A stretch of 64,000 bases of DNA. It comes from Escherichia phage vB-Eco-KMB39. Numbering within the stretch: position 1 is the stretch's first letter; the number at the start of each line of letters is the position of its first letter. Positions 1 to 64,000 of the stretch are shown here, piece by piece. The translations under genes were made by a program, and so were the position numbers. The stretch lies in sequence record OR539219.1; one strand, given 5' to 3'. The notes beneath the pieces are model-generated. The model was not told where the DNA came from and made no database searches. It saw nothing but the letters and a program-made list of their open reading frames with translations.

Positions 1-144
1 TTATCTGCAAATCCTTACACTGTAGCAAAAGATGAAAAAGAAGCAAGAATAATTGATGGTGGAGACATGGATAAAATGGCGGGTCGTTCAGATTTGTCTG
101 TTTTATTAGGTGTTAAGCTACCAAAAATTATCGTTGATGAATAA
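1..144 (+). CDS. 24: C-terminal fragment of head vertex protein gene 24 (partial, runs off window start)
   Basis: Open frame from window edge ending in TAA at 142-144; position immediately before the rnlB/hoc block as in T4; identity by synteny and weak recall only. Confidence 0.5.
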   Translation, partial: LSANPYTVAKDEKEARIIDGGDMDKMAGRSDLSVLLGVKLPKIIVDE

Positions 145-147
145 AAC

Positions 148-173
148 AAAGGGACCGAAAGGTCCCTTTTTAT
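148..173. terminator. Bidirectional intrinsic terminator between convergent gene 24 and rnlB
   Basis: Hairpin AAAGGGACC-GAAA-GGTCCCTTT followed by T-run; U-rich on both strands. Confidence 0.6.
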
Positions 174-1178
174 TTAGCTTACCAATTCAATCCAAGCCGG
201 ACGAAGTACATCTTGTACCATTTTAACTAATTCCTTTTTAATCAAAGAAGGATTATCCGCTTGAGTTAGAGTAATACCTTCACGAGAAGTTTCTTCCAAA
301 ATATCTTGAACAGTTAGTCCCATCACTTTTCCAAAATCCTTCGGACCAATTTCGCCAATTTTAGAAATAACGTTATTTACTCGGTTCAGTGTAACGTAAC
401 AAGCTAAAATTCCCAGCAATTTATTATCAGCTTCTGACAGTTCAACTTTAGCTTTAATAGGCTTATCAGACTTTTTCTTTTCACTAAATTTAGAGTTCTT
501 GCATTTAATCGCTACGCGATTGCCATTAGGCATCCAAGAAGGATAACAAGGTTTCAATACATATCCTTCAGCAGTAAATACTTCGCCTTTTGCTTCGGCA
601 TTCCAAACGCATTTATTTGCATCAACTAATCCAGCATGGTCTACTGTAAAATTATAATCTTGAACGACAGAATCTAAATCGTTTGGCAATTTAATAAGCT
701 CTTCAAATTTACCGCGACCCAAAAGTGGAGCCATTTTAAATTTAAATGTATTACAGAATGATTCCATCATATAATCATCGACATAAGTCACATCACCACT
801 TTCGGTAGTAACAATAATGTCAAATACATAAAAATCTTTATCACCATAATCGACATTCTTCTGAATGCCAGGTCCAGCAAATTCGCCAAAGACTTGATAA
901 GATACAACTGCCGAAGTTTCCATAATATCTTGTACTGCTTTAATGGAATCAGCGTAATTTTTTAGAATAATTTCATACCCAAAGAAATCTTCAGCAGGAA
1001 GAATAGGACCAGTACGTTTAGCACAAGTTGCTTTATCGCGTTCAATAATCAGTGAGAAATTTGTGCCATGAATCTTTTCACGAGCTACCCATTCGCCGCC
1101 AGTCAATCCTAAACTGTAAAGTTTTTCAATGAATTTAGAATTGTAATGATTTTCAAGACTGCTATACTTTTTAAACAT
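174..1178 (-). CDS. rnlB: RNA ligase 2 (Rnl2, gene 24.1)
   Basis: 334 aa ORF; sequence [42 protein letters not shown]... matches recalled T4 Rnl2 almost residue for residue, including the ligase KIHG lysine motif. Confidence 0.93.
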
Positions 1179-1187
1179 AATTAATCC

Positions 1188-1466
1188 TCAAAATGTAATT
1201 TCTAACCAATCACCATCACGCTGGTCACTATTGACTTTAAAGCTAAATCCTTCTTTTCTCAGCCAATCACCAATTTCTTCAGTAATCAATTTATCGCGAG
1301 CAGTGCAATAATAACTAAAATATGTTTTACCTTGTTCAGCTGCTTTATTAGCAAGTTCCGAAAAATCTTTAATAAAACACTCTAGCTTAAACTGTTTGCT
1401 TTTAAGTGCTTTTTCGCGTAATTGATTAGCAAAAGATTCATTTTCATAAAGATCATACTGTTCCAT
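1188..1466 (-). CDS. Hypothetical protein (position of T4 24.2)
   Basis: 92 aa ORF tightly packed downstream of rnlB; synteny only. Confidence 0.55.
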   Translation of the reverse strand: MEQYDLYENESFANQLREKALKSKQFKLECFIKDFSELANKAAEQGKTYFSYYCTARDKLITEEIGDWLRKEGFSFKVNSDQRDGDWLEITF

Positions 1467-1668
1467 TTTTCACCTTCTTATTAATATGTCTTTTTCTATA
1501 GACAACTTTTTCTCGAGTCTCAAATTTATTCTTAGCAGTCATAGCTCGAGCCCATAATACAGCCACTTCCTTTGCCTGTAAGTTCAATTCACGAGCAATT
1601 TCAATGAATGACTTTCCAGACTCATGGAGTGTAAACACCACAACCTCAGTTCTCATAATCAATCTCAT
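1453..1668 (-). CDS. Hypothetical small protein (position of T4 24.3)
   Basis: 71 aa ORF; 14 nt overlap with the next gene; synteny only. Confidence 0.5.
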   Translation of the reverse strand: MRLIMRTEVVVFTLHESGKSFIEIARELNLQAKEVAVLWARAMTAKNKFETREKVVYRKRHINKKVKNGTV

Positions 1669-1735
1669 GTTATCGAGTTGGTGCCATTATATACATCGTT
1701 TTCTGATTGTGTTTTGTGTGCTTTCAAAATGAAGA

Positions 1736-1752
1736 AAGGGGCCGAAGCCCCT
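1736..1752 (-). terminator. Hairpin terminator downstream of hoc
   Basis: GGGGCCGAAGCCCC; on the minus strand reads GGGGCUUCGGCCCC (UUCG tetraloop) followed by U-rich tract. Confidence 0.55.
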
Positions 1753-1756
1753 GAGA

Positions 1757-3175
1757 TTATGGATAGGTATAGATGATACCAGTTTCTAAAGCAGTTTTAT
1801 GAATGATGTATCCATTACGCGATTCTTGAACATCAACTTCTGGATAGTCTTTCATCATCTTCTGAAGAGTGTAACGATGCAAGTAGTACTTACTATCTGG
1901 ATCGTCAGTTTTCCAATCTTTACCTTCTTCAGTCATTTTTTGGATTTCATCCATAACCCACCAACCGCACCAGATATAAGCTGAAGTACGATGTGGAAGA
2001 GGATGAACATAAGGCAATTCACCTTCTGGTTCCGGAGCAACTTTATCAGTTACCTGAACTTGACCAGTCGCTTTAACTGTTTTACTATCATAGTCAGTTG
2101 CTGTAACGACAGCAGTAACTTCAATAGTTTGGCTTCCAATAGATGAGGTATCAACAGTATATACGTTAGTTGACCCTTCTACAGGAGAAGAATCTTTCTT
2201 CCATGAATACGTAATTTGTGCTTCTTCCGGAGCATCCGTAACATTAGCGGTAAATGTAGCCGAAGCATCTTGCTGAACATTAATAGAAGGAGGAGTCAAT
2301 GTAACCTGTGGATTCATTGTCTTCTTATTAACCGTTAATGATACTTCATTAGAAGTAACTGTTTTTGCGTCGTAATCCGTTGCTGTTACTTGGGCTATGC
2401 ATTTAATTTTTTTAACTCCAGCCACAGTTGGAGTATAGTTAAATGTAGAGTTAGTTTCTCCATCAACTTGTGAATCATCTACATACCACTGATACGTGGC
2501 AGACGCTCCATCAGGTTGAGAAGCTAAGGCAGCAGTAAATTGAACCGGGGTTCCAATTACTCCAGCAGCAGGACTATCAGGAGTTACTGCCAAGGTAGTT
2601 GTCTGCGTCTTTTTATTAACAGTCAGTGACACTTCATTAGAAGTAACTTCCTTTGTATCATAATCTGCCGCGGTTACTTGAGCTACACACTTAATTGTTT
2701 TAACTCCGCTTGTGGAAGGAGTGTAATTAAATGTAGCAGAAGTTGCTTCGCCCACAGGAGAACCGTCAACGTACCATTGATATGTAGCAGTTGCGCCCGA
2801 TGGCTGCGAAGCTAAAGCAGCAGTAAATTCAACAGCTGTTCCAATTACTCCTTCTGGAGGACTATTAGGAGTTACAGCTAAAGTAGTTGTCTGTGTCTTA
2901 TTTTGAACTGTGATAGTTGTAGTAGCTTCTGCTGTTTCAGCATCAGTATCTGGAACTGGGTTTGTTGCAACTACTTTAATAGTTTTTTGACCGGCAGGTC
3001 CTTTTAATACATAACTAAAAGTTGCAGATGTTTCTTCCTGTGGAACATCATCTACAGTCCAAGCATATGTAATAGGTCCATCTCCAGTTTGACCACTGGG
3101 TGTAGCAGTAAACTGCTGAGTCTGATCTATAACTCCAGTAGGTGTTTTAGGAGTTATATCAACTGTAAAAGCCAT
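1757..3175 (-). CDS. hoc: Hoc, highly immunogenic outer capsid protein, with four Ig-like domains
   Basis: 472 aa; tandem Ig-like ~95 aa modules plus C-terminal capsid-binding region; T4 Hoc is 376 aa, so one extra module. Confidence 0.88.
   Translation of the reverse strand: MAFTVDITPKTPTGVIDQTQQFTATPSGQTGDGPITYAWTVDDVPQEETSATFSYVLKGPAGQKTIKVVATNPVPDTDAETAEATTTITVQNKTQTTTLAVTPNSPPEGVIGTAVEFTAALASQPSGATATYQWYVDGSPVGEATSATFNYTPSTSGVKTIKCVAQVTAADYDTKEVTSNEVSLTVNKKTQTTTLAVTPDSPAAGVIGTPVQFTAALASQPDGASATYQWYVDDSQVDGETNSTFNYTPTVAGVKKIKCIAQVTATDYDAKTVTSNEVSLTVNKKTMNPQVTLTPPSINVQQDASATFTANVTDAPEEAQITYSWKKDSSPVEGSTNVYTVDTSSIGSQTIEVTAVVTATDYDSKTVKATGQVQVTDKVAPEPEGELPYVHPLPHRTSAYIWCGWWVMDEIQKMTEEGKDWKTDDPDSKYYLHRYTLQKMMKDYPEVDVQESRNGYIIHKTALETGIIYTYP
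2330..2899 (-). repeat. Internal tandem duplication (~285 bp x2) encoding two near-identical Ig-like domains within hoc
   Basis: Protein modules KTQTTTLAVTPNSPPEGVIGTAVEFTAALASQPSG...SLTVNKK and TQTTTLAVTPDSPAAGVIGTPVQFTAALASQPDG...SLTVNKK are ~80% identical; approximate DNA limits. Confidence 0.75.
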
Positions 3176-3184
3176 AAGTTATCC

Positions 3185-3865
3185 TTATTTTAATGTTACG
3201 AAAGAAGAGTTGCGTGTTTCACGAATTAAAACTGATCCGTCACGGTTAATGTAGTAAATTAAGCTAAATAAAGTTTGGTGTGCCGACGCGTGTTCAAAAC
3301 TAGTTGGGTGAGATTTCCAATCCGGAGTTTCAGCGATCCATTGATAAATCCACCAAGGAACCGTGCAAAATCCTGGATTTTTTCCAATCAGCTGAAGATT
3401 CGGACTAAAGTTTTCCGGAAGAGTAAATACAGACGGCTTTTCAGATTCAATAATCTCAGCTACAGCCTGTTCGAATTTTTCTTCAACAAAAGGAGTATCT
3501 TCAATCAAAACGTCAGTATTTTCGGGAATTTTATCCGTTTCTACTACTTCAATTTTAATGTCAGATTTAACCGGAGAATCAATCAGAAGTGCTGCTTCTG
3601 GATTGACTTCTTCATCGTCATATTTTAACCCCTCTGCGGCATCAGCAGCATTGATTAAGTCTTTAATAGATAACCCATCAGTCTCTGGCATAGGTTCACT
3701 AGCGAGCTTCTGGAGGGCTTCTTCAATATCAATAACGATATTATCAAAAGATTTATTCTTTTTGACCTTTATACCAAACTGTTCAGCATATTCAGCTAAT
3801 TTAGCTTTAGCTTCTTTATTATCATCAAGAGCCTTCAGCTCTGCAATATAATCTTTATCTATCAT
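3185..3865 (-). CDS. inh: Inh, inhibitor of prohead protease gp21
   Basis: 226 aa acidic ORF directly upstream of hoc, same length and position as T4 inh. Confidence 0.8.
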   Translation of the reverse strand: MIDKDYIAELKALDDNKEAKAKLAEYAEQFGIKVKKNKSFDNIVIDIEEALQKLASEPMPETDGLSIKDLINAADAAEGLKYDDEEVNPEAALLIDSPVKSDIKIEVVETDKIPENTDVLIEDTPFVEEKFEQAVAEIIESEKPSVFTLPENFSPNLQLIGKNPGFCTVPWWIYQWIAETPDWKSHPTSFEHASAHQTLFSLIYYINRDGSVLIRETRNSSFVTLK

Positions 3866-3878
3866 AATATTTCCTCAG

Positions 3879-3886
3879 TATAAATA
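3879..3886 (+). promoter_or_regulatory. T4-type late promoter (TATAAATA) for segD/uvsW
   Basis: Exact TATAAATA about 30 nt upstream of the segD ATG. Confidence 0.6.
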
Positions 3887-3914
3887 TAGATATATTTATT
3901 ACTCGGAAAATAGT

Positions 3915-4532
3915 ATGTACCACTTTGTATATGAAACAACAAATCTAATAAACGGTAAAAAGTATATAGGAAAACACTCTACTGATGACTTGAATGATGG
4001 TTACCTTGGTTCCGGTAAGGCAATTCAGCAGGCTATAAAGAAATATGGTGAAAACAATTTCTCTAGAACAATACTAAAAGAGTTTAAAACTTCCGAAGAA
4101 GCGTACATGTATGAAGAAGAAATTATAACTCCTGAAATAATAAAAAGCAAAAATTATTATAATATGAAACCTGGTGGAATTGGTGGAATTGTTATGACTA
4201 CAGAGGTTATAGCAAAGATGAAAGAATCTTCCGCTAAGAGATTTGAAAACTCACCGGGCACGGTATTAGGTACAACTTGTTACACCAATGGAACTAAAAA
4301 TATTTTTATTAAACCTGGAGAACTTGTTCCAGAAGGATTTGTAAAAGGGATGGTTCATCCTAATAGAAAGTCCAGAAAAGGATGTAAAGTCAAACCGACT
4401 ACCACAGGAACTTTTTGGGTCAATAATGGCGCAATAAATAAATTAATACAACCAGACGGTATTATTCCCGACGGATTTATTAAAGGTCGTCTCATGAAAA
4501 GAGATTCTAAAGGCAAATTTAGTAAGGCATAA
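3915..4532 (+). CDS. segD: GIY-YIG homing endonuclease SegD
   Basis: 205 aa; N-terminal GIY-YIG motif (VYETTNLINGKKYIGKH); located between inh and uvsW as T4 segD. Confidence 0.82.
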   Translation: MYHFVYETTNLINGKKYIGKHSTDDLNDGYLGSGKAIQQAIKKYGENNFSRTILKEFKTSEEAYMYEEEIITPEIIKSKNYYNMKPGGIGGIVMTTEVIAKMKESSAKRFENSPGTVLGTTCYTNGTKNIFIKPGELVPEGFVKGMVHPNRKSRKGCKVKPTTTGTFWVNNGAINKLIQPDGIIPDGFIKGRLMKRDSKGKFSKA

Positions 4533-4534
4533 TT

Positions 4535-6043
4535 ATGGATATTAAAGTACATTTTCACGACTTCAGTCATGTACGCATCGATTGTGAAGAGAGCACGTTC
4601 CACGAATTAAGAGATTTCTTTTCGTTTGAGGCAGATGGATATAGGTTTAATCCTCGCTTCAGATATGGCAACTGGGATGGACGAATCCGTCTTTTAGATT
4701 ATAATCGTCTTCTTCCGTTCGGCTTAGTCGGGCAAATTAAAAAGTTCTGCGATAACTTTGGCTATAAAGCCTGGATTGACCCTCAAATTAATGAAAAAGA
4801 AGAATTATCAAGAAAAGATTTTGATGAATGGCTTTCTAAATTAGAAATCTATTCAGGAAATAAAAGAATTGAACCACACTGGTATCAAAAAGATGCAGTG
4901 TTCGAAGGATTAGTTAATCGTCGCAGAATTCTTAATCTTCCAACATCCGCAGGTAAATCTTTAATTCAAGCTTTGCTTGCACGTTATTATTTGGAAAATT
5001 ATGAAGGTAAAATTCTTATCATTGTTCCAACAACTGCTCTGACAACTCAGATGGCTGATGACTTTGTTGACTATCGTTTATTCAGTCATGCAATGATAAA
5101 GAAAATCGGCGGCGGAGCATCAAAAGATGATAAATATAAAAATGATGCACCAGTCGTCGTTGGTACATGGCAAACTGTAGTTAAACAACCGAAAGAATGG
5201 TTCTCACAGTTTGGAATGATGATGAATGATGAATGTCATCTTGCTACAGGAAAAAGTATTTCATCTATCATATCAGGATTAAATAACTGTATGTTTAAAT
5301 TTGGTCTATCAGGTTCATTACGTGATGGCAAAGCCAATATCATGCAGTATGTTGGAATGTTTGGTGAAATATTTAAACCAGTAACGACTTCTAAATTAAT
5401 GGAAGATGGACAAGTAACTGAGCTAAAAATTAATAGTATTTTTCTTCGCTATCCCGATGAGTTCACTACTAAATTAAAGGGAAAAACTTACCAAGAAGAA
5501 ATAAAAATTATTACTGGACTCAGTAAAAGAAATAAATGGATTGCTAAATTAGCTATTAAACTTGCACAAAAAGATGAAAACGCTTTTGTCATGTTTAAGC
5601 ATGTATCACATGGTAAAGCTATTTTCGATTTAATTAAAAATGAATACGATAAAGTTTATTACGTATCAGGGGAAGTTGATACCGAAACACGCAACGTAAT
5701 GAAAACCCTAGCTGAAAACGGTAAAGGAATAATTATAGTAGCTAGTTATGGTGTATTTTCTACTGGTATTTCAGTTAAAAATCTGCATCACGTTGTTTTA
5801 GCGCACGGTGTTAAATCAAAAATCATTGTATTACAAACAATCGGTCGTGTATTACGTAAGCATGGTTCTAAGACAATAGCAACAGTCTGGGATCTTATAG
5901 ATGACGCGGGCGTAGTTTCTAAATCAAAAACATCTTCTAAAAAATACTCGCATTTAAACTATCTTTTAAAACATGGACTTGATCGTATTCAGCGTTATGC
6001 TGATGAAAAGTTTAATTATGTGATGAAAGAGGTTAAACTTTGA
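4535..6043 (+). CDS. uvsW: UvsW RNA-DNA and DNA helicase
   Basis: 502 aa; SF2 helicase motifs (Walker A region PTSAGKS, DECH box MMMNDECHLA); sequence matches recalled T4 UvsW. Confidence 0.92.
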   Translation: MDIKVHFHDFSHVRIDCEESTFHELRDFFSFEADGYRFNPRFRYGNWDGRIRLLDYNRLLPFGLVGQIKKFCDNFGYKAWIDPQINEKEELSRKDFDEWLSKLEIYSGNKRIEPHWYQKDAVFEGLVNRRRILNLPTSAGKSLIQALLARYYLENYEGKILIIVPTTALTTQMADDFVDYRLFSHAMIKKIGGGASKDDKYKNDAPVVVGTWQTVVKQPKEWFSQFGMMMNDECHLATGKSISSIISGLNNCMFKFGLSGSLRDGKANIMQYVGMFGEIFKPVTTSKLMEDGQVTELKINSIFLRYPDEFTTKLKGKTYQEEIKIITGLSKRNKWIAKLAIKLAQKDENAFVMFKHVSHGKAIFDLIKNEYDKVYYVSGEVDTETRNVMKTLAENGKGIIIVASYGVFSTGISVKNLHHVVLAHGVKSKIIVLQTIGRVLRKHGSKTIATVWDLIDDAGVVSKSKTSSKKYSHLNYLLKHGLDRIQRYADEKFNYVMKEVKL

Positions 6044-6732
6044 ATTATAAATTAATATATGATAATTTAATTAATAGAGCCCAGAATCGGGCTCGCCTTA
6101 ATGGATACACTGAAACACATCATATAATTCCTAGATGTATGGGTGGTACAAATGATAAGTGTAATTTAGTAGAACTAACGGCTGAAGAACATTTTATAGC
6201 CCATAAACTTTTAGCTAAAATTCATCCAAACCATTACGGTATAATTAAAGCTGTTATATGTATGGGGATGAATTCAAATACTCATGAAAGACACGTCAAT
6301 AAATCTTACGCATGGGAACGTCGTAAAATGGCAGAACTTCAATCCGGCGAAGGTAATCCATTTTACGGAAAACACCATACGGAAGAACATAAACAATATA
6401 TGTCAAAACTCATGAAAAGTCGTCCAATTACATGGGGAAATAAAATTAGTAAAACTAAAAGAATGAACCCAACGAAATGGACTGAAGAAGCTAAAAGATT
6501 ACATTCAATCAATCAATCGGGTAAAAATAACGGCATGTATGGAAGGAAACATTCCGCTAAATCTATTCAGAAAATTAAAGATAACATGCCAGATAATTCA
6601 GGAGCTAATAACCCAGCTGCTAAACCTATAGAAGTAAATGGTGTTAAGTATAAATGTATGAAAGATGCTTCTAAAGCTACTGGATTATCAATGTACAAAC
6701 TAAGAATACTTAGAAAAACAGTTAATTTATAA
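6040..6732 (+). CDS. Free-standing HNH homing endonuclease (Mob family) inserted after uvsW; TTG start overlapping uvsW stop
   Basis: 230 aa; N-terminus MNYKLIYDNLINRAQ...TETHHIIPRCMGGTNDKCNLVELTAEEHFIAHKLL closely parallels MobE at 33608-34339; repeated NUMOD3-like GKHHTEEHK/GRKHSAKS motifs; only in-frame start is TTG at 6040 preceded by AAAGAGG. Confidence 0.8.
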   Translation: MNYKLIYDNLINRAQNRARLNGYTETHHIIPRCMGGTNDKCNLVELTAEEHFIAHKLLAKIHPNHYGIIKAVICMGMNSNTHERHVNKSYAWERRKMAELQSGEGNPFYGKHHTEEHKQYMSKLMKSRPITWGNKISKTKRMNPTKWTEEAKRLHSINQSGKNNGMYGRKHSAKSIQKIKDNMPDNSGANNPAAKPIEVNGVKYKCMKDASKATGLSMYKLRILRKTVNL

Positions 6733-6744
6733 GGGCTTCGGCCC
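6733..6744 (+). terminator. Hairpin after HNH gene
   Basis: GGGCTTCGGCCC (UUCG loop) then TTTGG; weak T-run. Confidence 0.4.
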
Positions 6745-6757
6745 TTTGGAGAAAAAG

Positions 6758-6988
6758 ATGTTACTAGAATTTAAACAATTTCTTTATGAAGCTTCTATTG
6801 ATGAATTTATGGGTAAAATTGCCTCTTGTCAAACATTAGAAGGTTTAGAAGAACTTGAAGCTTATTATAAGAAAAGAGTTAAAGAAACTGAATTAAAAGA
6901 TACTGATGACATCTCTGTGAGAGATGCTTTGGCAGGAAAAAGAGCTGAATTAGAAGATTCAGATGATGAAGTAGAAGAAAGCTTTTAA
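6758..6988 (+). CDS. uvsW.1: UvsW.1 small acidic protein
   Basis: 76 aa from ATG at 6758 (MLLEFKQFLYEASIDEF...); matches recalled T4 UvsW.1; ORF-track start at 6746 is a TTG. Confidence 0.8.
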   Translation: MLLEFKQFLYEASIDEFMGKIASCQTLEGLEELEAYYKKRVKETELKDTDDISVRDALAGKRAELEDSDDEVEESF

Positions 6989-6997
6989 ATTAAAAAA

Positions 6998-7020
6998 GGC
7001 CCAACCAAAAAGGAAGGGCC
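6998..7020. terminator. Possible hairpin between convergent uvsW.1 and uvsY.-2
   Basis: GGCCC...GGGCC inverted repeat with large A-rich loop; weak. Confidence 0.3.
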
Positions 7021-7043
7021 AAAACTATAGACTAAAGGTCACA

Positions 7044-7211
7044 CTATAGCAAAAGTTGTGTTTCATTTAATTGTTCTTCCGAACTTTCTGAAACTGGTAG
7101 TTCTTTAATGTAATTATAACAAGGCCCAGGATGTACAGGACCTTTGTCTGTTTCAACAACCAATGCAGAATCGATTGGAGTTTTACAGACAACACAAATC
7201 TTATCTGACAT
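7044..7211 (-). CDS. Small Cys-rich protein (position of T4 uvsY.-2), below ORF-track length cutoff
   Basis: Hand-translated 55 aa ORF MSDKICVVCKTPIDSALVVETDKGPVHPGPCYNYIKEL...; CxxC...C pattern. Confidence 0.55.
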   Translation of the reverse strand: MSDKICVVCKTPIDSALVVETDKGPVHPGPCYNYIKELPVSESSEEQLNETQLLL

Positions 7212-7239
7212 GATTGTCTCCTCTAAATTATATATCTAT

Positions 7240-7464
7240 TTATATAACTCTCATATGCATATCAATACCCATATCTTTAGAATAAAAATATTCATCAAGA
7301 TATCCAGCAAATTTTCCTTTAATATAAAGGACATCTTCACCACACGGGTGGTCGGCCAGGATACGAATATCCTGACGCTTAAGATTATACTTTTTCATTA
7401 AGAATTGAATCTCAGTTTCAAATTCTTCTTCATAATTAAAAGCATCATCAATGCTATATCTCAT
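7240..7464 (-). CDS. Hypothetical protein (position of T4 uvsY.-1)
   Basis: 74 aa ORF immediately downstream of uvsY. Confidence 0.6.
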   Translation of the reverse strand: MRYSIDDAFNYEEEFETEIQFLMKKYNLKRQDIRILADHPCGEDVLYIKGKFAGYLDEYFYSKDMGIDMHMRVI

Positions 7465-7877
7465 TATTTTCCAGCCTCAAATGCTCGCATGTCTTGAATG
7501 TGCTTAATAGCAAATCCACGTGATTTAATAGCATCAAGAGCTCCGCTACAGAAATCTAATAAAATCCCCCAATACTGTAACGAGGTATCAACCTTTAAAA
7601 CATCCTTATCAGCTGATAGAACTGTCTTCATTTCTGATTTCTCGTAACGATCCATACTAAATTCATCACCATCTCCTCGTCCCGAGTAGTAGTCTAATTT
7701 AGCTTTAAGAGCAACTTTCTTTTGCGCGTCAATTCTAAGCATTTCCTTTTTAATACTTGAATGCTTATTAAGCCATTTACTATATAACATCACATTATTA
7801 GCTGCTTCATACTGTAATTTAGTCGAATCTATAAACACATCTTTCTTCAATTCTTCTTGAAGATCTTCTAATCTCAT
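7464..7877 (-). CDS. uvsY: UvsY recombination mediator
   Basis: 137 aa; MRLEDLQEELKKDVFIDSTKLQYEAANNV... matches recalled T4 UvsY. Confidence 0.92.
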   Translation of the reverse strand: MRLEDLQEELKKDVFIDSTKLQYEAANNVMLYSKWLNKHSSIKKEMLRIDAQKKVALKAKLDYYSGRGDGDEFSMDRYEKSEMKTVLSADKDVLKVDTSLQYWGILLDFCSGALDAIKSRGFAIKHIQDMRAFEAGK

Positions 7878-7917
7878 ATTGTTCTCTATTCAATTGTTAT
7901 TGGATGGACTTAGATTC

Positions 7918-7944
7918 ATTATACCACGTTTTAACGTGAAGCAT
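7918..7944 (-). promoter_or_regulatory. MotA-dependent middle promoter upstream of uvsY
   Basis: On minus strand: MotA box ATGCTTCA, 13 nt spacer, -10 TATAAT, about 40 nt upstream of the uvsY ATG. Confidence 0.65.
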
Positions 7945-8342
7945 TATACTCTATTACTAGAAGCCAGTTGCAGTTTTATCTGCTCAATATCATCAGGGTT
8001 ATCGATGACCGAAAAACGTATTTCTACTATCAGAGTATAATCATCATAAACGGGTATCACATTAACTGCTAATTTATCAATACGTGGCTCATAGTTTCTT
8101 ACTGCGCTTTCGATATTACGCTCAACTGTGTCAGCAGTAAGAGGAGTCATATTTTCAAAAAGCTGGTCTGATAAATCACATCCAAATTCAGGGTCAAACG
8201 GTCTTGAACCTTTTCTTGTTGTAATAATTCCCAAAAGACTGTTTTTAATTGACCTTAATCCAAGTGATCTGGAAACGTCTTTGTTCCAATCCATTTTCAT
8301 TTCCGGGTCAATGTCAGAATAAAGCTTATTAATATTTGACAT
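7944..8342 (-). CDS. 25: Baseplate wedge protein gp25
   Basis: 132 aa, same length and order as T4 gp25. Confidence 0.88.
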   Translation of the reverse strand: MSNINKLYSDIDPEMKMDWNKDVSRSLGLRSIKNSLLGIITTRKGSRPFDPEFGCDLSDQLFENMTPLTADTVERNIESAVRNYEPRIDKLAVNVIPVYDDYTLIVEIRFSVIDNPDDIEQIKLQLASSNRV

Positions 8343-8968
8343 TATAGTAACTCAAAGAACTCTTTGAGGCCTCTTATTACGTGAGCATGGGTTTTTCCAC
8401 ACTCTGGACACTTAATTGGAACAGCCAAATAAACAGTAGGCTTTAAAAGCATATCTTTTATAGCTACAATATCTGACTCTGTGATGATAGAATATAAATC
8501 TTCCAGTTCTTTTTCATTTAAGTCTTCAACTGGAATGCTTTCCCCGTTAGCATGAATCGTTTCTATACATGATACTATCATGTGGGCTATATTTTTATCA
8601 TCAAAAATTTTAGGGTATCGGAATTTAATTTTAATGTCACCCAGTGTATACCAGAGGTCTTCTGGTGCATCTATTTGTGTATGTAATAGATTTATATGGG
8701 TTGGTATTTCAGTTCCACAGGTGCACTTCCAGGAGTTTTCGTGATTAACTTCACCGAGAGAATGTGCCCATAAATGAATCAACAATAGTTCTGATTCTTG
8801 GCGGTTTAAATCTTTTGCATTTGTGCAGTCTTTGATTAGCTTTTTAACAATTACTTCTACGGAACCATTATTTTTGGCAGTAATAAGTTCTAGATATTCT
8901 TTAAGCGTGAATGCGCGACAATTGATTATTTTAGAACCAACTCTCACATCAAATTTGTATTCATACAT
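8342..8968 (-). CDS. 26: Baseplate hub protein gp26
   Basis: 208 aa; Cys-rich; synteny and size as T4 gp26. Confidence 0.85.
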
Positions 8969-8989
8969 ATTTAGCTCCTTTATTTATCA

Positions 8990-8997
8990 TATTTATA
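8990..8997 (-). promoter_or_regulatory. Late promoter (TATAAATA on minus strand) for genes 26-25
   Basis: Plus-strand TATTTATA; overlaps the divergent late promoter for gene 51. Confidence 0.6.
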
Positions 8998-9001
8998 AAT
9001 A
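8994..9001 (+). promoter_or_regulatory. Late promoter (TATAAATA) for genes 51-27-28-29-48-54
   Basis: Exact TATAAATA 18 nt upstream of gene 51 ATG. Confidence 0.65.
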
Positions 9002-9018
9002 GAATAAAAGGAGCATCT

Positions 9019-9768
9019 ATGGCAAACATTATTCGTTGTAAATTACCAGATGGTGTTCATCGTTTTAAACCATTTACGGTAGAAGATTATCGAGATTTTT
9101 TGTTAGTTCGAAACGATATAGAACATCGGTCACCACAAGAACAGAAAGAAATAATTACTGATTTAATTGATGATTATTTTGGAGACTATCCGAAGACTTG
9201 GCAACCATTTATATTTTTGCAGGTATTTGTAGGGTCAATAGGTAAAACAAAAGTACCGGTCACATTTGTATGTCCAAAATGTAAAAAAGAAAAGACAGTT
9301 CCATTTGAAATATATCAAAAAGAATTAAAGGAACCTGTTTTTGATGTAGCTAATGTTAAAATTAAATTAAAGTTTCCTTCTGAGTTTTATGAAAATAAAG
9401 CAAAGATGATTACTGAAAATATTCATTCTGTTCAAGTAGATGAAATATGGTATGATTGGAAGGAAATTAGTGAATCCAGTCAAATAGAACTTGTTGATGC
9501 CATCGAGATAGAAACATTAGAAAAAATTCTCGATGCAATGAATCCTATTAATTTAACTCTACATATGTCATGCTGTAATAAGTACATTAAAAAATACACT
9601 GATATAGTAGACGTGTTTAAGCTATTAGTTAACCCAGATGAGATATTTACTTTTTATCAAATTAATCACACACTCGTAAAAAGTAATTATAGCTTAAATT
9701 CAATAATGAAAATGATTCCTGCCGAGCGCGGATTCGTATTAAAACTGATTGAGAAGGATAAACAATAA
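9019..9768 (+). CDS. 51: Baseplate hub assembly protein gp51
   Basis: 249 aa; size and synteny as T4 gp51. Confidence 0.85.
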
Positions 9769-10940
9769 TGAGTATGTTGCAACGCCCCGGATATCCAAAT
9801 CTCAGCGTTAAATTATTTGATAGCTACGACGCTTGGAGTAATAATAGATTTGTTGAATTAGCTGCTACTATTACTACATTAACTATGCGGGATTCTCTTT
9901 ATGGCCGAAATGAAGGAATGCTGCAGTTTTATGATTCTAAAAACATCCATACAAAAATGGATGGAAATGAAATAATTCAGATTTCTGTAGCTAATGCAAA
10001 TGATATTAATAATGTTAAAACACGAATTTATGGATGTAAGCATTTTTCCGTGTCAGTAGATTCAAAAGGTGATAACATCATTGCTATTGAATTGGGAACT
10101 ATTCATTCTATAGAAAATCTTAAATTTGGTAGACCATTTTTCCCTGATGCGGGTGAATCAATAAAAGAAATGCTTGGTGTCATTTATCAAGACCGTACAC
10201 TATTAACTCCAGCAATAAATGCTATAAATGCTTATGTTCCTGATATTCCATGGACTAGCACATTTGAAAACTATTTGTCATATGTAAGAGAAGTTGCTCT
10301 AGCTGTAGGAAGTGACAAATTTGTATTTGTGTGGCAAGACATCATGGGAGTTAACATGATGGACTATGATATGATGATAAACCAAGAACCATATCCAATG
10401 ATTGTCGGCGAGCCATCTTTAATAGGTCAATTCATCCAAGAATTAAAATACCCATTAGCATATGATTTCGTTTGGTTGACTAAATCGAATCCTCACAAAC
10501 GTGACCCAATGAAAAATGCTACTATCTATGCTCATTCATTTTTAGATTCTTCATTGCCAATGATTACTACGGGAAAGGGCGAAAACTCTATTGTAGTGTC
10601 AAGGTCAGGTGCTTATTCTGAAATGACTTATAGGAATGGTTATGAAGAAGCTATTCGTCTTCAAACTATGGCACAATATGACGGCTATGCTAAATGTTCT
10701 ACTGTTGGTAATTTTAACTTGACTCCTGGTGTTAAAATTATTTTTAATGATAGTAAAAACCAATTTAAAACAGAATTTTACGTTGATGAAGTTATCCATG
10801 AATTATCCAATAATAACTCAGTAACTCATCTATATATGTTCACTAATGCAACGAAACTGGAAACAATAGACCCAGTTAAGGTTAAAAATGAATTTAAATC
10901 TGATACTACCACTGAAGAAAGTAGTTCTTCCAATAAGTAA
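9768..10940 (+). CDS. 27: Baseplate hub subunit gp27
   Basis: 390 aa; size and synteny as T4 gp27. Confidence 0.88.
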
Positions 10941-11421
10941 TAAAGAAGTTTCTATTCCTAAAATGGGTCTTAAACATTATAACATTTTAAAAGATGTTAA
11001 AGGCCCTGATGAAAATTTAAAACTTCTTATTGATTCTATTTGTCCGAATTTGTCACCAGCAGAAGTTGATTTCGTTTCTATTCATTTATTGGAATTTAAT
11101 GGAAAGATTAAATCTCGTAAAGAAATAGATGGTTATACTTATGACATTAATGATGTTTATGTGTGCCAAAGATTAGAATTTCAATACCAAGGAAATACAT
11201 TTTATTTTAGACCTCCTGGAAAATTTGAACAATTTTTAACGGTGAGCGATATGTTATCTAAATGCTTACTTAAGGTCAACGATGAAGTTAAAGAAATTAA
11301 TTTTCTTGAGATGCCAGCATTCGTTTTAAAATGGGCAAATGATATTTTTACAACTTTAGCAATTCCTGGCCCTAATGGTCCAATAACTGGAATTGGCAAT
11401 ATTATTGGATTATTTGAATGA
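10888..11421 (+). CDS. 28: Baseplate hub distal subunit gp28
   Basis: 177 aa; overlaps 3' end of gene 27. Confidence 0.8.
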
Positions 11422-13190
11422 AAAAGCCACAAGAAATGCAAACGATGCGTAGAAAAGTTATTTCAGATAATAAACCAACACAGGAAGCGGCTAAATCCGC
11501 TTCTAACACTTTATCTGGACTTAATGATATATCTACGAAATTGGATGATGCTCAAGCTGCTTCTGAATTAATAGCTCAAACTGTCGAAGAAAAATCGAAT
11601 GAAATAGTTGGAGCAATTGGTAACGTAGAAAGCGCAGTGAGTGATACTACTGCCGGTTCTGAGTTAATTGCTGAAACTGTCGAAATTGGCAACAATATTA
11701 ATAAAGAAATCGGTGAATCACTCGGAAGCAAATTAGATAAATTAACAAGTTTACTGGAACAAAAAATTCAGACAGCTGGAATTCAGCAAACTGGAACGAG
11801 TTTAGCTACGGTTGAAAGCGCTATTCCCGTTAAAGTCGTTGAGGATGGTACTGCTGAATCTGTGGGTCCTTTATTACCAGCTCCTGAAGCAGTTAATAAT
11901 GATCCTGACGCTGATTTTTTCCCTACCCCTCAGCCAGTTGAGCCAAAGCAAGAATCACCAGAAGAAAAACAGAAAAAAGAAGCATTTAACTTAAAATTAT
12001 CTCAAGCTTTAGATAAATTAACAAAGACAGTTGATTTTGGATTTAAGAAATCCATTTCAATTACTGATAAAATATCAAGCATGCTATTTAAGTATACCGT
12101 CAGTGCTGCTATTGAAGCTGCTAAAATGACTGCAATGATATTGGCTGTTGTTGTTGGAATAGACCTGTTGATGGTTCATTTTAAATACTGGTCAGATAAA
12201 TTTTCAAAAGCCTGGGATTTATTTAATACTGACTTTACTAAATTCTCTAGCGAAACCGGAACATGGGGTCCTTTATTACAGAGCATCTTTGATTCTATTG
12301 ATAAAATTAAACAACTTTGGGAAGCGGGAGATTGGGGTGGATTGACAGCAGCTATTGTTGAAGGACTCGGAAGTGTTCTTTTTAATTTAGGTGAACTTAT
12401 TCAATTAGGTATGGCTAAATTATCTGCAGCAATTCTTCGAGTCATTCCTGGTATGAAGGATACTGCTGATGAAGTAGAAGGAAGAGCATTAGAAAATTTC
12501 CAAAATTCTACTGGAGCATCTCTCAATAAAGAAGACCAGGAAAAAGTTGCAAATTATCAAGATAAACGAATGAATGGAGACCTTGGTCCGATAGCAAAAG
12601 GATTAGATAAAATTGCTAATTGGAAAACTCGTGCATCTAATTGGATTCGTGGGGTTGATAATAAAGAAGCACTAACTACCGACGAAGAACGCGCAGCAGA
12701 AGAAGAAAAATTAAAGCAACTTTCACCTGAAGAAAGAAAAAATGCTTTAATGAAGGCTAATGAAGCCCGTGCCGCAATGATTCGCTTTGAAAAATATGCT
12801 GATTCAGCTGATATGAGTAAAGACTCAACGGTTAAATCAGTTGAAGCTGCCTATGAAGACCTTAAAAAACGGATGGATGACCCGGATTTAAATAATTCGC
12901 CGGCAGTTAAAAAAGAACTTGCTGCTAGATTTTCTAAAATTGATGCTACTTATCAAGAGCTCAAGAAAAATCAGCCTAATGCCAAACCTGAAACTTCTGC
13001 TAAATCGCCAGAAGCAAAACAAGTCCAGGTAATAGAAAAGAACAAAGCACAGCAAGCTCCTGTTCAACAAGCATCTCCTTCAATCAATAATACTAATAAT
13101 GTTATTAAGAAAAATACTGTCGTTCATAATATGACACCCGTAACGAGCACGACTGCTCCTGGTGTATTTGATGCGACTGGAGTTAATTAA
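11418..13190 (+). CDS. 29: Baseplate hub subunit / tail length determinator gp29
   Basis: 590 aa; coiled-coil and low-complexity regions; size and synteny as T4 gp29. Confidence 0.88.
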   Translation: MKKPQEMQTMRRKVISDNKPTQEAAKSASNTLSGLNDISTKLDDAQAASELIAQTVEEKSNEIVGAIGNVESAVSDTTAGSELIAETVEIGNNINKEIGESLGSKLDKLTSLLEQKIQTAGIQQTGTSLATVESAIPVKVVEDGTAESVGPLLPAPEAVNNDPDADFFPTPQPVEPKQESPEEKQKKEAFNLKLSQALDKLTKTVDFGFKKSISITDKISSMLFKYTVSAAIEAAKMTAMILAVVVGIDLLMVHFKYWSDKFSKAWDLFNTDFTKFSSETGTWGPLLQSIFDSIDKIKQLWEAGDWGGLTAAIVEGLGSVLFNLGELIQLGMAKLSAAILRVIPGMKDTADEVEGRALENFQNSTGASLNKEDQEKVANYQDKRMNGDLGPIAKGLDKIANWKTRASNWIRGVDNKEALTTDEERAAEEEKLKQLSPEERKNALMKANEARAAMIRFEKYADSADMSKDSTVKSVEAAYEDLKKRMDDPDLNNSPAVKKELAARFSKIDATYQELKKNQPNAKPETSAKSPEAKQVQVIEKNKAQQAPVQQASPSINNTNNVIKKNTVVHNMTPVTSTTAPGVFDATGVN

Positions 13191-13198
13191 GGAATAAT

Positions 13199-14293
13199 AT
13201 GGCAATTGTTAAAGAAATAACTGCTGATTTAATTAAAAAGTCCGGTGAGAAAATTTCAGCCGGACAGAGTACTAAATCAGAAGTAGGAACTAAAACATAC
13301 ACTGCCCAGTTTCCAACTGGGCGTGCTAGTGGTAATGACACTACAGGGGACTTCCAGGTAACAGATCTATATAAGAATGGATTATTATTTACTGCATACA
13401 ATATGTCATCTAGGGATTCTGGAAGTCTTAGATCGATGAGATCTAACTACTCTTCTTCATCTTCGAGTATTTTACGTACAGCCAGAAACACTATTAGTAG
13501 TACAGTATCAAAACTATCAAATGGATTAATATCAGATAATAATTCAGGAACAATAAGTAAAGCTCCTATCGCAAACATTCTTTTACCGAGATCTAAATCT
13601 GATGTTGATACATCATCACACAGATTTAATGATGTTCAAGAAAGCCTTATCAGTAGAGGCGGAGGTACTGCTACTGGTGTGCTAAGTAATATTGCTTCAA
13701 CCGCAGTATTTGGGGCGCTGGAAAGTATAACACAAGGTATAATGGCTGATAATAATGAACAGATTTATACGACAGCCAGAAGTATGTATGGTGGTGCTGA
13801 AAATAGAACTAAAGTGTTTACATGGGATTTGACTCCACGTTCAACAGAAGATTTAATGGCTATTATTAATATCTATCAATATTTTAACTATTTTTCTTAT
13901 GGTGAAACGGGTAAATCTCAATATGCTGCTGAAATAAAGGGGTATTTAGATGATTGGTATCGTTCTACGTTAATTGAACCTTTATCTCCGGAAGACGCAG
14001 CTAAAAATAAAACACTATTTGAGAAAATGACATCGAGTTTAACTAACGTTCTAGTGGTTTCAAACCCGACAATTTGGATGGTGAAAAACTTTGGTGCAAC
14101 ATCTAAGTTTGATGGAAAAACGGAAATATTTGGTCCATGTCAAATACAGAGTATCAGATTTGATAAAACACCTAATGGTAACTTTAACGGATTAGCTATT
14201 GCTCCAAACCTCCCTAGTACATTTACTCTTGAGATTACTATGAGAGAAATTATCACGTTAAACCGTGCTTCTTTATATGCGGGGACTTTTTAA
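13199..14293 (+). CDS. 48: Baseplate tail-tube junction protein gp48
   Basis: 364 aa; size and synteny as T4 gp48. Confidence 0.87.
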   Translation: MAIVKEITADLIKKSGEKISAGQSTKSEVGTKTYTAQFPTGRASGNDTTGDFQVTDLYKNGLLFTAYNMSSRDSGSLRSMRSNYSSSSSSILRTARNTISSTVSKLSNGLISDNNSGTISKAPIANILLPRSKSDVDTSSHRFNDVQESLISRGGGTATGVLSNIASTAVFGALESITQGIMADNNEQIYTTARSMYGGAENRTKVFTWDLTPRSTEDLMAIINIYQYFNYFSYGETGKSQYAAEIKGYLDDWYRSTLIEPLSPEDAAKNKTLFEKMTSSLTNVLVVSNPTIWMVKNFGATSKFDGKTEIFGPCQIQSIRFDKTPNGNFNGLAIAPNLPSTFTLEITMREIITLNRASLYAGTF

Positions 14294-15258
14294 TGTATTC
14301 TTTAGAGGAATTTAATAATCAAGCAATAAACGCAGATTTCCAACGTAATAATATGTTTAGCTGCGTTTTTGCGACAACTCCATCAACTAAAAGCTCTTCG
14401 TTGATAAGTTCAATTAGCAACTTTTCTTATAATAACTTGGGTCTAAATTCAGATTGGTTAGGATTGACTCAAGGCGATATTAATCAGGGAATTACCGCGC
14501 TAATTACAGCTGGCACACAAAAACTGATAAGAAAATCAGGAGTTAGTAAATATCTTATTGGTGCCATGAGTCAACGTACAGTTCAAAGTTTATTAGGCTC
14601 ATTTACAGTTGGTACATATTTAATTGACTTCTTTAACATGGCATATAACTCATCTGGATTGATGATATATTCTGTAAAAATGCCAGAGAATAGATTATCC
14701 TATGAAACTGACTGGAACTATAATTCTCCTAATATTCGTATAACTGGGAGAGAATTAGACCCTTTGGTTATTTCATTTAGAATGGATTCAGAAGCTTGTA
14801 ACTATCGTGCAATGCAAGACTGGGTTAACGCTGTTCAAGACCCAGTAACTGGACTGCGTGCTTTGCCACAAGATGTCGAGGCAGATATTCAGGTTAATCT
14901 TCATTCTCGCAATGGATTACCTCATACTGCGGTAATGTTCACCGGATGCATTCCAATGTCAGTGAGCGCTCCTGAATTATCATATGATGGAGATAACCAA
15001 ATAACTACATTTGATGTTACTTTTGCGTATAGAGTCATGCAGGCTGGAGCAGTTGATAGGCAAGCTGCGCTTGAATGGCTTGAATCTGCTGCTATAAATG
15101 GTATTCAAAGCGTTCTCGGAAATAGTGGAGGTGTTACTGGACTATCTAATTCGCTTTCACGACTCAGTAGATTAGGTGGAACTGCAGGAAGCATTTCAAA
15201 CATTAATACTATGACAGGAATTGTCAATTCGCAAAGTAAAATATTAGGAGCAATATAA
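14293..15258 (+). CDS. 54: Baseplate tail-tube initiator gp54
   Basis: 321 aa; size and synteny as T4 gp54. Confidence 0.87.
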   Translation: MYSLEEFNNQAINADFQRNNMFSCVFATTPSTKSSSLISSISNFSYNNLGLNSDWLGLTQGDINQGITALITAGTQKLIRKSGVSKYLIGAMSQRTVQSLLGSFTVGTYLIDFFNMAYNSSGLMIYSVKMPENRLSYETDWNYNSPNIRITGRELDPLVISFRMDSEACNYRAMQDWVNAVQDPVTGLRALPQDVEADIQVNLHSRNGLPHTAVMFTGCIPMSVSAPELSYDGDNQITTFDVTFAYRVMQAGAVDRQAALEWLESAAINGIQSVLGNSGGVTGLSNSLSRLSRLGGTAGSISNINTMTGIVNSQSKILGAI

Positions 15259-15262
15259 CAAT

Positions 15263-15290
15263 GGGGACCTTTCGGTCCCCATATTTTTAT
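15263..15290. terminator. Bidirectional terminator between gene 54 and the convergent alt-region genes
   Basis: GGGGACC-TTTC-GGTCCCC hairpin followed by ATATTTTTATTT. Confidence 0.65.
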
Positions 15291-15577
15291 TTACGGAATG
15301 AAATGAAAGCAGCAACTGAAGCAACTAAACTGTCTTCAATATAAACTTCAATTTTTACCGGAGCTTCTGACTCAAATTTACCTGTTACTACACCCTGAAA
15401 AATACTTTCAGTCTGTTTTGGCTTTGAAAAATTTTCAGAAGGAAAAATTCCGAACTTTTTATCTGTTCCAAAAATTTTGATAAATTCATCGTAAACTGCT
15501 TCATTAAAAGCGTTATCAGCAGGAATAACGCCTTCAACTACAAGTTCTTGACCTAAAAAGCGCAAAGAAGATTTCAT
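15287..15577 (-). CDS. Hypothetical protein (position of T4 alt.-3)
   Basis: 96 aa ORF with its own early promoter and downstream terminator. Confidence 0.6.
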   Translation of the reverse strand: MKSSLRFLGQELVVEGVIPADNAFNEAVYDEFIKIFGTDKKFGIFPSENFSKPKQTESIFQGVVTGKFESEAPVKIEVYIEDSLVASVAAFISFRK

Positions 15578-15608
15578 TTTGTGTTCCTCATGTTATGTCA
15601 GTAAGACT

Positions 15609-15637
15609 ACTATAACACAACATAAGGAACTTGTAAA
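15609..15637 (-). promoter_or_regulatory. Sigma70-type phage early promoter
   Basis: Minus strand: -35 TTTACA, 17 nt spacer, -10 TATAGT; abuts the stop codon of the upstream alt paralog. Confidence 0.6.
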
Positions 15638-17695
15638 CTACATTTTGAACTTTTTAGACATTCCGTTGATGTTAACCAAAGAAGCCAAGATTTGAGAAAC
15701 TTCGTTTTCCTCTTCTTTTGATTCTTCTACAAGAAATTGATTAAATCCAGCCATTGGACGAACTTCACCAGTTTCCATTAGATGGTCTCCATCATATACT
15801 GATTCTTCTAATTGTTCAGAAGGAGGAACGATTGTACCTTCAATTAGATACTTGTTATAAGCAGTTTCTTTCATAAAGTACGTACTTACTTTATTAATCT
15901 TCAGTAAAATTCCACGCGGTAGAATAACTTCAGCTTCTGATGGAAATCCTGATAAATGACCTGGAACGATAACTTTGATTCGCTCAGCTCCTTTAATTAC
16001 CATACCCACGCTAGTTTCAGCATCTTCATTAGCATATGTAGAATGACTACCCATATGCATCAAATCTTCTGCATCAACGGAATCTTCTCCTTCACCGGAA
16101 AATACTGCGCCGGAATCATCTAGAGCCATATAGTTTTTACCATGCTCACCGAAGATATTTGGTTTAAGCGATGTGGATACGAAGTTCTTGAAATAAAACA
16201 TTTTATTTTCAATGTTATGACGCAAAGTTTTAAAGGTAACTTCTTGTCCACGGTAAAGCGTAGTTCCTGGAGGAAGAACTGAACCTTTAGCGAATGCAGA
16301 ATCCAACGTCTCGATGTGCTTAATAGCACGTTCCATATATTCTTCACGGGTAGAATCTGGTTTACCCAAAAGGAACGAGTTCATTTCAACATATGAATCT
16401 GCACAATAATCTTCAATTACATCAGACTCAGCCTGAGTCAGTCCTTTTGGAGTTACTTCAGTGCTTGCGTATTCATATGCCTGAGCAGCAGATTCATTAA
16501 TCAATTTATAAATGCCATTCATGACAAATTGAATAATAGCTGTCTTTTCATCTGGCGTAGCTTTAGAACCTTTAACCAAATCATTGATAATTTTCTTAAT
16601 AACATCAAAGCTATTAGAAATATTAATGTCAGCAAGATCGCTTAAAATTTTATCGGTTTTATAATCAAAGAATTCTTTATTCTTTAAATATTCTTGAGAA
16701 CCTTGATATGTTATATCGCTCTGCAGCTTGATAGATGGATCACGTAAACGCGCATGGGCCAATGCGATATGATTTCGGAAGTTTTCTAGTTCATAATCGC
16801 TAGATTTAAAACGAGAAGCACTCCTCATACCACCAATAGCTCCTTTGCTGAAGTTTGAACCAATCTGGATAACGCCAGAGTTCATTGGTCCTTCTGCTTT
16901 ATATACCGGAACTTTAGATTCAAACTCTTGATATTTCTTGGCAGCGAAGCTATCACCCTGAAGTGAAGCATCAACAGTAGAATATTGAGCTTGTGCTGCT
17001 AATCGACGACTGATTTTAGTTTTCTGAATAACAGCTTGGTCCGTGCGTTTATCATTTTCTAAAGCAATAGAAGCAGCAACAGCGACAGCTTTAGGAACAG
17101 CATTTCCTGTTTTAACGTCTACATAAACATCACCGACCTTTGATTCAACTTTTGTGAATAACTCAGTTGAAATAGGAGGTACACCTGGAATGTCTTCTAA
17201 ATTGGCATTTTTACGGTAAACCATAATATATGCATACTTTTTATCATAGTCCCAGATTTCCTTTAAAAGAACATATCGACCTGCTCCTTTAGTACGTACT
17301 AAACGGTCAGCAATAACTTGCATTTGACGAGCTGCGCCATTTGTTTTACTCTTTAGTACACGGAATAAGCACGCGTCAATTTTGTACTGCTTCATTGTTT
17401 GAAGAGCAGTATCAAAAACAGCATTAATGACGCCAATTGGATTTCCACCCAAGTTTCTAAGCTTAACCAGCGATAATTTCTCGTTGACACCTATCATTAC
17501 GATATGCATCATTTTATCGCCTAGTTTAACGTTTTTATTTGTATCACCACCAGAGGTGTATGTACAAAATCTAAATCCAGGAAGCACGCTTTCTTCGCCG
17601 GCTTGGATAGCAAAAATTTGAGGTATTTTATGCTTAGGATTTAAGTTAACAACCGGCGCCGAAGCGCCGTCAAATAATTCTGTAATAAGTTCCAT
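15638..17695 (-). CDS. Alt-like ADP-ribosyltransferase paralog (intact)
   Basis: 685 aa; N-terminal ~220 aa ~65% identical to the adjacent Alt (MELITELFD...); C-terminal ART motifs R (TLYRGQEV), STS (NFVSTSLKP), ExE (EAEVILPRG). Confidence 0.85.
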   Translation of the reverse strand: MELITELFDGASAPVVNLNPKHKIPQIFAIQAGEESVLPGFRFCTYTSGGDTNKNVKLGDKMMHIVMIGVNEKLSLVKLRNLGGNPIGVINAVFDTALQTMKQYKIDACLFRVLKSKTNGAARQMQVIADRLVRTKGAGRYVLLKEIWDYDKKYAYIMVYRKNANLEDIPGVPPISTELFTKVESKVGDVYVDVKTGNAVPKAVAVAASIALENDKRTDQAVIQKTKISRRLAAQAQYSTVDASLQGDSFAAKKYQEFESKVPVYKAEGPMNSGVIQIGSNFSKGAIGGMRSASRFKSSDYELENFRNHIALAHARLRDPSIKLQSDITYQGSQEYLKNKEFFDYKTDKILSDLADINISNSFDVIKKIINDLVKGSKATPDEKTAIIQFVMNGIYKLINESAAQAYEYASTEVTPKGLTQAESDVIEDYCADSYVEMNSFLLGKPDSTREEYMERAIKHIETLDSAFAKGSVLPPGTTLYRGQEVTFKTLRHNIENKMFYFKNFVSTSLKPNIFGEHGKNYMALDDSGAVFSGEGEDSVDAEDLMHMGSHSTYANEDAETSVGMVIKGAERIKVIVPGHLSGFPSEAEVILPRGILLKINKVSTYFMKETAYNKYLIEGTIVPPSEQLEESVYDGDHLMETGEVRPMAGFNQFLVEESKEEENEVSQILASLVNINGMSKKFKM

Positions 17696-17698
17696 GAT

Positions 17699-19792
17699 TT
17701 ATCCTTGAACGAACTTGTAAGGCATGTTTGTAATATCTATGCAAGACGCAATAATTCCAAGAGATGATTCTACTTTCTGTTTAACATTTGATGAAACAAA
17801 TGATGCAAAGTCAACTTTGTCTTCTATTTCAATATCACCTGTCATTGCAACTACTTCGCCGGTTTCCATTAAACGGTCACCGTCATAAATTACCGATTCG
17901 GTGAGTTCTTCTGTGGTCATAACTTCAGCTTGAATGAGTTTTGTATTATTAGACGTGATTCCGTCATTATTAGAAGCATCAGTTATTTTATTAACTTTGA
18001 CCATCAATCCACGCGGTAGAATAACTTCAGCTTCTGTTGCTATTCCGAGACTTCCTGGATATACAACATTAACTTTATGAGCTCCATCAATTGCCCATCC
18101 TATTTGAACTTTAACGTATTCAGGATTTTCTTTATACGCTCTTATTTCGTTTGGATTAATAGTTATTCCTTCTTCATTTTTATCAACTGTTAATTCATTG
18201 CGAGCTTCTGGTTCTAAAAGACCAATACCAGCATGTGTAATTCCAAAACGTCCAAAAATGATAGGAGTTAAAGAAGTAGATACAAAATTTCTGAAATAGA
18301 ACACTTTATTTTTAACTAGTGCTTCGTATATAGGAGCAGTCATACTTTGAGCACGATAAACTGTAATGCCTTCTGGTATACGGTCACCATTTTCAAAAGC
18401 TGAATCTAAATTATTTATAGCAGATTCAATTTCTTTTTCACTCATTATATCATATCGTTCTGGATTGTAACGACCTAAAAGAAGATTATTGATGTCTGTA
18501 TATCCTGAACCACAATACTCTCTAATGCCGCGCTTTTGTGATGGAGTATATTTAGAACCATCACGGGCAATAGTAATATCAATCATTGGACCTGCACCAA
18601 TTCCGGAAAAGCTATAAATCATTCGTTTGAGGAATTTAGTTTTTGCTGCATTCCAGGCATTTTTAGTTATTTCTCCCCAGACTTCATCTGGCTGCCCTTT
18701 ACGAGTTTTATTATGTTTATCAAGCCAATTATCTTTATATTCTTCAAATAATTGATTAACAGCTGCTGCGTATTTCTCTAAACATTTTATTGAAGTAGTT
18801 GGTTCATTTTTAATCGCATTAAGAATTACATCTTTAATTTTTTCTGAAACTTCACCGACTTGACTCATTGGAAAGAATTTATAATCATAGTGAAGTTCAT
18901 CTGCCGTTCCTTCAGCAATAATTTTTGCTGCCTTAGTTTTAGAAGCTAATGAATTAATTCCAAGCTTCATTTCTTCTGCTTCGGGAATTAAAGGTGCAGT
19001 AGCAGGTTTATTGAAATTAGCTGCGGTAGATTCATACTTCTGGAATAATTCACTTTCAAATCTAGAAGATTCCAATGACTGACTTTGTGCAATTGCTCTA
19101 CGGGAAATTTTAACTTTAACGATTACGGCTTGGTCAGAACGTTTATCGTTTTCTTGTGCAATAGATGCAGCAATTGCCTCATTTTTGGTTACTTGAGCTC
19201 CAGTATCTTTATTAATATAAACATCACCGACCTTCGATTCAACTTTAGTAAAGAGCTCGGTACTAATTTCCGGAACTCCTGGAATGTCTTCTAGTGATAC
19301 ATTTTTGCGATGTATAAGAATATATGCATACTTTTTATCATAATCCCAGAGTTCCTTAAGAAGGACGTATCTGCCACCTGAACGACTACGGATAAGTCTA
19401 TCAGCAATAACTTGAATTTGTCGAGCTTGGCCAGCAGTTTTAGACTTAAGAATACGAAGCATACAAGCATCAATTTTATACTGACGCATTGTTTGCATTG
19501 CAACAGTAAAAACTGAATTGATATAATTAATTGGGCTTGGACCAAGACCTTTTAATTTAGCAATTGAACCTTTAGCAGTTAATGTAAAAGGAACAATATG
19601 CATCATTTTGTCGCCCATTTTTAAATCGCGATTAGTATCACCTCCAGATGTATAGGTACATAAACGAAAGCCTGGTTGTTCAATTGCATCATCAACATGA
19701 ACTGAAAAAATTTGTGGTATTTTCTTCTTTGGATTTAAGTTTGTAATCGGAAGAGTAGTATCTTCGTCAAATAATTCTGTAATAAGTTCCAT
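17699..19792 (-). CDS. alt: Alt ADP-ribosyltransferase (capsid-packaged, modifies host RNA polymerase)
   Basis: 697 aa; MELITELFDEDTTLPITNLNPKKKIPQIF...; ART motifs TVYRAQSM / NFVSTSLTP / EAEVILPRG; adjacent to gene 30 as in T4. Confidence 0.88.
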   Translation of the reverse strand: MELITELFDEDTTLPITNLNPKKKIPQIFSVHVDDAIEQPGFRLCTYTSGGDTNRDLKMGDKMMHIVPFTLTAKGSIAKLKGLGPSPINYINSVFTVAMQTMRQYKIDACMLRILKSKTAGQARQIQVIADRLIRSRSGGRYVLLKELWDYDKKYAYILIHRKNVSLEDIPGVPEISTELFTKVESKVGDVYINKDTGAQVTKNEAIAASIAQENDKRSDQAVIVKVKISRRAIAQSQSLESSRFESELFQKYESTAANFNKPATAPLIPEAEEMKLGINSLASKTKAAKIIAEGTADELHYDYKFFPMSQVGEVSEKIKDVILNAIKNEPTTSIKCLEKYAAAVNQLFEEYKDNWLDKHNKTRKGQPDEVWGEITKNAWNAAKTKFLKRMIYSFSGIGAGPMIDITIARDGSKYTPSQKRGIREYCGSGYTDINNLLLGRYNPERYDIMSEKEIESAINNLDSAFENGDRIPEGITVYRAQSMTAPIYEALVKNKVFYFRNFVSTSLTPIIFGRFGITHAGIGLLEPEARNELTVDKNEEGITINPNEIRAYKENPEYVKVQIGWAIDGAHKVNVVYPGSLGIATEAEVILPRGLMVKVNKITDASNNDGITSNNTKLIQAEVMTTEELTESVIYDGDRLMETGEVVAMTGDIEIEDKVDFASFVSSNVKQKVESSLGIIASCIDITNMPYKFVQG

Positions 19793-19815
19793 GTTATCCT
19801 CTCTAGTGTTTATTC

Positions 19816-19823
19816 TATTTATA
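19816..19823 (-). promoter_or_regulatory. Late promoter (TATAAATA on minus strand) upstream of alt
   Basis: Plus-strand TATTTATA about 25 nt upstream of alt ATG; fits Alt being a late, head-packaged protein. Confidence 0.6.
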
Positions 19824-19828
19824 AAATT

Positions 19829-19845
19829 AAAGGCCCGAAGGCCTT
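19829..19845 (-). terminator. Hairpin terminator upstream of alt late promoter
   Basis: AAAGGCC-CGAA-GGCCTTT. Confidence 0.5.
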
Positions 19846-19848
19846 TAA

Positions 19849-20034
19849 TTAATAGAGAGCTAAAAGAGTACGATATACTTCAAACTTTGGACCTTTTTCA
19901 TATGGATCAAATCTTTCCATGAATTCATCATATGCTAGTTTATCTGGGAATTCAAGAATAACCTGCGATACCGCAGTGGAAACATCTCCACCTTCTTTTT
20001 GAGCCACGACAATTGTTTCTAAGTAAGCTTTCAT
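19849..20034 (-). CDS. Hypothetical small protein, start overlaps gene 30 stop
   Basis: 61 aa ORF; ATGA-type overlap with ligase stop codon. Confidence 0.5.
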   Translation of the reverse strand: MKAYLETIVVAQKEGGDVSTAVSQVILEFPDKLAYDEFMERFDPYEKGPKFEVYRTLLALY

Positions 20035-21494
20035 AAACCAGTTACCTCATGAAAATCGCCAAATACATCTTCGAACGTATTAGCTTTAGTTTTATCTTCA
20101 CGTAAACGAATTGCAATTGGAAGAAATAGCTTAACGTAATCAGTACGTCCATCTAATTTTACCCAGCCGTTGCATTCGCACTCTAGAATTTTTCCAATAT
20201 AATAATTTTGGTTTTCCATAATGCGAGTACGATCAAGTTCATGCGATTTTATACCGGCTTTATCTTTTAAGCCTGAACCAGCATTTACTTTAATTTTTCC
20301 ACACTCTGATTCAAGAATGAAACCACCTGCTTTAGTAGGGTCTTTACGGTGAGGATAAATTCCTACAATTTTTAAATCAACATCAATTACTTCTTTAAAT
20401 TTATAAAGATTTTTTGAACGAGCATTTTCCCATAATCCATCGATATTTTTAAGAATAATACCTTCAAGACCTTGGTCAATATACTTTTTATAAATTACCT
20501 TAGCTTCATCTAGGTTATTTACTACTTGGTTTTCAATTAAAATTACTTTATCATAGCCTGATGTCATTTGTTCTAGTTTAGAAAAACGTACATCATATTT
20601 TAAACGAAATGCTGGAAGACCATATATTTCTACTAATGGAACATAGTCCCAGACCTGAAACTTCATGCATTGTGCTTCTTTTTCAGAAATGGTTCCCTTT
20701 AAAGATTTATTAGCGATTCCATTAGAAGTAGTACGTGATTCAGCTACTTCGGCGAATTCTTTAGCTTTACTAATTTCAGGATAAGCATCAAAAAGAAAAT
20801 CTAGGCCTTCTGGTTCCTTTTTAACTTGCTCATGGTATACCAATTCGCCATCAATTAACACACCTTCTGGATGAATCTGGCGAGCTTCTGCAGTCATTTT
20901 GATTAACTCTTCCTTGAGAAGATCTAATCCTAGATATTCATTACCAGCTCGTGATAAAAGACGAACATCATCTAATTCATCACCTCTGACTTCAGCAAAA
21001 CAGCGAGCTCCATCAGCTTTTAGCTGTGCAAAGGCTGGAAATTTGATATTCTTATTAATGCCTTTTTCGTCATAAGAACTTGCTAGCATTTGAGGTTGTT
21101 CAGGAATTAAACCTGGCCAAACTTTGTTTGCAATAGATACTGATGCACCGCATTCAAGGTCTCGCATCATCACCCGACGCAAAACTTCAACATCATCTTT
21201 TTTACCGTCAGTAATATATCCAGTTAATTCCTCAATTGCCGCATTTCCAGTCAATTTCCGAGTAGCTAACGTGAATTCAATGAAGTCAAGCATATCGGTA
21301 AGAGTCAACATTCCAAAACTCTGGGTAGTAATACCCGGTTTAGGCCATTTCTTGATATAATACTGTAACCCACGAGAATAAGTCAGACGATATACTCGTT
21401 TAAGCAATTCATTATCTTTATTCTTTTCAAGAATTGCTTGCTTCTGCTTAGTTGAACCAATAGATGCTATTTCGTTCAGAATTTTAAGAATCAT
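20031..21494 (-). CDS. 30: ATP-dependent DNA ligase gp30
   Basis: 487 aa; MILKILNEIASIGSTKQKQAILEKNKDNELLKRVYRLTY...; adenylation lysine motif region; matches recalled T4 ligase. Confidence 0.93.
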   Translation of the reverse strand: MILKILNEIASIGSTKQKQAILEKNKDNELLKRVYRLTYSRGLQYYIKKWPKPGITTQSFGMLTLTDMLDFIEFTLATRKLTGNAAIEELTGYITDGKKDDVEVLRRVMMRDLECGASVSIANKVWPGLIPEQPQMLASSYDEKGINKNIKFPAFAQLKADGARCFAEVRGDELDDVRLLSRAGNEYLGLDLLKEELIKMTAEARQIHPEGVLIDGELVYHEQVKKEPEGLDFLFDAYPEISKAKEFAEVAESRTTSNGIANKSLKGTISEKEAQCMKFQVWDYVPLVEIYGLPAFRLKYDVRFSKLEQMTSGYDKVILIENQVVNNLDEAKVIYKKYIDQGLEGIILKNIDGLWENARSKNLYKFKEVIDVDLKIVGIYPHRKDPTKAGGFILESECGKIKVNAGSGLKDKAGIKSHELDRTRIMENQNYYIGKILECECNGWVKLDGRTDYVKLFLPIAIRLREDKTKANTFEDVFGDFHEVTGL

Positions 21495-21760
21495 TGTTCA
21501 TCCTTTAGAGTTTGGTTTACAGCTCTATTATAAATCAATTCATCATTAAGCTCAGTCAAAGACCTGTGATACGTGGTTCTAACTTTATTTCCTTGCATCC
21601 AGTGCTTGACATAAATGAAACCTTGCTCTACACATTTTTTAAAAATTCGTTCGTCTTTTTGAGCTCGGAATTCTGGATTGCATCTAAAAAATTGATTTAC
21701 GTGACCGTAATCACGTGTAGTATTACCTTCATTTTCATAAATAGTGTGAACGACAAACAT
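21491..21760 (-). CDS. Hypothetical protein (position of T4 30.1)
   Basis: 89 aa ORF. Confidence 0.55.
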   Translation of the reverse strand: MFVVHTIYENEGNTTRDYGHVNQFFRCNPEFRAQKDERIFKKCVEQGFIYVKHWMQGNKVRTTYHRSLTELNDELIYNRAVNQTLKDEQ

Positions 21761-22596
21761 TAGAATGCTCCTTGGAAAATATTATCACCACTAGTAGGTC
21801 TATTATACAAATACTCTATGCCACCGGGTTTAATATAGTTCCATGTCTGAAACGGATGCGTCTGATATGGATGATATAGATTATAAGGATTAAATCCAGG
21901 AGTTCTCCAGGTAGTGTTCCAAGGAAAAGAATCGTTTTTAATCATCTTTTCAATTACATCTTTTATAGCTTTTTCACTATCAAAACTTTCTTTATTTTCA
22001 TTCGATGGAAAAAGCTTATTCTCTACATCATTCCATGTATAAACTCGCTGTGCAGCTTTTGGAATATTGTCACGCTCTCCTCGAGCCATCCAATAAACAG
22101 GAACATTTAATATTTCACTCGCATGATCGCAGTGGTGAGCGAGATCGTCAATATAACAAATTACGTTATATTTCTCTTTTGCCTTTTTGAACAACTCTTC
22201 TTTTGAAGAATCATGACCACACATCAATACTTCTGAGAAGGCATCAGGAAAAAGAGCATTCAAATTAAATTGACGATTCAGCAGAGCGTCAATAGAATCA
22301 CCCAGTGCTGTAACAGCTACAAAATTATAATCTTCTTTTAATTTGTTAATTACACACAGGGCATCTTTATATGGAGACAAATAGCGAATAAAATCTGAAC
22401 GATTATACTTTTCGATTAATTTAACACCAAGTTCTTCATCGCAATTAAAGAGCTTACCAGGAGAAATAAATTTTTCGTCCTGAATCATTTTTAAAATATG
22501 TTCCAACGGAAGATTATATTTTTGGGCAAAATAAGGAAGGCCTGATTGCCAGCTTAAACATACTCCATCAATATCAGTTAAAATAGTAGGCTTCAT
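21760..22596 (-). CDS. HAD-superfamily-like hydrolase with Pro/Tyr/Trp-rich C-terminal tail (position of T4 30.2)
   Basis: 278 aa; N-terminal DxDG motif (ILTDIDGV), candidate motif II (VAVTALG) and motif IV (YIDD). Confidence 0.6.
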   Translation of the reverse strand: MKPTILTDIDGVCLSWQSGLPYFAQKYNLPLEHILKMIQDEKFISPGKLFNCDEELGVKLIEKYNRSDFIRYLSPYKDALCVINKLKEDYNFVAVTALGDSIDALLNRQFNLNALFPDAFSEVLMCGHDSSKEELFKKAKEKYNVICYIDDLAHHCDHASEILNVPVYWMARGERDNIPKAAQRVYTWNDVENKLFPSNENKESFDSEKAIKDVIEKMIKNDSFPWNTTWRTPGFNPYNLYHPYQTHPFQTWNYIKPGGIEYLYNRPTSGDNIFQGAF

Positions 22597-23057
22597 AGAG
22601 AGTCTCTTAATAGGTTTAACACATCAATAAATTCAGCTTCGGTTAGTATTGTATCATCTTTTGTTAGACCACTAGCCATGCTATGCTTCAAAATTTTTCC
22701 TTTTGAGGCTTGTAAGGCATCACGAAACCCCTTGTTTTGGATCGCTGCTTCAAAATATGCATTTGTATACAATTCTTTCCACGCTGGAGAGTATCTTGAA
22801 AACGGAACTCCAAGCCAGAAGAGGGTCCCACGGTCTTGAGCTCTAGCATAAGACCTTCCAGCTTGTTGGGCGGCAAGCCCGGATAACCCAAATATACGAC
22901 GTTGTTGTTCAGCATTTTTCACCTTACATCCTTGAAGGAATCCTTCGAGACCTCCAAATTGGATACCATCCATAACGAAAGGCCATTGGGCGAAATTGCT
23001 TAATGCACATGATGGCCATCTAAAATTGCTTCTTATTTCTAGCTCAGACATTTTCAA
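22593..23057 (-). CDS. NADAR (YbiA/DUF1768)-like domain protein (position of T4 30.3)
   Basis: 154 aa; segment ALSNFAQWPFVMDGIQFGGLEGFLQGCKV resembles the YbiA/NADAR core (FSNFAAWP...DG...SEHYFQAQKF); motif-level only. Confidence 0.55.
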   Translation of the reverse strand: MKMSELEIRSNFRWPSCALSNFAQWPFVMDGIQFGGLEGFLQGCKVKNAEQQRRIFGLSGLAAQQAGRSYARAQDRGTLFWLGVPFSRYSPAWKELYTNAYFEAAIQNKGFRDALQASKGKILKHSMASGLTKDDTILTEAEFIDVLNLLRDSL

Positions 23058-23250
23058 TACTTATAATTTCAACATCAGCCCAATGACCATAGCAAGGAAG
23101 ACGAAATTCAACTGGCCAGTTAGGGTCCTTTTCTAATATAATAGACTTAACTTGTGGTTCTTCATGTTCATCGGTATACGGACCTTTATACGTTACTTTA
23201 TATGTGACCTTAATGTACTGAATTCCAAAAATCTTATTAATTATATTCAT
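23044..23250 (-). CDS. Hypothetical small protein (30.x series)
   Basis: 68 aa ORF in overlapping tandem array. Confidence 0.5.
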   Translation of the reverse strand: MNIINKIFGIQYIKVTYKVTYKGPYTDEHEEPQVKSIILEKDPNWPVEFRLPCYGHWADVEIISIENV

Positions 23251-23444
23251 ACTAATTCCTTTAATCCATAGATAGGAGATAATTCATCACCCATACGAAG
23301 GTCTTCATTTCCATCTACCCAGGAAACAATATAAGCCTCTTTTATTTGAATACCACTCCATTTAAATGGAGGTAGAACCTTAGAAATTAATCCAGGTATA
23401 CCGACTCCCTTTAATTCAACAGTTTGACCCAAAAAGAATTTCAT
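23247..23444 (-). CDS. Hypothetical small protein (30.x series)
   Basis: 65 aa ORF, 4-nt overlap with neighbour. Confidence 0.5.
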   Translation of the reverse strand: MKFFLGQTVELKGVGIPGLISKVLPPFKWSGIQIKEAYIVSWVDGNEDLRMGDELSPIYGLKELV

Positions 23445-23731
23445 TAGAACCTCATCTGAAAACCATGCGATTTAACATTACCGCCGTCAATATCAGAAAT
23501 GTTAATTTCACGCGCAATTGAAGGGTCAATGTCAATTTCACGATTGAGTTTAGCGATAGCTAGAGTATCACGCCCATTTACAGTACGGAACTCTAAAGGG
23601 CAGACTGCATTAACATAGTTTTTAATCGATTCACTGGTAGGCTGCAAATGAGCAGGAAGGTCTTTAGGCGCCTTAGAGAAAACTACTTCGCAAAAATTTT
23701 TACGAGTATCAAAATAAGTAGTCATAAACAT
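23444..23731 (-). CDS. Hypothetical protein (30.x series)
   Basis: 95 aa ORF. Confidence 0.5.
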   Translation of the reverse strand: MFMTTYFDTRKNFCEVVFSKAPKDLPAHLQPTSESIKNYVNAVCPLEFRTVNGRDTLAIAKLNREIDIDPSIAREINISDIDGGNVKSHGFQMRF

Positions 23732-23747
23732 AGTATTTTCCTCAGTA

Positions 23748-23763
23748 AGGGGCCGAAGCCCCT
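23748..23763 (-). terminator. Hairpin (UUCG-loop) between 30.x genes
   Basis: AGGGGCCGAAGCCCCT, same stem-loop as at 1738. Confidence 0.45.
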
Positions 23764-23771
23764 ATTTTATT

Positions 23772-24137
23772 TTAAATATCAAATTCATTAAGAACTACAT
23801 CAAAGATTGCTTCAAGATGCTCAGGTTTAGCTCTGTTGCTCAGAATATGACGAATCCAAGTTTTAACCAGAAGCTTGCGATTAACGCCATTCCAACAAGG
23901 ATGAGTACCTAAATCACGTTGACGGAAATCATCATCTAATGCGATTTTAAAGGAAGAACCTTCTTTCGTGATTGAAACCGTGATGCCATTTTCAAATCGC
24001 ATATAAACGTAGTTAGGAGTCATATACTGTTCAATTTCGCATACTGATCCATTTTGATGTTTCCAAAGGCAGATAGTATCAATAGAACCTGCAATACCAT
24101 TAGAAACATATTTACGTTCAAAGTTGATGTAGTTCAT
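23772..24137 (-). CDS. Hypothetical protein (30.x series)
   Basis: 121 aa ORF. Confidence 0.55.
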   Translation of the reverse strand: MNYINFERKYVSNGIAGSIDTICLWKHQNGSVCEIEQYMTPNYVYMRFENGITVSITKEGSSFKIALDDDFRQRDLGTHPCWNGVNRKLLVKTWIRHILSNRAKPEHLEAIFDVVLNEFDI

Positions 24138-24205
24138 TTTTATTCTCCGAGATGTTTAATTGCGGTACAGGTATATAATATCATATCCTGTACCAAAGTA
24201 AACAA

Positions 24206-24538
24206 TTATTTTACTACTTTCCAGTGCTGCATGTCAAGTTTGCCAACTTTTTTCATCTTCTCAATTAAGCGTTCGGCACGTTGGCGAGCTGTAACATAAT
24301 ACCATTCACCTAATTCATTTTGTTCAATTTTTCCAACGATTACTGTATTCAACTCATAAATCCAACCGGTAAAGAAATTATGAACTTGAATTGTAAAGGT
24401 GAAATCTGTTCCCATACCTTCTGTTGTTTCTACTTCAATAATATCACCTTCAACTGCCATTAAGAACCACATAGTTTCATCATATTTACCATTGAAGCAT
24501 TTAGTTTTAACTGTAGCGTTCAGATTAATCGTTTTCAT
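24206..24538 (-). CDS. Hypothetical protein (30.x series)
   Basis: 110 aa ORF preceded by early promoter. Confidence 0.55.
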   Translation of the reverse strand: MKTINLNATVKTKCFNGKYDETMWFLMAVEGDIIEVETTEGMGTDFTFTIQVHNFFTGWIYELNTVIVGKIEQNELGEWYYVTARQRAERLIEKMKKVGKLDMQHWKVVK

Positions 24539-24565
24539 TTTATTCTCCTTTGTTTGTGTAAGATA

Positions 24566-24594
24566 ATACTATCACAAAGGAACTATACTGTAAA
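24566..24594 (-). promoter_or_regulatory. Sigma70-type phage early promoter
   Basis: Minus strand: -35 TTTACA, 17 nt, -10 TAGTAT; about 28 nt upstream of ATG at 24538. Confidence 0.5.
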
Positions 24595-24623
24595 CAACTT
24601 TGTGCAATCTTTGGAAAATAAAA

Positions 24624-24646
24624 AAGGACTCCCGAAGGAGTCCTTA
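24624..24646 (-). terminator. Intrinsic terminator
   Basis: AAGGACTCC-CGAA-GGAGTCCTT; minus-strand hairpin followed by UUUUUAUUUU. Confidence 0.65.
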
Positions 24647-24648
24647 AC

Positions 24649-24825
24649 TTATGCTTTCTGCTTACCAAAACGAGAAGCATCATCTCGAAGAACCGCACGT
24701 GCTCGGCGCATGATCTTCTCAACAGTTTGATTAATACGAGAGTTCGACCCACGCTTGTAACCAGCGCGTTTAGAATCACCAACTTTCTTTTCAACTGCTT
24801 TCTTTGCTTTAGCTTGTTTTGCCAT
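24649..24825 (-). CDS. Small highly basic protein (position of T4 30.9)
   Basis: Probable start MAKQAKAKKAVEKKVGDSKRAGYKRGSNSR... (58 aa); the longer 72 aa ORF-track version lacks an obvious RBS. Confidence 0.5.
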   Translation of the reverse strand: MAKQAKAKKAVEKKVGDSKRAGYKRGSNSRINQTVEKIMRRARAVLRDDASRFGKQKA

Positions 24826-24944
24826 TATAAATTCTCTTTTAAATGAAAATGCAGGACTTATTGGCATTGCCTGCGCAAGCCCTCAAGGGGAACATAGGTT
24901 TTATATATTTACCGACAGGATAACCATAAACCTCGTCAACATAA

Positions 24945-25193
24945 TTACTTCAGTGTTACCACAAAGTGACGAACTGCTTTTCGTGCAGCAGAAGCCAGAG
25001 GCTTAGCATATTTAAGTTCATCTTTTTCCTGAAGCTCAGCAGCTAATGCAGTTTGAGCAGGATTCAGATGTTTGAAATAACGCAGGATTTCAAGAGCTTC
25101 GGCTTCAACATCAATAGATGCGCCATAGTTTTCGTGACCATTATTCCATGCGTTTCGTTGCAGTTCAAGAGCGTGTTGTAATTGTTTAATCAT
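24945..25193 (-). CDS. rIII: rIII lysis-inhibition accessory protein
   Basis: 82 aa; MIKQLQHALELQRNAWNNGHENYGASIDVEAEALEIL...; size and sequence as recalled T4 rIII. Confidence 0.9.
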   Translation of the reverse strand: MIKQLQHALELQRNAWNNGHENYGASIDVEAEALEILRYFKHLNPAQTALAAELQEKDELKYAKPLASAARKAVRHFVVTLK

Positions 25194-25325
25194 TTAAAAA
25201 TTCTCGTTAGAGATTAAAACTCGGTAGTCACGTTCTTCTGAATTTCATCTTCTTTCGACAGATCTCTCAGTTGTAGACTACCACGTAGAATTGTTCGGTT
25301 AACTTATTATTCCGACACCCAATTC

Positions 25326-25333
25326 ATATTATT
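25326..25333 (-). promoter_or_regulatory. Late promoter (TATAAATA on minus strand) in the 31-rIII intergenic region
   Basis: Plus-strand TATTTATA about 135 nt upstream of rIII ATG. Confidence 0.45.
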
Positions 25334-25340
25334 ATTTATA

Positions 25341-25676
25341 TCACTTATAAAGACATGGAATAGCTTTATAATGACATGTTACGAATTTTTGTTTAATTTC
25401 TTTTGGCTGCTTAAGACCCAGAGCTACAAAAGGATGCGGAACATTTCGAATTTGACCAACTGGAAGAGAAGTCAAATCACCAACTTCGCAGAAACCTTCA
25501 GGAACATCAGGACCAACAGAGTGAACTACACACAGTTCAGGAACTTCACCTTGAACACGTTTACCGATAATGAGTCCTGATTCTGTAACTTCTTCATCAC
25601 CAGCTTGCGCAGGTTCAGAAACTAAAATAACAAATTCACCGACAGCACGAATTGGTAGCTGTTGTACTTCAGACAT
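25341..25676 (-). CDS. 31: gp31 co-chaperonin (GroES analogue) required for head assembly
   Basis: 111 aa; [40 protein letters not shown]...; matches recalled T4 gp31. Confidence 0.92.
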
Positions 25677-25706
25677 TGTTTTTCCTTTTTGTTAACAGAT
25701 GAATTA

Positions 25707-25732
25707 ATAATAACAAATAATTCTTAAAGCAT
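25707..25732 (-). promoter_or_regulatory. MotA-dependent middle promoter upstream of gene 31
   Basis: Minus strand: MotA box ATGCTTTA, 12 nt spacer, -10 TATTAT. Confidence 0.55.
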
Positions 25733-26041
25733 TTATTTACCAATAAATTGAAGCAAATGCTCAACTTTCATACCATTAACAGAAATCAATTTGTCAATAG
25801 AAAAACCTCGCCATGCACCGAGTTCAACATCAAATATCGGAATCATATCAGTAGATTCTTTCCGAGTAGATTCAGTCAATTTACCGGTTTGCATAGTTGG
25901 CATAAAGTCAGCATCACGAGTGCCTTTCATAGTACGAATAGTACCATCAGACTTTTCAAAAACCACGTTTGAAATACCCATGGACAATTTAGTTTTCAAA
26001 ATTTCACGAATTGCTACTTTCTGTTCAGTTGTCAATTTCAT
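25733..26041 (-). CDS. Hypothetical protein (position of T4 31.1)
   Basis: 102 aa ORF. Confidence 0.6.
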   Translation of the reverse strand: MKLTTEQKVAIREILKTKLSMGISNVVFEKSDGTIRTMKGTRDADFMPTMQTGKLTESTRKESTDMIPIFDVELGAWRGFSIDKLISVNGMKVEHLLQFIGK

Positions 26042-26278
26042 TTATTTACCTATTACAGTTTTAATATGGGTTGTTCCACGTTCTTTAAGAGTGGAAAGCA
26101 ATTTTTGGCATTTTTCTAAATCAGATTTCCAACTATACGGTCTATCAATACAAACCCATTCTGACTTATAATACTGCTTCCATTTAGAGAAAAAATATTT
26201 CTTATACTCTACAGCAAATGAAATGTTCTCGTTAGAATAAGAACTAATTGCTGTGAGCTGTACCAAACGAAATTTCAT
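26042..26278 (-). CDS. Hypothetical protein (position of T4 31.2)
   Basis: 78 aa ORF. Confidence 0.55.
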   Translation of the reverse strand: MKFRLVQLTAISSYSNENISFAVEYKKYFFSKWKQYYKSEWVCIDRPYSWKSDLEKCQKLLSTLKERGTTHIKTVIGK

Positions 26279-26859
26279 TATTCACCACAGAATTCGTTGA
26301 TATTTTCCCAATTTAACTTATTTAAGTTTTTCTTAGGAACATTAAACACTTCAATACCCGCATTTCGCAGAATATCATCCCAGCCAGGTTTATTTTTATC
26401 GTATGTTTCGCAATAAACCAACTTTTTAATTCCAGATTGAGCTATCGCTTTTGCACAATCTGGGCAAGGAGAAAGTGTTACATACATAGTAGCACCTTCA
26501 ATTGAAGAACCATTTCGCGCAGCAAACAAAATCGCATTTAGTTCAGCATGAATTTCATTTTTAGACGACCATTCAGAGTGAGCGCTACGGTGTTCTTTCG
26601 CCAAGACAAAGCGATCAGTTGAACCAAATGATACGCATTCAGGCTTATGGCCTTGAATGATAGTGTGTTTAGGCTTATTCAACAACCAACCTTGCTCAGC
26701 AGCATAATCACAACAGTTCACACCTCCTGCGGGTGAACCATTATATCCGGTAGAAATAATACGTCCATTCTTTTCAATTACTGCTCCTACCTTCCAGGAG
26801 CAACATTTTGATTCTTGTGATACTAAATATGCAATTTGAAGTACTGTACTCGCTTTCAT
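26278..26859 (-). CDS. cd: dCMP deaminase
   Basis: 193 aa; zinc-binding deaminase motifs HAELNAI and PCPDC. Confidence 0.92.
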   Translation of the reverse strand: MKASTVLQIAYLVSQESKCCSWKVGAVIEKNGRIISTGYNGSPAGGVNCCDYAAEQGWLLNKPKHTIIQGHKPECVSFGSTDRFVLAKEHRSAHSEWSSKNEIHAELNAILFAARNGSSIEGATMYVTLSPCPDCAKAIAQSGIKKLVYCETYDKNKPGWDDILRNAGIEVFNVPKKNLNKLNWENINEFCGE

Positions 26860-27194
26860 TTCATAATCACCAGATAAGCAGATTTAGCAGTTTCAACACG
26901 ATAAATTTCGTGACGAAGTTTAGTTATACTTTTAATAACAGAACTAATTATATTCTGCCCATCTTTAAAGCGGTTTTTCTTATCAATAAAAATTGCGCCA
27001 ACCATCTTTTTGTGAAGCTCAACTGGATACTTCGTCACAATAATAGCATCATATACAGAAGGATGAATACTATTTACTAGAGTGTCATTCATTAAAGTTA
27101 TTCTAATGAACTGTGCTGTTTCAGAGTCAAGCGCTCTATGATCGCCAGTATCATTTTCAAGACAATTATCAATTATATCAGTTAAATTCATCAT
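26856..27194 (-). CDS. Hypothetical protein (position of T4 cd.1)
   Basis: 112 aa ORF. Confidence 0.55.
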   Translation of the reverse strand: MMNLTDIIDNCLENDTGDHRALDSETAQFIRITLMNDTLVNSIHPSVYDAIIVTKYPVELHKKMVGAIFIDKKNRFKDGQNIISSVIKSITKLRHEIYRVETAKSAYLVIMK

Positions 27195-27427
27195 AGTACG
27201 CCATACACCCTTTGTGCTTCAACTAATCCATCAAAATCCAATTTGAGATGTGTTATTTGATCACCATCACCTGGATTCACAATTACTAATACTGAACGAG
27301 GAGTTTCGGTAATAACACGAACCGATGTTTCAGGAAATCGTTCAGAAACCTTATTTACCAATTCCTGAGCAAATAGTTTAACTTTTTCTTGGAATTCTTT
27401 AACAGTAATTGGTTTTTCACTTAGCAT
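27191..27427 (-). CDS. Hypothetical protein (position of T4 cd.2)
   Basis: 78 aa ORF preceded by early promoter. Confidence 0.55.
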   Translation of the reverse strand: MLSEKPITVKEFQEKVKLFAQELVNKVSERFPETSVRVITETPRSVLVIVNPGDGDQITHLKLDFDGLVEAQRVYGVL

Positions 27428-27457
27428 TTCAATTTCCTCATTTGTTTTGGTAGAGCT

Positions 27458-27486
27458 ATAATATCACAACTCTACCAAAAAGTAAA
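27458..27486 (-). promoter_or_regulatory. Sigma70-type phage early promoter
   Basis: Minus strand: -35 TTTACT, 17 nt, -10 TATTAT. Confidence 0.45.
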
Positions 27487-27489
27487 CTA

Positions 27490-27771
27490 TTAAATTGCCT
27501 TGAATTCTGATGTCTGTGATTCAAAGCGAATATCGCCTTTGATGACTAGCTCAGCATCAAGACCAAATACGACAATGATATGCGCGGAACCCGGATACAG
27601 CGTAATTGCAATAGAATCCACCTGGTCTGGAAGCAAAGTATTCAATACATGAGTCACTTGAGCATGAATTCGAAGCTCGGCTGCGTTATCAAGCTTTTCA
27701 AACATATTATTAGCGATAATTTGACTAAACACTACTTCTACGATTTTAGAATAAGTCGGAAACATATTCAC
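27490..27771 (-). CDS. Hypothetical protein (position of T4 cd.3)
   Basis: 93 aa ORF. Confidence 0.55.
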   Translation of the reverse strand: MNMFPTYSKIVEVVFSQIIANNMFEKLDNAAELRIHAQVTHVLNTLLPDQVDSIAITLYPGSAHIIVVFGLDAELVIKGDIRFESQTSEFKAI

Positions 27772-27960
27772 CTCACATAATTTTCTTCAAGCCAATTAAT
27801 AACATCCAACGCATTATCAAAAGTTGAACCATCTACTATTTCTTCTGTTTCATAATCAAGAATATCTAAGTCTACTCTTCCATCAACAATAGGCCATAAA
27901 CAAAATAGATATTTCTTTTCTTTTTCAATTTTATCACAAAGTTGATAAATCTTTTCTATG

Positions 27961-27968
<8 letters not shown>
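27768..27968 (-). CDS. Hypothetical protein (position of T4 cd.4)
   Basis: 66 aa ORF. Confidence 0.5.
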
Positions 27969-29379
<1,411 letters not shown>

Positions 29380-29383
<4 letters not shown>

Positions 29384-29610
29384 TTATTTTTCTCAACTAA
29401 TGATTGAATATAATCATGCAGATCTTTAGACGCCTTAGCCCAATTATTTTGATATTCATTTTTAAGATTAGCACGTGATTGAGCTAATAAAACATCATTA
29501 GTTGGAGGTAAAGATTCTAACCGCTGAATCTGGCGTCCGTAAATCATTGCAGCCATCTCGGATTCATAAATCAATCCTTTGAGATGTTCAAATTGATGCC
29601 ATGAAATCAT
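29380..29610 (-). CDS. Hypothetical protein (pseT.x series)
   Basis: 76 aa ORF. Confidence 0.5.
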
Positions 29611-29906
29611 TTACATTTATCCTCTTTTAACTCTTGACGATAATAACATATCATAGTTTTTTGATCATGTACATATCGTTTTACATCATTAAGCCAAATA
29701 CGAAATTCCTGGGAATCTTCAAATGGCATACCGACCCAAGCTTTACCATCAATAACTTTAACTTGCCAAGATAGTTTAGCTTCGTCATATGACTTTATTT
29801 GTACAGGCCAATTAGGATGAACTGTTTCTTTCTTTACTTCTAGAGGCTTTGTCGAACAACCAACTAGAAGACCAATAGATAATATTACTGCTGATAGTTT
29901 AATCAT
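29607..29906 (-). CDS. Outer-membrane spanin (o-spanin) lipoprotein, Rz1 analogue
   Basis: 99 aa; signal peptide with lipobox LLVGC|S; C-terminal Cys residues; directly downstream of the i-spanin-like ORF. Confidence 0.7.
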   Translation of the reverse strand: MIKLSAVILSIGLLVGCSTKPLEVKKETVHPNWPVQIKSYDEAKLSWQVKVIDGKAWVGMPFEDSQEFRIWLNDVKRYVHDQKTMICYYRQELKEDKCK

Positions 29907-30256
29907 TTAGAAAGGTCCTGGATGTCTTCTGCGAACTTGTTGAAGGAGCTGTTGATTTGTTTTTCAACCAATCCTGGCTTACGAGCCACCACATCCGCCT
30001 TCTTTGCGTCTTTGCGCAGCTTTTCATTTTCACGCTCAATAGCAGCAATTGCCTCACGATTTTTATTATTCATCGCGTCAATATAATTATACTGAATTCG
30101 CAAATTATTTAATGCTAAGGCGTTTTCATTGGCCGTTTTTGTAATTTCAGTAACTGATGTTTCTAATCTTTCTACCTTATTTTTTAAAATAATAGATGTT
30201 CCGCCTAATGCTATTACAATTAATAGCAAACCTGCTGTAGTATTACTTAATTGCAT
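29903..30256 (-). CDS. Inner-membrane spanin (i-spanin), Rz analogue
   Basis: 117 aa; N-terminal TMD (TAGLLLIVIALGGTSIIL) followed by charged coiled-coil region. Confidence 0.7.
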   Translation of the reverse strand: MQLSNTTAGLLLIVIALGGTSIILKNKVERLETSVTEITKTANENALALNNLRIQYNYIDAMNNKNREAIAAIERENEKLRKDAKKADVVARKPGLVEKQINSSFNKFAEDIQDLSK

Positions 30257-30750
30257 AAAGTTTTAATAACCTCTACAATATCATCTTGAGAAAGACCGTT
30301 AATTAAAATATGATGTTCAGCCGGAGATTTAGAAATTTTAAAGCATGCCTCAACATCTTCTGCCATATCCGATGCACTACGATTTGGATTACTAATTCCA
30401 AGACGATGCTTTCCAGTCAAAGGATTAACGATGATATAGCATTTACAGCTATTGATATGAACATTGGGCTGAGTCTGATTAATGAACACTTCGCACTCAT
30501 ACTTAGCGAGTTGATTTTCTAAAAAGACTTTCATCTCTTCAACCGCATCAGGAAGCATATCGCGGGCTTGCTCAAGACGACGATTTCGATATTCTTTAAT
30601 GGCAGTTTTCCGCTTGACTTGCTTAGCTAAATCTTTCTTAAGATCGGTGATATATCCAACTCGACGATTTCCTTTGAATACAGAAATCCCATCTGTAGTA
30701 TCACCGTATGCTTCAACGACCATCTCAGTAGTAATAAGCTGCAAATCCAT
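30247..30750 (-). CDS. alc: Alc, inhibitor of host transcription on cytosine-containing DNA
   Basis: 167 aa ORF between the pseT block and rnlA, same size and position as T4 alc. Confidence 0.75.
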   Translation of the reverse strand: MDLQLITTEMVVEAYGDTTDGISVFKGNRRVGYITDLKKDLAKQVKRKTAIKEYRNRRLEQARDMLPDAVEEMKVFLENQLAKYECEVFINQTQPNVHINSCKCYIIVNPLTGKHRLGISNPNRSASDMAEDVEACFKISKSPAEHHILINGLSQDDIVEVIKTLCN

Positions 30751-30781
30751 TATAAAGTCCTCATGTTATGTCAGTAAGATT

Positions 30782-30810
30782 ATTATAACACAACACGAGG
30801 GACTTGTAAA
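30782..30810 (-). promoter_or_regulatory. Sigma70-type phage early promoter for alc
   Basis: Minus strand: -35 TTTACA, 17 nt, -10 TATAAT; shares leader sequence with the promoter at 15609. Confidence 0.6.
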
Positions 30811-30814
30811 CAGC

Positions 30815-32402
<1,588 letters not shown>

Positions 32403-32410
32403 AATAAAAT

Positions 32411-32424
32411 GGGCCTTGCGGCCC
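32411..32424 (-). other. RNA hairpin between nrdB stop and denA start
   Basis: GGGCC-TTGC-GGCCC directly upstream of denA ATG; possible terminator or translational control. Confidence 0.4.
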
Positions 32425-32429
32425 ACTCC

Positions 32430-33608
32430 TTAAAAGTATTTTTTAAAACTCATCATAACTTTATCATCAACATCATTATCAATCTGTGCAACAAGATAAG
32501 ATGACAGTTCTACTTCTTGCGGCGCGGATTGAACATTATCAGAATTAAGGTATTCACGAATCCAAGGATATGGATGTTTAACCGGAGCATCGGTAATTGG
32601 GCATGGAAGACCACACTGTTTCATACGAGATACAGTTAAGTAATCAATAAAGCTCCACATGCTATTTGTATTTAATCCAGGAACATCGCCATCTTTAAAT
32701 AAATGAACTGCCCAATCTTTTTCTTGGCGGTTAACTTCCATGAAAATATCAACTGCTTCTTGTTCACACTCTTTGGCAATTTTAACCCATTCATCACCAT
32801 CAGTGCCAAGTTGAAGTTGACGAATAATATACTGGGTGCCTTTAAGGTGGAGTTGTTCGTCTCGAGCAATGAATTTCATAATCTTCGCATTACCTTCCAT
32901 GATTTCCATATTTTTATGGAAGTTGAAAGTACATGCAAAGGATACATAAAAACGAATAGCTTCCAGGGCATTGATAACATGAAGGCAGAGATAAAGCGAC
33001 TTCATCAATGCATATTTACATTCTTCCACATGCATAAGACTATTTGAATATGCATCTAAATCATATTCATTTTCGGAAAAACATTTAAAAATTTCTTTTG
33101 CATTTTCCCATTCGCGCGTCTTAACCAGAACATCATCATAATAACGACCAATAGATTCAGCACGTTTCATGATAGCTTTATCTAATACAATCTCATCAAA
33201 TACCTTTGACGGATCAGTATAAAGATTTCGCATAATATGAGTGTATGAACGACTGTGAATAGTTTCACTAAAAGTCCATGTAGCAACCCATGTATCAAGA
33301 CTTGGGTCTGAAATTAACGACATAAGTACAGCAGACGGTGCACGACCCTGAATGCTATCTAGAAGTGATTGATACTTCAGGTTATTAGTAAAAATATCTT
33401 GCTGATATTGAGGAAGCTTGTTAAATTGCGCAGCATCCATCATTAAGTTTACTTCTTCAGGACGCCAGAAAAATGACAACTGCTTTTCGGTTAAATCTTC
33501 AAAAACTTTATGACGTTGAATATCGTAACGCGCAATACCAAGACCTGAACCGAAGAACATAGGTTCTTTTAAAACATCAACTGGATTTGTATTAAAAACT
33601 GTAGACAT
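32430..33608 (-). CDS. nrdB: Ribonucleotide reductase small subunit, intronless
   Basis: 392 aa from ATG at 33608 (MSTVFNTNPVD...); di-iron ligand motifs; single uninterrupted ORF. Confidence 0.92.
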   Translation of the reverse strand: MSTVFNTNPVDVLKEPMFFGSGLGIARYDIQRHKVFEDLTEKQLSFFWRPEEVNLMMDAAQFNKLPQYQQDIFTNNLKYQSLLDSIQGRAPSAVLMSLISDPSLDTWVATWTFSETIHSRSYTHIMRNLYTDPSKVFDEIVLDKAIMKRAESIGRYYDDVLVKTREWENAKEIFKCFSENEYDLDAYSNSLMHVEECKYALMKSLYLCLHVINALEAIRFYVSFACTFNFHKNMEIMEGNAKIMKFIARDEQLHLKGTQYIIRQLQLGTDGDEWVKIAKECEQEAVDIFMEVNRQEKDWAVHLFKDGDVPGLNTNSMWSFIDYLTVSRMKQCGLPCPITDAPVKHPYPWIREYLNSDNVQSAPQEVELSSYLVAQIDNDVDDKVMMSFKKYF

Positions 33609-34339
33609 TAATTTTTCCTCTTTAAAATTCTGCCGCGTTTCCAACCTGGCGGTATAATATCATCTTTACCTATAAGCGTGCATTCACTTCCATTATTAAT
33701 CCATTTCTTACCGCGGATTCCTTTATAATCTCTTGGTTGTATTTTGTCAAACTTTGCATCAAGTTGATATGCCCATCGAAATCCATAGGCATATTGAAAT
33801 TTACCCTCAGCACAATATTTGATATTTGACCCGTTTCCATTAACTGACCTGGACGCTGCGGCAATAGAGTGAAAGGTTTCTATGAAATCCCCATCTAATG
33901 AGAATTTATGTATTTCGATAGATGGGCATGCATACCTATTCACGTTTGATACATGTTGTTTAGTTTCGTTTTTATGATGCTTGCCTAACATTCCTCTAGG
34001 ATGAGGATTATTTTTCCAATATTTCTTAAAGAAATCAGAATTAGCTTTAGCAAATAATTTTCTGTGCAAGCTATACAATCTGTTATTAATTCTATTACCA
34101 GCTTTATCTGTTGCCATTAACGTTAACGCAGAGGCAAGACCAAAATGGCCTTCATTTATCTTGCATAGTAATAGATGCGCTATAAAATGTTCTCTAGCTG
34201 TTAATTCAACTAAATTTTCTTTATCATCAGAACCTCCCATGCATTTAGGGACTATATGATGTGTCTCTTTATACTCGGATAAATGTTCCCGAGCCTGAGC
34301 TCGGGAAATTAGGTCATTATAGATTTTTTGATAATTCAT
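33608..34339 (-). CDS. mobE: HNH homing endonuclease MobE
   Basis: 243 aa; HNH motif region ETHHIVPKCMGGSDDKENLVELTAREHFIAH; sits between nrdA and nrdB as T4 mobE; stop overlaps nrdB start (TAATG). Confidence 0.82.
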   Translation of the reverse strand: MNYQKIYNDLISRAQAREHLSEYKETHHIVPKCMGGSDDKENLVELTAREHFIAHLLLCKINEGHFGLASALTLMATDKAGNRINNRLYSLHRKLFAKANSDFFKKYWKNNPHPRGMLGKHHKNETKQHVSNVNRYACPSIEIHKFSLDGDFIETFHSIAAASRSVNGNGSNIKYCAEGKFQYAYGFRWAYQLDAKFDKIQPRDYKGIRGKKWINNGSECTLIGKDDIIPPGWKRGRILKRKN

Positions 34340-36603
34340 TACAATTTACACGCTGCACAATCGTCGGCTTTAGGAGTTTCTATTTCATAATCATCAGTAC
34401 CAGAACCATCACGGGTATTATGATAATAGAAATTTTTAATGCCATAATACCATCCGTATAACATGTCATCAATCATTATTGACATTGGAACCTTTCCTTT
34501 TGGAAAAATCTGCGGGTCATAGTATGTATTCGCTGAAGCTGATTGACATACCCATTTCAGCATAATAGCTACCTGCGTAAGATAAGGTTTATTACCTTTC
34601 TTAGCTAATTTCCACGTATAATCATATAGGTCTATGTTATGCTCAATATTGGGCACGACTTGATTAAAGGAGCCCTCTTTTGATTCTTTAACAGAGACTG
34701 GTCCACGTGGAGGCTCGATACCGTTTGTACTGTTAGAAACTTGGGAAGATGACTCACATGGCATAAGTGCTGATAATGTGCTATTACGGATGCCAAAGAG
34801 CTTAAGGTCTTCCCGCAGCGCCGACCAGTCACAAACGTATTTTGGAGATGCGATTTGGTCAATCTTTTTATTGTACCAGTCGATAGGTAATTCGCCTCGA
34901 GACCAACGAGTGTCTGAATAATATTCGCAAGGTCCTTTTTCTTTGGCGAGCTTAATGGATGCTTTAATGAGTCCATACTGTAATCTCTCAAATAGTTCAT
35001 GTGTTAAATCATTAGCATCTTCATAAGAAGCAAAGTTACTTGCCAGCCAAGCTGCATAGTTGGTAACACCTACGCCAAGATTTCGACGCTTTTTAGCTTT
35101 TTCTGCTTCAGGAACCGGATATCCTTGGTAATCCAAAAGATTATCAAGAGCACGAACTTGAACTTCTGCCAATTCATTAATTTTATCTTGGTCTTGCCAG
35201 TCAAAATTATCTAATACGAATGCAGAGAGAGTACACAATCCAATTTCAGCATCAGGACTATTCACATCATTTGTTGGAATAGCAATTTCACAGCACAAGT
35301 TACTCTGACGAATAGGTGCCTTTTCACGAATAAACGGAGTATAGTTATTCGTATTATCAATGAACTGCACATAAATCCTTGCTGTTCCTGAGCGTTCAGT
35401 CATGAGTAATTCAAATAGTTCACGGGCTTTAATACGCTTTTTACGAATATTAGGGTCTTTTTCTGCGGCTTCGTACAATTCACGGAAACGGTCTTGGTCT
35501 TTAAAATAAGAATAATAAAGCTCGCCACCCATTTCATGCGGACTGAACAAAGTAATGTAGTCGTTCTTTCCAAAACGTTCCATCATCAAATCATTCAGCT
35601 GGACGCCATAATCCATATGACGGATACGGTTTTCTTCTACACCCTTGTTATTTTTTAGAACGAGAAGATTTTCAACTTCCAAATGCCAAATAGGATAATA
35701 AGCAGTAGCAGCGCCGCCACGAATTCCACCCTGTGAGCATGATTTAACAGCAGTCTGAAAATGTTTCCAAAAAGGAATAACACCAGTATGGCGTACTTCA
35801 CCCATGCCAATCTTAGAACCTTCGGCACGAATCATACCAACGTTAATACCAATTCCAGCACGTTTGGAGATATATTCAACAATTGAAGTGGAAGCCTTAT
35901 TGATAGACTTTAATGAATCACCTGCCTCAATAACAACACATGAACTAAACTGTCGAGTCGGAGTACGGCAACCAGCCATAATAGGAGTTGGTAATGAAAT
36001 CTGTCGAGTAGATACTGCTTCATAAAAATGAATAACATGTTTTAATCTATCAATAGGTTCATCTTGATGCAATGCCATTCCAATAGTCATAAATGCAAAC
36101 TGAGGAGTTTCATAAATTTGACCAGTGGTTTTATCTTTAACTAGATATTTTTCTTTTAATTGCATCGCCCCGGAATAAGTAAATTCCATATCCCGCTCGT
36201 GCTTAATTTTTGATTCTAAAAATGTAATTTCTTCTGCTGAATATTTTGACAATAATTCAGGGTCATATTTACCTTCATTTACACAGTAAGAAATATGGTC
36301 AATAAATGAACGTGGTTCATACTGCCCATAAACATGCTTACGAAGAGCAAACATTAAACAACGTGCAGCTACATATTGATAATCAGGCTCTTCAACTGAA
36401 ATAGAATTCGCAGCAGCCTTAATTACAATGGTTTGAATGTCATCAGTGGTCATTCCATCACGGAGATATGATTTAATATTTTCATATAATTCATAAGGAT
36501 CTACAGATGTTCCTTCAGCTGCCCAAGATAAAACTTTAATAATTTTTTGCGGGTCAAAGCTTTGAGAAACACCACTACTTTTGATAACATTAATTAATTG
36601 CAT
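34339..36603 (-). CDS. nrdA: Ribonucleotide reductase large subunit
   Basis: 754 aa; ATP-cone N-terminus, class I RNR catalytic region; same length as T4 NrdA. Confidence 0.93.
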   Translation of the reverse strand: MQLINVIKSSGVSQSFDPQKIIKVLSWAAEGTSVDPYELYENIKSYLRDGMTTDDIQTIVIKAAANSISVEEPDYQYVAARCLMFALRKHVYGQYEPRSFIDHISYCVNEGKYDPELLSKYSAEEITFLESKIKHERDMEFTYSGAMQLKEKYLVKDKTTGQIYETPQFAFMTIGMALHQDEPIDRLKHVIHFYEAVSTRQISLPTPIMAGCRTPTRQFSSCVVIEAGDSLKSINKASTSIVEYISKRAGIGINVGMIRAEGSKIGMGEVRHTGVIPFWKHFQTAVKSCSQGGIRGGAATAYYPIWHLEVENLLVLKNNKGVEENRIRHMDYGVQLNDLMMERFGKNDYITLFSPHEMGGELYYSYFKDQDRFRELYEAAEKDPNIRKKRIKARELFELLMTERSGTARIYVQFIDNTNNYTPFIREKAPIRQSNLCCEIAIPTNDVNSPDAEIGLCTLSAFVLDNFDWQDQDKINELAEVQVRALDNLLDYQGYPVPEAEKAKKRRNLGVGVTNYAAWLASNFASYEDANDLTHELFERLQYGLIKASIKLAKEKGPCEYYSDTRWSRGELPIDWYNKKIDQIASPKYVCDWSALREDLKLFGIRNSTLSALMPCESSSQVSNSTNGIEPPRGPVSVKESKEGSFNQVVPNIEHNIDLYDYTWKLAKKGNKPYLTQVAIMLKWVCQSASANTYYDPQIFPKGKVPMSIMIDDMLYGWYYGIKNFYYHNTRDGSGTDDYEIETPKADDCAACKL

Positions 36604-36920
36604 AAGTCCTCAACTTGAAAATCGTCTTTAAACAATCGGTTAACTATATGAGCTATTATATCACCATGACACGGCTTTGGTTTACATGTGCATCCTAGCC
36701 TCATTCCACGTAAAGGCTCTAAATGTGCTTTAGTTATTTCTCCGGATTTAATTCGACGTATAAAATCTTTTTTGAATAATTCAATGGCAGCCTCCCGGCT
36801 GCCAGCATCTTTACCGACGTAATTTCCCCAAAATGTACCACGGTGAATATTAACATCAAAGTCGGATTTATATTTATTCACTACCTGGCATAGACGGCCC
36901 GCGCGGTGATAATTCGTCAT
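36594..36920 (-). CDS. Hypothetical Cys-rich protein (position of T4 nrdA.1)
   Basis: 108 aa ORF; [11 protein letters not shown] motif. Confidence 0.55.
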
Positions 36921-37149
36921 ATTGTTTTTCCGTTAAAACAGTAATATCATAGTAACAATCTGAAGAAGTTTTAACTGTAGAAATTTTATTATCAAAATAC
37001 TCACGAGTCATTTTATGAGTATAATATTTTTTGCCATAAATGATAATAGGCTGATTTGGTCCTGGAACTTCTAACTCACTTGGGTTAGGAAGTGTAAAAA
37101 GAACTACACCAGAAGTATCTTTAAATCGTAAAATCATATATCCTCGCAA
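36874..37149 (-). CDS. Hypothetical protein (position of T4 nrdA.2)
   Basis: 91 aa ORF. Confidence 0.55.
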
Positions 37150-37160
37150 TTAATAATTAA

Positions 37161-37472
37161 TTACACCGCCATTTTTCCTTTAATAGGAGGGTGTGATTCG
37201 TAACCTTTAAGAACGAAATCTTTAGGCCTGAGTTTAAGAACATATTTTAATTGTTCTTTAGTAGAAAGATGACGGAATTTATAAGGCAATCCGCCTATTA
37301 CCAGTTCACAAAGCTCTTTAGGTTCACGACGTAAAATTTCTTTACATTGTTCAACGTGATTCATATAGATATGAGTATTACCGCCAGAAAATATCAAATC
37401 TCCAGGAATAAGATTACACATCTTAGCTACAATATGAATTAACGCAGCATATGATGCAATATTAAACGGTAG
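37161..37472 (-). CDS. td: Thymidylate synthase, exon 2
   Basis: Exon 2 encodes LPFNIASYAALIHIVAKMCNLIPGDLIFSGGNTHIYMNH...; joins exon 1 in frame after the intron. Confidence 0.9.
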   Translation of the reverse strand, partial: LPFNIASYAALIHIVAKMCNLIPGDLIFSGGNTHIYMNHVEQCKEILRREPKELCELVIGGLPYKFRHLSTKEQLKYVLKLRPKDFVLKGYESHPPIKGKMAV

Positions 37473-38488
37473 CATTATGTTCAGATAAGGTCGTTAATCT
37501 TACCCCGGAATTATATCCAGCTGCATGTCACCATGCAGAGCAGACTATATCTCCAACTTGTTAAAGCAAGTTGTCTATCGTTTCGAGTCACTTGACCCTA
37601 CTCCCAAAAGGGATAGTCGTTAGGCATTTATGTAGAACCAATTCCATTTATCAGATTTTACACGATAAGTAACTAATCCAGACGAAATTTTAAAATGTCT
37701 AGCTGCATCTGCTGCACAATCAAAAATAACCCCATCACATGAAATCTTTTTAATATTACTAGGCTTTTTACCTTTCATCTTTTCTGATATTTTAGATTTA
37801 GTTATGTCTGAATGCTTATGATTAAAGAATGAATTATTTTCACCTGAACGATTTCTGCATTTACTACAAGTATAAGCAGAAGTTTGTATGCGAACACCGC
37901 ACTTACAAAACTTATGGGTTTCTGGATTCCAACGTCCGTTTTTACTTCCGGGTTTACTGTAAAGAGCTTTCCGACCATCAGATCCAAGTTTAAGCATCTT
38001 AGCTTTAACAGTTTCAGAACGTTTCTTAATAATTTCTTCTTTTAATGGATGCGTAGAACATGTATCACCAAACGTTGCATCAGCAATATTGTATCCATTA
38101 ATTTTAGAATTAAGCTCTTTAATCCAAAAATTTTCTCGTTCAATAATCAAATCTTTCTCATATGGAATTTCTTCCAAAATAGAACATTCAAACACATTAC
38201 CATGTTTGTTAAAAGACCTCTGAAGTTTTATAGAAGAATGGCATCCTTTTTCTAAATCTTTAAAATGCCTCTTCCATCTCTTTTCAAAATCTTTAGCACT
38301 TCCTACATATACTTTATTGTTTAAAGTATTTTTAATCTGATAAATTCCGCTTTTCATAAATACCTCTTTAAATATAGAAGTATTTATTAAAGGGCAGTCC
38401 TACAATTTAGCACGGGATTGTCTACTAGAGAGGTTCCCCGTTTAGATAGATTACAAGTATAAGTCACCTTATACTCAGGCCTCAATTA
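37473..38488 (-). ncRNA. Self-splicing group I intron of td (1016 nt) carrying the I-TevI ORF
   Basis: 5' end UAAUUGAGGCCUGAGUAUAAGGUGACUUAUACUUGUAAUCUAUCUAAACGGGGAACCUCUCUAGUAGACAAUCCCGUGCUAAAUUGUAGGACU and 3' end ...GACCUUAUCUGAACAUAAUG match the recalled T4 td intron; exon 1 ends in U, intron ends in G. Confidence 0.9.
37620..38357 (-). CDS. I-TevI: Intron-encoded GIY-YIG homing endonuclease I-TevI
   Basis: 245 aa; MKSGIYQIKNTLNNKVYVGSAKDFEKRWKRH... matches recalled I-TevI; lies inside the td intron. Confidence 0.93.
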   Translation of the reverse strand: MKSGIYQIKNTLNNKVYVGSAKDFEKRWKRHFKDLEKGCHSSIKLQRSFNKHGNVFECSILEEIPYEKDLIIERENFWIKELNSKINGYNIADATFGDTCSTHPLKEEIIKKRSETVKAKMLKLGSDGRKALYSKPGSKNGRWNPETHKFCKCGVRIQTSAYTCSKCRNRSGENNSFFNHKHSDITKSKISEKMKGKKPSNIKKISCDGVIFDCAADAARHFKISSGLVTYRVKSDKWNWFYINA

Positions 38489-39037
38489 ACCCAAGAAAAC
38501 ATCTACTGATCGTTGATACCACTGCAAATCCAAATAGCCATTACGCACATTAAACTGATAGAACATATGACAAGGCGGTAATGCCATTTGCTTGAGTTCA
38601 GCTGGATTCCATGCTGAAACAACTTGACGTCTATCATTTGGCAGTTTTTTAATACGATCAATAACTTCTACAATTTGGTCTACACCGCCAAAATCACGCC
38701 ATTGTTTTCCATAAATTGGACCAAGTTCACCGCTATGGTATCCTAAATCTTTTGCTTGATTTTCGTAATTTTCATCCCAGACTGTTTTGCCTTGAATTAA
38801 TGAATCATGCTGAATTAATCGTAAATCATTTACGTTAGTACTTCCTGACAAAAACCATATTAGCTCAGCAATACAAGCTTTCCAGGCGAGCTTCTTAGTC
38901 GTTACTGCAGGAAAACCTTTAGTTAAATCCCAGCGTAATTTAGTACCGAACAAAGCAATTGTTCCTGTGCCTGTTCGGTCATCGGTTTCATAGCCATTTT
39001 CAAAAATGTCTTTAATTAAATCTTGGTATTGTTTCAT
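38489..39037 (-). CDS. td: Thymidylate synthase, exon 1
   Basis: 183 aa; MKQYQDLIKDIFENGYETDDRTGTGTIALFG...; active-site region ALPPCH; in-frame stop lies just inside the intron. Confidence 0.92.
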
Positions 39038-39082
39038 TTAGTACCTTATATAAATTATAATACATTTTATGAAGCTAAATAA

Positions 39083-39445
39083 TCAATACGGTTTAGCATC
39101 AAATTTTCTTTCAATTTCAGGCGTGAAATACAATTCTTTACCGCGTTTGGAAAAGCGACCAATAATATGATAATTATTCTCATCAAACGTAATATTGCCA
39201 ATATCCATAGCTTTCAACCAAATATCGATATTTCTATCCAGTTTTATATCAAAATTCCAATACGGAGAACTATTACCGAAAATACTGCAAGCGGATTCAG
39301 TGCAATAACTGCTGCTATAAATCTTGTCTTTGGGAACTACTAATTGATAGACGCCTTTGATAAACTGAGGACCCTGCCATTTTGGTTGTTTCGCGTCTTT
39401 TTCTAATAGAATAGGATAATAATTAAAGTTCATATTTTCCGCCAC
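39083..39445 (-). CDS. Hypothetical protein inserted between frd and td (not expected from T4 gene order)
   Basis: 120 aa ORF MAENMNFNYYPILLEKDAKQPKWQGPQF...; no recognised motifs. Confidence 0.55.
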   Translation of the reverse strand: MAENMNFNYYPILLEKDAKQPKWQGPQFIKGVYQLVVPKDKIYSSSYCTESACSIFGNSSPYWNFDIKLDRNIDIWLKAMDIGNITFDENNYHIIGRFSKRGKELYFTPEIERKFDAKPY

Positions 39446-39453
39446 GCGTTATT

Positions 39454-40041
<588 letters not shown>

Positions 40042-40284
40042 TCAAAACCCCCTTTCAATAAACCATTCAGTGGCTTTATTAGCGTCAAAGAATAATTCTT
40101 CATATGTCTTTTCTTTGTTTTCAAAGACTGTCACACAAACACGTTGGCATTCTCCACAGTATTCTTCTGACATACGCAAAGCATCAGAAAACATTTCATT
40201 AAATTCATTTAAATCAGGATTATACAATGCGTTAAAAATTGCATAATCGAATTCATCATTCATAAATTCAAATACAAAAATCAT
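40042..40284 (-). CDS. Hypothetical protein (frd.x series)
   Basis: 80 aa ORF. Confidence 0.55.
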   Translation of the reverse strand: MIFVFEFMNDEFDYAIFNALYNPDLNEFNEMFSDALRMSEEYCGECQRVCVTVFENKEKTYEELFFDANKATEWFIERGF

Positions 40285-40294
40285 ATTATTTTCC

Positions 40295-40537
40295 TTAAAC
40301 AGACTTTTTCACAATTTTCCAATCAGCTTTAAACTGTTCAACGTCAGAGTGGTAAATCCAGAATCCTGCGCTTTCTCCATCCTCATAAAGAGGGCATCCA
40401 TCGCATTCATCTTCCCATCCCATGTCACGTAAAAGATGTTCAGCTTTTTCAACAAGTTCAGAATCTTTACCTATGATATTAAAATACCATTTACCTCTAA
40501 CTTCTGAATCTTTAATGCTCTGGCGTTGTAATCTCAT
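40295..40537 (-). CDS. Hypothetical protein (frd.x series)
   Basis: 80 aa ORF preceded by early promoter. Confidence 0.55.
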   Translation of the reverse strand: MRLQRQSIKDSEVRGKWYFNIIGKDSELVEKAEHLLRDMGWEDECDGCPLYEDGESAGFWIYHSDVEQFKADWKIVKKSV

Positions 40538-40562
40538 TTTATTCTCCTTAGTTGATAGGGTA

Positions 40563-40591
40563 ATAGTATCACACTACTACCCTACTGTAAA
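40563..40591 (-). promoter_or_regulatory. Sigma70-type phage early promoter (conserved cassette)
   Basis: Minus strand: -35 GTTTACA, 17 nt, -10 TACTAT, then leader with GGAG and ATG at 40537. Confidence 0.6.
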
Positions 40592-40972
40592 CTACTTTTT
40601 GAAAGTTTTTCGCAAAAGTTCAATGATTTCATCTACATTGTTTTCGTCTACAATGCAGTGAATTTTTGTTACGCCAGAAATCTTGTCTTCGACTTCATCT
40701 TCTTCAGAAGTCGGTTCTTTATACTCACGAAAACAATGAAATTCGTCTTCACAAATTTCTAAAAGTCTATCTTTGAGGTAAAAATGCTTTCCATTTGCGC
40801 ATTCAATGTGTTTTACTGCTTTATATCCATTAGCGACAGAAACTTCTTTAACTTCAAACCATCCGCCATTATCTCGAATAGCTTTAACTATTGATGAATT
40901 AGAACGTGGGCTATAATTAATAAATGTATCAATAAGTCTTGGAACAAGTTCATACTTTCTACCAGTATACAT
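40592..40972 (-). CDS. Hypothetical protein (frd.x series)
   Basis: 126 aa ORF. Confidence 0.6.
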   Translation of the reverse strand: MYTGRKYELVPRLIDTFINYSPRSNSSIVKAIRDNGGWFEVKEVSVANGYKAVKHIECANGKHFYLKDRLLEICEDEFHCFREYKEPTSEEDEVEDKISGVTKIHCIVDENNVDEIIELLRKTFKK

Positions 40973-40992
40973 TGTGTTTTCCTCATTTTAAC

Positions 40993-41009
40993 GGGGCTGT
41001 AATAGCCCC
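40993..41009 (-). other. RNA hairpin between small early genes
   Basis: GGGGCTGTAATAGCCCC. Confidence 0.4.
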
Positions 41010-41016
41010 TTGATAA

Positions 41017-41247
41017 TTATTGTTCAATCAGTCCCATATAAAATTCTGCATCTTCAGAATCCATGCCATCACAATATTCATTAGCCATAAAGCGGGTGAG
41101 GTCTTCAAGAGGACCTTCAATGACAATAGAAAAATTGCAATAATTGGGATCATCATGAATACTTGTGATACTAAGTTCAGGATAACGATTACGAATAATT
41201 TCTTCAATATATTCAAAATCAACGATGTCAATATCAACTTTAGCCAT
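41017..41247 (-). CDS. Hypothetical acidic protein downstream of gene 32
   Basis: 76 aa ORF preceded by early promoter. Confidence 0.55.
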
Positions 41248-41291
41248 ATTATTTTCCTCTTTTAATCATCAGCAGTATTGCCGATAGTTGT

Positions 41292-41320
41292 ATAGTACCA
41301 TGGAATGACAAGAATGTAAA
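41292..41320 (-). promoter_or_regulatory. Sigma70-type phage early promoter (conserved cassette)
   Basis: Minus strand: -35 TTTACA, 17 nt, -10 TACTAT; A/T-rich UP-like tract upstream. Confidence 0.6.
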
Positions 41321-41351
41321 CTGTTTTGTGAAAAAATTTTAAAATAAAAAA

Positions 41352-41370
41352 GGGGACCTCTAGGGTCCCC
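41352..41370 (-). terminator. Gene 32 intrinsic terminator
   Basis: GGGGACC-TCTA-GGGTCCCC; minus-strand hairpin followed by UUUUUAUUUU about 25 nt after the gene 32 stop. Confidence 0.7.
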
Positions 41371-41392
41371 AATTAATTAGTAATATAATCTA

Positions 41393-42298
41393 TTAAAGGT
41401 CATTCAAAAGGTCATCCAGGTCCGTGTCATCAGCACCAGATGAACTGCCAGAGATTGAGCTCATAAAATCATCTTCAGTTTTTGGTTTGAAGTCATCAAC
41501 ATTGAATGCATCCAAATCATCAGCAACTTTATCAGCTTTCTTAGCAGCAGTTGCAGCGGCACCGCCCATCACAGCAGTTCCCATAACTTGACCGAATTTA
41601 GTGCTCAGTTCTTCAAATGATTTGAATTTATCTTTAGAAGTCATTTCAGAAAGGTCAACCATTTGTTCGAACAGTTCTTTCTGGAAAGATTCATCATCAA
41701 TGTTTGGAATCGCAGATTGATTCAGGAATTTAGATTCGTCGTAGTTACTAAAACCAGAAACTTGTTTAACTTTCAGTACAAAGTTAGCACCTTCCCACGG
41801 ACAAGTTACATCAACCGGAGTTTCACCCATTTCAACATCAACTGCAATCATTGCATTGATTTTATCCCAGATTTTCTTACCGAAACGGTATTTAAATACT
41901 TTACCTTCATTTTCTGGAGCAGCTGGGTCTTTTACTACAAGAATGTTAGCCCAGTAAGAAGTTTTACGTTTAACAAGACCGTACTCTTTATTGTCAGTGT
42001 TATACAAATCATTTTTACTGATGTATTGACATACTGGGCAAGAATCGTAATCACCGTGGGTAGATGAACATGTTTCAATATACCATTTACCATTTTTCTT
42101 GAAACCGTGATTTACAAGAATTGCGAATGGTGCTTGTTCATCATTTTTAGACGGAAGAAAACGAATTACTGCTTGACCGTTACCCGCATTATCGAGTTTC
42201 AGTTTCCACTCGCCTTTATCTTCAGAAGAAAAACCTTTATTGCCATTCAGTTTAGCCATTTGTGCAGCAAGTTCAGCAGTAGATTTACGTTTAAACAT
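41393..42298 (-). CDS. 32: Single-stranded DNA-binding protein gp32
   Basis: 301 aa; [49 protein letters not shown]...; zinc ligands; acidic C-terminus; matches recalled T4 gp32. Confidence 0.95.
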
Positions 42299-42370
42299 TT
42301 TATTTCCTTTTTAATTTAATTTAATTAACAGTTGGTGCTATGACACTTTACCTCATAGCTGGCATAATTC
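42299..42370 (-). promoter_or_regulatory. Gene 32 autoregulatory translational operator (pseudoknot plus unstructured A/U-rich tract)
   Basis: mRNA leader ...AUGAGGUAAAGUGUCAUAGCACCAACUGUUAAUUAAAUUAAAUUAAAAAGGAAAUAAA-AUG matches the recalled T4 gene 32 operator; overlaps 3' end of segG. Confidence 0.7.
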
Positions 42371-42985
42371 GCAATACTCTGGGTCTTCGAGAGGTATCCA
42401 ACCTGAGTTGAAATACTTTACCATCGATTTAGCAGTTGTATCAGTTATATTTATATTACCTTTAACTCTTCGCCATCCAGGAGTTTTACCGTACAGATTA
42501 GAGGATAATAATAACACATAATTCTCGTAAGCAATATGAGATAATTTCCAAGACTCTATATTAGCTCGTGATGTTTTCCAAGGTCTAAAATCGTCACGGT
42601 TCATATAATTAGCCAATCTCATATGCTCTCTAACTTCCGGGTCTTTAGCTGGATGAGTTTCACCACTCACACCAAATCCACCACCAGCATATACCAGATT
42701 AAAATAGTCTGGATTATCTCTGGCATTTACTTCAAGTTGGTATTTTCGTTCTGCTTCAATAACATCCAAGTCATCATCAATTTGAATTATTTTAACGCTC
42801 GGTTTTTGAAGCATTACCGCATTCAAAAATCTTTTTTGTTTACATGAGCTCCAGTATTCCTTTCCGGAAGAGTCATATATTATTCCGTTCTCAAATGAGC
42901 AATTTAATTTACTACCGATATAGTAGTATGGCGGAGTCTTATTTTTGACACGGTCTTCAAATGTAAACCAATATACTATATTCAT
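42353..42985 (-). CDS. segG: GIY-YIG homing endonuclease SegG
   Basis: 210 aa; N-terminal GIY-YIG-like motif (IVYWFTFEDRVKNKTPPYYYIGSK); located between genes 32 and 59 as T4 segG. Confidence 0.7.
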   Translation of the reverse strand: MNIVYWFTFEDRVKNKTPPYYYIGSKLNCSFENGIIYDSSGKEYWSSCKQKRFLNAVMLQKPSVKIIQIDDDLDVIEAERKYQLEVNARDNPDYFNLVYAGGGFGVSGETHPAKDPEVREHMRLANYMNRDDFRPWKTSRANIESWKLSHIAYENYVLLLSSNLYGKTPGWRRVKGNINITDTTAKSMVKYFNSGWIPLEDPEYCELCQL

Positions 42986-42986
42986 A

Positions 42987-43640
42987 TCAATACTTGCAAG
43001 ATTTCACAGTTTCAATGAAAACATTTTTAGCTTTCTGTGAATCAATATTTAAAATTTTTCTATAAGCCTTTAACTTTATAGAATAATTATTCCAGACTAA
43101 ATTATCAGTCTGTTCATCGTGTTTATCAATTATATTTAAAAACGAATCAAGCAAGATAAACGTCTCAAACGAAATTATGTTCGATTGCAGAAGTTTAAAA
43201 ATATAACTTGACTGAACCTTTGGATTATATTCAAAGATTTCTTTAAAAGCAGAAACTTCAACTTTTTTACTAAAATAGTAAATATTGCGAATATCTTCTT
43301 CAAACTTAAACTTAATTTGCTTTAAGCGTCCGATATATTCACGATAAAACACAAGTGCATCAGCGTCAGAGATGTCGCCAATCCAAGCATCTTGGTTAGC
43401 AACCAAATTACTTATAAAGATTAAAGCGAGTTCCTTTAATTTATATTTTTCTGATAACTTCTGGAAAAAATACTTATCCCTTCGCTTTTGATAAGCGGCA
43501 TCAGACACCCGCATGCACCAATTATACTTAATAACATCATACTTTCCATTCATATGTTGTTTTATCATTAAGTATAATTTATAAACTGATTTACCATCAA
43601 TGTATCTTTCACCACCAGCAGGCATGCGGAGTTTAATCAT
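42987..43640 (-). CDS. 59: gp59 helicase loader
   Basis: 217 aa; same length and position as T4 gp59. Confidence 0.88.
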   Translation of the reverse strand: MIKLRMPAGGERYIDGKSVYKLYLMIKQHMNGKYDVIKYNWCMRVSDAAYQKRRDKYFFQKLSEKYKLKELALIFISNLVANQDAWIGDISDADALVFYREYIGRLKQIKFKFEEDIRNIYYFSKKVEVSAFKEIFEYNPKVQSSYIFKLLQSNIISFETFILLDSFLNIIDKHDEQTDNLVWNNYSIKLKAYRKILNIDSQKAKNVFIETVKSCKY

Positions 43641-43975
43641 AGCAGAAAATCTAATGTATTAGTTTTTTCACAACGAACAACAGAAGGACGTAAAAGATTT
43701 TCGTCAATAGCTTCCGACTGAATTTTTTCAATTATACCCGAAGGAATAAATTTAGCAAATTGAGTTTCAGGAATAGAGTTTTCTTCCAAGAATGCTGTCG
43801 TAGCTTCAAGATAACTCATTCCAAACTCTTCTACCATTTTTTCAATAATAAATCCATTTTCTTGACGATCAAGAAGCTTTGCTATTTCATCCTTTTCTTT
43901 CTTGATTGAAAGTTCTTTTTCTGAAAGACCGGTCTCATCGACCGGACGAATATCATTTAGAGAAAACTGTGTCAT
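43637..43975 (-). CDS. 33: gp33 late-transcription co-activator
   Basis: 112 aa from ATG at 43975 (MTQFSLNDIRPVDETG...). Confidence 0.85.
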   Translation of the reverse strand: MTQFSLNDIRPVDETGLSEKELSIKKEKDEIAKLLDRQENGFIIEKMVEEFGMSYLEATTAFLEENSIPETQFAKFIPSGIIEKIQSEAIDENLLRPSVVRCEKTNTLDFLL

Positions 43976-44222
43976 AAAGTTCAACTACCTCTTCAGTTTC
44001 AGCTTCAAACACATCACGGTTATCTTTATGATACAAAGCTAATAGACGATTAAACATCTTACCATCAACGCCAAGTTCATCTTTGGCACGAATTCGAATA
44101 TCTTTAATCAGTTCATTATAACCGGAAATTTTCAGTTTATGATCAGATGCTTCTTTAATAAATTTAGCCAAGTCTTCGCCATGGATAGCTTCATCAAATT
44201 CAACCATTTCTTTTTTAGCCAT
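43953..44222 (-). CDS. dsbA: DsbA double-stranded DNA-binding protein
   Basis: 89 aa; size and position as T4 dsbA; overlaps gene 33 start. Confidence 0.8.
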   Translation of the reverse strand: MAKKEMVEFDEAIHGEDLAKFIKEASDHKLKISGYNELIKDIRIRAKDELGVDGKMFNRLLALYHKDNRDVFEAETEEVVELYDTVFSK

Positions 44223-44230
44223 TATTCACC

Positions 44231-45148
44231 TCAAAATTCATTAATGCTGTTAGTTAATTTAGAAAGACCCGCTTTTACAAAATATGAATAAATTTTGCCA
44301 CGCGGTGGTAATTTATATGAATTATAGTAATTCACAATGTTTGAAGCAATATTATCAGGAATATAATCAAAATCAATTAGAACTAAATTTTCTTTATAAC
44401 GATTATATTCAGATTCTGTGAGAAGCACCTTAGCTTGCTCACGGTCATTAGCAATAGCTTCAACGATTGAAGTTTTCATTGAAGGAGTTCGTTCACCTTC
44501 AACTCTGGTAAACCAAAAGTCAGATCGTACTTTAACTGAAGCAACGTTATCCTTTTTGTCGCCTTTAAGGATTTTAGTCATACAGTCAATTTCAGCAGAA
44601 CCGCTTTTAATTTTAACCCATTTCTTATGCATCGGTGACCATTGCTTAACATTTGGGTATTTGTGAAGCTGTGTAAAGTCACCATCCGACGAAATGATTA
44701 AAATTTTATGTCCTTCTAAAGAGAACTTTTTAACAAGAACAGCAATGTGGTCATCTGCTTCATACTTATCAATATCCATAACAATGTATGGCATATAAGC
44801 TTTCAATTCATCTATAACTTTATGGCTGGATTCAAAATAACCTTCCCAGTCCCAAGTAGATTCTTCTCGTGCTTTTCCGCGGTTTTTCTTGTAATAGTAA
44901 GCAAAATCACGACGCCAATATCCAGATTTCGCATTATCAATACACAGTACAATTTTAGTGTATCCAAGCGTTTTTGCTTTTTTGACATTAAACTTAATTG
45001 AGTTCAATATCAAATGACGAACCATTGATAAATTAATTTTTTCTTTATCTGGGAAGTTTACCAAAGCAGTTGAAAGCGCAATTTGACTAAAGTCAATAAA
45101 GCAAATTCCTTCTTTGTAATCTTCATCCAACATCATTTCTAAATCCAT
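44231..45148 (-). CDS. rnh: RNase H (5'-3' exonuclease / flap endonuclease)
   Basis: 305 aa from ATG at 45148 (MDLEMMLDEDYKEG...); FEN-family acidic residues. Confidence 0.9.
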   Translation of the reverse strand: MDLEMMLDEDYKEGICFIDFSQIALSTALVNFPDKEKINLSMVRHLILNSIKFNVKKAKTLGYTKIVLCIDNAKSGYWRRDFAYYYKKNRGKAREESTWDWEGYFESSHKVIDELKAYMPYIVMDIDKYEADDHIAVLVKKFSLEGHKILIISSDGDFTQLHKYPNVKQWSPMHKKWVKIKSGSAEIDCMTKILKGDKKDNVASVKVRSDFWFTRVEGERTPSMKTSIVEAIANDREQAKVLLTESEYNRYKENLVLIDFDYIPDNIASNIVNYYNSYKLPPRGKIYSYFVKAGLSKLTNSINEF

Positions 45149-45210
45149 ATGAACCTCGTTCAATTAGTGAGATTTATATTATATACCATCCAAATCTTAA
45201 AGTAAACAAG

Positions 45211-45218
45211 TATAAATA
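45211..45218 (+). promoter_or_regulatory. Late promoter (TATAAATA) for gene 34
   Basis: Exact TATAAATA about 35 nt upstream of gene 34 ATG. Confidence 0.65.
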
Positions 45219-45252
45219 CTTATTATTGAAAACACAATAGGAGCCCGGGAGA

Positions 45253-48200
45253 ATGGCCGAGATTAAAAGAAAGTTCAGAGCAGAAGATGGTCTGGACGCA
45301 GGTGGTGATAAAATAATCAACGTAGCTTTAGCTGATCGTGCCGTAGGAACTGACGGCGTTAACGTTGATTACTTAATTCAAGAAAACACAGTTCAACAAT
45401 ATGATCCAACTCGTGGATATTTAAAAGATTTTGTAATCATTTATGATAACCGCTTTTGGGCTGCTATAAATGATATTCCAAAACCAGCAGGAGCTTTTAA
45501 TAGCGTACGATGGAGAGCGTTACGTACTGATGCAAACTGGACAACTGTTTCATCAGGACCTTATCAATTAAAATCGGGCGAATCAATTTCAGTTGATACT
45601 GCAGCTGGTAATGACATTACATTTACTTTACCATCTTCTCCAATTGATGGTGATACCATCGTTCTCCAAGATATTGGAGGAAAACCTGGAGTTAATCAAG
45701 TTTTAATTACAGCTCCGGTACAAAGCATTGTAAATTTTAGAGGTCAGCAAGTACGTTCAGTACTAATGACTCATCCAAAATCACAGATAGTTTTAATTTT
45801 TAGTAATCGTCTGTGGCAAATGTATGTTGCTGATTATAGTAGAGAAGCTGTAGTTGTAACTCCTGCGAGTCTCTATCAGGCACAATCAAACGATTTTATC
45901 GTACGTAGATTTACTTCTGCTTCAGCAATTAATATTAAACTTCCAAGATTTGCCAATCATGGCGATATTATTAATTTCGTTGATTTGGATAAATTAAATC
46001 CTCTTTATCACACAATTGTTACTACATATGATGAAACAACTTCAGTACAAGAAGTTGGAACTCATTCCATTGAAGGCCGTACATCGATTGACGGTTTCTT
46101 GATGTTTGATGATAATGAGAAATTGTGGAGATTGTTTGACGGGGATAGTAAAGCACGTTTACGCATTATAACAACTAATTCTAATATTCGTCCAAACGAA
46201 GAAGTCATGGTATTTGGCGCGAATAATGGAACAACCCAAACAATTGAACTTCAGCTTCCGACTGATATTTCTGTTGGTGATACTGTTAAAATTTCCATGA
46301 ATTATATGAGAAAAGGACAAACAGTTAAAATCAAAGCTGCCGGTGAAGATAAAATTGCTTCTTCAGTTCAATTGCTGCAATTCCCAAAACGTTCAGAATA
46401 TCCACCTGAAGCTGAATGGGTGACTGTTCAAGAATTAGTTTTTAACGGCGAAACTAATTATGTTCCAGTTTTACAGCTTGCTTATATAGAAGATTCTGAT
46501 GGAAAATACTGGGTGGTACAACAAAACGTTCCAACAGTTGAAAGAGTTGATTCTTTAAATGATTCTACTAGAGCAAGATTAGGCGTAATTGCTTTAGCTA
46601 CACAAGCTCAAGCAAATGCTGATTTAGAAAATTCTCCGCAAAAAGAATTAGCAATTACACCAGAAACATTAGCTAACCGTACTGCTACAGAAACTCGTAG
46701 AGGTATCGCAAGAATAGCAACTACTGCCCAAGTGAACCAGGATACTACATTCTCTTTTGCAGATGACCTTATCATTACTCCTAAAAAGCTGAATGAAAGA
46801 ACTGCTACAGAAACTCGTAGAGGTGTCGCAGAAATTGCTACGCAGCAAGAAACTAATGCAGGAACCGATGATACTACAATCATCACTCCTAAAAAGCTTC
46901 AAGCTCGCCAAGGTTCTGAATCATTATCTGGTATTGTAACCTTTGTATCTACTGCAGGTGCTACTCCAGCTTCTAGCCGTGAATTAAATGGTACGAATGT
47001 TTATAATAAAAACACTAATAATTTAGTTGTTTCACCTAAAGCTTTGGATCAGTATAAAGCTACTCCAACACAACAAGGTGCGGTAATTTTAGCAGTTGAA
47101 AGTGAAGTAATTGCTGGACAAAGTCAGGAAGGATGGGCAAATGCTGTTGTAACGCCAGAAACGTTACATAAAAAGACATCAACTGATGGAAGAATTGGTT
47201 TAATTGAAATTGCTACGCAAAGTGAAGTTAATACAGGAACTGATTATACTCGTGCAGTCACTCCTAAAACTTTAAATGACCGTAGAGCAACTGAAAGTTT
47301 AAGTGGTATAGCTGAAATTGCTACACAGGTTGAATTCGACGCAGGCGTCGACGATACTCGTATCTCTACACCATTAAAAATTAAAACCAGATTTAATAGT
47401 ACTGATCGTACTTCTGTTGTTGCTCTATCTGGATTAGTTGAATCAGGAACTCTCTGGGACCATTATACCCTTGATATTCTTGAAGCAAATGAGACACAGC
47501 GTGGTACACTTCGTGTAGCTACACAGGTCGAAGCTGCTGCAGGAACATTAGATAATGTTTTAATAACTCCTAAAAAGCTTTTAGGTACTAAATCTACTGA
47601 AGCACAAGAAGGTGTTATTAAAGTTGCAACTCAGTCTGAAACTGTGGCTGGAACGTCAGCAAATACTGCTGTATCTCCAAAAAATTTAAAATGGATTGTG
47701 CAGAGTGAACCTACCTGGGCAGCTACTACTACAGTAAGAGGCTTTGTTAAAACTTCATCTGGTTCAATTACATTTGTCGGTAATGATACGGTAGGTTCAA
47801 CACAGCCATTAGAATCATATGAGAAAAATGGTTATGCAGTATCACCATATGAATTAAACCGTGTATTAGCAAATTATTTGCCATTAAAAGCAAAAGCTGT
47901 AGATAGTAATTTATTGGATGGTCTAGATTCATCTCAGTTCATTCGTAGGGACATTGCGCAGACAGTTAATGGTTCACTAACCTTAACCCAACAAACGAAT
48001 CTGAGTGCCCCTCTTGTATCATCTAGTACTGCTACGTTTGGTGGTTCAGTTTCGGCAAATAGTGTACTAACTATTTCTAATACTGGAACAGAAACTCATC
48101 TGATTTTTGAGAAAGGACCTCAAACTGGAACTAACCAAGCGCAGACGGTGACTATTAGAGTGTGGGGTAATCAATTTAGTGGGGAATCAGACACAACACG

Positions 48201-49122
48201 TTCTACTGTATTTGAAGTTGGTGATGAAACGTCTAATCATTTTTATTCTCAGCGCAATAAAGCCGGAAATATAACATTTAATATCAACGGTACAGTAACA
48301 CCGATAAATGTTAATGCTTCAGGAACATTGAATGCAAATGGCGTAGCAACATTTGGTAATTCAGTCACTGCAACTGGTGAAATTATTTCTCGAAGCGCAA
48401 ATGCTTTCCGTGCTATTAGCGGAAATTATGGTTTCATTGTTCGCAATGACGGGTCAGTAACGAATTTTATGCTTACTGCATCGGGTGATCAGACTGGCGG
48501 ATTTAATGGATTGCGTCCTTTAGCTATCAATAATGCATCTGGTCAAGTAACGATTGGCGAAAGCTTAATCATTGCCAAAGGTGCTACTATAAATTCAGGC
48601 GGTTTGACTGTTAACTCGAGAATTCGTTCTCAGGGTACTAAAACATCTGATTTATATACCCGCGCACCAACAACTGATACTGTAGGATTCTGGTCAATTG
48701 ATATTAACGATTCAGCCACTTATAATCAGTTCCCGGGTTATTTTAAAATGGTTGAAAAAACTAATGAAGTGACTGGACTTCCATACTTAGAACGTGGTGA
48801 AGAGGTTAAATCTCCTGGTACATTGACTCAGTTTGGTAACACACTTGATTCGCTTTACCAAGATTGGATTACTTATCCAACAACACCAGAAGCGCGTACC
48901 ACTCGTTGGACACGCACATGGCAGAAAACCAAAAACTCTTGGTCAAGTTTTGTTCAGGTATTTGACGGAGGTAACCCTCCTCAACCGTCTGATATTGGTG
49001 CTTTACCATCTGATAATGCTATAATGGGTAATCTTACTATTCGTGATTTCTTACGAATTGGTAATGTTCGCATTGTTCCTGACCCAGTGAATAAAACGGT
49101 TAAATTTGAATGGGTTGAATAA
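45253..49122 (+). CDS. 34: Long tail fibre proximal subunit gp34
   Basis: 1289 aa (same as T4 gp34); MAEIKRKFRAEDGLDAGGDKIINVALADR...; internal beta-repeat motifs. Confidence 0.93.
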   Translation: MAEIKRKFRAEDGLDAGGDKIINVALADRAVGTDGVNVDYLIQENTVQQYDPTRGYLKDFVIIYDNRFWAAINDIPKPAGAFNSVRWRALRTDANWTTVSSGPYQLKSGESISVDTAAGNDITFTLPSSPIDGDTIVLQDIGGKPGVNQVLITAPVQSIVNFRGQQVRSVLMTHPKSQIVLIFSNRLWQMYVADYSREAVVVTPASLYQAQSNDFIVRRFTSASAINIKLPRFANHGDIINFVDLDKLNPLYHTIVTTYDETTSVQEVGTHSIEGRTSIDGFLMFDDNEKLWRLFDGDSKARLRIITTNSNIRPNEEVMVFGANNGTTQTIELQLPTDISVGDTVKISMNYMRKGQTVKIKAAGEDKIASSVQLLQFPKRSEYPPEAEWVTVQELVFNGETNYVPVLQLAYIEDSDGKYWVVQQNVPTVERVDSLNDSTRARLGVIALATQAQANADLENSPQKELAITPETLANRTATETRRGIARIATTAQVNQDTTFSFADDLIITPKKLNERTATETRRGVAEIATQQETNAGTDDTTIITPKKLQARQGSESLSGIVTFVSTAGATPASSRELNGTNVYNKNTNNLVVSPKALDQYKATPTQQGAVILAVESEVIAGQSQEGWANAVVTPETLHKKTSTDGRIGLIEIATQSEVNTGTDYTRAVTPKTLNDRRATESLSGIAEIATQVEFDAGVDDTRISTPLKIKTRFNSTDRTSVVALSGLVESGTLWDHYTLDILEANETQRGTLRVATQVEAAAGTLDNVLITPKKLLGTKSTEAQEGVIKVATQSETVAGTSANTAVSPKNLKWIVQSEPTWAATTTVRGFVKTSSGSITFVGNDTVGSTQPLESYEKNGYAVSPYELNRVLANYLPLKAKAVDSNLLDGLDSSQFIRRDIAQTVNGSLTLTQQTNLSAPLVSSSTATFGGSVSANSVLTISNTGTETHLIFEKGPQTGTNQAQTVTIRVWGNQFSGESDTTRSTVFEVGDETSNHFYSQRNKAGNITFNINGTVTPINVNASGTLNANGVATFGNSVTATGEIISRSANAFRAISGNYGFIVRNDGSVTNFMLTASGDQTGGFNGLRPLAINNASGQVTIGESLIIAKGATINSGGLTVNSRIRSQGTKTSDLYTRAPTTDTVGFWSIDINDSATYNQFPGYFKMVEKTNEVTGLPYLERGEEVKSPGTLTQFGNTLDSLYQDWITYPTTPEARTTRWTRTWQKTKNSWSSFVQVFDGGNPPQPSDIGALPSDNAIMGNLTIRDFLRIGNVRIVPDPVNKTVKFEWVE
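46660..46870 (+). repeat. Near-identical direct repeats within gene 34 (tail-fibre repeat units)
   Basis: ACTGCTACAGAAACTCGTAGAGGT(A/G)TCGCA recurs about 120 bp apart, encoding ERTATETRRG(I/V)A(R/E)IAT; further degenerate copies downstream. Confidence 0.7.
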
Positions 49123-49130
49123 GAGGTATT

Positions 49131-50246
49131 ATGGAAAAATTTATGGCAGAGTTTGGACAAGGATACGTCCAAACGCCATTTTTATCGGAAAGCAATTCAG
49201 TAAGATATAAAATAAGTATAGCGGGTTCTTGCCCGCTTTCTACAGCAGGACCATACGTTAAATTTCAGGATAATCCTGTAGGAAATCAAACATTTAGCGC
49301 AGGTCTTCATTTAAGAGTTTTTGATCCTTCTACAGGAGCATTAGTTGATAGTAAGTCATATGCTTTTTCTACTTCAAATGATACTACATCAGCTGCTTTT
49401 GTTAGTTTCATGAATTCTTTGACGAATAATAGAATTGTTGCTATATTAACTAGCGGAAAGGTTAATTTTCCTCCTGAAGTAGTATCTTGGTTAAGAACCG
49501 CCGGAACGTCTGCTTTTCCATCTGACTCTATATTGTCAAGATTTGATGTATCATATGCTGCTTTTTATACTTCTTCTAAAAGAGCTATTGCATTAGAGCA
49601 TGTTAAATTAAGTAATAGAAAAAGCACAGATGATTATCAAACTATTTTAGATGTTGTATTTGACAGTTTAGAAGACGTTGGAGCTACCGGGTTTCCAAGA
49701 AGAACATATGAAAGCGTTGAGCAGTTTATGTCAGCGGTTGGTGGAACTAATAACGAAATTGCACGTCTACCAACTTCATCCGCGATAAGTAAACTTTCTG
49801 ACTACAATTTAATTCCTGGCGATGTTCTTTATCTTAAAGCACAACTATATGCTGATGCCGATTTACTTGCTCTTGGAACTACGAATATATCCATTAGATT
49901 TTATAATGAATCGGATGGATATATTTCTTCAACACATGCTGAGTTTACTGGTCAAGCTGGGTCATGGGAATTAAAGGAAGACTATGTAGTTGTTCCTGAA
50001 AATGCGGTAGGATTTACGATATATGCACAAAGAACTGCCCAAGCAGGTCAAGGAGGCATGAGAAATTTAAGCTTTTCTGAAGTATCAAGAAATGGCGGCA
50101 TTTCAAAACCTGCTGAATTCGGCGTCAATGGTATTCGTGTTAATTATATCTGTGAATCTGCTTCACCTCCGGATATAATGGTACTTCCTACACAAGCATC
50201 GTCTAAAACTGGTAAAGTGTTTGGGCAAGAATTTAGAGAAGTTTAA
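49131..50246 (+). CDS. 35: Long tail fibre hinge connector gp35
   Basis: 371 aa; size and synteny as T4 gp35. Confidence 0.88.
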   Translation: MEKFMAEFGQGYVQTPFLSESNSVRYKISIAGSCPLSTAGPYVKFQDNPVGNQTFSAGLHLRVFDPSTGALVDSKSYAFSTSNDTTSAAFVSFMNSLTNNRIVAILTSGKVNFPPEVVSWLRTAGTSAFPSDSILSRFDVSYAAFYTSSKRAIALEHVKLSNRKSTDDYQTILDVVFDSLEDVGATGFPRRTYESVEQFMSAVGGTNNEIARLPTSSAISKLSDYNLIPGDVLYLKAQLYADADLLALGTTNISIRFYNESDGYISSTHAEFTGQAGSWELKEDYVVVPENAVGFTIYAQRTAQAGQGGMRNLSFSEVSRNGGISKPAEFGVNGIRVNYICESASPPDIMVLPTQASSKTGKVFGQEFREV

Positions 50247-50250
50247 ATTG

Positions 50251-50277
50251 AGGGAGCCTTCGGGTTCCCTTTTTCTT
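50251..50277 (+). terminator. Intrinsic terminator after gene 35
   Basis: GGGAGCC-TTCG-GGTTCCC hairpin followed by TTTTTCTTT. Confidence 0.6.
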
Positions 50278-50285
50278 TATAAATA
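50278..50285 (+). promoter_or_regulatory. Late promoter (TATAAATA) for genes 36-37-38
   Basis: Exact TATAAATA about 24 nt upstream of gene 36 ATG. Confidence 0.65.
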
Positions 50286-50308
50286 CTATTAAAATAAAGG
50301 GGCATACA

Positions 50309-50965
50309 ATGGCTGATTTAAAAGTAGGTTCAACAACCGGAGGCTCTGTCATTTGGCATCAAGGAAATTTTCCATTGAATCCAGCCGGTGACGATGTACT
50401 CTATAAATCATTTAAAATATATTCAGAATATAATAAACCACAAGCTGCTGATAACGATTTCGTTTCTAAAGCTAATGGCGGTACTTATTTAAATAAAGTA
50501 ATTTTTAATAAAGGAATGACTGTTCCTGGCGCAGGGTCAGGTGATAATGGTATTTTTGCTGGTCCTGGTGATAGTGCCACGTATGATACTACAAATATGG
50601 ATATTGTTTCATGGTATGGTATTGGTTTTAAATCATCACAAGGAACAGCAGGTAGAACTGTAGTAATTAACACACGAAATGGAGATATTAGCTCAAAGGG
50701 CGTAATTGAAGCATCACAAATCCGTGTAACTTCGTTATCACCAGTAAATAATTATGACCTTACGCGGAAAGATTATGTTGATGGAGCAATAAATATTGTT
50801 ACAGCAAACGCAAACTCTAGGGTATTACGCTCTGGAGACACTATGACAGGAAATTTAACTGCGCCAAACCTTTTTTCACAGAATCCTGCATCTCAACCCT
50901 CGCATGTTCCACGATTTGACCAAATTGTTATTAAGGATTCTGTTCAAGATTTCGGCTATTATTAA
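50309..50965 (+). CDS. 36: Long tail fibre distal connector gp36
   Basis: 218 aa; size and synteny as T4 gp36. Confidence 0.88.
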   Translation: MADLKVGSTTGGSVIWHQGNFPLNPAGDDVLYKSFKIYSEYNKPQAADNDFVSKANGGTYLNKVIFNKGMTVPGAGSGDNGIFAGPGDSATYDTTNMDIVSWYGIGFKSSQGTAGRTVVINTRNGDISSKGVIEASQIRVTSLSPVNNYDLTRKDYVDGAINIVTANANSRVLRSGDTMTGNLTAPNLFSQNPASQPSHVPRFDQIVIKDSVQDFGYY

Positions 50966-50973
50966 GAGGACTT

Positions 50974-53900
50974 ATGGCTACTTTAAAACAAATACAATTT
51001 AAAAGAAGCAAAACTGCAGGAGCACGTCCTGCCGCTTCAGTATTAGCCGAAGGTGAATTGGCTATAAACTTAAAAGACCGTGTACTTTTTACTAAAGATG
51101 ACCAAGGAAATATTATTGATCTGGGTTTTGCTAAAGGCGGTAGTATTGACGGGAATGTTATTCATACAGGCAATTATAACCAAACTGGCGATTATACTTT
51201 AAATGGCGTCTTCACTCAGACTGGTAATTTTAATTTAACTGGTATTGCTCGAGTAACTCGCGATATTATTGCCGCTGGGCAGATTATGACTGAAGGCGGA
51301 GAACTTATTACAAAAAGTTCAGGTACAGCGCATGTTCGTTTTTTCGATAACAATAGTCGCGAACGCGGAATCATTTATGCCCCGGCTAATGATGGTTTAA
51401 CTACACAAGTACTTAATATCAGGGTTCAAGACTACGCCGCTGGTAGCGAAAGCACTTATGCATTTTCAGGCAGTGGACTATTTACTTCACCTGAAGTATC
51501 AGCATGGAAATCTATTTCGTCTCCACAAATTCTGACCAACAAAGTCATTACTAATAATAAATCTACGGGTGATTATGACATCTATTCGATGGCAGACAAT
51601 GTTCCATTGTCTGAAAGCACTACTGCTATTAATCATCTTCGTGTCATGCGTAATGCCGTTGGTTCTGGTATTTTCCATGAAGTTAAAGATAATGATGGAA
51701 TAACTTGGTATGCAGGTGATGGACTTGACACCTATCTTTGGTCATTTACTTGGAGCGGCGGAATTAAATCAAGTCACTCAATTTCTATTGGTTTAACACC
51801 TGGTAATAAAGATTATTCAATATTAGGACCATCTAGTATTGCTTTAGGAGATAATGATACTGGATTTAAATGGCATCAAGATGGATATTATTTTAGCGTT
51901 AATAATGGAACAAAAACGTTTTTATTTAGTCCTAGCGAAACAACTAGCCTAAGAAAATTTGTAGCTGGATATTCTACTAACGGAACCGATTTAACTACTC
52001 CTCCAACTGAAAATTATGCTCTTGCTACTGTCGTGACATACCACGATAATAACGCGTTTGGAGATGGTCAGACTCTTTTAGGATATTATCAAGGCGGTAA
52101 CTATCATCACTATTTCCGCGGCAAGGGTACTACAAACATTAATACTCACGGCGGTTTGTTAGTTACTCCTGGTAATATTGACGTTATTGGTGGTTCTGTT
52201 AATATCGATGGTAGAAATAATGCTTCTACACTGATGTTTAGAGGTAACACAACTGGTAGCAGTTCAGTTGATAATATGACAATTTCCGTGTGGGGTAATA
52301 CCTTTACTAATCCTAGCGAAGGCACCCGTAAAAATGTCATGGAAATTTCTGACGCAACTAGTTGGATGAGCTATATTCAACGAACAACTGCAGGTAAAGT
52401 CGAATCGGTTATAAATGGCACCCAGATTGTTAATGAAAACTTGACAGTAGTAAAAAATGCTACATTTGACGGTACAATCAGCGCAGCCGGTGAAATCGCG
52501 ACAAATGCTGTAAATGGTCTTCGCATTTGGAACGCAGATTATGGAGCTATTTTTAGACGTTCAGAAGGAAGTCTTCATATTATTCCAACTGCTTACGGTG
52601 AAGGTAAATATGGCGATATCGGTCCACTTCGCCCGTTTAGTATGGCTTTAGATACTGGTAAAGTTACTATTCCAGATTTACAATCAAGTTACAATACGTT
52701 CGCTGCTAACGGTTATATTAAATTTGTTGGTCATGGAGCGGGTGCCGGCGGTTATGACATTCAATATGCTCAAGCGGCTCCTATTTTCCAGGAAATTGAT
52801 GATGATGCTGTAAGCAAATATTATCCTATTGTTAAACAGAAGTTTTTAAATGGTAAAGCCGTTTGGTCTTTAGGTACTGAAATTAATTCGGGTACATTCG
52901 TTATTCATCATCTGAAAGAAGATGGTTCACAAGGCCATACGTCTCGTTTTAATCAAGACGGTACTGTTAACTTCCCAGATAACGTTTCTGTCGGCGGCGG
53001 TGAAGCTACTATTGCTCGTAATGGTAACATCTGGTCTGATATCTGGAAAACGTTTACTTCAGCAGGCGACGTAACTAATATTCACGATGCTATTGCTACT
53101 CGCGTTGCCAAAGAAGGCGACACGATGACCGGCACTCTTTGGATTAATAAAGATGCTGCTGGAATAGTTCTTAATCCTCCTTTGACCAGTGATTCATCAT
53201 TTATTCGTTCTGATACGGCCGGGGCCAATAATTGGTATATTGGTAAAGGCGGTGCCGACAATGGTCTAGGTTTTTACAGTTACATTACACAAGGCGGTGT
53301 ATACATAACAAATAACGGTGAAATATCGCTTTCTCCTCAAGGACAAGGAACATTTAATTTTAATAGAGACCGCCTTTATATAAATGCTAGTCAATGGGTT
53401 GCACATAAATCTGGCGCTTGGGGCGACCAATGGGGCTTAGAAGCTCCTGTATTTGTGGATTTTGGTAGCGTTGGTAATGATAGTTATTATCCTATTATCA
53501 AAGGAAAATCTGGTATTACTAACGAAGGATACGTATCCGGTGTAGATTTTGGTATGCGCCGCATCACTAATACATGGGCCCAAGGTATTATTCGTGTAGG
53601 TAACCAGGAAAATGGCTCCGACCCGCAAGCTATCTATGAATTCCACTCTAATGGTACTTTTTATGCTCCGAGCTTACTTAAGAGCAACAGAGTATCGGCT
53701 GGTGGTGGAGACCCTGTATGGACTGGACCATGTATTGTTATCGGCGATAACGACACCGGATTGGTATGGGAAGCAGACGGTATTTTCAACGCATATGCAA
53801 ACGGTCAAGGTGTGTTTAGTTTCCGCGCTGGTCTTGCTCAGACATTTGGCAACGTGTCCCTTAACGTTAACGCCGGTATGTACGTTCGTGATAACATTGA

Positions 53901-54243
53901 TGTTAACGACGTTTATATTCGTTCTGATATTCGTTGTAAGTCAGAAATTAAGCTTATTAAGAACGCTCAAGAGAAATCTAAACTCTTAGGTGGTTATACT
54001 TATCTGCTTAAAAACTCTGTCACAGACGAAGTTAAACCGTCTGCAGGTTTAATTGCTCAGGAAGTTCAAGAAGTATTGCCTGAACTTGTTTCTGAAGATA
54101 AAGAGACCGGCTTACTTCGTTTAAACTATAACGGTATTATCGGTTTAAATACTGCTACTATCAACGAGCATACTGACGAAATCAAGGAATTGAAATCTGA
54201 AATTGCTGAATTGAAAGCATTAATTAAATCATTGATAAAATAA
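50974..54243 (+). CDS. 37: Long tail fibre distal subunit gp37 with C-terminal intramolecular-chaperone-like domain
   Basis: 1089 aa; conserved N-terminus MATLKQIQFKRSKTAGARPAAS...; C-terminal ~106 aa begins SDIRCKSEIK... and ends in coiled coil. Confidence 0.9.
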   Translation: MATLKQIQFKRSKTAGARPAASVLAEGELAINLKDRVLFTKDDQGNIIDLGFAKGGSIDGNVIHTGNYNQTGDYTLNGVFTQTGNFNLTGIARVTRDIIAAGQIMTEGGELITKSSGTAHVRFFDNNSRERGIIYAPANDGLTTQVLNIRVQDYAAGSESTYAFSGSGLFTSPEVSAWKSISSPQILTNKVITNNKSTGDYDIYSMADNVPLSESTTAINHLRVMRNAVGSGIFHEVKDNDGITWYAGDGLDTYLWSFTWSGGIKSSHSISIGLTPGNKDYSILGPSSIALGDNDTGFKWHQDGYYFSVNNGTKTFLFSPSETTSLRKFVAGYSTNGTDLTTPPTENYALATVVTYHDNNAFGDGQTLLGYYQGGNYHHYFRGKGTTNINTHGGLLVTPGNIDVIGGSVNIDGRNNASTLMFRGNTTGSSSVDNMTISVWGNTFTNPSEGTRKNVMEISDATSWMSYIQRTTAGKVESVINGTQIVNENLTVVKNATFDGTISAAGEIATNAVNGLRIWNADYGAIFRRSEGSLHIIPTAYGEGKYGDIGPLRPFSMALDTGKVTIPDLQSSYNTFAANGYIKFVGHGAGAGGYDIQYAQAAPIFQEIDDDAVSKYYPIVKQKFLNGKAVWSLGTEINSGTFVIHHLKEDGSQGHTSRFNQDGTVNFPDNVSVGGGEATIARNGNIWSDIWKTFTSAGDVTNIHDAIATRVAKEGDTMTGTLWINKDAAGIVLNPPLTSDSSFIRSDTAGANNWYIGKGGADNGLGFYSYITQGGVYITNNGEISLSPQGQGTFNFNRDRLYINASQWVAHKSGAWGDQWGLEAPVFVDFGSVGNDSYYPIIKGKSGITNEGYVSGVDFGMRRITNTWAQGIIRVGNQENGSDPQAIYEFHSNGTFYAPSLLKSNRVSAGGGDPVWTGPCIVIGDNDTGLVWEADGIFNAYANGQGVFSFRAGLAQTFGNVSLNVNAGMYVRDNIDVNDVYIRSDIRCKSEIKLIKNAQEKSKLLGGYTYLLKNSVTDEVKPSAGLIAQEVQEVLPELVSEDKETGLLRLNYNGIIGLNTATINEHTDEIKELKSEIAELKALIKSLIK

Positions 54244-54246
54244 TAA

Positions 54247-55056
<810 letters not shown>

Positions 55057-55086
55057 TTTGAATAAATATCCTTAAAAGGAGGGTCT

Positions 55087-55743
55087 ATGGCAGCACCTAG
55101 AATATCATTTTCGCCCTCTGATATTCTATTTGGTGTTCTAGATCGCTTGTTCAAAGATAACGCTACCGGGAAAGTTCTTGCTTCCCGGGTAGCTGTCGTA
55201 ATTCTTTTGTTTATGATGGCGATTGTTTGGTATAGGGGAGATAGTTTCTTTGAGTACTATAAGCAATCAAAGTATGAAACATACAGTGAAATTATTGAAA
55301 AGGAAAGAAATGCACGCTTTGAATCTGTCGCCCTGGAACAACTCCAGATAGTTCACATATCATCTGAGGCAGACTTTAGTGCGGTGTATTCTTTCCGCCC
55401 TAAAAACTTAAACTATTTTGTCGATATTATAGCATATGAAGGAAAATTACCTTCAACAATAAGTGAAAAATCACTTGGAGGATATCCTGTTGATAAAACT
55501 ATGGATGAATATGCAGTTCATTTAAATGGACGTCATTATTATTCCAACTCAAAATTTGCTTTTTTACCAACTAAAAAGCCTACTCCCGAAATAAACTACA
55601 TGTACAGTTGTCCATATTTTAATTTGGATAATATCTATGCTGGAACGATAACCATGTACTGGTATAGAAATGATCATATAAGTAATGACCGCCTTGAATC
55701 AATATGCGCCCAGGCGGCCAGAATATTAGGAAGGGCTAAATAA
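55087..55743 (+). CDS. t: Holin T
   Basis: 218 aa; single N-terminal TMD (VAVVILLFMMAIVWY) and large periplasmic domain; matches recalled T4 holin. Confidence 0.92.
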   Translation: MAAPRISFSPSDILFGVLDRLFKDNATGKVLASRVAVVILLFMMAIVWYRGDSFFEYYKQSKYETYSEIIEKERNARFESVALEQLQIVHISSEADFSAVYSFRPKNLNYFVDIIAYEGKLPSTISEKSLGGYPVDKTMDEYAVHLNGRHYYSNSKFAFLPTKKPTPEINYMYSCPYFNLDNIYAGTITMYWYRNDHISNDRLESICAQAARILGRAK

Positions 55744-56016
55744 TTATTTGTTCGTATACATCTCTAGATATCGATATACACCCTCAAAACCCTCGTTGAA
55801 TTCGTCGATGAGGGTTTTCTTATCTTCTTGAGTTAATTCAGAAACAATTTTACGGAATGAATTCTGATTTAATTTTCTACCTTCATGTGTTACTCCAATC
55901 TCATTCAGAAATGCAATAAAATTAGCACGATTCTCAACAATATCTTCTCTGGAAAATTTAATCAAAATAGACGCAACAGTAATAATTTCACGAACTGTAT
56001 CAATGTTTTTATTCAT
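55744..56016 (-). CDS. asiA: AsiA anti-sigma70 factor
   Basis: 90 aa; MNKNIDTVREIITVASILIKFSREDIVENRANFIAFLNEIGVTHEGRKL... matches recalled T4 AsiA. Confidence 0.93.
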   Translation of the reverse strand: MNKNIDTVREIITVASILIKFSREDIVENRANFIAFLNEIGVTHEGRKLNQNSFRKIVSELTQEDKKTLIDEFNEGFEGVYRYLEMYTNK

Positions 56017-56028
56017 TAACTATACCAC

Positions 56029-56181
56029 TCAATTAGTTGACTTTGTTATAATATCATCAGACGCTTGATTTGTAAACTGGTCTGTGTTATTTTCTTCAAA
56101 AATTTTTTCTACGAATTCCTTGAACGACTCACGTTCCTGAGCTACATTGTGCTCGATTACCTTTTCAAGATTATGACTCAT
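56029..56181 (-). CDS. Small acidic protein between arn and asiA, below ORF-track cutoff
   Basis: Hand-translated 50 aa ORF MSHNLEKVIEHNVAQERESFKEFVEKIFEENNTDQFTNQASDDIITKSTN; ATGA overlap with arn stop. Confidence 0.45.
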   Translation of the reverse strand: MSHNLEKVIEHNVAQERESFKEFVEKIFEENNTDQFTNQASDDIITKSTN

Positions 56182-56456
56182 TCGAAATAATCTTCAATTT
56201 CGTAATCATGGACATAAATCATTATAGTTTTTAATACATCATCAATACTTTTTCCTGGAGCTGGAATTACGTAAAAATATCCTACTTTTGAGAGGTCTTT
56301 ATAAGTTCCAACCAAGAAATCATTATTCTCAAGATGTAGTTCTTCAACTAATTCATTGACAATTGAGTGGTATAAATTTGGTAGAAACTTATATAGCTTT
56401 TCTAGAATATCAATTTTGATTGTATATTGAACCACAGATTGAGAATCAATAATCAT
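56178..56456 (-). CDS. arn: Arn anti-restriction protein (inhibitor of McrBC)
   Basis: 92 aa; MIIDSQSVVQYTIKIDILEKLYKFLPNLYHSIVNELVEELHLENNDFLVG...; acidic. Confidence 0.85.
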   Translation of the reverse strand: MIIDSQSVVQYTIKIDILEKLYKFLPNLYHSIVNELVEELHLENNDFLVGTYKDLSKVGYFYVIPAPGKSIDDVLKTIMIYVHDYEIEDYFE

Positions 56457-56539
56457 AGACCTTCCCCTTATGTTTCTGTTTGCGATTAGATTCTTTAAAC
56501 GCTTTCTTTTTATCCTTATGGACAGAAGCTTTATTAAAA

Positions 56540-56758
56540 TTATGTTTTGCGACTAAATTGTTCATAGTGCTGAATTACCTCTCTCAAACATTTGCATGTG
56601 AATGAAAACTTTTTAGCTACACCACATTCAAATATATGTTCTCTTAAATCACGTGTATCAGTATATCCCATCTCAACAATAAAATGCCTTATTAGATTTT
56701 TATCTTTATCATTGAGAGAATTAAAATAATCAGATTTTGAATTAATTTCCCTGGCCAA
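56540..56758 (-). CDS. Hypothetical protein (arn.x series)
   Basis: 72 aa ORF. Confidence 0.5.
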   Translation of the reverse strand: MAREINSKSDYFNSLNDKDKNLIRHFIVEMGYTDTRDLREHIFECGVAKKFSFTCKCLREVIQHYEQFSRKT

Positions 56759-57038
56759 ATTGAATCACCTTCAGTTGACGTTTTAATTCTTTTATCATTT
56801 CTTCGTTCATCGCAATATAAAGATCGCGTAAAGCAGGTTTTAGCATTCCATTTACCGGAGAACTAAATGGGCATACATAATCTTTTCCTACAAGCTTTTT
56901 GGTAAATTCCATATCACAAAATTTAAATGCCGGCTCATTCGCATAAATTCCCCAATTAGTTGACATCATTTTATTGGCATATTCCAGTGCCTGGATTTGA
57001 TTCATAATTCCATCAATTTGAAACTTTTTAATATTCAT
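56742..57038 (-). CDS. Hypothetical protein (arn.x series)
   Basis: 98 aa ORF. Confidence 0.55.
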   Translation of the reverse strand: MNIKKFQIDGIMNQIQALEYANKMMSTNWGIYANEPAFKFCDMEFTKKLVGKDYVCPFSSPVNGMLKPALRDLYIAMNEEMIKELKRQLKVIQFGQGN

Positions 57039-57499
57039 TAGTAAAGGTCCTCAGAGTAAAGTTCTTTTTCACTACCACCACGTTCAATACGTACTTGTCC
57101 AGCGTAAGTTGCAATAATCATTGCTTCTTCACGTGTCCAATAATTACTATATTGGTCAATAAACCCTTGGTCATCATCACAAACTTGTTGAGTAACTAAT
57201 TGAGGTTTAACTACATCTAAAACTTCGGCCATATCTTTAGAATAATGACGAGCACCTGGAATAATAAGAGTTCGTCCATCTTTTAATTTAAAACGGTTGG
57301 CTGCGCAGACAATTCGTCGTTGATACTTTTGGTTTTCATCCCAATACGCAGTCTGCCAACAGATTTCAGGAACTTCATCTAAAACATTTTGTTCTGTATA
57401 TTCACCGCCGTAAGAAGCTAATTTAGCAGCCAGACTTTCCGGAGTCTCACGTAACAAAGCTTTATCTAACAGAGCTAAACGTTCTTTAAAAGTTTTCAT
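57038..57499 (-). CDS. Hypothetical protein (arn.x series)
   Basis: 153 aa ORF. Confidence 0.6.
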
Positions 57500-57825
57500 T
57501 TAAACCATCCTTTAATACGTTGCCACAAAGTTTTCTGTTGAGCTTTGTTAACACCAATTGAACGAATAACCGGTTGAGATTCCTGGAATTCTTTATAATC
57601 AGCAAGATAAATTTCGTAAGCTGCATCTGTAAAGGAACTTATCGCTGCCATAAAATTATTGCGAATACCTACTGGAGCATCTTTACTTTCACGAATAATC
57701 ATGTATTTACCAGTCTTAATCTTTACGATAGTTCCAAGATAAGCTCCATGATACCAGATGTCCCAACCCTCTTGAGTAGGTTCTGCACAACGACGAAGTT
57801 CATTGACAATTTCTAACTTGTTCAT
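57496..57825 (-). CDS. Hypothetical protein (arn.x series)
   Basis: 109 aa ORF. Confidence 0.55.
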
Positions 57826-57835
57826 TATTTATTCC

Positions 57836-58471
57836 TCACAGTTCAGATGCTACAGTGATTACTGCTTCAATGTTTTCTGCCGAACGTTTAATGTCAAGAT
57901 ACACATTACCGTTTTTAGCGATTTTACAAGACATTCCGATATCGGTAAATTTCTGAATATGATGTTCCATCATTTTGTATCCAAAAATTCGCATGTTTCC
58001 ATTATTGTTAATTTCAAAATTGCGAATTCCGTGAGTGCGTTTTTCTAAAATAGCAAGATAGTTACTGCGGTAAGTTTCAACCTTTTTAAGAACAAATCCA
58101 TTTTCATCTAAAAGTTTTAACATGAGGTCTTTATCTTCTTCCATATCGGAAGTAATCTCACGAGCTTTACGAGTTGCTCGTTTTTTCAGTAGTTCCGGAG
58201 CATTTTCCTGCGCGTATAAAGTTGCTGCATTTGAAATAATATCCTGAGCTTCACCAGTAATGATTAATCCATCACCAGATTTCTCTACCAGGCCTTTTTT
58301 AATCAATACACCAATATTACTATTAACTACTGCGTTACCTAAATCTGGATGCACCTCACGAACTTCTGCAGCTGTAATAAAATCTTTCTTAGCAATGGTA
58401 ATTAAAATCGCAGCAGTTTTTTCATTCAGAACATCGTTAGAAGCTTTGATGATGTAAGTTACTTTAGACAT
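57836..58471 (-). CDS. motA: MotA middle-transcription activator
   Basis: 211 aa; MSKVTYIIKASNDVLNEKTAAILITIAKKDFITAAEVREV... matches recalled T4 MotA. Confidence 0.93.
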   Translation of the reverse strand: MSKVTYIIKASNDVLNEKTAAILITIAKKDFITAAEVREVHPDLGNAVVNSNIGVLIKKGLVEKSGDGLIITGEAQDIISNAATLYAQENAPELLKKRATRKAREITSDMEEDKDLMLKLLDENGFVLKKVETYRSNYLAILEKRTHGIRNFEINNNGNMRIFGYKMMEHHIQKFTDIGMSCKIAKNGNVYLDIKRSAENIEAVITVASEL

Positions 58472-58512
58472 TTTCTAATCTCCGTAATTCTGTATCAGTA
58501 GTTGATAGTTGT

Positions 58513-58541
58513 ATAGTACCACAGTATGCTTTGGTTGTAAA
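58513..58541 (-). promoter_or_regulatory. Sigma70-type phage early promoter for motA (conserved cassette)
   Basis: Minus strand: -35 TTTACA, 17 nt, -10 TACTAT; A/T-rich upstream tract. Confidence 0.65.
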
Positions 58542-58574
58542 CCGTTTTGTGAAAAAAATTTTTGAAATAAAAAA

Positions 58575-58594
58575 GGGAGAGCCGAGGCTCTCCC
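58575..58594 (-). terminator. Intrinsic terminator
   Basis: GGGAGAGCC-GAG-GCTCTCCC; minus-strand hairpin followed by UUUUUU. Confidence 0.65.
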
Positions 58595-58600
58595 TAAAAA

Positions 58601-58750
58601 TTACTGCATGACTGTGATAACTGTCATGATAACACGTTGAATTCCGAACGCAAGAAGACCTCCTGCTACGGCTGGAACAACACCTAAACCCGCCAGTAAA
58701 ATGCTACCGGATACTAATGCAGCGCTTGTAATACCTATGAATGGACTCAT
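58601..58750 (-). CDS. Small hydrophobic membrane protein downstream of gene 52, below ORF-track cutoff
   Basis: Hand-translated 49 aa MSPFIGITSAALVSGSILLAGLGVVPAVAGGLLAFGIQRVIMTVITVMQ; ATGA overlap with gene 52 stop. Confidence 0.5.
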   Translation of the reverse strand: MSPFIGITSAALVSGSILLAGLGVVPAVAGGLLAFGIQRVIMTVITVMQ

Positions 58751-60075
58751 TTGATTTCCTCTAAATCTTTGGTGTATTCTGTAACTACATCAGTAGTTTT
58801 CCAATATTCGTTTTCTTCTTTCTTAGCTTTAGCTTCTTCAGCAAGTTTCTTTGCTTCATCAGAAGTCATATGAAAAATATTCATACCAACTAGTTTATCA
58901 ACATAAGAAGAATACATATCAATTTTAGAAAGTTCTTCAGTCAGTTCTTTACGAGTTTTACCCTGCACGACGATTTCACCTGAAATTACTTTCTTAATGA
59001 AATGCGCCTTGGCAAAGGCTAAACGAAAAGCTGATTCAGTTTCTTTGATTTTGTTATCAATTCGTTTTTGGACATAAGTTTTACGAACTTCAACGAAGTC
59101 TTTGATTAAATCAACTACGTTATCGTAAACTTGTAGTTTTCCTTTCTCATTAATAACCGTAATATTCTGAGAACGACGCTCAATCAACCCGAAGTCTTTC
59201 ATAATTTTTGCGTGGCGTTCTTCTTCATTATCGCTCAAAGAATATTCTTTACGGAATTTAACTTTAAAGCCAAAACCATGCTCACCACAAGCATCATCCC
59301 ATGTAATGAAGCCTTTATCTTCAAGTGGGTCTAAGATTTTACTCACATAAGTTTCACGATCATACTTATACGGAATCTCAGTGATATGCATTTGAGTTCG
59401 TGAAGTAAACTTATATGTTCCACGAATTTCATATTGCCCATCAATTTCAACGACTTCACCACGAAATTCTGGGAATTCTACCTTCGGTTTAGTTACTTTC
59501 TTTCCTTGAAGAGCTTGTAATACAGCTTTCTTAACAGAAGAAACACTATGAGGAAGAATGTAAGTTGCATAACCAGTTGCAATACCGGAAATACCATTAA
59601 GAAGAACAGTAGGAATAATAGGCAAATAGAAAGCAGGCGGAATGTGTTCTTTATCTTGATGTACCGGAGCATATTCAGTATCTTTATATACGCTATAGAA
59701 ATTTTTACTTACACGAGCAAAAATATAACGACTTGCCGCTGCTTTTTGAACGGTACGAGAACCAAAGTTTCCTTGACCATCTAACAAAGGAAAGTTATTA
59801 TTCCAAGTATTAGCCATCAAAGCCCCCGCGTCTTGTGCAGAGTTTTCGCCATGATGATATCCAAGGTCCGCTACACCACCTGCAATAGAAGCGAGTTTGT
59901 GAAACTTATCTTTATTCCCTCGTGCCAAATCAAGAGCTCGAGCAATAACAAATCGTTGAACTGGCTTAAATCCATCAATCATATTTGGAATAGCACGATT
60001 TTCAACCGTGTACATAGCATAAGCCAATGCTTCATTATCAATGATACTTTTTAAATCGCGATTATTCAGTTGCAT
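58747..60075 (-). CDS. 52: DNA topoisomerase II medium subunit gp52
   Basis: 442 aa (same as T4 gp52); GyrA-like N-terminal region with candidate catalytic tyrosine. Confidence 0.9.
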   Translation of the reverse strand: MQLNNRDLKSIIDNEALAYAMYTVENRAIPNMIDGFKPVQRFVIARALDLARGNKDKFHKLASIAGGVADLGYHHGENSAQDAGALMANTWNNNFPLLDGQGNFGSRTVQKAAASRYIFARVSKNFYSVYKDTEYAPVHQDKEHIPPAFYLPIIPTVLLNGISGIATGYATYILPHSVSSVKKAVLQALQGKKVTKPKVEFPEFRGEVVEIDGQYEIRGTYKFTSRTQMHITEIPYKYDRETYVSKILDPLEDKGFITWDDACGEHGFGFKVKFRKEYSLSDNEEERHAKIMKDFGLIERRSQNITVINEKGKLQVYDNVVDLIKDFVEVRKTYVQKRIDNKIKETESAFRLAFAKAHFIKKVISGEIVVQGKTRKELTEELSKIDMYSSYVDKLVGMNIFHMTSDEAKKLAEEAKAKKEENEYWKTTDVVTEYTKDLEEIK

Positions 60076-60079
60076 AAAT

Positions 60080-60220
60080 TTACCATACTAGTGAATGTAG
60101 TGCCATAATAACATCAGAAATGAAAAGCACGACTTGAATTAATCCGAACATTACTCCATAATATAGTGCTACTAATAAAGTAGCAAGGGCTAATGAATAG
60201 CCCAAGATTTTCTTAATCAT
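60080..60220 (-). CDS. Small hydrophobic membrane peptide, below ORF-track cutoff
   Basis: Hand-translated 46 aa MIKKILGYSLALATLLVALYYGVMFGLIQVVLFISDVIMALHSLVW. Confidence 0.45.
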   Translation of the reverse strand: MIKKILGYSLALATLLVALYYGVMFGLIQVVLFISDVIMALHSLVW

Positions 60221-60371
60221 TAGTAGATAACAACACAAATGTTAAATATGCACACATACCCTGAGCTAAAGCTTGCGAAAACACACTGCTGGCATCAATA
60301 CAGATAGTTAAAACACATGCTACTATCCAACAAATAAATGAAATAACTCCTAATAATTTTGCAATATTCAT
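60213..60371 (-). CDS. ac: Small membrane protein, probable Ac (acridine sensitivity)
   Basis: Hand-translated 52 aa MNIAKLLGVISFICWIVACVLTICIDASSVFSQALAQGMCAYLTFVLLSTND; position between 52 and stp; T4 ac is ~51 aa. Confidence 0.5.
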   Translation of the reverse strand: MNIAKLLGVISFICWIVACVLTICIDASSVFSQALAQGMCAYLTFVLLSTND

Positions 60372-60378
60372 ATTTTCC

Positions 60379-60459
60379 TCACTGGCGTCCGAAGACGCCT
60401 TTAGTTTTAAGATTGTTACGATAGAACTGCATCACATGTTCGTTATGGAAATTACTCAT
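60379..60459 (-). CDS. stp: Stp peptide (activator of host PrrC anticodon nuclease)
   Basis: Hand-translated 26 aa [26 protein letters not shown], matching the recalled T4 Stp; start overlaps ndd stop (TAATG). Confidence 0.8.
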
Positions 60460-60917
60460 TAATATGCCTGCAAAACGAATTTAAAATTATCAGCCAACAT
60501 ACGGTTCATTTCTTCAAGTGTTTGATACTCAGAATGATGATTACGAGTAAACGCTAAAGATAACTGTCCTTTTCCAAATCCCGTCGTCAGAGGTTTCATC
60601 TTAGAAGCAGGCAGATAAAATACTGTGTATGGAACATTGTTATTTGCAATAGTACGTGCAAGCTGAGACCGACGTTGACGAATATGACTTAGAACTGCAC
60701 TGAATCCTTGCTTAGAACGCTGATTACCTACATAAAATCGTGCAGACACACATGGATTACTAAATGGACGACCATCTAATTTACTCACTAAAAAGTAAAA
60801 TCCAGGTTTAGATAAAAAGTCTTTATGTGGAACTCCCAAAAACCATTCACCGCCCTTGATTGTGCCAATAACAGTAGCGCCTGCATTATTCAGATCAGTA
60901 ACAGTCATGTATTTCAT
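60459..60917 (-). CDS. ndd: Ndd nucleoid disruption protein
   Basis: 152 aa from ATG at 60917 ([45 protein letters not shown]...). Confidence 0.88.
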
Positions 60918-60977
60918 ATTAATTTCCTCTAAATTATTTTCTACTCCAAGGCCGCATGAATACACACGGCCATTAAA

Positions 60978-61193
60978 TTACTCGTCGCAGTCGACGCTCA
61001 ATTCCCAGAATTCTTCTACGGTATAAGTTTCAGTATCATTTTCAATACAGAAACGTTCATTACTGTTATTTGCTAAAGTAGCGTTAACTGTCATTTTCTC
61101 GCTGGTGCTCTTAAGAGGTGAAATACGAATTAACTGATCACCACTATCCAAGCAAAAAATTTCACCAACTTTTACATCTTTAAAGATTTTCAT
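60978..61193 (-). CDS. Hypothetical protein (ndd.x series)
   Basis: 71 aa ORF. Confidence 0.55.
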   Translation of the reverse strand: MKIFKDVKVGEIFCLDSGDQLIRISPLKSTSEKMTVNATLANNSNERFCIENDTETYTVEEFWELSVDCDE

Positions 61194-61201
61194 AATTCAC
61201 C

Positions 61202-61309
61202 TCAAGGAGTATAAAATCCGAATGCAGTTGTTGACCATCCCATCCAATATGGAAAATTTGCACCAATGTAAAACATAAGAATATAAAACCAACCGCTCAA
61301 CAAATTCAT
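61202..61309 (-). CDS. Small hydrophobic peptide (ndd.x series), below ORF-track cutoff
   Basis: Hand-translated 35 aa MNLLSGWFYILMFYIGANFPYWMGWSTTAFGFYTP; ATGA overlap with upstream ORF. Confidence 0.4.
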   Translation of the reverse strand: MNLLSGWFYILMFYIGANFPYWMGWSTTAFGFYTP

Positions 61310-61527
61310 CATTTTACACCATTCCAAATTGTTTCAACCACAGATTTTAAACCATTTTGATGAATATCAATTCCGACTACTGTCATCAAATAGATTCCAA
61401 CTACAACTGAACCTAAGGCAAAAATCAGCATAAAAATGAATAAAGCCGGAAAAATATTATCGAAAAACCATTCAATAAATGTAAAAGCACTGCGTTTACG
61501 CTTCATATTTTCCTCACATAAATCCAA
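61309..61527 (-). CDS. Small membrane protein (ndd.x series)
   Basis: 72 aa ORF; predicted TMD LFIFMLIFALGSVVVGIYLMTVV. Confidence 0.5.
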   Translation of the reverse strand: MDLCEENMKRKRSAFTFIEWFFDNIFPALFIFMLIFALGSVVVGIYLMTVVGIDIHQNGLKSVVETIWNGVK

Positions 61528-61627
61528 AGTAAACGTTTAATACATCAATCATTAAAACGATTGGGAATATACTCAAAACTATTAGTATTATAACTACATT
61601 CCATATAGCTTTAACAATCTTTTTCAT
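61514..61627 (-). CDS. Small hydrophobic peptide (ndd.x series)
   Basis: Probable start MKKIVKAIWNVVIILIVLSIFPIVLMIDVLNVYFGFM (37 aa) just downstream of early promoter and GGAGG; ORF-track N-terminus reads through the promoter. Confidence 0.45.
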   Translation of the reverse strand: MKKIVKAIWNVVIILIVLSIFPIVLMIDVLNVYFGFM

Positions 61628-61655
61628 TTTCTGTTCCTCCGTAGTTGATAGGGTA

Positions 61656-61684
61656 ATAGTACCACGGAAGAACAGTCTTGTAAA
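61656..61684 (-). promoter_or_regulatory. Sigma70-type phage early promoter (conserved cassette)
   Basis: Minus strand: -35 TTTACA, 17 nt, -10 TACTAT, followed by GGAGG and ATG at 61627. Confidence 0.6.
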
Positions 61685-61691
61685 CAACTTT

Positions 61692-61790
61692 TTAAAAATA
61701 TTCGTAATAAATGTGAATACCAATCACCACTGCTGAAACCTGTGCAACCCACCACGCACAAGCAATAAGTACAGAATTCAAAATTTTCAT
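61692..61790 (-). CDS. Small hydrophobic peptide (ndd.x series), below ORF-track cutoff
   Basis: Hand-translated 32 aa MKILNSVLIACAWWVAQVSAVVIGIHIYYEYF; ATGA overlap. Confidence 0.4.
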   Translation of the reverse strand: MKILNSVLIACAWWVAQVSAVVIGIHIYYEYF

Positions 61791-61873
61791 AATAACCTCA
61801 TCACAAAAGTAAATGTTAAACAAATTAATGGAATACTAATTAACCAAACGAAACACCACCATAATGAACTCAT
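61787..61873 (-). CDS. Small hydrophobic peptide (ndd.x series), below ORF-track cutoff
   Basis: Hand-translated 28 aa MSSLWWCFVWLISIPLICLTFTFVMRLL; ATGA overlap. Confidence 0.35.
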   Translation of the reverse strand: MSSLWWCFVWLISIPLICLTFTFVMRLL

Positions 61874-62133
61874 AGCTCAATCTCAGCGATTTTCATTTCA
61901 TTACTATTAATAGCCGCTTTAAGACTATCTGAAAGAATTACATTCCAGTGGTCATTCATATGACCATTAACTAAGCGTGTAATTTCTTCGGGAGTTGAAA
62001 AATAAGGCGTATCAGACTCCCAATGCGATAATCCTAAGCGAGTATAAATCATACCTTCATCATCGCTAGAATATTCAACTGACACAAACTCATCAGTTAT
62101 TTTATGTTTAGCGTAATAAAATTTAAATTTCAT
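61870..62133 (-). CDS. Hypothetical protein (ndd.x series)
   Basis: Probable start MKFKFYYAKHKITDEFVSVEYSSDDEGMIYTRL... (87 aa) after early promoter and GGAGG; ORF-track N-terminus reads through the promoter. Confidence 0.55.
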   Translation of the reverse strand: MKFKFYYAKHKITDEFVSVEYSSDDEGMIYTRLGLSHWESDTPYFSTPEEITRLVNGHMNDHWNVILSDSLKAAINSNEMKIAEIEL

Positions 62134-62161
62134 TTTCCGCTCCTCCGTAGTTGATAGTTGT

Positions 62162-62190
62162 ATAGTACCACGGTCCTTGTGGTATGTAAA
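62162..62190 (-). promoter_or_regulatory. Sigma70-type phage early promoter (conserved cassette)
   Basis: Minus strand: -35 TTTACA, 17 nt, -10 TACTAT; near-identical to the promoters at 58513, 41292 and 61656. Confidence 0.65.
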
Positions 62191-62207
62191 CCGTTTTGTG
62201 AAAATTT

Positions 62208-62765
62208 TTAAATGGAAAGATACCATCCGTTGTAGTTGCTTTTTCTTACAACCTTACGAAGGTCTTCTCTGTCACCGATGAACTTCGGAGTGTACTGGAT
62301 GACACCTGGATGAATTTCTTTAGTGTTGAATATAATTATACAGTCAGCGACTTGATGATTTAGAATGGGCCCTAAATTTATTCCAGAACCATATGGATAC
62401 TCTCCGCTGCATCCCGTTGTTACCGAAATCCAACGCGAGTCAGTTTGATGTGTTTTGACTTCTACACGAAGCCCGCAATATTTTGGATGCGCTAAAACAT
62501 CCCATGCATACGTGTACGGATCATCGACATTTTCTTGGCCTTTATTGACATATCCGCTTAGCCAATCTGCCACAAAAAACTCTGCGTACACAGCGATACG
62601 GCATCTTTCGATAACTTCTGCTTTATCCTGGTTCGGGTTTTGTTTTAAAGAGTATCTTGCTGTATCAGCAATTTTGACCTTCATTTCACTAGTCAAGTCA
62701 CTGTTCGATAGGGTAAATGTCGGAATCTGAAATAGTCTCTGTAAACCCGGATTCGTTTTCTGCAT
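62208..62765 (-). CDS. denB: Endonuclease IV (dC-specific ssDNA endonuclease)
   Basis: 185 aa (same as T4 DenB); MQKTNPGLQRLFQIPTFTLSNSDLTSEMKVKIADTARY... Confidence 0.88.
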   Translation of the reverse strand: MQKTNPGLQRLFQIPTFTLSNSDLTSEMKVKIADTARYSLKQNPNQDKAEVIERCRIAVYAEFFVADWLSGYVNKGQENVDDPYTYAWDVLAHPKYCGLRVEVKTHQTDSRWISVTTGCSGEYPYGSGINLGPILNHQVADCIIIFNTKEIHPGVIQYTPKFIGDREDLRKVVRKSNYNGWYLSI

Positions 62766-62810
62766 TTAAACTTTCCTTTATGTCGGAATCATAATTTCTC
62801 TTAAAACAAA

Positions 62811-62826
62811 AGGGCCGAAGCCCTTA
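62811..62826 (-). terminator. Intrinsic terminator (UUCG-loop hairpin)
   Basis: AAGGGCCGAAGCCCTT; minus-strand hairpin followed by UUUGUUUU. Confidence 0.55.
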
Positions 62827-62828
62827 TT

Positions 62829-63023
62829 TTATTTGAATTGTGCGATTCTTTTCTCTAGACACTCAGCATAAGATTTCATTGAGATGAACTGCGAAAGTAG
62901 CAGTTCTTGCTCAACTGCGTTAACTGTTAGAAACTTTGCGCTTTCTAAAAATTTACTCAGTGCATTAATTTTGAGCATTAATTGATCGTATTCTTCTTTT
63001 ACTCGTGCTTGATAACCTAACAT
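62829..63023 (-). CDS. Hypothetical protein (position of T4 denB.1)
   Basis: 64 aa ORF with RBS AAGGAAA. Confidence 0.55.
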   Translation of the reverse strand: MLGYQARVKEEYDQLMLKINALSKFLESAKFLTVNAVEQELLLSQFISMKSYAECLEKRIAQFK

Positions 63024-63037
63024 AATTTTCCTTAGTT

Positions 63038-63053
63038 AAGGGCCGAAGCCCTT
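63038..63053 (-). other. RNA hairpin overlapping rIIB stop codon
   Basis: AAGGGCCGAAGCCCTT, identical to the hairpin at 62811; no T-run. Confidence 0.45.
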
Positions 63054-63990
63054 ATTTAAATTGTTCAGTAACGTCTTCAACTACTTCGTATTGGCAGGTA
63101 CGCATTTTAGCATCGTTGTAATCAATCGGAATTGATACTACATCACGCGGATGTACTTTAACTTTTACAACTCGGCTAGTTGAACTGCCAAAGTGACGAA
63201 TATAAGATTTAGAACACACATGCAGACCACGAGAACAAGTTTGTGTATCATCGTCATTCACACGAGTACGCGGCATTTTAACTACTTTACCAGGACTGTT
63301 ATCAAAGGTGTTTGAGTGACAGTCAAAGTAGTTGTCACGAACTACTTTCCAAGCATAGAAGTAACCATCTTCTGTAATTTCAATATCGTTTGCTACCAAG
63401 AAATCAAAGAGTCGAGATACCGCTTTCTGGCTTGGGTTTTCCAGCAGATTTTCCAAGAACGGAAAATAAAATTCAAAGTTTTCACCTTTTTCCATCGAAT
63501 CGAGAATACGATCAACTAAACCAGACCGTAATTCGATATTTTGATAGAACAAGCTTCCGCCTTCAATTCGAACATCGCCGGAAATATATTTTTCAACAGC
63601 GCGACGAACATTAATTTTTTGTGCCGCTTCTTCTAACTTATCTGCTACGAGCAGATTAAGAATTTCCTGGAAGTTTGAATGAGTATTAGGAGTTGCGTTA
63701 TAAGTTACACCGTCAACAGTAATCGAAATGAATTTTTTAGATGCATTCCAAATAATGTCAGATTTAGCAACTGGAGCAATAACTGCATCGCTATTAACTT
63801 TAACTGTAATATCACCGCTAATAGTAACTTTAGAGCGTTTAGCTTCTTCAGCATTTTTCAAAACACGACGAATTGTGTCAACCGATACACCTTGCCAATC
63901 AGCCAATTCCTGTTGGGTGTAATTACCACTTGAATACAGTTTAACAATTTCAGCTTGTTCGTTTTTGGTCAGGCATTTAATATTGTACAT
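63052..63990 (-). CDS. rIIB: rIIB rapid-lysis / membrane-associated protein
   Basis: 312 aa; MYNIKCLTKNEQAEIVKLYSSGNYTQQELADWQGVSVDTIRRVLKNAEE... matches recalled T4 rIIB. Confidence 0.92.
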   Translation of the reverse strand: MYNIKCLTKNEQAEIVKLYSSGNYTQQELADWQGVSVDTIRRVLKNAEEAKRSKVTISGDITVKVNSDAVIAPVAKSDIIWNASKKFISITVDGVTYNATPNTHSNFQEILNLLVADKLEEAAQKINVRRAVEKYISGDVRIEGGSLFYQNIELRSGLVDRILDSMEKGENFEFYFPFLENLLENPSQKAVSRLFDFLVANDIEITEDGYFYAWKVVRDNYFDCHSNTFDNSPGKVVKMPRTRVNDDDTQTCSRGLHVCSKSYIRHFGSSTSRVVKVKVHPRDVVSIPIDYNDAKMRTCQYEVVEDVTEQFK

Positions 63991-64000
63991 AATTTTCCTT

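What the first reader, a model, noticed from the sequence alone, without database searches (positions are those of the whole stretch)
22593..23057. NADAR (YbiA-like) domain ORF in the gene 30 accessory cluster
The 154 aa ORF contains ALSNFAQWPFVMDGIQFGGLEGFLQGCKV, which resembles the conserved core of the YbiA/DUF1768 (NADAR) family (FSNFAAWP...DG...SEHYFQAQKF in E. coli YbiA). NADAR proteins have been linked to hydrolysis of ADP-ribose adducts, including ADP-ribosylated guanine on DNA. In a phage that also encodes Alt-type ADP-ribosyltransferases, this could be counter-defence against DNA ADP-ribosylating toxins or a regulator of phage-driven ADP-ribosylation.
Basis: inference. Interest (0 to 1): 0.55.

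Follow-up and report, generated by a model that had tools for sequence, protein, structure and literature searches.

The report
Phage anti-DarT enzyme AdfN (gp30.3)

Summary
The ORF is real. Its start is most likely the ATG at 23051 (152 aa), not the TTG at 23057. The protein is 149/152 identical to T4 gp30.3 and sits in the same place, between 30.4 and 30.2 upstream of the ligase gene 30. It matches Pfam PF08010 (Phage_30_3) at E=1.2e-69.

It gives no direct hit to the Pfam NADAR model PF08719. NADAR membership holds at deeper levels:
- 11 of 71 family members hit PF08719.
- hhalign against E. coli YbiA gives 93.5% probability.

Catalytic Glu36 and Lys43 are present. The His123 that marks phage NADARs is also present. 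All three residues are invariant in 80 viral loci. dN/dS against T4 is 0.036.

T4 gp30.3 was predicted to be a NADAR in 2012. It was shown to hydrolyse guanine-ADP-ribose in vitro in 2024. In 2025 it was shown to be necessary and sufficient against DarTG1 and renamed AdfN. The alternative idea, regulation of the phage's own Alt-type ADP-ribosylation, has no support.

The parts
22593..23051 (-). adfN (T4 gene 30.3) coding sequence, 152 aa plus stop
   Evidence: ORF. It is 149/152 identical to T4 gp30.3 and matches PF08010 at E=1.2e-69, 232.9 bits against a cut-off of 36. The exact protein is WPJ71379.1 of phage vB-Eco-KMB39, and the T4 member of its cluster is named 'Anti-DarT factor NADAR, NADAR_BPT4'.
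23044..23051 (-). 8-nt overlap (ATGTCTGA) of the adfN start codon with the end of upstream gene 30.4; suggests translational coupling
   Evidence: Read from the sequence. Coupling is an inference.
22944..22946 (-). codon for Glu36, the catalytic Glu that contacts the distal ribose
   Evidence: Aligned to YbiA E48 by hhalign. Invariant in 81/81 sequences. E36A in T4 AdfN abolishes in vitro activity and weakens rescue (PMC11825919).
22923..22925 (-). codon for Lys43, the conserved Lys that contacts the ADP-ribose phosphates
   Evidence: Aligned to YbiA K55. Invariant in 81/81. K43A weakens rescue. It is equivalent to K50 of PnNADAR and K95 of E. coli C7 NADAR.
22683..22685 (-). codon for His123 in the last beta-strand, the residue that marks phage NADARs
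   Evidence: The hhalign alignment ends one residue earlier (K122 with YbiA V124). Extended by one position it puts H123 opposite YbiA E125. Model strand E120-123. Present in all 80 complete sequences. The literature states Glu in YbiA, Asp in DarG1 and His in phage NADARs.
22599..22640 (-). C-terminal helix (residues 138-151), intact here
   Evidence: Helix H138-151 in the model. The RB69 allele loses this helix through a frameshift and is non-functional. The window allele is full length.
22593..22596 (-). ATGA overlap of the adfN stop with the start of downstream gene 30.2 (HAD-like, 278 aa)
   Evidence: Read from the sequence. The arrangement is the same in T4.

Best explanation
The ORF is the orthologue of T4 gene 30.3, now called adfN (anti-DarT factor NADAR). 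It encodes a minimal, single-domain NADAR-fold ADP-ribosylglycohydrolase. When a host carrying the DarTG1 toxin-antitoxin defence is infected, the DarT1 toxin attaches ADP-ribose to the N2 of guanine in phage DNA and blocks replication. AdfN hydrolyses that bond and restores the unmodified base, so the phage replicates. Glu36 and His123 flank the distal ribose, and Lys43 holds the phosphates. The enzyme acts on the adduct and does not bind the toxin. Shown here: gene identity, synteny, fold, presence and invariance of the catalytic residues, intact C-terminal helix, and purifying selection. Taken from the literature on the 98%-identical T4 protein: the chemistry and the anti-DarTG1 phenotype. 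Inferred: that this allele, with its three conservative substitutions A47, I120 and M125, behaves the same way.
Against: The window protein has no direct HMMER hit to Pfam NADAR PF08719, even at E<=10, and none in NCBIfam or PADLOC, so superfamily membership rests on profile-profile, transitive and structural evidence. No experiment exists on this exact allele. In the literature AdfN from T4 does not rescue uninfected E. coli from DarT1 and only weakly helps non-T-even phages, so hydrolase activity alone does not fully account for the in vivo function.
Confidence: 0.95

Rival explanations
1. It reverses or tunes the phage's own ADP-ribosylation (Alt paralogues nearby, ModA/ModB elsewhere) by removing ADP-ribose from host or phage proteins.
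For: Two Alt-type ADP-ribosyltransferase genes lie about 2.8 kb away on the same strand.
Against: Alt-type enzymes are annotated as arginine ADP-ribosyltransferases acting on protein (RNA polymerase). In the papers read, NADARs hydrolyse guanine (some subfamilies also cytosine) adducts in DNA and RNA and are inactive on thymine and phosphate-end adducts; I found no report of protein de-ADP-ribosylation. Loss of adfN has a clear DarTG1-specific phenotype and the gene is dispensable on K-12. Most homologues in other phages have none of the gene-30-cluster neighbours within 4 kb, but alt itself lies about 2.8 kb further on and was not among the queries, so this says little about linkage to alt.
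Confidence: 0.02
2. It is a YbiA-type housekeeping N-glycosidase acting on riboflavin-pathway intermediates or other small molecules.
For: YbiA is the best sequence-level PDB relative and one of the two best structural matches.
Against: The Glu that defines the YbiA subfamily is replaced by His123 in every family member (literature). The gene sits in a lytic phage. The published phenotype is DarTG1-specific.
Confidence: 0.01
3. It neutralises the defence without catalysis, by binding DarT1 or another immune protein, as a different phage NADAR is reported to do without needing enzymatic activity.
For: [quoted passage not shown] E36A and K43A mutants of AdfN still give partial rescue.
Against: A bacterial two-hybrid assay shows no AdfN-DarT1 association. 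The E36A protein is inactive in vitro and the mutants rescue poorly. The catalytic triad is invariant across 80 loci, which argues for selection on catalysis.
Confidence: 0.02

Closest known systems
T4 gp30.3 = AdfN (UniProt NADAR_BPT4; Pfam PF08010 Phage_30_3)
   Same: 98% identical (149/152), same length, same genomic position, same catalytic Glu36/Lys43/His123 and the same C-terminal helix.
   Different: Three conservative substitutions (A47 for V, I120 for V, M125 for I), none at an invariant column.
DarG1, the NADAR antitoxin of DarTG1 (E. coli C7 NADAR; Geobacter lovleyi NADAR, PDB 8bat)
   Different: DarG1 has Asp where AdfN has His, carries an N-terminal extension that forms an electropositive channel, and is encoded next to DarT1. 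AdfN is the bare core domain (152 aa) with no toxin gene beside it, and in the literature it cannot replace DarG1 in uninfected cells.
E. coli YbiA (PDB 2b3w) and the YbiA subfamily (Pfam PF08719 NADAR)
   Different: About 20% identity. YbiA has Glu125 where AdfN has His123. YbiA is a chromosomal gene beside rhlE and dinG linked to riboflavin-intermediate N-glycosidase activity and swarming. The window protein does not reach any score against PF08719.
AdfN-Bas32 and AdfN-Bas60 (NADARs of T5-like and Vequintavirinae phages)
   Same: Phage-encoded orphan NADARs that counter DarTG1 and are specific for guanine.
   Different: They come from other branches of the superfamily, were acquired independently, and work without a T-even infection context. 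They were not compared by sequence here.

Membership tests
Phage NADAR / AdfN (gp30.3, Pfam PF08010) | Match to PF08010 above the gathering score | tested here: met
   232.9 bits against a cut-off of 36, E=1.2e-69, covering profile positions 1-138 of 138.
Phage NADAR / AdfN (gp30.3, Pfam PF08010) | Orthology and synteny with T4 gene 30.3 | tested here: met
   149/152 identical. Flanked by 30.4 and 30.2, upstream of 30.1 and ligase gene 30, as in T4.
Phage NADAR / AdfN (gp30.3, Pfam PF08010) | His in the last beta-strand in place of the Glu (YbiA) or Asp (DarG1) | tested here: met
   H123 lies in model strand 120-123. The hhalign alignment, extended by one position, puts it opposite YbiA E125. 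It is present in all 80 complete homologues.
Phage NADAR / AdfN (gp30.3, Pfam PF08010) | Full-length protein with the C-terminal helix that the inactive RB69 allele lacks | tested here: met
   152 aa ending RDSL with no frameshift; helix 138-151 at high pLDDT.
Phage NADAR / AdfN (gp30.3, Pfam PF08010) | Orphan: no DarT toxin gene next to it | tested here: met
   The neighbours 30.1, 30.2 and 30.4-30.8 have no ADP-ribosyltransferase domain in Pfam. The nearest ARTs are Alt paralogues of the PF03496 exoenzyme type, not DarT.
Phage NADAR / AdfN (gp30.3, Pfam PF08010) | Protects the phage from DarTG1 during infection | not testable with these tools
   Published for the T4 and T2 alleles (PMC11825919; HIDEN-SEQ preprint).
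NADAR superfamily | Detectable sequence homology to NADAR/YbiA proteins | tested here: met
   The direct HMMER scan of the window protein against PF08719 is negative. However, 11/71 family members hit PF08719 (best E=1.5e-7), the family profile finds YbiA at E=0.0086, and hhalign gives 93.5% probability, E=2.2e-7.
NADAR superfamily | NADAR fold (helical core flanked by small sheets) | tested here: met
NADAR superfamily | Conserved Glu and Lys seven residues apart (E43/K50 in PnNADAR, E88/K95 in E. coli C7 NADAR) | tested here: met
   E36 and K43 align to YbiA E48 and K55 and are invariant in 81 sequences. A residue-by-residue structural superposition was not available.
NADAR superfamily | Hydrolysis of guanine-N2-ADP-ribose in nucleic acid | not testable with these tools
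   Published for the T4 protein on DNA and RNA.
YbiA subfamily (riboflavin-intermediate N-glycosidase) | Glu in the last beta-strand | tested here: not met
   His123 occupies that position. This is not a YbiA-subfamily member.
DarG1 antitoxin NADAR | Asp in the last strand, N-terminal extension, and a gene adjacent to darT1 | tested here: not met
   His123 is there instead. The protein starts 13 residues before the conserved core, and no DarT gene is adjacent.

The most novel reading that the evidence does not exclude
The literature leaves one point open: T4-type AdfN is fully active only during T-even infection and seems to need an unidentified phage factor. The most novel reading my evidence does not exclude is that this factor is one of the neighbours whose reading frames overlap adfN. 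These are gp30.2, a HAD-motif protein with an ATGA overlap, and gp30.4, with an 8-nt overlap. On this reading the gene-30 accessory cluster would be a small DNA de-ADP-ribosylation and repair module next to the ligase. Counting against it: a gp30.2 homologue lies within 4 kb of adfN in only 24 of 80 viral loci, nearly all of them loci that also carry the T4-type ligase. The section of the HIDEN-SEQ preprint I read reports adfN as conditionally essential on the DarTG1 host and the text never mentions 30.2; I did not see the full hit list for that screen.
Probability: 0.05. Interest if true: 0.5.

Novelty: already known. Interest (0 to 1): 0.12.

Why it matters
As a discovery it does not matter, because gene, fold, chemistry and biological role are all published. 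It does show that the first-stage reader can recover a remote-homology call (about 20% identity to YbiA) and the correct biology from raw sequence. It also exposes an annotation gap: in the 30 of 1,510 matching GenBank phage records that were listed, the gene was called 'hypothetical protein' or 'gp30.3', never AdfN, and neither NCBIfam nor PADLOC names it. For phage-therapy or host-range prediction, an intact adfN with E36, K43, H123 and the C-terminal helix predicts resistance to DarTG1-carrying hosts. A frameshifted allele such as RB69's predicts sensitivity.

Tried and rejected
- **Direct scans of the window protein.** Pfam PF08719, NCBIfam and PADLOC gave no hit. phmmer against PDB gave only YbiA at E=1.3. 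Homology had to be shown through the family profile, hhalign and structure.
- **Conserved 30.3-30.2 gene pair.** The gene downstream of a jumbo-phage homologue is unrelated to gp30.2. Across 80 loci, 30.2 lies near adfN almost only where the T4-type ligase does too. I rejected it as a general module.
- **gp30.2 characterisation.** There was no significant Pfam, NCBIfam or PDB sequence hit. The single-sequence AlphaFold model was useless (pLDDT 40.3), so I ran no fold search. An alignment-based model was not possible, because structure prediction accepts only window sequences and proteins returned by the search for homologous proteins, and the gp30.2 homologues came from other tools.
- **The internal out-of-frame ORF 30.3' annotated in T4.** I tested it for conservation and rejected it as a likely gene.
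- **Promoter and terminator scan of 19800..25400.** The number of promoter-like sites equals the shuffled expectation. One 11/12 match at 24237..24208 (-) is only a lead.
- **de Souza & Aravind 2012.** The paper is not in the searchable library. Its content is cited second-hand through.
- **Two align_proteins calls failed** because tblastn coordinates ran through stop codons. I redid the extraction with ORFs in Python.

Full report
**Observation.** The ORF listing finds a minus-strand ORF at 22593..23057 (154 aa from a TTG) containing the quoted peptide. Two codons downstream is an ATG at 23051. T4 annotates its orthologue from that ATG as a 152-aa protein (gene 30.3, NP_049816.1). Only that start reproduces the published residue numbers E36 and K43. 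The ATG overlaps the last codons of gene 30.4 by 8 nt, and the stop overlaps the ATG of gene 30.2 (ATGA), so the three genes are probably translationally coupled (inference).

**Where the window comes from.** It is a Tequatrovirus (T4-like) genome. The 1.6-kb and 24-kb regions around the ORF are 95-97% identical to hundreds of Escherichia and Shigella phages. The gene order ligase 30 - 30.1 - 30.2 - 30.3 - 30.4 ... 30.8 is that of T4. The protein is 149/152 identical to T4 gp30.3; the window has A47, I120 and M125 where T4 has V, V and I. The exact sequence exists in GenBank as WPJ71379.1 of phage vB-Eco-KMB39. The T4 member of the same cluster carries the UniRef name 'Anti-DarT factor NADAR, NADAR_BPT4'.

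**Is it a real, selected gene?** Against T4 there are 20 synonymous and 3 non-synonymous differences (dN/dS 0.036). Against 13 further alleles of 84-99% protein identity, dN/dS is 0.02-0.15. tblastn finds a homologue in 1,510 of 50,697 phage records, and 1,503 of these cover at least 80% of the protein.

**Is it a NADAR?** The window protein matches Pfam PF08010 (Phage_30_3) at E=1.2e-69 but gives no hit to the NADAR model PF08719, even at E<=10. phmmer against PDB finds only YbiA at a non-significant E=1.3. Four deeper tests were run.
- I aligned 71 diverse homologues of 35-86% identity. Scanned one by one, 11 of them hit PF08719, best E=1.5e-7.
- The family profile finds YbiA (2b3w) as the top PDB sequence at E=0.0086.
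- hhalign of the family against YbiA gives 93.5% probability, E=2.2e-7 over 90 columns.

This independently reproduces the structural result reported for T4 AdfN.

**Catalytic residues.** The hhalign register puts E36 opposite YbiA E48 and K43 opposite YbiA K55. The alignment ends at K122 opposite YbiA V124; extended by one position it puts H123 opposite YbiA E125. The literature defines these positions as follows. There is a Glu and a Lys seven residues apart (E43/K50 in PnNADAR, E88/K95 in E. coli C7 NADAR) that contact the distal ribose and the phosphates. There is also a third residue in the last strand, which is Glu in YbiA-type proteins, Asp in DarT1-associated proteins and His in phage NADARs. 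In the model H123 lies in the last strand, 120-123. In 80 viral loci from IMG/VR, E36 and K43 are present in all 81 sequences and H123 in all 80 complete ones; the single gap is a contig end. The C-terminal helix (138-151), whose loss inactivates the RB69 allele, is intact.

**What it does.** This rests on published work with the 98%-identical T4 protein.
- Cihlova et al. 2024 (PMC11125620) showed that the T4 NADAR hydrolyses guanine-ADP-ribose but not thymine-ADP-ribose in vitro, and that it does not rescue E. coli from DarT1.
- Johannesman et al. 2025 (PMC11825919) mapped DarTG1 resistance of T-even phages to gene 30.3 and renamed it adfN. Deletion sensitises T4 and T2. Ectopic expression rescues RB69. 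E36A and K43A are impaired. The purified protein removes ADP-ribose from DarT1-modified DNA. There is no binding to DarT1 and no effect on DarTG2.
- A transposon screen confirmed that adfN is conditionally essential on a DarTG1 host.
- Activity on guanine-ADP-ribosylated RNA has also been reported. Cytosine adducts are listed as substrates of other NADAR subfamilies only.

The mechanism is therefore enzymatic reversal of the toxin's DNA adduct. That this allele does the same is an inference, though a safe one.

**Comparison and membership.** It is a member of the phage NADAR/AdfN family: every defining feature that could be tested was met. It belongs to the NADAR superfamily. It is not a member of the YbiA subfamily (His instead of Glu). 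It is not a DarG1 antitoxin (no Asp, no N-terminal extension, no adjacent darT). Two full-length Alt paralogues (PF03496) lie at 15638..19792, but Alt-type enzymes are annotated as arginine ADP-ribosyltransferases acting on protein. I found no report of a NADAR removing ADP-ribose from protein in the papers read.

**What remains open.** T4-type AdfN works fully only in a T-even infection, and an unknown phage factor is postulated. I asked whether the overlapping neighbour gp30.2 could be that factor. It has a HAD-type LTDIDGV motif and a conserved N-terminal domain of about 195 aa. It lies within 4 kb of adfN in only 24 of 80 loci, nearly all of which also carry the T4-type ligase. It is not adjacent in a jumbo-phage homologue. 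The HIDEN-SEQ preprint text never mentions 30.2, although I did not see that screen's full hit list. I could not characterise gp30.2 further. This is a low-probability lead.

**Verdict.** The feature is already known. Interest is low.

Noticed in passing
window 22688..22915 (-): The out-of-frame internal ORF that T4 annotates as gene 30.3' (75 aa) is also open here. Its ATG is replaced by ACG, ATT or ATC in 8 of 15 close alleles, and one allele (L017) has an internal stop. Its protein differs from T4's by 10 of 75 residues (my count from the sequences), against 2% for AdfN. It is probably not a real gene.
   Followed up: yes
window 15638..17695 (-) and 17699..19792 (-): There are two full-length tandem Alt-type ADP-ribosyltransferase paralogues (685 and 697 aa, both PF03496). 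T4 has one alt gene plus the decayed duplicate fragments alt.-1 and alt.-2. Related phages are also annotated with two copies.
   Followed up: partly
window 21760..22596 (-): gp30.2 overlaps the adfN stop (ATGA). It has a HAD-phosphatase-like motif (LTDIDGV) and a conserved N-terminal domain of about 195 aa, followed by a variable Pro/Tyr/Gln/Asn-rich tail that is absent in many relatives. There is no significant Pfam, NCBIfam or PDB sequence hit, and only a weak PHROG similarity to a polynucleotide kinase family (E=0.0017). The single-sequence AlphaFold model failed (pLDDT 40).
   Followed up: partly
protein collection cluster of window 22593..23051: The 90%-identity cluster holding this protein (1,386 members) has a 279-aa gp30.2 sequence as its representative and mixes gp30.2 and gp30.3 proteins. 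This looks like a clustering artefact. It probably explains why search for homologous proteins returned no hit of 98% identity or more.
   Followed up: partly
alignment A2 (gp30.3 family): 49 of 71 family members, though not the window protein itself, match the PADLOC model PDC-M42C, a component of a candidate defence system (best E=3.4e-5). That candidate bacterial system may therefore contain a phage-type NADAR.
   Followed up: no
L003 6001..6468 and neighbours (308-kb contig): A 38%-identical AdfN homologue sits in a jumbo-phage-like contig. A NUDIX hydrolase gene (9115..9879) and a Thg1-like gene (10308..11294) lie 2.6-4 kb downstream. NUDIX enzymes can degrade free ADP-ribose, but no functional link was tested.
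   Followed up: no
L038 4001..4558 (327-kb viral contig): This AdfN homologue carries a C-terminal extension of about 35 aa with CxxC...CxxC spacing (CCPKCGSTNIHC...ECLDCHHEWR), which looks like a zinc ribbon fused to the NADAR core.
   Followed up: no
window 24237..24208 (-): This is the best sigma-70-like promoter match in the region (TTGACA-18-TAAAAT, 11/12), just upstream of gene 30.7. It could drive early transcription through 30.7-30.3-30.2. The overall number of promoter-like sites is no higher than in shuffled sequence.
   Followed up: no
GenBank phage records matching window 22593..23051: 1,510 phage records hold a homologue. In the 30 records listed it is called 'hypothetical protein' or 'gp30.3', never AdfN, more than a year after the AdfN paper.
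   Followed up: no

Follow-up and report, generated by a model that had tools for sequence, protein, structure and literature searches.

A free-standing HNH gene of the RB3 mobE type beside an intronless nrdB in a T4-like Escherichia phage

Introduction

A well-described counterpart of the locus reported here is that of phage T4, in which nrdB carries a 598-nt intron with a truncated I-TevIII after nt 676, and the HNH gene mobE lies between nrdA and nrdB with a UAAUGA-type coupling to nrdA. T4 MobE (232 aa in T4T, HM137666) consists of HNH and NUMOD3 domains detected with Pfam, followed by a C-terminal zinc finger (CPHC...H..C) that can be recognised by eye. MobE-dependent nicks were mapped to nt 122-126 of T2 nrdB, and it was proposed that polymorphisms at nrdB nt 114-131 shield mobE-bearing genomes, with the HNH head placed on nt 114-131 and the DNA-binding module on the FFWRPEE codons (Wilson & Edgell, PMC2790892). 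Activity of T4 MobE is characterised by this nicking of empty-site phages, which is strand-specific, and by HNH-dependent super-Mendelian inheritance. T4 MobE has also been implicated in moving the nrdB intron, as a sequence-only reading of the present locus correctly noted (PMC2790892). Crosses of T4 with T2 gave sequenced mobE+ I-TevIII- progeny, in which the exchange was placed within the first 189 nt of nrdB (Wilson & Edgell 2009, PMC2790892).

The same junction is occupied in other phages. T6 has an HNH gene at this site (mobE, 213 aa) next to an intronless nrdB, and phages of the RB3 group (RB3, AY262130/KM606994; RB10, AIT74320) have an nrdB intron with an intact I-TevIII ORF. Phage U5 reportedly carries Hef at the nrdA-nrdB junction (Sandegren et al. 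2005), an endonuclease that is said to target nrdB and is described as unrelated to mobE (PMC2988022). Hef offers an earlier case of one homing endonuclease gene replacing another as an allele at this junction. A similar domain plan is found in I-HmuI, the HNH nickase of Bacillus phage SPO1, which likewise combines an N-terminal HNH domain with NUMOD-type DNA-binding elements and is encoded in an intron, whereas the gene described here is free-standing.

Here we analyse the nrdA-nrdB junction in a 64,000-nt stretch of Escherichia phage vB-Eco-KMB39 (OR539219.1), hereafter the window. The sequence-only reading had described mobE next to an intronless nrdB and had regarded the combination as an informative intermediate in the independent spread of endonuclease and intron.

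Results

The window is a T4-like (Tequatrovirus) segment, its top long matches being 95-97% identical and belonging to RB3-group and other Escherichia phages. On the minus strand the gene order is pseT, alc, rnlA, denA, nrdB, the HNH gene, nrdA, nrdA.1, nrdA.2 and td, the last with the I-TevI intron. The interval 32430-34339 singled out by the sequence-only reading coincides exactly with nrdB plus the HNH gene, and the stop/start overlap that it noted between them is present, the TAA of the HNH gene sharing an A with the ATG of nrdB (TAATG). The TAA of nrdA overlaps the ATG of the HNH gene in the same way (TAATG, shared A). The HNH gene is therefore placed as expected for the mobE locus, as an ORF between nrdA and nrdB on one strand with its start overlapping the nrdA stop; ORFs and alignments both support a free-standing HNH gene at the T4 mobE position beside an intronless nrdB. 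The features of the locus are listed below.

34339..36603, minus strand: nrdA, RNR large subunit, 754 aa (ORF)
33608..34339, minus strand: HNH gene, assigned to the RB3-type 'mobE' allele, free-standing, 243 aa, intact (ORF and database matches)
34150..34339, minus strand: 5' segment of mobE common to T4 and T6 mobE (~97% nt), with the HNH motif (alignments)
34286..34307, minus strand: hairpin internal to mobE (RNA fold; sequence identical to T4)
33611..34149, minus strand: allele-specific 3' two-thirds of mobE, presumed DNA-binding region (alignments, Pfam)
33809-33901, minus strand: NUMOD1 of the HNH gene product, aa 147-177 (Pfam)
32430..33608, minus strand: nrdB, ATG 33608-33606, stop 32432-32430; 1179 nt, 392 codons (ORF)
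33525..33555, minus strand: exchange interval, nrdB nt 54-84 (difference lists from alignments)
33478..33495, minus strand: homolog of the T4-MobE nick site, nrdB nt 114-131 (alignment; nick position from PMC2790892)
33483-33487, minus strand: positions equivalent to the T4-MobE nicks at nrdB nt 122-126 (transferred from PMC2790892)
32966..33125, minus strand: hypervariable nrdB segment, nt ~484-643 (alignments)
32932..32933, minus strand: empty nrdB intron insertion site, nt 676/677, GCAT/GTAC (alignment with intron-bearing T4 and RB10 nrdB)

The description of nrdB as a single uninterrupted ORF of ~392 codons proved accurate. The gene aligns without gaps and is colinear with the 1179-nt intronless nrdB of T2 and of KMB42, and its product gives a full-length small-subunit match to Pfam Ribonuc_red_sm (126 bits; class Ia RNR). 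Alignment with T4 nrdB, which had been suggested as a check, located the empty intron site at nrdB nt 676/677, and the coding sequence for FYVSFACTFNF runs unbroken across it, between 32933 and 32932. Compared with the intron-minus T4 substrate, this nrdB allele has 5-6 silent changes within about 35 bp of the site. Neither the T4 intron nor the ~1.1-kb insertion that follows nt 676 in RB10 nrdB has an equivalent here. A relaxed Rfam scan of 32000-39500 detected no group I intron in nrdB or mobE; the td group I intron at 37521-37751 was recovered as a positive control (E 1e-7), and the other match was to L20-leader, by chance. At gathering thresholds Rfam gave no match across the whole window. 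We rejected a cryptic nrdB intron because the Rfam matches were limited to the td intron and the chance L20-leader. The gene also contains a hypervariable segment, which differs near-completely among the window, T2, T4 and RB10.

The HNH gene product is identical to that of ESh29 (100%) and 99.2% identical to the RB10 protein annotated as 'mobE', and its DNA is identical to that of SYGD1 (100%). We counted as RB3-type those genes with at least 95% full-length identity to the 243-aa protein of RB3/RB10, the specific 3' 530 nt included; the window gene falls within this class, and on these alignments we assign it to the RB3-type 'mobE' allele. The same 243-aa protein (99.2-100% aa) is found in the RB3 group, ESh29, SYGD1 and U115, with the insertion site and the overlaps with nrdA and nrdB also the same as in the window. 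In contrast, the intron with its I-TevIII ORF that characterises RB3-group nrdB is missing from the window, SYGD1 and ESh29, and the nrdB allele of the window is, unlike that of the RB3 group, otherwise found only in mobE-less phages.

The name mobE taken from T4 was therefore only partly borne out. Position, start overlap, hairpin and the first ~62 codons match T4 mobE, but T4 MobE has nothing related to the C-terminal ~140 aa. At the DNA level, the first ~190 nt match T4 at ~97%, and no similarity is left from there to the nrdB ATG. BLASTP against the 232-aa T4 MobE aligned only aa 1-105 (62%), with 55 of the first 60 residues identical (92%) and no similarity past aa ~105. The comparison with T4 mobE that the sequence-only reading had called for thus supported homology of the HNH head and failed to extend it to the C-terminal DNA-binding region. 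For the window protein and its orthologs from phages RZ and Melville, Pfam detected HNH and NUMOD1, as opposed to the HNH and NUMOD3 of T4 MobE. Since the DNA-binding part differs (NUMOD1 versus NUMOD3 and zinc finger), data from T4 on target, self-protection and intron co-conversion are not simply transferable to this gene. T6 mobE has its N-terminal 60 aa in common with the window protein, a middle part that is a third variant, and a C-terminal ~85 aa that is T4-like (NUMOD3 and zinc finger) and not RB3-like. Given these differences among the T4, T6 and RB3 types, the public 'mobE' label covers no fewer than three alleles, which agree in the nuclease head but differ in the parts presumed to bind DNA.

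In the RefSeq entry for T4 (NC_000866), the region is split into mobE of 141 aa and nrdB.1 of 83 aa. A decayed T4 mobE copy was rejected as the reason, as newer T4 sequences are 2 nt shorter and T4T has one ORF of 232 aa; the mobE/nrdB.1 split is an artefact, produced by two surplus bases in the older sequence. Full-length orthologs of the window gene are present at the same junction in Gaprivervirus RZ (72.7% aa) and Gelderlandvirus Melville (59% aa), each adjoining an intronless 1179-nt nrdB.

The sequence-only reading had named a mobE pseudogene as a finding that would speak against it. We rejected this on the integrity of the ORF and on dN/dS, which by the Nei-Gojobori method was 0.10 in the comparison with SH7, 0.07 with RB10 and 0.11 with the ortholog of Gaprivervirus RZ. 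Codons 1-62 and codons 63-243 gave similar values, and mobE is under purifying selection across both modules. By inspection, the HNH motif retains its catalytic residues H28, N42 and H51, which do not vary in the ortholog protein alignment. The match to Pfam HNH (PF01844) scored 20.4 bits (E 5.8e-4), just under the gathering cutoff of 21.4, and NUMOD1 (PF07453) scored 25.9 bits, above its cutoff of 22.8; PHROG 655, 'homing endonuclease', matched with E 2e-57. A sequence search of the PDB with the HNH protein gave no significant match to any solved structure, the one marginal hit being to the HNH part of a group II intron maturase, and a single-sequence AlphaFold model was unusable (pLDDT 37). 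The Melville ortholog weakly matched the NUMOD-like domain of I-HmuI.

The hairpin within mobE has a 9-bp stem and a 4-nt loop (UCAG), lies 32 nt past the AUG, and folds with -16.7 kcal/mol (z -2.4). A hairpin of like form in T4 mobE is a weak intrinsic terminator (PMC2790892), and the window hairpin, identical in sequence, is its counterpart. A scan of the region for sigma-70 promoters and terminators gave no more matches than shuffled sequence. By eye, a candidate MotA-box-like motif (GCTTAT-N12-TATTAT) was spotted at 33654-33677.

How common the arrangement is was assessed by a census of an annotated phage collection, using BLAST-type matches to the allele-specific segments. The numbers of records were as follows.

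Empty T2-type nrdA-nrdB junction: ~374 records
RB3-type specific 3' part: exactly 54 phage records, 95.6-100% identity
T4-type specific part, full length: 21 records
T6-like, with only the T4 3' half in common: ~50 records
nrdB intron: ~117 records

Among the 54 RB3-type carriers, nrdB is intronless in 42 and carries the intron with the I-TevIII ORF in 12. In 40 of the 54, the mobE plus nrdB query matched as one 1910-nt BLAST piece, so that these have no intron; Ptacy1496 and JoYop are also intronless. The 12 carriers with the intron are three RB3 records, RB5, RB6, RB7, RB9, RB10, GEC_SH_GT, two records of pSe_SNUABM_01, and G2540-3. T6 adds a further mobE next to an intronless nrdB, SHFML-26 combines a T6-type mobE with the intron, and PV295201 and PV368562 combine an empty junction with the intron, so that all four combinations of mobE and intron exist. 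The nrdA-mobE-nrdB arrangement with an intronless nrdB is already known and common. The proposal that it represents an informative intermediate was therefore not sustained: it is the majority state of this allele, it is the state of T6, and crosses have already produced it.

Pairwise comparison of the locus showed that its two parts match different phages. SYGD1 shows zero differences to the window from nrdA nt 1990, across mobE, up to nrdB nt 53, and the 133 aligned differences between the two all lie outside that stretch. For KMB42 the number of differences is again zero from nrdB nt 85 to the stop at nt 1179, and the identity continues into denA; KMB42 has a 51-nt empty junction and no mobE. 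The exchange interval therefore has the SYGD1 mobE cassette upstream and the KMB42 nrdB downstream. Because the cassette is that of SYGD1 and the nrdB body that of the mobE-less KMB42, the window phage is a recombinant: one lineage supplied the cassette together with ~275 nt from the 3' end of nrdA and no more than 84 nt of nrdB, and a second lineage supplied nrdB.

Four silent variants at nrdB nt 54-84 are common to the window, ph0021 and PsgM02F, and the latter two match the window without a difference across the final 100 nt of mobE and the initial 160 nt of nrdB, the identity of ph0021 reaching nrdB nt 260. The hypervariable nrdB segment of the window occurs at 100% identity in ten records, none of them among the 54 mobE carriers. 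Every database record stays at or below 96.1% identity across the full 1910 nt, so the pairing of this cassette with this nrdB allele is new, though only in the sense of a recombinant whose parts are all known. The identical mobE cassette is also found in phages with an nrdB ~6% diverged from that of the window.

Whether mobE is present is reflected in the last ~35 nt of nrdA. The nrdA product ends in ...PKADDCAACKL in the window, T4 and RB10, and in ...PKAEDCSSCKL in T2 and KMB42, which have the empty junction. This covariation fits a cassette that moves with a short piece of nrdA. Exchange points of the kind seen in the window could also stem from ordinary T-even recombination, as opposed to endonuclease-initiated repair.

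At the nick site, nrdB of the window is of the T2 type. Over nt 85-300 it agrees at 100% with T2, whose nrdB is nicked by T4 MobE, whereas T4 nrdB has the nick-site polymorphisms. SYGD1 and RB10 have silent changes at nrdB nt 117 and 129. That the window alone has both mobE and a T2-type nick site was rejected, since ph0021 and PsgM02F are 100% identical there and likewise match T2 across the site. If specificity is shared between the alleles, a T2-type nick site in the window is a misfit with the published self-protection model.

Discussion

We consider it very likely that the locus is an ordinary Tequatrovirus nrdA-mobE-nrdB arrangement with an RB3-type free-standing HNH homing endonuclease allele, that it is recombinant, and that intron and mobE assort independently. 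By analogy with T4, mobE would be co-transcribed with nrdA (PMC2790892, PMC2988022), and its expression may be kept low by translational coupling and by attenuation at the hairpin. In a mixed infection, the RB3-type product would nick or cut a phage with an empty junction in an HNH-dependent manner, putatively near the nrdA/nrdB boundary or in the nrdB 5' region, and repair would then copy the cassette into the recipient. The nrdB of the window would be intronless because neither parent lineage had the intron. The intron would spread through its own I-TevIII, or by co-conversion only when already linked; moving by I-TevIII or close linkage, it would assort independently of mobE.

Three other explanations were weighed against this reading. 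That the gene is a T4 mobE ortholog in a genome yet to receive the nrdB intron, and hence a rare evolutionary intermediate, is suggested by the T4-like position, start overlap, hairpin and first ~62 codons, and by the GenBank label 'mobE' on the RB3 and RB10 copies; we judge it improbable, as the relationship to T4 MobE does not extend to the C-terminal ~140 aa and the state is neither rare (42 of 54 carriers, and T6, with all four combinations in existence) nor confined to one recent clone, the nrdB alleles of intronless carriers differing by up to ~8%. The silent sites flanking the insertion site, moreover, are of the KMB42 type and not of the T4 or RB3 type. These flanks also bear on whether an nrdB intron was once present and was precisely lost, either through a cDNA-mediated route or because recombination brought in an intronless allele. 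The 12 intron-bearing carriers of the same mobE allele show that linkage exists in the population, but over nt 85-1179 nrdB agrees fully (100%) with that of KMB42, a phage with neither intron nor mobE, and several silent differences separate the region near the insertion site from the exon flanks of T4 and RB10. Identity to KMB42 and these silent differences suggest that the entire nrdB body was exchanged, or that this allele had been intronless all along, and not that a local precise deletion took place; we regard such a loss as very improbable.

The remaining explanation concerns mobE itself, which might be a domesticated or decaying, non-mobile passenger retained for cassette signals that nrdB expression needs. 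In T4, a middle promoter for nrdB inside mobE has been argued to select against deletion of mobE (Wilson & Edgell, PMC2790892); in the window, the candidate MotA-box-like motif at 33654-33677 and the T2-identical nick site, kept with no apparent harm, are consistent with a passenger of this kind. Nevertheless, dN/dS is ~0.1 over the whole ORF, catalytic residues included, identical cassettes occur in diverged backgrounds, and the full-length ORF is conserved in three genera, and we consider a passenger unlikely.

Returning to a mobile RB3-type endonuclease as the preferred explanation, the T2-type nick site suggests either that the enzyme cuts elsewhere, having a different tail, or that it tolerates its own site. 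Cleavage of their own sites by SegH and Hef was reportedly described by Sandegren et al. in 2005. We tentatively put forward, as a possibility somewhat short of an even chance, that the nrdA-nrdB junction is contested by at least three mobE alleles (T4-, T6- and RB3-type), with a common HNH head kept near-identical by recombination with the adjacent nrdA end and with swapped DNA-binding tails, and that the RB3-type enzyme has another target than T4 MobE or that self-nicking is tolerated. The reason for invoking a different target or self-tolerance is that several carriers (the window, ph0021 and PsgM02F) have the exact T2 nick site. If this is true, the published self-protection model would be limited to the T4 allele.

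Independent spread of mobE and the nrdB intron has already been documented experimentally (PMC2790892), and is visible in T6 and in dozens of Tequatroviruses. What the present analysis contributes are corrections: the gene is assigned to the RB3-type allele instead of T4's mobE, and the split of T4 mobE into mobE and nrdB.1 is a sequence artefact. Caution is warranted when results for T4 MobE are applied to other 'mobE' genes, as the annotation includes alleles with unrelated DNA-binding regions. The window phage is a clean natural recombinant that joins an identical cassette to the nrdB of a lineage without mobE and leaves a T2-type nick site unprotected, and it could be used for testing what the RB3-type enzyme cuts.

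Annotation of mobE in phage T4

In RefSeq T4 (NC_000866), the mobE region (5717-6417) is annotated as two ORFs, "mobE" (141 aa) and "nrdB.1" (83 aa). We compared this region with positions 204-902 of the T4T sequence (HM137666). Three-frame translation of the NC_000866 region showed continuous NUMOD3 repeats spanning two frameshifts, and newer T4 sequences, in which this stretch is 2 nt shorter, encode a single MobE of 232 aa. Together, these observations indicate that nrdB.1 of T4 most likely owes its existence to errors in the older sequence.

Variation at the 3' end of nrdA

Two features near the end of nrdA were examined:
34340-34375, minus strand: nrdA tail variant, the last ~35 nt of nrdA, compared with L003 and L004 (KMB42)
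KMB42 nrdA nt 2140-2166, near the nrdA 3' end: dense substitution patch

The presence or absence of mobE between nrdA and nrdB co-varies with the C-terminal tail of NrdA. The tail reads ...PKADDCAACKL in mobE carriers, T4-type and RB3-type alike, and ...PKAEDCSSCKL in T2 and KMB42, both of which have an empty junction. Both cysteines are retained in the two tails, and the change falls on residues between them. The KMB42 patch contains 11 substitutions, converting ...DDMLYGWYYGI... to ...DDLLYFWYFGG..., and was not found in the window, T2, SYGD1 or ph0021. A local conversion tract is one possible explanation for the patch, a variant endonuclease target site another.

Phage REP3 (OQ174502) shares the nrdB allele of the window and lacks the RB3-type mobE. 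It contains an HNH-head match at 56117-56410, ~1.5 kb upstream of nrdB, which would map inside nrdA if nrdA directly adjoins nrdB in this phage. This match could be a further endonuclease insertion near or within nrdA.

Elements flanking nrdB and the td intron

Three further features were located in the window:
33654-33677, minus strand: GCTTAT-N12-TATTAT, within the final 70 nt of the HNH gene, identified by eye only
32411-32424: hairpin GGGCC-GCAA-GGCCC followed by a T-run, in the interval from the nrdB stop (32430) to the denA ATG (32402)
37161-38357, minus strand: td exon 2 and I-TevI, with an Rfam match to a group I intron at 37521-37751

The candidate at 33654-33677 resembles a MotA box with a -10 element of a middle promoter, and nrdB could be transcribed from it; neither the RZ nor the Melville ortholog of the HNH gene conserves this motif. 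A promoter driving nrdB has been reported at the 3' end of T4 mobE (PMC2790892).

The annotation of phage G2540-3 marks the same hairpin and T-run as a putative terminator. Mechanical ORF listing gave denA as a GTG-extended ORF of 144 aa, but the gene probably starts at the ATG at 32402 and encodes 136 aa.

The window td carries a group I intron with an intact I-TevI (245 aa); td has no intron (861 nt) in T2 record AP018813 and in KMB42. The window intron scored 40.2 bits against an Rfam gathering threshold of 50, and was thus missed at that threshold and detected only by a relaxed scan.

A hypervariable cassette within nrdB

Within nrdB, one segment stood out:
32966-33125, minus strand: hypervariable cassette, nrdB nt ~484-643, aa ~162-214

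The rest of nrdB is conserved around this cassette, which is nearly unrelated in sequence and slightly different in length among the window, T2, T4 and RB10. In E. coli R2, it corresponds to the surface excursion that precedes the helix ...LYLCL...ALEAIRFYVSFA. Ten Tequatrovirus records contain the window version at 100% identity. The next-nearest class, at 93%, has Mosigvirus phages among its members, which suggests that the cassette has been exchanged between genera.

Follow-up and report, generated by a model that had tools for sequence, protein, structure and literature searches.

Organization of the td locus

The window analyzed in this study is a 64,000-nt stretch of DNA from Escherichia phage vB-Eco-KMB39 (OR539219.1). 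Inspection of the sequence between 36700 and 39100 together with the list of open reading frames (ORFs) demonstrated that the td locus lies on the minus strand, with exon 1, an insert, and exon 2 arranged in a row as follows.

38489..39037, minus strand: td exon 1, 183 codons with the last residues VDVFLG; 94.7% identity to T4; the uninterrupted td genes of SP1 and T2 are colinear with it
37473..38488, minus strand: td group I intron, 1016 nt; 99.6% identity to the T4 td intron and 100% to that of Paracelsus
37161..37472, minus strand: td exon 2, first residues LPFNIASYA, stop codon included; 91.7% identity to T4

Exon 1 was found to end with GTTTTCTTGGGT (VDVFLG) at 38489, and the insert opens with UAAUUGAGGCC / TAATTGAGGCCTGAGTATAAGGTGACTTATAC / UAAUUGAGG at 38488, directly after the exon U. 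At the opposite end, the insert closes with CTGAACATAATG (...CAUAAUG in the RNA) at 37473, where the terminal base G (omega-G) abuts exon 2, while exon 2 begins with CTACCGTTTAATATT (LPFNIASYA) at 37472 and its frame runs to the stop at 37161. When exon 1 was read on into the insert, the resulting ORF (38486..39037, ...QRSVDVFLG) terminated at a TAA codon consisting of the insert bases 1–3. The original prediction had placed a 1016-nt insert between an exon 1 ending with VDVFLG and an exon 2 starting with LPFNIASYA, and the sequence agreed with it to the base.

Both td exon frames were open, and translation of the joined exons gave a 286-amino acid protein that aligned with positions 1–266 of the 266-position Pfam profile Thymidylat_synt (PF00303) with a score of 320.9 bits (E = 7e-96). 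This spliced Td differed from the Td of the intron-less phage SP1 by only one amino acid. The splice junction was further confirmed by the intron-less alleles of SP1 and T2, in which td consists of one 861-nt ORF that runs colinear with the joined exons across exactly the same point. Many GenBank phage records split td into two CDSs around a homing endonuclease and name them "thymidylate synthase" or hypothetical protein.

Comparison of the insert with the T4 td intron

The phage from which the window derives was shown to be a Tequatrovirus; over 20 kb, its identity to RB3 is approximately 96%. A search of the phage collection with the window region 30000–50000 returned no record at ≥99% identity. 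In T4 (NC_000866.4, T4p237/T4p238), the td intron and I-TevI occupy the same gene and the same insertion point as in the window, and the T4 gene order of frd, td with I-TevI, nrdA.2, nrdA.1, and nrdA is identical to that of the window. Alignment with NC_000866.4 gave identities of 99.6% for the intron, 94.7% for exon 1, and 91.7% for exon 2, and the boundary sequences were identical to those of T4; the claim that both ends of the insert match the T4 td intron was thus borne out, and the alignment that had been proposed as a check on it returned the near-identity expected.

Only four aligned positions differed between the insert and the T4 reference td intron. One is a T after intron position 92 that the window does not have, resulting in a length of 1016 nt as compared with 1017 nt in the T4 record. 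Two others lie in the internal ORF: one gives S126 for P126, and the other leaves the protein unchanged. The fourth, a single base in the loop of P7.1, is the only difference within the ribozyme core. The td intron of Paracelsus was 100% identical to the insert, and 170 records of the phage collection were found to hold the intron at ≥99% identity. Judged from sequence matches of this extent, chance is not a serious alternative as their source.

Secondary structure of the ribozyme core

The core was revealed to be split into two parts by the ORF-holding segment.

38396..38494, minus strand: ribozyme 5' part, comprising P1, P2, and the 5' strands of P3, P4–P5, P6, and P6a
37473..37641, minus strand: ribozyme 3' part, comprising the 3' strands of P6a and P6, followed by P7, P7.1, P7.2, the P3 3' strand, P8, P9, P9.1, P9.2, and the terminal G

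The 5' strands of P1–P6a fall within intron positions 1–89 and the remainder within 854–1016, leaving between them an ORF-bearing loop of 764 nt. In P1, the last six nucleotides of exon 1 (UUGGGU) form six canonical pairs with the internal guide GCCUGA; the last exon U was paired with G in all eight homologues compared, and three pairs of P1 varied on one side among these homologues with the pairing kept. Throughout P1, P2, P3, P4, P5, P6, P6a, P7, P7.1, P7.2, P8, P9, P9.1, and P9.2, every one of the 74 pairs was canonical in the window. P7 is formed by GACUAU/AUAGUC, and the P3/P7 pseudoknot is the one that holds the guanosine-binding site in group I introns. The conserved J8/7–P7 string GATATAGTC was found within the window only in the td intron.

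In the alignment of the eight homologues, 99.7% of cells paired, as opposed to 31–42% when the 3' partners were slid by 1–3 columns. Compensatory changes on both sides were observed in four pairs, namely a U-A to C-G change in P7.2, an A-U to U-A change in P8, and two changes in P9.2, and the observed covariation score of these homologues was reached by no shuffle. This covariation signal, read from an alignment whose members are 96% identical on average and in which P2–P7.1, P9, and P9.1 never vary, is real but limited. The minimum free energy (MFE) fold of the ORF-deleted core recovered P2, P3, P4, P5, P6, P6a, P7.1, P7.2, P8, P9, and P9.1 with a z score of −3.3; P7 is a pseudoknot and therefore cannot appear in such a fold. 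Failure of the region to fold into the P3–P7 core had been named in advance as the outcome that would speak against a group I intron, and it did not occur, given the fully canonical pairing and the covariation in relatives.

Two of the helices given above replaced earlier assignments. On the basis of the ORF-less Rfam alignment, the MFE fold, and the covariation, P6 as UAGG/CCUA was dropped for P6 GC/GC plus P6a UGUAG/CUACA, and P7.2 as GAGU/ACUC was dropped for GGGUC/GACUC.

Rfam searches

Rfam/Infernal, which had been suggested as a check on the intron, gave a divided answer. Searches of the whole 64-kb window yielded no match, either at the gathering threshold or at E ≤ 0.01. With the region 37350–38620 alone, the model RF00028 matched at 37521..37751 with 40.2 bits (E = 1.7e-8), covering the 3' half of the core only and remaining below its gathering threshold of 50 bits, which is an operational and not a biological criterion. 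The ORF-less copies of the intron in PD112 (262 nt) and 235Ecol030PP (319 nt), on the other hand, passed this cut-off with 73.8 bits. The search thus failed on the window and succeeded on its ORF-less counterparts, and we regard the silence of Rfam on the window as a false negative, because the ORF-bearing 764-nt P6a loop interrupts the core. A routine Rfam scan misses this genuine intron, and negative covariance-model scans of phage genomes accordingly do not exclude ORF-bearing introns.

The "P1/P2" part of the local RF00028 alignment was spurious, falling within the I-TevI ORF, and the other weak local matches (snoRNAs, STnc340, and group II D1–D4; E from 0.35 to 7.3) were dismissed as chance.

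GTP-dependent self-splicing with ligation of the exons is established knowledge for the T4 td intron (PMC2988022), and by analogy with this near-identical molecule, the intron of the window would be expected to splice in the same manner.

The I-TevI ORF and its regulatory and target sites

The features assigned to the endonuclease and its control were as follows.

37620..38357, minus strand: I-TevI ORF, 245 amino acids, intron positions 132–869
38381..38388, minus strand: putative late-promoter box AATAAATA, intron positions 101–108, upstream of I-TevI; 7/8 match to TATAAATA
38384..38405, minus strand: operator-like copy of the I-TevI binding site, TTGTAGGACTGCCCTTTAATAA, intron positions 84–105; overlaps the late promoter
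38356..38387, minus strand: predicted hairpin AUAAAUACUUCU/AGAGGUAUUUAU of 12 bp, which pairs the I-TevI Shine–Dalgarno GAGG and the AU of the AUG; from the fold of intron positions 55–150
38511..38515, minus strand: I-TevI cleavage motif CAACG (5'-CNNNG-3') in exon 1, at −27..−23 from the insertion site

The ORF product displayed three Pfam domains, all above the cut-offs: GIY-YIG (PF01541, residues 3–90), I-TevI_ZnF (PF22635, residues 149–179), and I-TevI_DNA-bd (PF20987, residues 192–242). It shared 244 of 245 residues with T4 I-TevI; the one exception is linker residue 126, S in the window and P in T4, and homologues whose ORFs are intact have S, P, T, or I there. Residues 130–245 were identical to PDB 1i3j, the crystallized DNA-binding fragment of I-TevI, and residues 1–97 were identical to PDB 1mk0, a catalytic-domain chain, except at position 75, which is alanine in 1mk0. 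The internal 245-amino acid ORF had been taken for I-TevI in the original prediction, and the domains together with the match to the T4 protein place this identification on firm ground. By analogy with the T4 element, its product presumably cleaves intron-less td in a site-specific manner. The last 16 nt of the ORF double as the 3' strands of P6a and P6, and most of the ORF sits in the loop closing P6a.

Within the intron, 7/8 matches to TATAAATA were found at only two sites, one of which is AATAAATA, and a late promoter has been described at this place in the T4 td intron (PMC2988022). The operator-like copy TTGTAGGACTGCCCTTTAATAA was identical to the binding region of the homing site in the window, TCTTGGGTCTACCGTTTAATAT, at 15 of 22 positions; it was the best such match in the intron, the runner-up reaching 12/22. 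I-TevI is known to repress its own expression through an operator resembling the homing site, and a regulatory hairpin limits its translation to late infection, so that ribosomes spare the folding of the intron (PMC2988022). The promoter box overlaps the 5' arm of the predicted hairpin, and transcripts starting just downstream would consequently be devoid of that arm. The T4 td intron and the intron of the window share the late-promoter box, the operator-like site, and the ribosome-binding-site hairpin, and from this sequence identity, we infer that the three sites probably function in the window as they do in T4.

The cuts made by I-TevI fall at a CXXXG motif and lie 23 and 25 nt upstream of the point of intron insertion (PMC2988022). 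The motif CAACG at −27..−23 was also present in the intron-less alleles of SP1 and T2.

At intron positions 92/93 (window 38396/38397), NC_000866.4 reads GGACTTGCCC and the window reads GGACTGCCC. The GGACTGCCC form is common to the window, Paracelsus, and no fewer than three further relatives inspected at this site. The extra T of the T4 record falls inside the operator-like site, and a strain difference and a sequence error are both possible. The published length of the td intron is 1016 nt.

Related introns in td and in other T4 genes

Three phages, vB_vPM_PD112 (262 nt), 235Ecol030PP (319 nt), and e11/2 (445 nt), were found to carry td introns with a near-identical core at the insertion site used in the window. 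All or most of I-TevI is gone from these introns, whereas the ORF is complete in the window copy. The shortened introns resemble successive steps in the loss of the endonuclease, with the ribozyme left in place. The e11/2 intron has a 55-amino acid remnant of I-TevI.

More distant counterparts were identified in Salmonella phage CGG4-1 (Gelderlandvirus) and Enterobacter phage EnC07 (Karamvirus), both of which possess the same site and architecture with I-TevI-like ORFs of 243–260 amino acids. Their introns are approximately 79–80% identical to that of the window, and the compensatory changes of P7.2, P8, and P9.2, which support the structure, are found in them.

The T4 introns in nrdB (I-TevIII) and nrdD (I-TevII) likewise belong to group I, reside in genes of nucleotide metabolism, and contain endonuclease ORFs (PMC2988022), but differ from the td intron in their host genes and endonucleases. 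Late or middle promoters, operators, and hairpins have also been described for the ORFs of the nrdB and nrdD introns (PMC2988022). Unlike in T4, nrdB in the window (32430..33644, minus strand) is one uninterrupted ORF, with no nrdB intron or I-TevIII.

Empty sites and a putative homing footprint

To find empty sites, a 300-nt query spanning the spliced junction was compared with the phage collection. Approximately 575 phage records matched this query, many of them, including T2 and vB_EcoM_SP1, being contiguous across the junction, while approximately 198 records of the collection carried ≥80% of the intron in one place. The original prediction that the intron distinguishes this phage from intron-less T-even relatives was thus upheld by the empty sites of T2 and SP1.

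The exons of the window were 99.2% identical to those of the intron-less SP1 but only 92–95% identical to those of T4, corresponding to 7 differences over 861 nt from SP1 and 55 from T4. The positions close to the insertion site deviated from this overall pattern: at −6, −4, +3, and +6, the window is the same as T4 and differs from SP1, whereas at −22 and +18, it is the same as SP1 and differs from T4. Within an otherwise SP1-like td, the T4-like stretch therefore spans no more than 38 bp (−21 to +17), and its 5' limit is not more than a base or two away from the I-TevI cut site at −23/−25. The locus displayed the features by which a homing intron is recognized, that is, presence or absence at one precise site, an intron more conserved than its exons, and co-conversion-like flanks. 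It also illustrates how a near-invariant element spreads over diverged td alleles.

Double-strand-break repair with co-conversion of flanking exon has been described for td homing (PMC2988022). With this precedent, the distribution of the exon differences suggests that td may keep the footprint of one recent homing event, in which a T4-type intron would have entered an SP1-type allele with a conversion tract of at most 38 bp; we put the chances of this reading at about even. Selection for P1 pairing could alternatively have caused the T4-like bases at −6 and −4, but this explanation fails for +3 and +6, where SP1-type bases occur in other intron-bearing phages. If the footprint is indeed that of a homing event, intron homing among such phages in nature can proceed with hardly any resection past the break.

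Proposed working of the element

The anatomy, near-identity to T4, pairing and covariation, empty sites, and co-conversion-like footprint observed above suggest how the element would work when they are set beside experiments on the near-identical T4 element, on which its chemistry, expression timing, and homing are modeled here. The intron would be transcribed within the td pre-mRNA, and the RNA would fold into a group I core, with P1 presenting the exon U·G pair, P3–P8 and P4–P6 constituting two domains, and P7 serving as the guanosine-binding pseudoknot. The intron would excise itself by two transesterifications, with free guanosine as the starter, and ligation of ...VDVFLG to LPFNIASYA... 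would furnish the 286-amino acid thymidylate synthase.

I-TevI, for its part, would be made late in infection. On read-through transcripts, its ribosome-binding site would be hidden in the hairpin, and the late promoter located within the hairpin 5' arm would give rise to transcripts with a free ribosome-binding site. The endonuclease might also bind the operator-like copy of its target that lies over the late promoter. In a mixed infection, I-TevI would cut intron-less td 23 and 25 nt upstream of the insertion, at CAACG, and repair off the intron-containing allele would copy in the intron together with a short stretch of exon.

Assignment of the element and alternative explanations

We are nearly certain that the element is the T4-type td group I intron with I-TevI, residing in the td gene of a T4-like (Tequatrovirus) phage. 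As such, it is an already known, textbook, and ordinary element, the one on which intron homing has been modeled, with nothing new biologically. Annotation is where the finding matters, and td should hence be annotated as one joined CDS with the intron and I-TevI. A truly split td, in which two thymidylate synthase fragments would surround a free-standing endonuclease gene with no splicing, is what the paired CDSs and homing endonuclease annotated in many GenBank records imply, and an in-frame ATG derived from the last 3 nt of the insert does precede exon 2. However, the sequence flanking the ORF is a complete group I core with covariation, ORF-less copies of this core pass Rfam, and the insert departs from the T4 td intron at only four aligned positions. 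Moreover, the thymidylate synthase profile is covered end to end only by the joined exons, and a single fragment would, judging from this coverage, be an incomplete thymidylate synthase fold. We consider a split gene extremely improbable on these grounds. No more credible in our estimation is a decayed relic, i.e., an immobile insert that splices poorly in a phage reliant on the host thyA: all helices are canonical, the one core nucleotide that differs from T4 is in a loop, and the td exons are open and encode a spliced protein one amino acid away from SP1 Td. The silence of Rfam on the window could be read in favor of such a relic, although nothing direct points to it.

The loss of mobility with splicing kept, in which I-TevI would be inactive or mis-regulated like the defective I-TevIII of the T4 nrdB intron, appears slightly less remote but still very unlikely. 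What could be held for it is that S126 replaces P126 in the linker that sets the cleavage distance, and that the truncated and ORF-less td introns of relatives indicate that the ORF can decay. In the window, nevertheless, the ORF is full length, its residues 1–97 and 130–245 match 1mk0 (save for position 75) and 1i3j, respectively, residue 126 varies (S, P, T, or I) in homologues with intact ORFs, and the promoter, the operator-like site, and the hairpin are intact.

Neighboring genes

Several other ORFs near td and the nrd genes were noted in the window.

39083..39445, minus strand: 120-amino acid ORF between frd and td, with no Pfam match
33608..34339, minus strand: 243-amino acid ORF between nrdA and nrdB, with HNH and NUMOD1 domains
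42353..42985, minus strand: 210-amino acid ORF directly upstream of the 301-amino acid ORF at 41393..42298

In T4, frd and td overlap with no gene between them, whereas T2 and SP1 have a hypothetical ORF there, as does the window. The ORF at 33608..34339 was 99–100% identical to ORFs of many T4-like phages, including one designated MobE in an RB3 record; the mobE gene at this position in T4 encodes only 141 amino acids. The ORF at 41393..42298 presumably occupies the position of T4 gene 32, and that at 42353..42985 the place of T4 segG, which encodes a GIY-YIG endonuclease.

Follow-up and report, generated by a model that had tools for sequence, protein, structure and literature searches.

The frd-td region of phage vB-Eco-KMB39

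The window examined here is the whole 64,000-nucleotide stretch of DNA from Escherichia phage vB-Eco-KMB39 (sequence record OR539219.1). It belongs to a Tequatrovirus, and Escherichia phages vB_EcoM_SP1 and 132 match the 701 bases around the open reading frame (ORF) of interest at 100% identity. Every gene of the stretch from gene 32 through td is carried by the minus strand (Table 1). The frd stop and the td ATG are 416 bp apart (39038-39453), and between them, as an earlier note on this DNA had described, lies an ORF on the minus strand, which the ORF listing gives as 120 amino acids (39083-39445) with a GTG start and the N-terminus MAENMNFNYY. Translation probably begins instead at the ATG at 39433, giving 116 amino acids, because this ATG is the annotated start in the GenBank record of phage T2H and the point at which homologues align with their N-termini. 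Plus-strand ORFs within the region are all 58 amino acids or shorter, and the codon-level conservation reported below was measured for the minus-strand frame. The overlap of frd and td that the note had cited for T4 is present in the reference genome (NC_000866), where the two genes share a 4-nt ATGA with nothing between them (td end 145112, frd start 145109).

Table 1. Features of the window from gene 32 through td.
Feature	Position	Strand	Remark
gene 32	41393-42298	-	
frd.3	41017-41247	-	
frd.2	40592-40972	-	
frd.1	40295-40537	-	
80-aa ORF between frd.1 and frd	40042-40284	-	
frd (dihydrofolate reductase), 194 aa	39454-40038	-	TGA stop 39456-39454; T4 frd orthologue
Direct-repeat copy 1, TAAATGAAAtAA	39449-39460	-	includes frd stop and relic ORF ATG-AAA-TAA
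Spacer from frd stop to td.1 ATG, 20 nt	39434-39453	-	read from sequence
td.1 coding sequence, 116 aa, 13.75 kDa, pI 8.5	39083-39433	-	stop included; in-frame alternative GTG at 39445
Spacer from td.1 to td, 45 nt	39038-39082	-	
Direct-repeat copy 2, TAAATGAAAcAA	39029-39040	-	includes td start codon 39037-39035
td (thymidylate synthase)	37161-39037	-	exon 1 38489-39037; exon 2 37161-37472
td group I intron, 1016 nt	37473-38488	-	I-TevI inside, 37620-38357

The td intron was confirmed by joining the exons and by comparison with T4 and T2. The joined exons encode a 286-aa product with no internal stop, 277 of 287 positions are identical to the Td protein of the intronless T2H, and the td locus as a whole is 97% identical to that of T4. 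No Rfam family was detected in 36800-40400, not even the td intron, a miss that is likely due to the 738-nt I-TevI ORF inside it. Upstream in the operon, frd.1, frd.2 and frd.3, all present in T4, each have a Pfam family. The 80-aa ORF between frd.1 and frd has none, and 435 phage records contain it at 90% identity or more; T4 has a 71-nt spacer in its place, and this is a second small gene of the operon that is missing from the T4 reference.

The ORF is a catalogued phage gene

GenBank already gives the name td.1 to this gene in T2H (AY262132.2) and T6 (AY262134.2), and the orthologue in RB14 and RB51 is named RB32ORF229c. Residues 8-116 of the product match phrog_1928 (E = 1.3e-33), a profile annotated as of unknown function. 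td.1 is therefore an already catalogued, ordinary phage gene and not a new one. A literature search found no mention of either td.1 or RB32ORF229c, and the gene is not discussed in PMC2790892, an article in which the records of T2H and T6 are cited.

Conservation of td.1

In comparisons with the orthologues of T2H, phage TadeuszReichstein and Mosigvirus OLB35, td.1 showed a dN/dS of 0.04-0.06, with dS reaching about 1. Its protein was matched by tblastn in 584 phage records, 362 of them at 90% identity or more (345 at 95% or more and 17 at 90-95%) and the other 222 below 60%. When 1.84 billion representative proteins were searched exhaustively with a profile, the td.1 family came to 21 genuine clusters with members of about 95-130 amino acids, whose motifs are still recognisable across genera at 25-30% identity. 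Two further long matches among the 23 clusters returned (P0021 and P0025) were rejected as repetitive reverse-transcriptase-like or low-complexity sequences. The family is small and is found only in Straboviridae.

It could be argued that a frame of this size in an AT-rich spacer is merely open by chance, or that it is a pseudogene in decay, given that its Shine-Dalgarno element is weak, that a relic start codon lies upstream of it and that T4 and RB69 do without it. However, an ORF with this dN/dS, recorded in 584 phage records and predicted to fold with a pLDDT of 91.4 (see below) is far beyond chance. The low dN/dS, the motifs shared by distant genera and the confident fold together effectively refute the idea of a chance frame or pseudogene, which we regard as extremely improbable. 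td.1 is a genuine small phage gene, and its codon substitutions show it to be under purifying selection.

Translation and transcription signals

In this phage td.1 has no stop/start overlap with either neighbor, unlike the coupled arrangement seen in other genera. It had been anticipated that the ORF would have to carry its own translation signals within the operon, and the 20-nt leader indeed holds a weak Shine-Dalgarno-like GGCGGA, with its GGA element, 4 nt before the ATG. The spacer between td.1 and td contains a good Shine-Dalgarno sequence for td (AAGGT, 39043-39047), a sigma-70-like TTGATT-N18-TATTAT and, overlapping the latter, a MotA-box-like TTTAGCTTCA (39070-39079) followed 10 nt further on by TATAAT (39054-39059). 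This spacer may be a candidate td promoter, one that T4 would have lost with the proposed deletion discussed below, and promoter activity of these hexamers is conjecture. About 32 nt of the same spacer are missing from the OLB35 allele, and a terminator scan found no terminator-like site in the region.

The frd-td slot in other phages

At least eight other genera of Tevenvirinae have diverged homologues of td.1 in the slot that separates frd from td. They directly follow frd in Kanagawavirus CIP9, Jiaodavirus PKO111, Gelderlandvirus Melville, Moonvirus Merlin, Risoevirus Cronus, Winklervirus Kc304 and several metagenomic contigs. A second paralogous subfamily, marked by an APTIxxYKRxPxKY insert, often adjoins the first; the two are related with an hhalign probability of 99.5%, and the second matches PHROG 1928 with E values of about 1e-36 to 1e-40. 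Copy numbers in the slot, as determined by local HMM scans of the family, range from none in T4 and RB69, through one in this phage, most Tequatroviruses and Jiaodavirus, to two in many genera (including contigs L026 and L027) and three in a single metagenomic contig (L016). Tandem arrays of two or three diverged paralogues are found, for example, at L016 2245-3288, L026 2501-3173 and L009 2574-3312, and some of them add an unrelated basic ORF of 68-76 amino acids just before td. In seven of eight loci from other genera, stop/start overlaps of -1 to -23 nt link the family cistrons to frd, to each other and to td; the remaining locus (L019) has a 1-nt gap after frd.

The td.1 genes closest to those of Tequatrovirus, at 62-65% identity, are carried by L026 and L027. 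In these closest outgroup contigs the gene order is frd, td.1a, td.1b, orf69, td, an order that suggests a stepwise reduction of the slot contents. Only one sampled family member is found away from frd and td. This homologue (P0020, at 1248-1577 of contig L008, a T4-like metagenomic contig) is flanked by a TM2/zinc-ribbon ORF and an RlaP-like nucleotidyltransferase gene, with regB and vs homologues nearby.

T4 itself lacks the gene, as the earlier note had supposed: neither a six-frame HMM scan nor tblastn of the whole T4 genome detected a td.1 family member, be it between frd and td or elsewhere. The td.1-bearing state is the majority state in Tequatrovirus, with 362 records at 90% identity or more versus 32 with the T4-type junction. 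The label of accessory gene stands in one sense, since T4 and RB69 live without td.1 and it is to that extent dispensable, and probably falls in the other, that of a recent insertion, since the slot is occupied across genera.

Anatomy of the junction

In genomes that bear td.1, the frd-td segment is bounded by a 9-nt perfect direct repeat, TAAATGAAA, that occurs here on the minus strand at 39460 and 39040, 420 bp apart, with copy 1 spanning the frd stop and copy 2 the td start. When the next three bases are included, 11 of 12 positions match (tAA versus cAA). Copy 1 forms a dead three-codon ORF, ATG-AAA-TAA, that shares bases with the frd stop; td.1, starting 24 nt further downstream, is in the same frame. 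In Moonvirus Merlin the position equivalent to this relic ATG is occupied by the start of td.1a, which overlaps the stop of frd. In 39430-39457 (minus strand) the frd stop and the td.1 ATG each coincide with an ATGA motif, and the two motifs are exactly 24 nt apart; when the frd frame is continued beyond its stop, it runs into a second TGA, overlapping the start of td.1. An ancestral, longer frd, stop/start-coupled to td.1 as in L026, may have left this second TGA behind.

Comparison of frd-td junctions, the check that had been proposed for this locus, found td.1 in T2H and T6 and a fused ATGA in T4 and RB69, the latter two having a single repeat copy at the junction with the core TATAAATGAAACAATACC. 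The T4-type fused junction is present in 32 records (T4 strains, T4T, RB55, RB59, vB_EcoM_112, HY03, SG1, G28, F1, JEP6, FN, FL12, FL18 and G2133), 31 of which are identical over a 54-mer, and the RB69-type fused junction is present in 127 Mosigvirus records, located at 5384-5387 of the RB69 locus examined (NC_004928, L025). A td.1-bearing Mosigvirus, OLB35 (L014), differs from both. The 3' end of its frd is 94% identical to the window and 63% to RB69, whereas the 5' end of its td is 91% identical to RB69 and 79% to the window. By these identities OLB35 is a recombinant, in which a Tequatrovirus-like frd 3' end and td.1 are joined to a Mosigvirus-like td, and therefore the td.1 allele also moves by homologous recombination.

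Deletion or insertion

The earlier note had regarded the ORF as inserted. Given that family members hold the frd-td slot across Tevenvirinae genera, a recent insertion is probably not what is seen here. The best overall explanation, and one in which we place considerable confidence, is that td.1 is an authentic cistron that has long resided in the frd-td (DHFR-thymidylate synthase) operon of Tevenvirinae. The td.1-bearing state is probably ancestral, and the T4 and RB69 references carry a reduced allele. According to this explanation, the fused ATGA junction of T4 would have arisen by a deletion between the two repeats that removed td.1 together with its downstream spacer, and that put the td start in the place of the old frd-overlapping start codon, start to start. 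We consider such an origin of the T4 junction likely.

The direction of the event could be the opposite. The frd/td junction of the Tequatrovirus-Mosigvirus lineage may have been fused ancestrally, and a td.1 cassette may then have inserted into it, duplicating the td start region (TAAATGAAACAA) and leaving T4 and RB69 in the original state. On either side of the segment lies the 11/12-nt direct repeat, which takes in the td start codon and whose left copy is the dead ATG-AAA-TAA, and the presence of the same 12-mer at both ends could equally well be the target duplication left by an insertion. Furthermore, the fused core is identical in T4 and RB69 when the flanks have otherwise diverged, and the td.1 allele of OLB35 has crossed a genus boundary by recombination, apparently from a Tequatrovirus-like donor. 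A fused junction in two genera would, if due to deletion, require either two independent events or an old polymorphism. It is because of this occurrence in two genera, and because the repeat could be a target duplication, that deletion is held as likely rather than certain and that insertion retains some weight as a less probable account. Against insertion, the same slot is occupied by homologues in at least eight other genera, the td.1 of the closest outgroup (62-65% identity) is coupled to frd, and the relic ATG sits at the start position of Merlin td.1a. Regaining a family member at the exact ancestral slot by illegitimate recombination would be unparsimonious. A test for a mobile cassette found the 9-nt (11/12) repeat, but no mobility gene within the 420-bp unit and no known donor, in a slot that was occupied ancestrally. 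On balance, we consider insertion rather unlikely and prefer deletion from a td.1-bearing ancestor.

The suggested link to homing endonucleases was not borne out, as neither td.1 nor any of 24 family members gave any Pfam or NCBIfam match, GIY-YIG and HNH domains included. The label "putative homing endonuclease" that is attached to the orthologue in MZ501106 (phage TadeuszReichstein) was likewise rejected, there being no motif to support it. In this phage td.1 is accompanied by the td group I intron and its I-TevI, about 550 bp away. Co-conversion in T4 homing is reported to extend up to 2 kb (PMC2790892). Because td.1 lies within this range, I-TevI homing from a T4-type donor could spread the td.1 deletion too.

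Predicted structure and possible function

Structure prediction, another check that had been called for, returned a confident AlphaFold2 model (pLDDT 91.4, pTM 0.83) from an alignment of 24 sequences, which replaced an earlier AlphaFold model on five sequences (pLDDT 70). Predicted strands cover residues 6-12 and 27-34, with short ones at 38-40, 49-51 and 63-65, and are followed by a helix (69-78), a short strand (81-83) and a hairpin (87-97 and 100-105). G27, G92, K96 and G98 are invariant across the 24 members, and Q16, W19, Y29, N80, F94 and F103 are nearly so; a QxKW motif and a hairpin with the pattern GRFxKxG are made up of these residues. A conserved arrangement of Asp, His, Cys or Ser residues such as would hint at catalysis is absent from the 24 members.

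Searches of Pfam, NCBIfam and PADLOC returned nothing for td.1, no significant sequence or structure match was found in the PDB, and matches in BFVD were limited to uncharacterised proteins of other Straboviridae. A PDB profile match to TagH/TarH (E = 0.007-0.03) was judged spurious, the aligned part of this ABC ATPase being its Walker B and D-loop segment. Weak neighbors of OB type were seen in two structural searches, and OB proteins dominate the weak structural matches. The predicted strand-strand-strand-helix-strand-strand order resembles that of OB-fold domains such as S1, cold-shock, RPA and HIN, and td.1 is, in line with these domains, basic and rich in aromatic residues. The predicted fold is thus loosely compatible with an OB-like barrel, without this amounting to proof.

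We tentatively read td.1 as a single-domain beta protein of 13.7 kDa, mildly basic and rich in aromatic residues, that has one helix and may act by binding a partner and not by catalysis. Candidate partners are single-stranded nucleic acid, nucleotides and proteins, either of the host or of the dNTP-synthesis machinery. Synthesis of td.1 would coincide with that of DHFR and TS in the prereplicative period, and the protein would be conditionally dispensable.

A putative role in anti-defence or host takeover, in which td.1 neutralises a host factor found in some strains only, would explain both its dispensability in laboratory hosts and its presence or absence among close relatives. It fits a small, phage-restricted protein of the early region with no enzymatic motif, a presence/absence polymorphism within genera, and a copy number that varies through tandem paralogues, a pattern often seen in arms-race genes. 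On the other hand, the dN/dS of 0.04-0.06 indicates strong purifying selection and gives no hint of diversifying selection, the gene keeps its place next to frd and td from genus to genus, the PDB sequence and structure searches and BFVD revealed no similarity to any characterised inhibitor, and the literature search yielded no mention of the gene. We therefore regard this role as rather unlikely.

A putative accessory subunit or adaptor of the thymidylate cycle, bridging or regulating DHFR and TS or the dNTP-synthetase complex, is what the location would bring to mind, as nearly all sampled loci have td.1 placed between the genes for DHFR and TS, and the overlapping stop and start codons favor co-translation. 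However, tight overlaps are common throughout T4-like early regions, where they are the norm in operons, and therefore coupling of this family to frd and td is no proof of a functional link. In addition, T4 and RB69 make dTMP without td.1, and the one homologue located away from frd and td would count against a link to these genes. The adaptor role is, in our opinion, doubtful. More far-reaching readings, namely that the family represents an unrecognised fold serving as a dedicated thymidylate-cycle partner, such as a DHFR-TS adaptor, or else a new class of inhibitor directed against host nucleotide-directed defence, are improbable. The adaptor in such a reading could be likened to the linker of the protozoan bifunctional DHFR-TS. 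If one of them were true, td.1 would have gone unstudied for decades only because T4 and RB69 carry the deletion allele.

Significance and comparison with known systems

At this locus the T4 reference is unrepresentative of its own genus, lacking both td.1 and the 80-aa ORF, which are present in most Tequatroviruses, and the frd/td ATGA overlap of the textbooks is probably the scar of a deletion. Current understanding is not overturned by these findings. Nevertheless, td.1 is strongly conserved, is in many genera probably co-translated, through overlapping codons, with two core enzymes of nucleotide metabolism, and has no solved structural relative, making it a reasonable if modest target for functional work.

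The closest counterparts of the gene described here are the td.1 genes of T2H and T6, with which it shares 97.4% protein identity, the same place between frd and td, the flanking repeat and the spacers. The differences amount to a one-residue indel and a couple of substitutions in a low-confidence loop (YSSSYCTE in this phage versus YSSCFTE), and to the td intron with I-TevI, which T2 has td.1 without. At the level of the family, PHROG 1928 is a profile common to td.1 and the second paralogous subfamily, and being without functional annotation it gives no mechanism. The fused junctions of T4 and RB69 have the same flanking genes as the locus in this phage, and their shared core corresponds to one repeat copy here; unlike in T4 and RB69, the two copies here are separated by 420 bp, made up of td.1, its 20-nt leader and its 45-nt trailer. 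In classic studies of the rII region, T4 deletions reportedly occurred between short direct repeats. The proposed deletion resembles these in that its end-points lie at a 9-nt perfect direct repeat of which one copy is kept, and differs from them in that the event is deduced here from a comparison of natural alleles.

Follow-up and report, generated by a model that had tools for sequence, protein, structure and literature searches.

Does a homing endonuclease gene that runs into the translational operator of the gene downstream gain anything from the overlap? The question is raised by the junction of genes 59 and 32 in Escherichia phage vB-Eco-KMB39 (OR539219.1), of which one stretch of 64,000 nucleotides, referred to here as the window, was analyzed. 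An initial sequence-only reading had placed the gene 32 translational operator at 42299-42370 and extended its pseudoknot into the last codons of segG, proposing that the endonuclease coding sequence is constrained by an essential RNA structure that may stabilize the selfish gene at this locus. Every feature of the locus lies on the minus strand, including the operator, for which no strand had been given:

42987-43640 (-): gene 59 (helicase loader), the upstream neighbor; an open reading frame with Pfam T4_Gp59_N/C
42353-42985 (-): segG (ORF 32.1), a free-standing homing endonuclease gene of 633 nt encoding 210 aa, UGA stop at 42355-42353
42448-42455 (-): TATAAATA, the T4 late-promoter consensus, within the segG coding sequence; a sequence match whose promoter role comes from the literature
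42299-42364 (-): gene 32 operator as a whole, directly 5' of the gp32-family single-stranded DNA-binding protein gene on the same strand
41393-42298 (-): gene 32 (gp32, single-stranded DNA-binding protein), 301 aa, AUG at 42298-42296, from the list of open reading frames

The designation of the element as the gene 32 autoregulatory operator was borne out by a Pfam gp32 gene directly downstream, by the presence of a pseudoknot and repeats, and by near-identity to T4. The gene 32 product matches Pfam PF08804 (gp32, E=3e-66) and is 97-98% identical to T4-type gp32 loci. The neighbors 59, segG and 32, as well as the overlap of segG with the pseudoknot, are arranged as in T4 (MT984581); the window comes from a close relative of T4 and differs from the T4 reference, its best 2.2-kb match being phage vB-Eco-KMB40 (99.5%). 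segG starts 1 nt past the gene 59 stop (UGA U AUG), and its own stop had been correctly located at 42353-42355.

The endonuclease sits at the 59/32 junction and is near-identical to the experimentally characterized SegG of T4 (99.5% over 210 aa; residue 57 is V in the window and L in T4), with 99.5-100% identity to the annotated SegG of T4 and its relatives. It also matches the homing endonuclease family PHROG 7504 (E=2e-133). The identity of the protein was based on these two matches in place of Pfam, a search of which gave no GIY-YIG match even at E<=10; by eye, residues 3-24 contain a GIY-(10)-YIG-like motif, IVY...YIG. According to the papers citing Liu et al. 2003 (PMC535899, PMC2988022), SegG cleaves gene 32 DNA of segG-less phages and homes with co-conversion.

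The leader mRNA, read 5' to 3' from 42370 to 42299, is GAAUUAUGCCAGCUAUGAGGUAAAGUGUCAUAGCACCAACUGUUAAUUAAAUUAAAUUAAAAAGGAAAUAAA, followed by the AUG at 42298-42296. Its parts are:

42365-42370 (-): GAAUUA, segG codons Glu206-Leu207; region of the RNase E -71 site by counting, and the point at which homology to segG orthologues ends and homology to the intergenic DNA of segG-less Mosigvirus phages sets in
42337-42364 (-): H-type pseudoknot of 28 nt, identified by covariation, a covariance-model match and the literature; by analogy with T4, the presumed gp32 nucleation site
42361-42364 (-): stem 1 5' strand UGCC, the segG Cys208 codon and first base of Gln209, pairing with 42349-42352
42360 (-): loop 1, a single A, invariant across all 11 aligned sequences
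42353-42359 (-): stem 2 5' strand GCUAUGA, including CUA (Leu210) and UGA (segG stop)
42349-42352 (-): stem 1 3' strand GGUA; helix 1 is 100% paired, with double-sided changes in 3/4 pairs
42344-42348 (-): loop 2 AAGUG, which together with stem 1 separates the T4-type from the T2-type allele (UACAUCG)
42337-42343 (-): stem 2 3' strand UCAUAGC; helix 2 is 98.7% paired, with double-sided changes in 4/7 pairs
42299-42336 (-): unstructured A/U-rich arm of 38 nt, with UUAA(A) repeats at 42310-42328 and the Shine-Dalgarno sequence AGGA at 42305-42308
42353-42364 (-): overlap of the segG coding sequence with the pseudoknot, 12 nt, UGC CAG CUA UGA (Cys208, Gln209, Leu210, stop)

The knot is of the H type, with a stem 1 of 4-5 bp, a loop 1 of one base, a directly stacked stem 2 of 7 bp and a loop 2 of 3-7 nt in the sequences compared. 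Between the RNase E site and the start codon, the window and T4 differ by a single A, which the window lacks in the spacer that follows the Shine-Dalgarno sequence, and the pseudoknot is accordingly numbered -66 to -39 here and -67 to -40 in T4. The arm reads UUAAUUAAAUUAAAUUAAAAAGGAAAUAAA, followed by AUG, and its repeats reach the Shine-Dalgarno sequence and the start codon; the repeat as quoted by the sequence-only reading contained one A too many. Near-identical phages have between 2 and 5 UUAAA copies in their gene 32 leaders, in genomes with segG and in those without it alike. The A-run between the Shine-Dalgarno sequence and the AUG (42299-42303 in the window; L001, L083, L084 and L094 were also compared) consists of 3 or 4 A. 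Such variation in UUAAA number or A-run might tune the set-point of repression.

In T4 the gene 32 operator is a classic of translational control. Its pseudoknot (-67 to -40) and UUAAA/UAAA repeats were described by McPheeters et al. 1988 and Shamoo et al. 1993, as cited in PMC535899, and the structure of the T2 knot was determined by NMR (2TPK, cited in PMC3014915). Footprinting and in vitro translation on the T4 and RB69 operators established that gp32 nucleates at the knot, spreads cooperatively and occludes the ribosome-binding site (PMC535899, PMC3014915). For the operator in the window, gp32 binding, repression and RNase E cleavage are taken over from published work on T4, whose sequence is near-identical. 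As established for T4, gp32 in excess over the available single-stranded DNA would nucleate on the 28-nt pseudoknot, and would then spread cooperatively in the 3' direction along the UUAA(A)-repeat arm, covering the Shine-Dalgarno sequence and AUG and blocking its own translation. By the same analogy, the A/U-rich arm is the presumed cooperative gp32-binding site through which the ribosome-binding site is occluded. The pseudoknot of E. coli rpsO is unrelated in sequence and acts by a different mechanism, ribosome entrapment. It is the analogue named in PMC3014915, an operator pseudoknot bound by the product of its own gene (S15).

The overlap with segG has itself been known since 2004. Borjac-Natour, Petrov and Karam (Virol J 2004, PMC535899) marked it in the legend of their Fig 3 and in their Discussion, and proposed a chimeric origin for segG, the gene having been extended into a pseudoknot that the recipient genome already possessed. 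Retention by embedded host signals was published in 2010 for promoters in segG, when Edgell, Gibb and Belfort (Virol J 2010, PMC2988022) described gene 32 middle and late promoters inside the gene that "favor retention of the endonuclease". Both the operator overlap and the chimera hypothesis have long been in print, and the finding is of little weight as a discovery; it is an example of a homing endonuclease gene fusing with its landing site, and the comparative refinements reported here are modest and confirmatory and open no new question. Newly found are the complete linkage of segG with the T4-type knot, Dhakavirus orthologues without the overlap, and an apparent graft of three codons.

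The operator does not lie wholly downstream of the segG stop. As the sequence-only reading had claimed, the pseudoknot reaches into the last codons of the gene, and the 12 shared bases make up the stem 1 5' strand, loop 1 and the stem 2 5' strand; they amount to 12/633 nt of segG, or 3 sense codons and the stop. The segG frame runs into the 5' half of the pseudoknot and ends at the UGA inside stem 2. Signals for the downstream essential gene within the segG coding sequence comprise these 12 nt and TATAAATA, the promoter function of which is known from the literature. A scan of 42250-43100 for sigma-70-type promoters and terminators, a range of motifs that excludes T4 middle and late promoters, returned counts equal to chance. 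Antisense to the pseudoknot, at 42340-42368 (+), lies a sigma-70-like ATGACA-17-CATAAT with an upstream TG, the regional count of such sites being that expected by chance.

The origin of the overlap is suggested by comparison with orthologues and with segG-less phages. The 59/32 junction also holds SegG orthologues in two Dhakavirus phages, MX01 and VR5 (58% identity), and in MHG19, a phage of Yersinia (34%). Their C-termini align through ...GW-P--DPE(F/Y)--(K/E)(L/F) and then differ in length and sequence, the tail being CQL* in the window versus KCLT*, KMLYSK* and KSLHVI* in the orthologues. This homology ends at about GAA-UUA, and from AAUUAUGCC on the homology is to the intergenic knot of segG-less phages. 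On these alignments, the final three codons of SegG appear to be a graft from a pre-existing host RNA element: through a short microhomology, AAUUA, the knot would have supplied three codons and a stop in place of the native SegG C-terminus, and the overlap would be a by-product of how the segG element inserted. Because AAUUA is shared and Leu210 aligns with a conserved Leu of the orthologues, the breakpoint is blurred, and part of the tail could be native. So far as alignment can tell, the junction supports and sharpens the chimera idea of 2004.

The segG-less relatives carry the same element in intergenic DNA. In phages of the T2/T6 type the fold is again of the H type, with the stem 2 (GCUAUGA/UCAUAGC), the single-A loop 1 and the downstream arm as in the window, whereas stem 1 has 5 bp (UGACC/GGUCA) rather than 4 bp with one G-U (UGCC/GGUA), and loop 2 has 7 nt rather than 5. 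The T2/T6-type knot lies in a 99-nt intergenic region without segG, 17 nt downstream of TATAAATA. The window is homologous to the T2 type from 42362 (CCAGCUAUGAGG...) on; before that position the T2-type stem 1 strand is a different one, UGACC, with GGUCA and the longer loop 2 as its counterpart. The stretch CCAGCUAUGA, UGA included, is identical in the segG-less T2-type phages, which shows that the open reading frame borrows a pre-existing stop and that the RNA does not depend on the gene. RB69 (Mosigvirus) has a homologous pseudoknot, and its AAUCAUACCAGCUACGAGGUAUAAGUGUCGUAGC aligns with the window from 42369 on, including the bases that are segG codons here; segG is absent from RB69, and its repeat arm is longer and diverged. 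A compensatory change from U-A to C-G in stem 2 of RB69 means that no UGA is present there. The Mosigvirus (RB69-type) intergenic sequence AAUCAUACCAGCUACGAGGUAUAAGUG... likewise aligns with the window from 42369.

Among the Dhakavirus orthologues, segG of MX01 and VR5 stops 24-29 nt upstream of a homologous knot, ACCU-A-GUUAUCA-AGGU-aaacg-UGAUAAC, with zero overlap. The overlap is consequently not a trait of the family; judging from these alignments, it is peculiar to the T4 lineage of segG. In VR7, TH55 and MHG19 an endonuclease gene occupies the junction and the knot is absent. The 59/32 junction is a recurrent landing place across genera, with SegG-related genes (34-58% identity) in Dhakavirus, Gaprivervirus and a Yersinia phage, whose starts overlap the gene 59 stop (ATGA). 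Their positions in the loci compared are:

L095 1501-2136; L096 1501-2130; L097 1501-2049; L098, L099 1495-2130: SegG-related junction genes

The annotation of Mosigvirus OLB35 (L089, 134-817) places a homing endonuclease between gene 33 and gene 59, one gene farther upstream than segG sits.

We consider it likely that the element is the autogenous translational operator of gene 32 of a T4-type phage (Tequatrovirus), with the overlap a by-product of insertion that has little role in the persistence of segG. The pseudoknot would act on transcripts that either start inside segG or have been cut by RNase E about 5 nt upstream of the knot, on which no ribosome would be translating segG. The endonuclease gene would persist mainly through homing with co-conversion and through the embedded gene 32 promoters, the 12-nt overlap adding little.

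The comparison of genomes with and without segG, proposed together with the initial claims, was carried out on the about 498 phage records in which the leader is present, 141 with the T4-type and about 357 with the T2/T6-type knot. A homing endonuclease lay under the match in every T4-type record sampled, while the match was intergenic in every T2/T6-type record sampled; tblastn with SegG returned 141 T4-type copies. Two chimeric-junction queries, with a best full-length match of 90.9%, recovered neither segG joined to a T2-type 3' half nor a segG-less junction with a T4-type 3' half. segG and the T4-type knot allele are fully linked in these genomes, and on the available sequences the operator allele and the endonuclease gene travel as a single block in each of the sequenced Tequatrovirus genomes examined.

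When 7 genomes with segG were compared with 7 without, fixed differences past the junction occurred in the stem 1 3' strand and loop 2 alone (-53 to -47). SegG may cleave about 330 bp from its insertion site. A co-conversion tract was sought in gene 32 of the same 14 genomes, and the fixed differences were confined to the knot. Polymorphisms of gene 32 at +30 to +63 (about 42236-42269 in the window) are shuffled between genomes with and without segG, indicating recombination within 80 nt of the knot. The polymorphisms of the 5' coding region include a 3-nt indel at +63, unlinked to segG (by comparison with L084, L085 and L094). PEC04 and Lv5cm, which have segG, carry T2-like gene 32 alleles, and SG1, which does not, carries T4-like alleles. 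In the metagenomic T4-like locus L001 (about 1818-2450) segG appears frameshifted while knot and leader are intact, and in the lab mutant T4_7t1 (L100, 1501-2059) segG looks broken or frameshifted, again with knot and leader intact; either could be true decay or a sequencing error.

Does the linkage mean that the overlap holds segG in place? It has been proposed that overlap with a needed RNA structure selectively stabilizes segG, in that loss or decay of its 3' end would harm autoregulation of gene 32. We regard this as unlikely. That none of the about 498 records combines absence of segG with the T4-type allele, and that stem 1 spans the insertion boundary with both of its strands covarying with segG presence, are what would be predicted, and complete linkage would also fit selection against a mismatched stem 1, raising the importance of the overlap. 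The two strands of stem 1 are, however, 13 identical bases apart, a distance at which complete linkage is expected without selection. The broken-looking segG copies do keep their 3' end and knot, yet the frameshifted gene indicates that coding function can decay while the RNA stays, so that what is protected is 12 bases and not a gene. With 12 of 633 nt shared, the knot is left untouched by any deletion whose end lies upstream of 42364. T2-type phages have a working knot without segG, Dhakavirus orthologues persist at the same junction without overlap, and the overlapped tail is variable in length and sequence among SegG orthologues. Many T4-like phages (60-80% gp32 identity) have no pseudoknot, gene 59 nearly abutting gene 32. 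A like logic has been published for the embedded promoters of the same gene (PMC2988022), to which the pseudoknot adds just 12 nt at the extreme 3' end.

Of the constraint and stabilization put forward by the sequence-only reading, the overlap itself stands, while the stabilizing role is weakened by the small share of segG involved, the variable tail and the Dhakavirus orthologues. Its description of the structure as essential goes beyond the published requirement, which is for repression rather than for viability (PMC535899), and many T4-like phages lack the pseudoknot. The overlap probably stabilizes segG very little, and homing with co-conversion together with the embedded promoters are the better-supported reasons for the persistence of the gene.

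The position of the segG stop codon within stem 2 invites a different role, regulatory coupling, in which a ribosome terminating on segG would unfold the knot and transiently relieve gp32 repression, while gp32 bound to the knot, or RNase E cleavage at -71, would throttle SegG synthesis. If true, endonuclease output would be tied to gp32 and to the status of single-stranded DNA. RNase E cuts all gene 32 mRNAs at -71 (Uzan and Miller 2010, PMC3014915). By counting, this site is expected to map to GAAUUA 42370-42365, in segG codons 206-207 and 4-5 nt upstream of the knot, and a cut there removes the stop codon from the segG message. The segG transcript is processed by RNase E, which was suggested possibly to lower segG transcripts (Edgell et al., PMC2988022), and a segG without obvious Shine-Dalgarno sequence that starts 1 nt past the gene 59 stop suggests low, coupled translation. 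We nevertheless hold coupling to be improbable. The argument is one of geometry, from the position of the stop and that of the RNase E site, and most gene 32 mRNA originates from promoters in segG or is RNase E-processed and carries no translatable segG. The Dhakavirus orthologues have no such arrangement, and according to the 2010 review RNase E processing is compatible with efficient segG homing (PMC2988022).

Linkage and coupling could also be combined. Stem 1 straddles the right-hand boundary of the mobile element, and a co-adapted strand pair together with coupling at termination would serve segG as both linkage lock and regulator. The 5' strand is the SegG tail and the 3' strand a segG-specific allele of host sequence; if the two are co-adapted, recombinants that gain or lose segG unaccompanied by the 3' strand that fits would be left with a weaker operator, with a stem 1 of 3 bp instead of 4-5. 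Termination inside stem 2 would couple endonuclease output to gp32 occupancy, and the operator would be more than a neighbor of segG. We give this combination as little credence as coupling by itself, and the reading of the overlap as a by-product of insertion is preferred.

All of these readings assume that the pseudoknot is real, and the covariance analysis proposed at the outset was run on T-even leaders. Gene 32 leaders were gathered from IMG/VR and GenBank phages and yielded eight distinct knot sequence types, from Tequatrovirus (T4-type and T2-type), Mosigvirus, Dhakavirus and four other IMG/VR lineages. In an alignment assembled by eye from sequences of our choosing, from which the structure was also written, the two-stem structure was 99.2% paired across 11 sequences versus 74.6% in column shuffles (0/500 as good), and controls with slid partners paired at <=50%. 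Double-sided, compensatory changes were present in 7/11 pairs, and both helices were supported. By this comparative evidence the pseudoknot is strongly supported over eight sequence types. A covariance model of stem 2 plus sequence matched the window once (E=1e-11). Among 99 loci it found the types already known and added no independent ones, and in 54 distant environmental T4-like loci it found nothing, three matches with E of 0.2-0.8 not being upstream of gene 32. The repeat block occurs once in the 64 kb, against 0.05 occurrences expected.

In the proposed RNA structure prediction a nested minimum free energy fold of the 75-nt leader, by a method that cannot model pseudoknots, recovered stem 2 alone, with a z of -1.33 versus shuffles that is not significant, an outcome to be expected of a pseudoknot. 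In the centroid fold the Shine-Dalgarno sequence and AUG are unpaired. A scan of 41000-44000 against Rfam 15 at E<=10 gave chance matches alone, no family for the operator reaching threshold, and a curated Rfam model for the gene 32 operator appears to be absent. DUF2815 RNA, at 42296-42353 (-), scored 18.5 bits against a gathering threshold of 41.2 bits (E=4.9) and was set aside as chance. That the apparent pseudoknot is itself chance complementarity in an AT-rich leader, with no real structure behind it, can be dismissed: the fold is not significantly better than shuffles and a family match is absent from Rfam, but nested folding cannot score pseudoknots and still finds stem 2, and the reading is already refuted by the compensatory changes in both stems and by the literature, with its NMR structure of the T2 homologue and footprinting.

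The sole unpaired cell of the alignment is in Shigella phage sb1 (L086), where the stem 2 3' strand is UCAUAUC and not UCAUAGC, breaking one pair; it may be a true variant or a sequencing error. L024 and L025 were left out of the alignment, their knot being seemingly arranged differently: at about 2400-2470 these loci carry ACAAUGAA...UUCAUUGU interleaved with GGUGUAG...CUACAUC, which the covariance model missed. Leaders without a knot carry repeated AAAACUGU(A/C)AAAAACUGUAAAUA units, seen at about 2400-2500 in L005-L011, L013, L014, L016, L019, L020, L022 and L023, and these AAAACUGU-type repeats abutting gene 59 are possibly a different gp32 operator.
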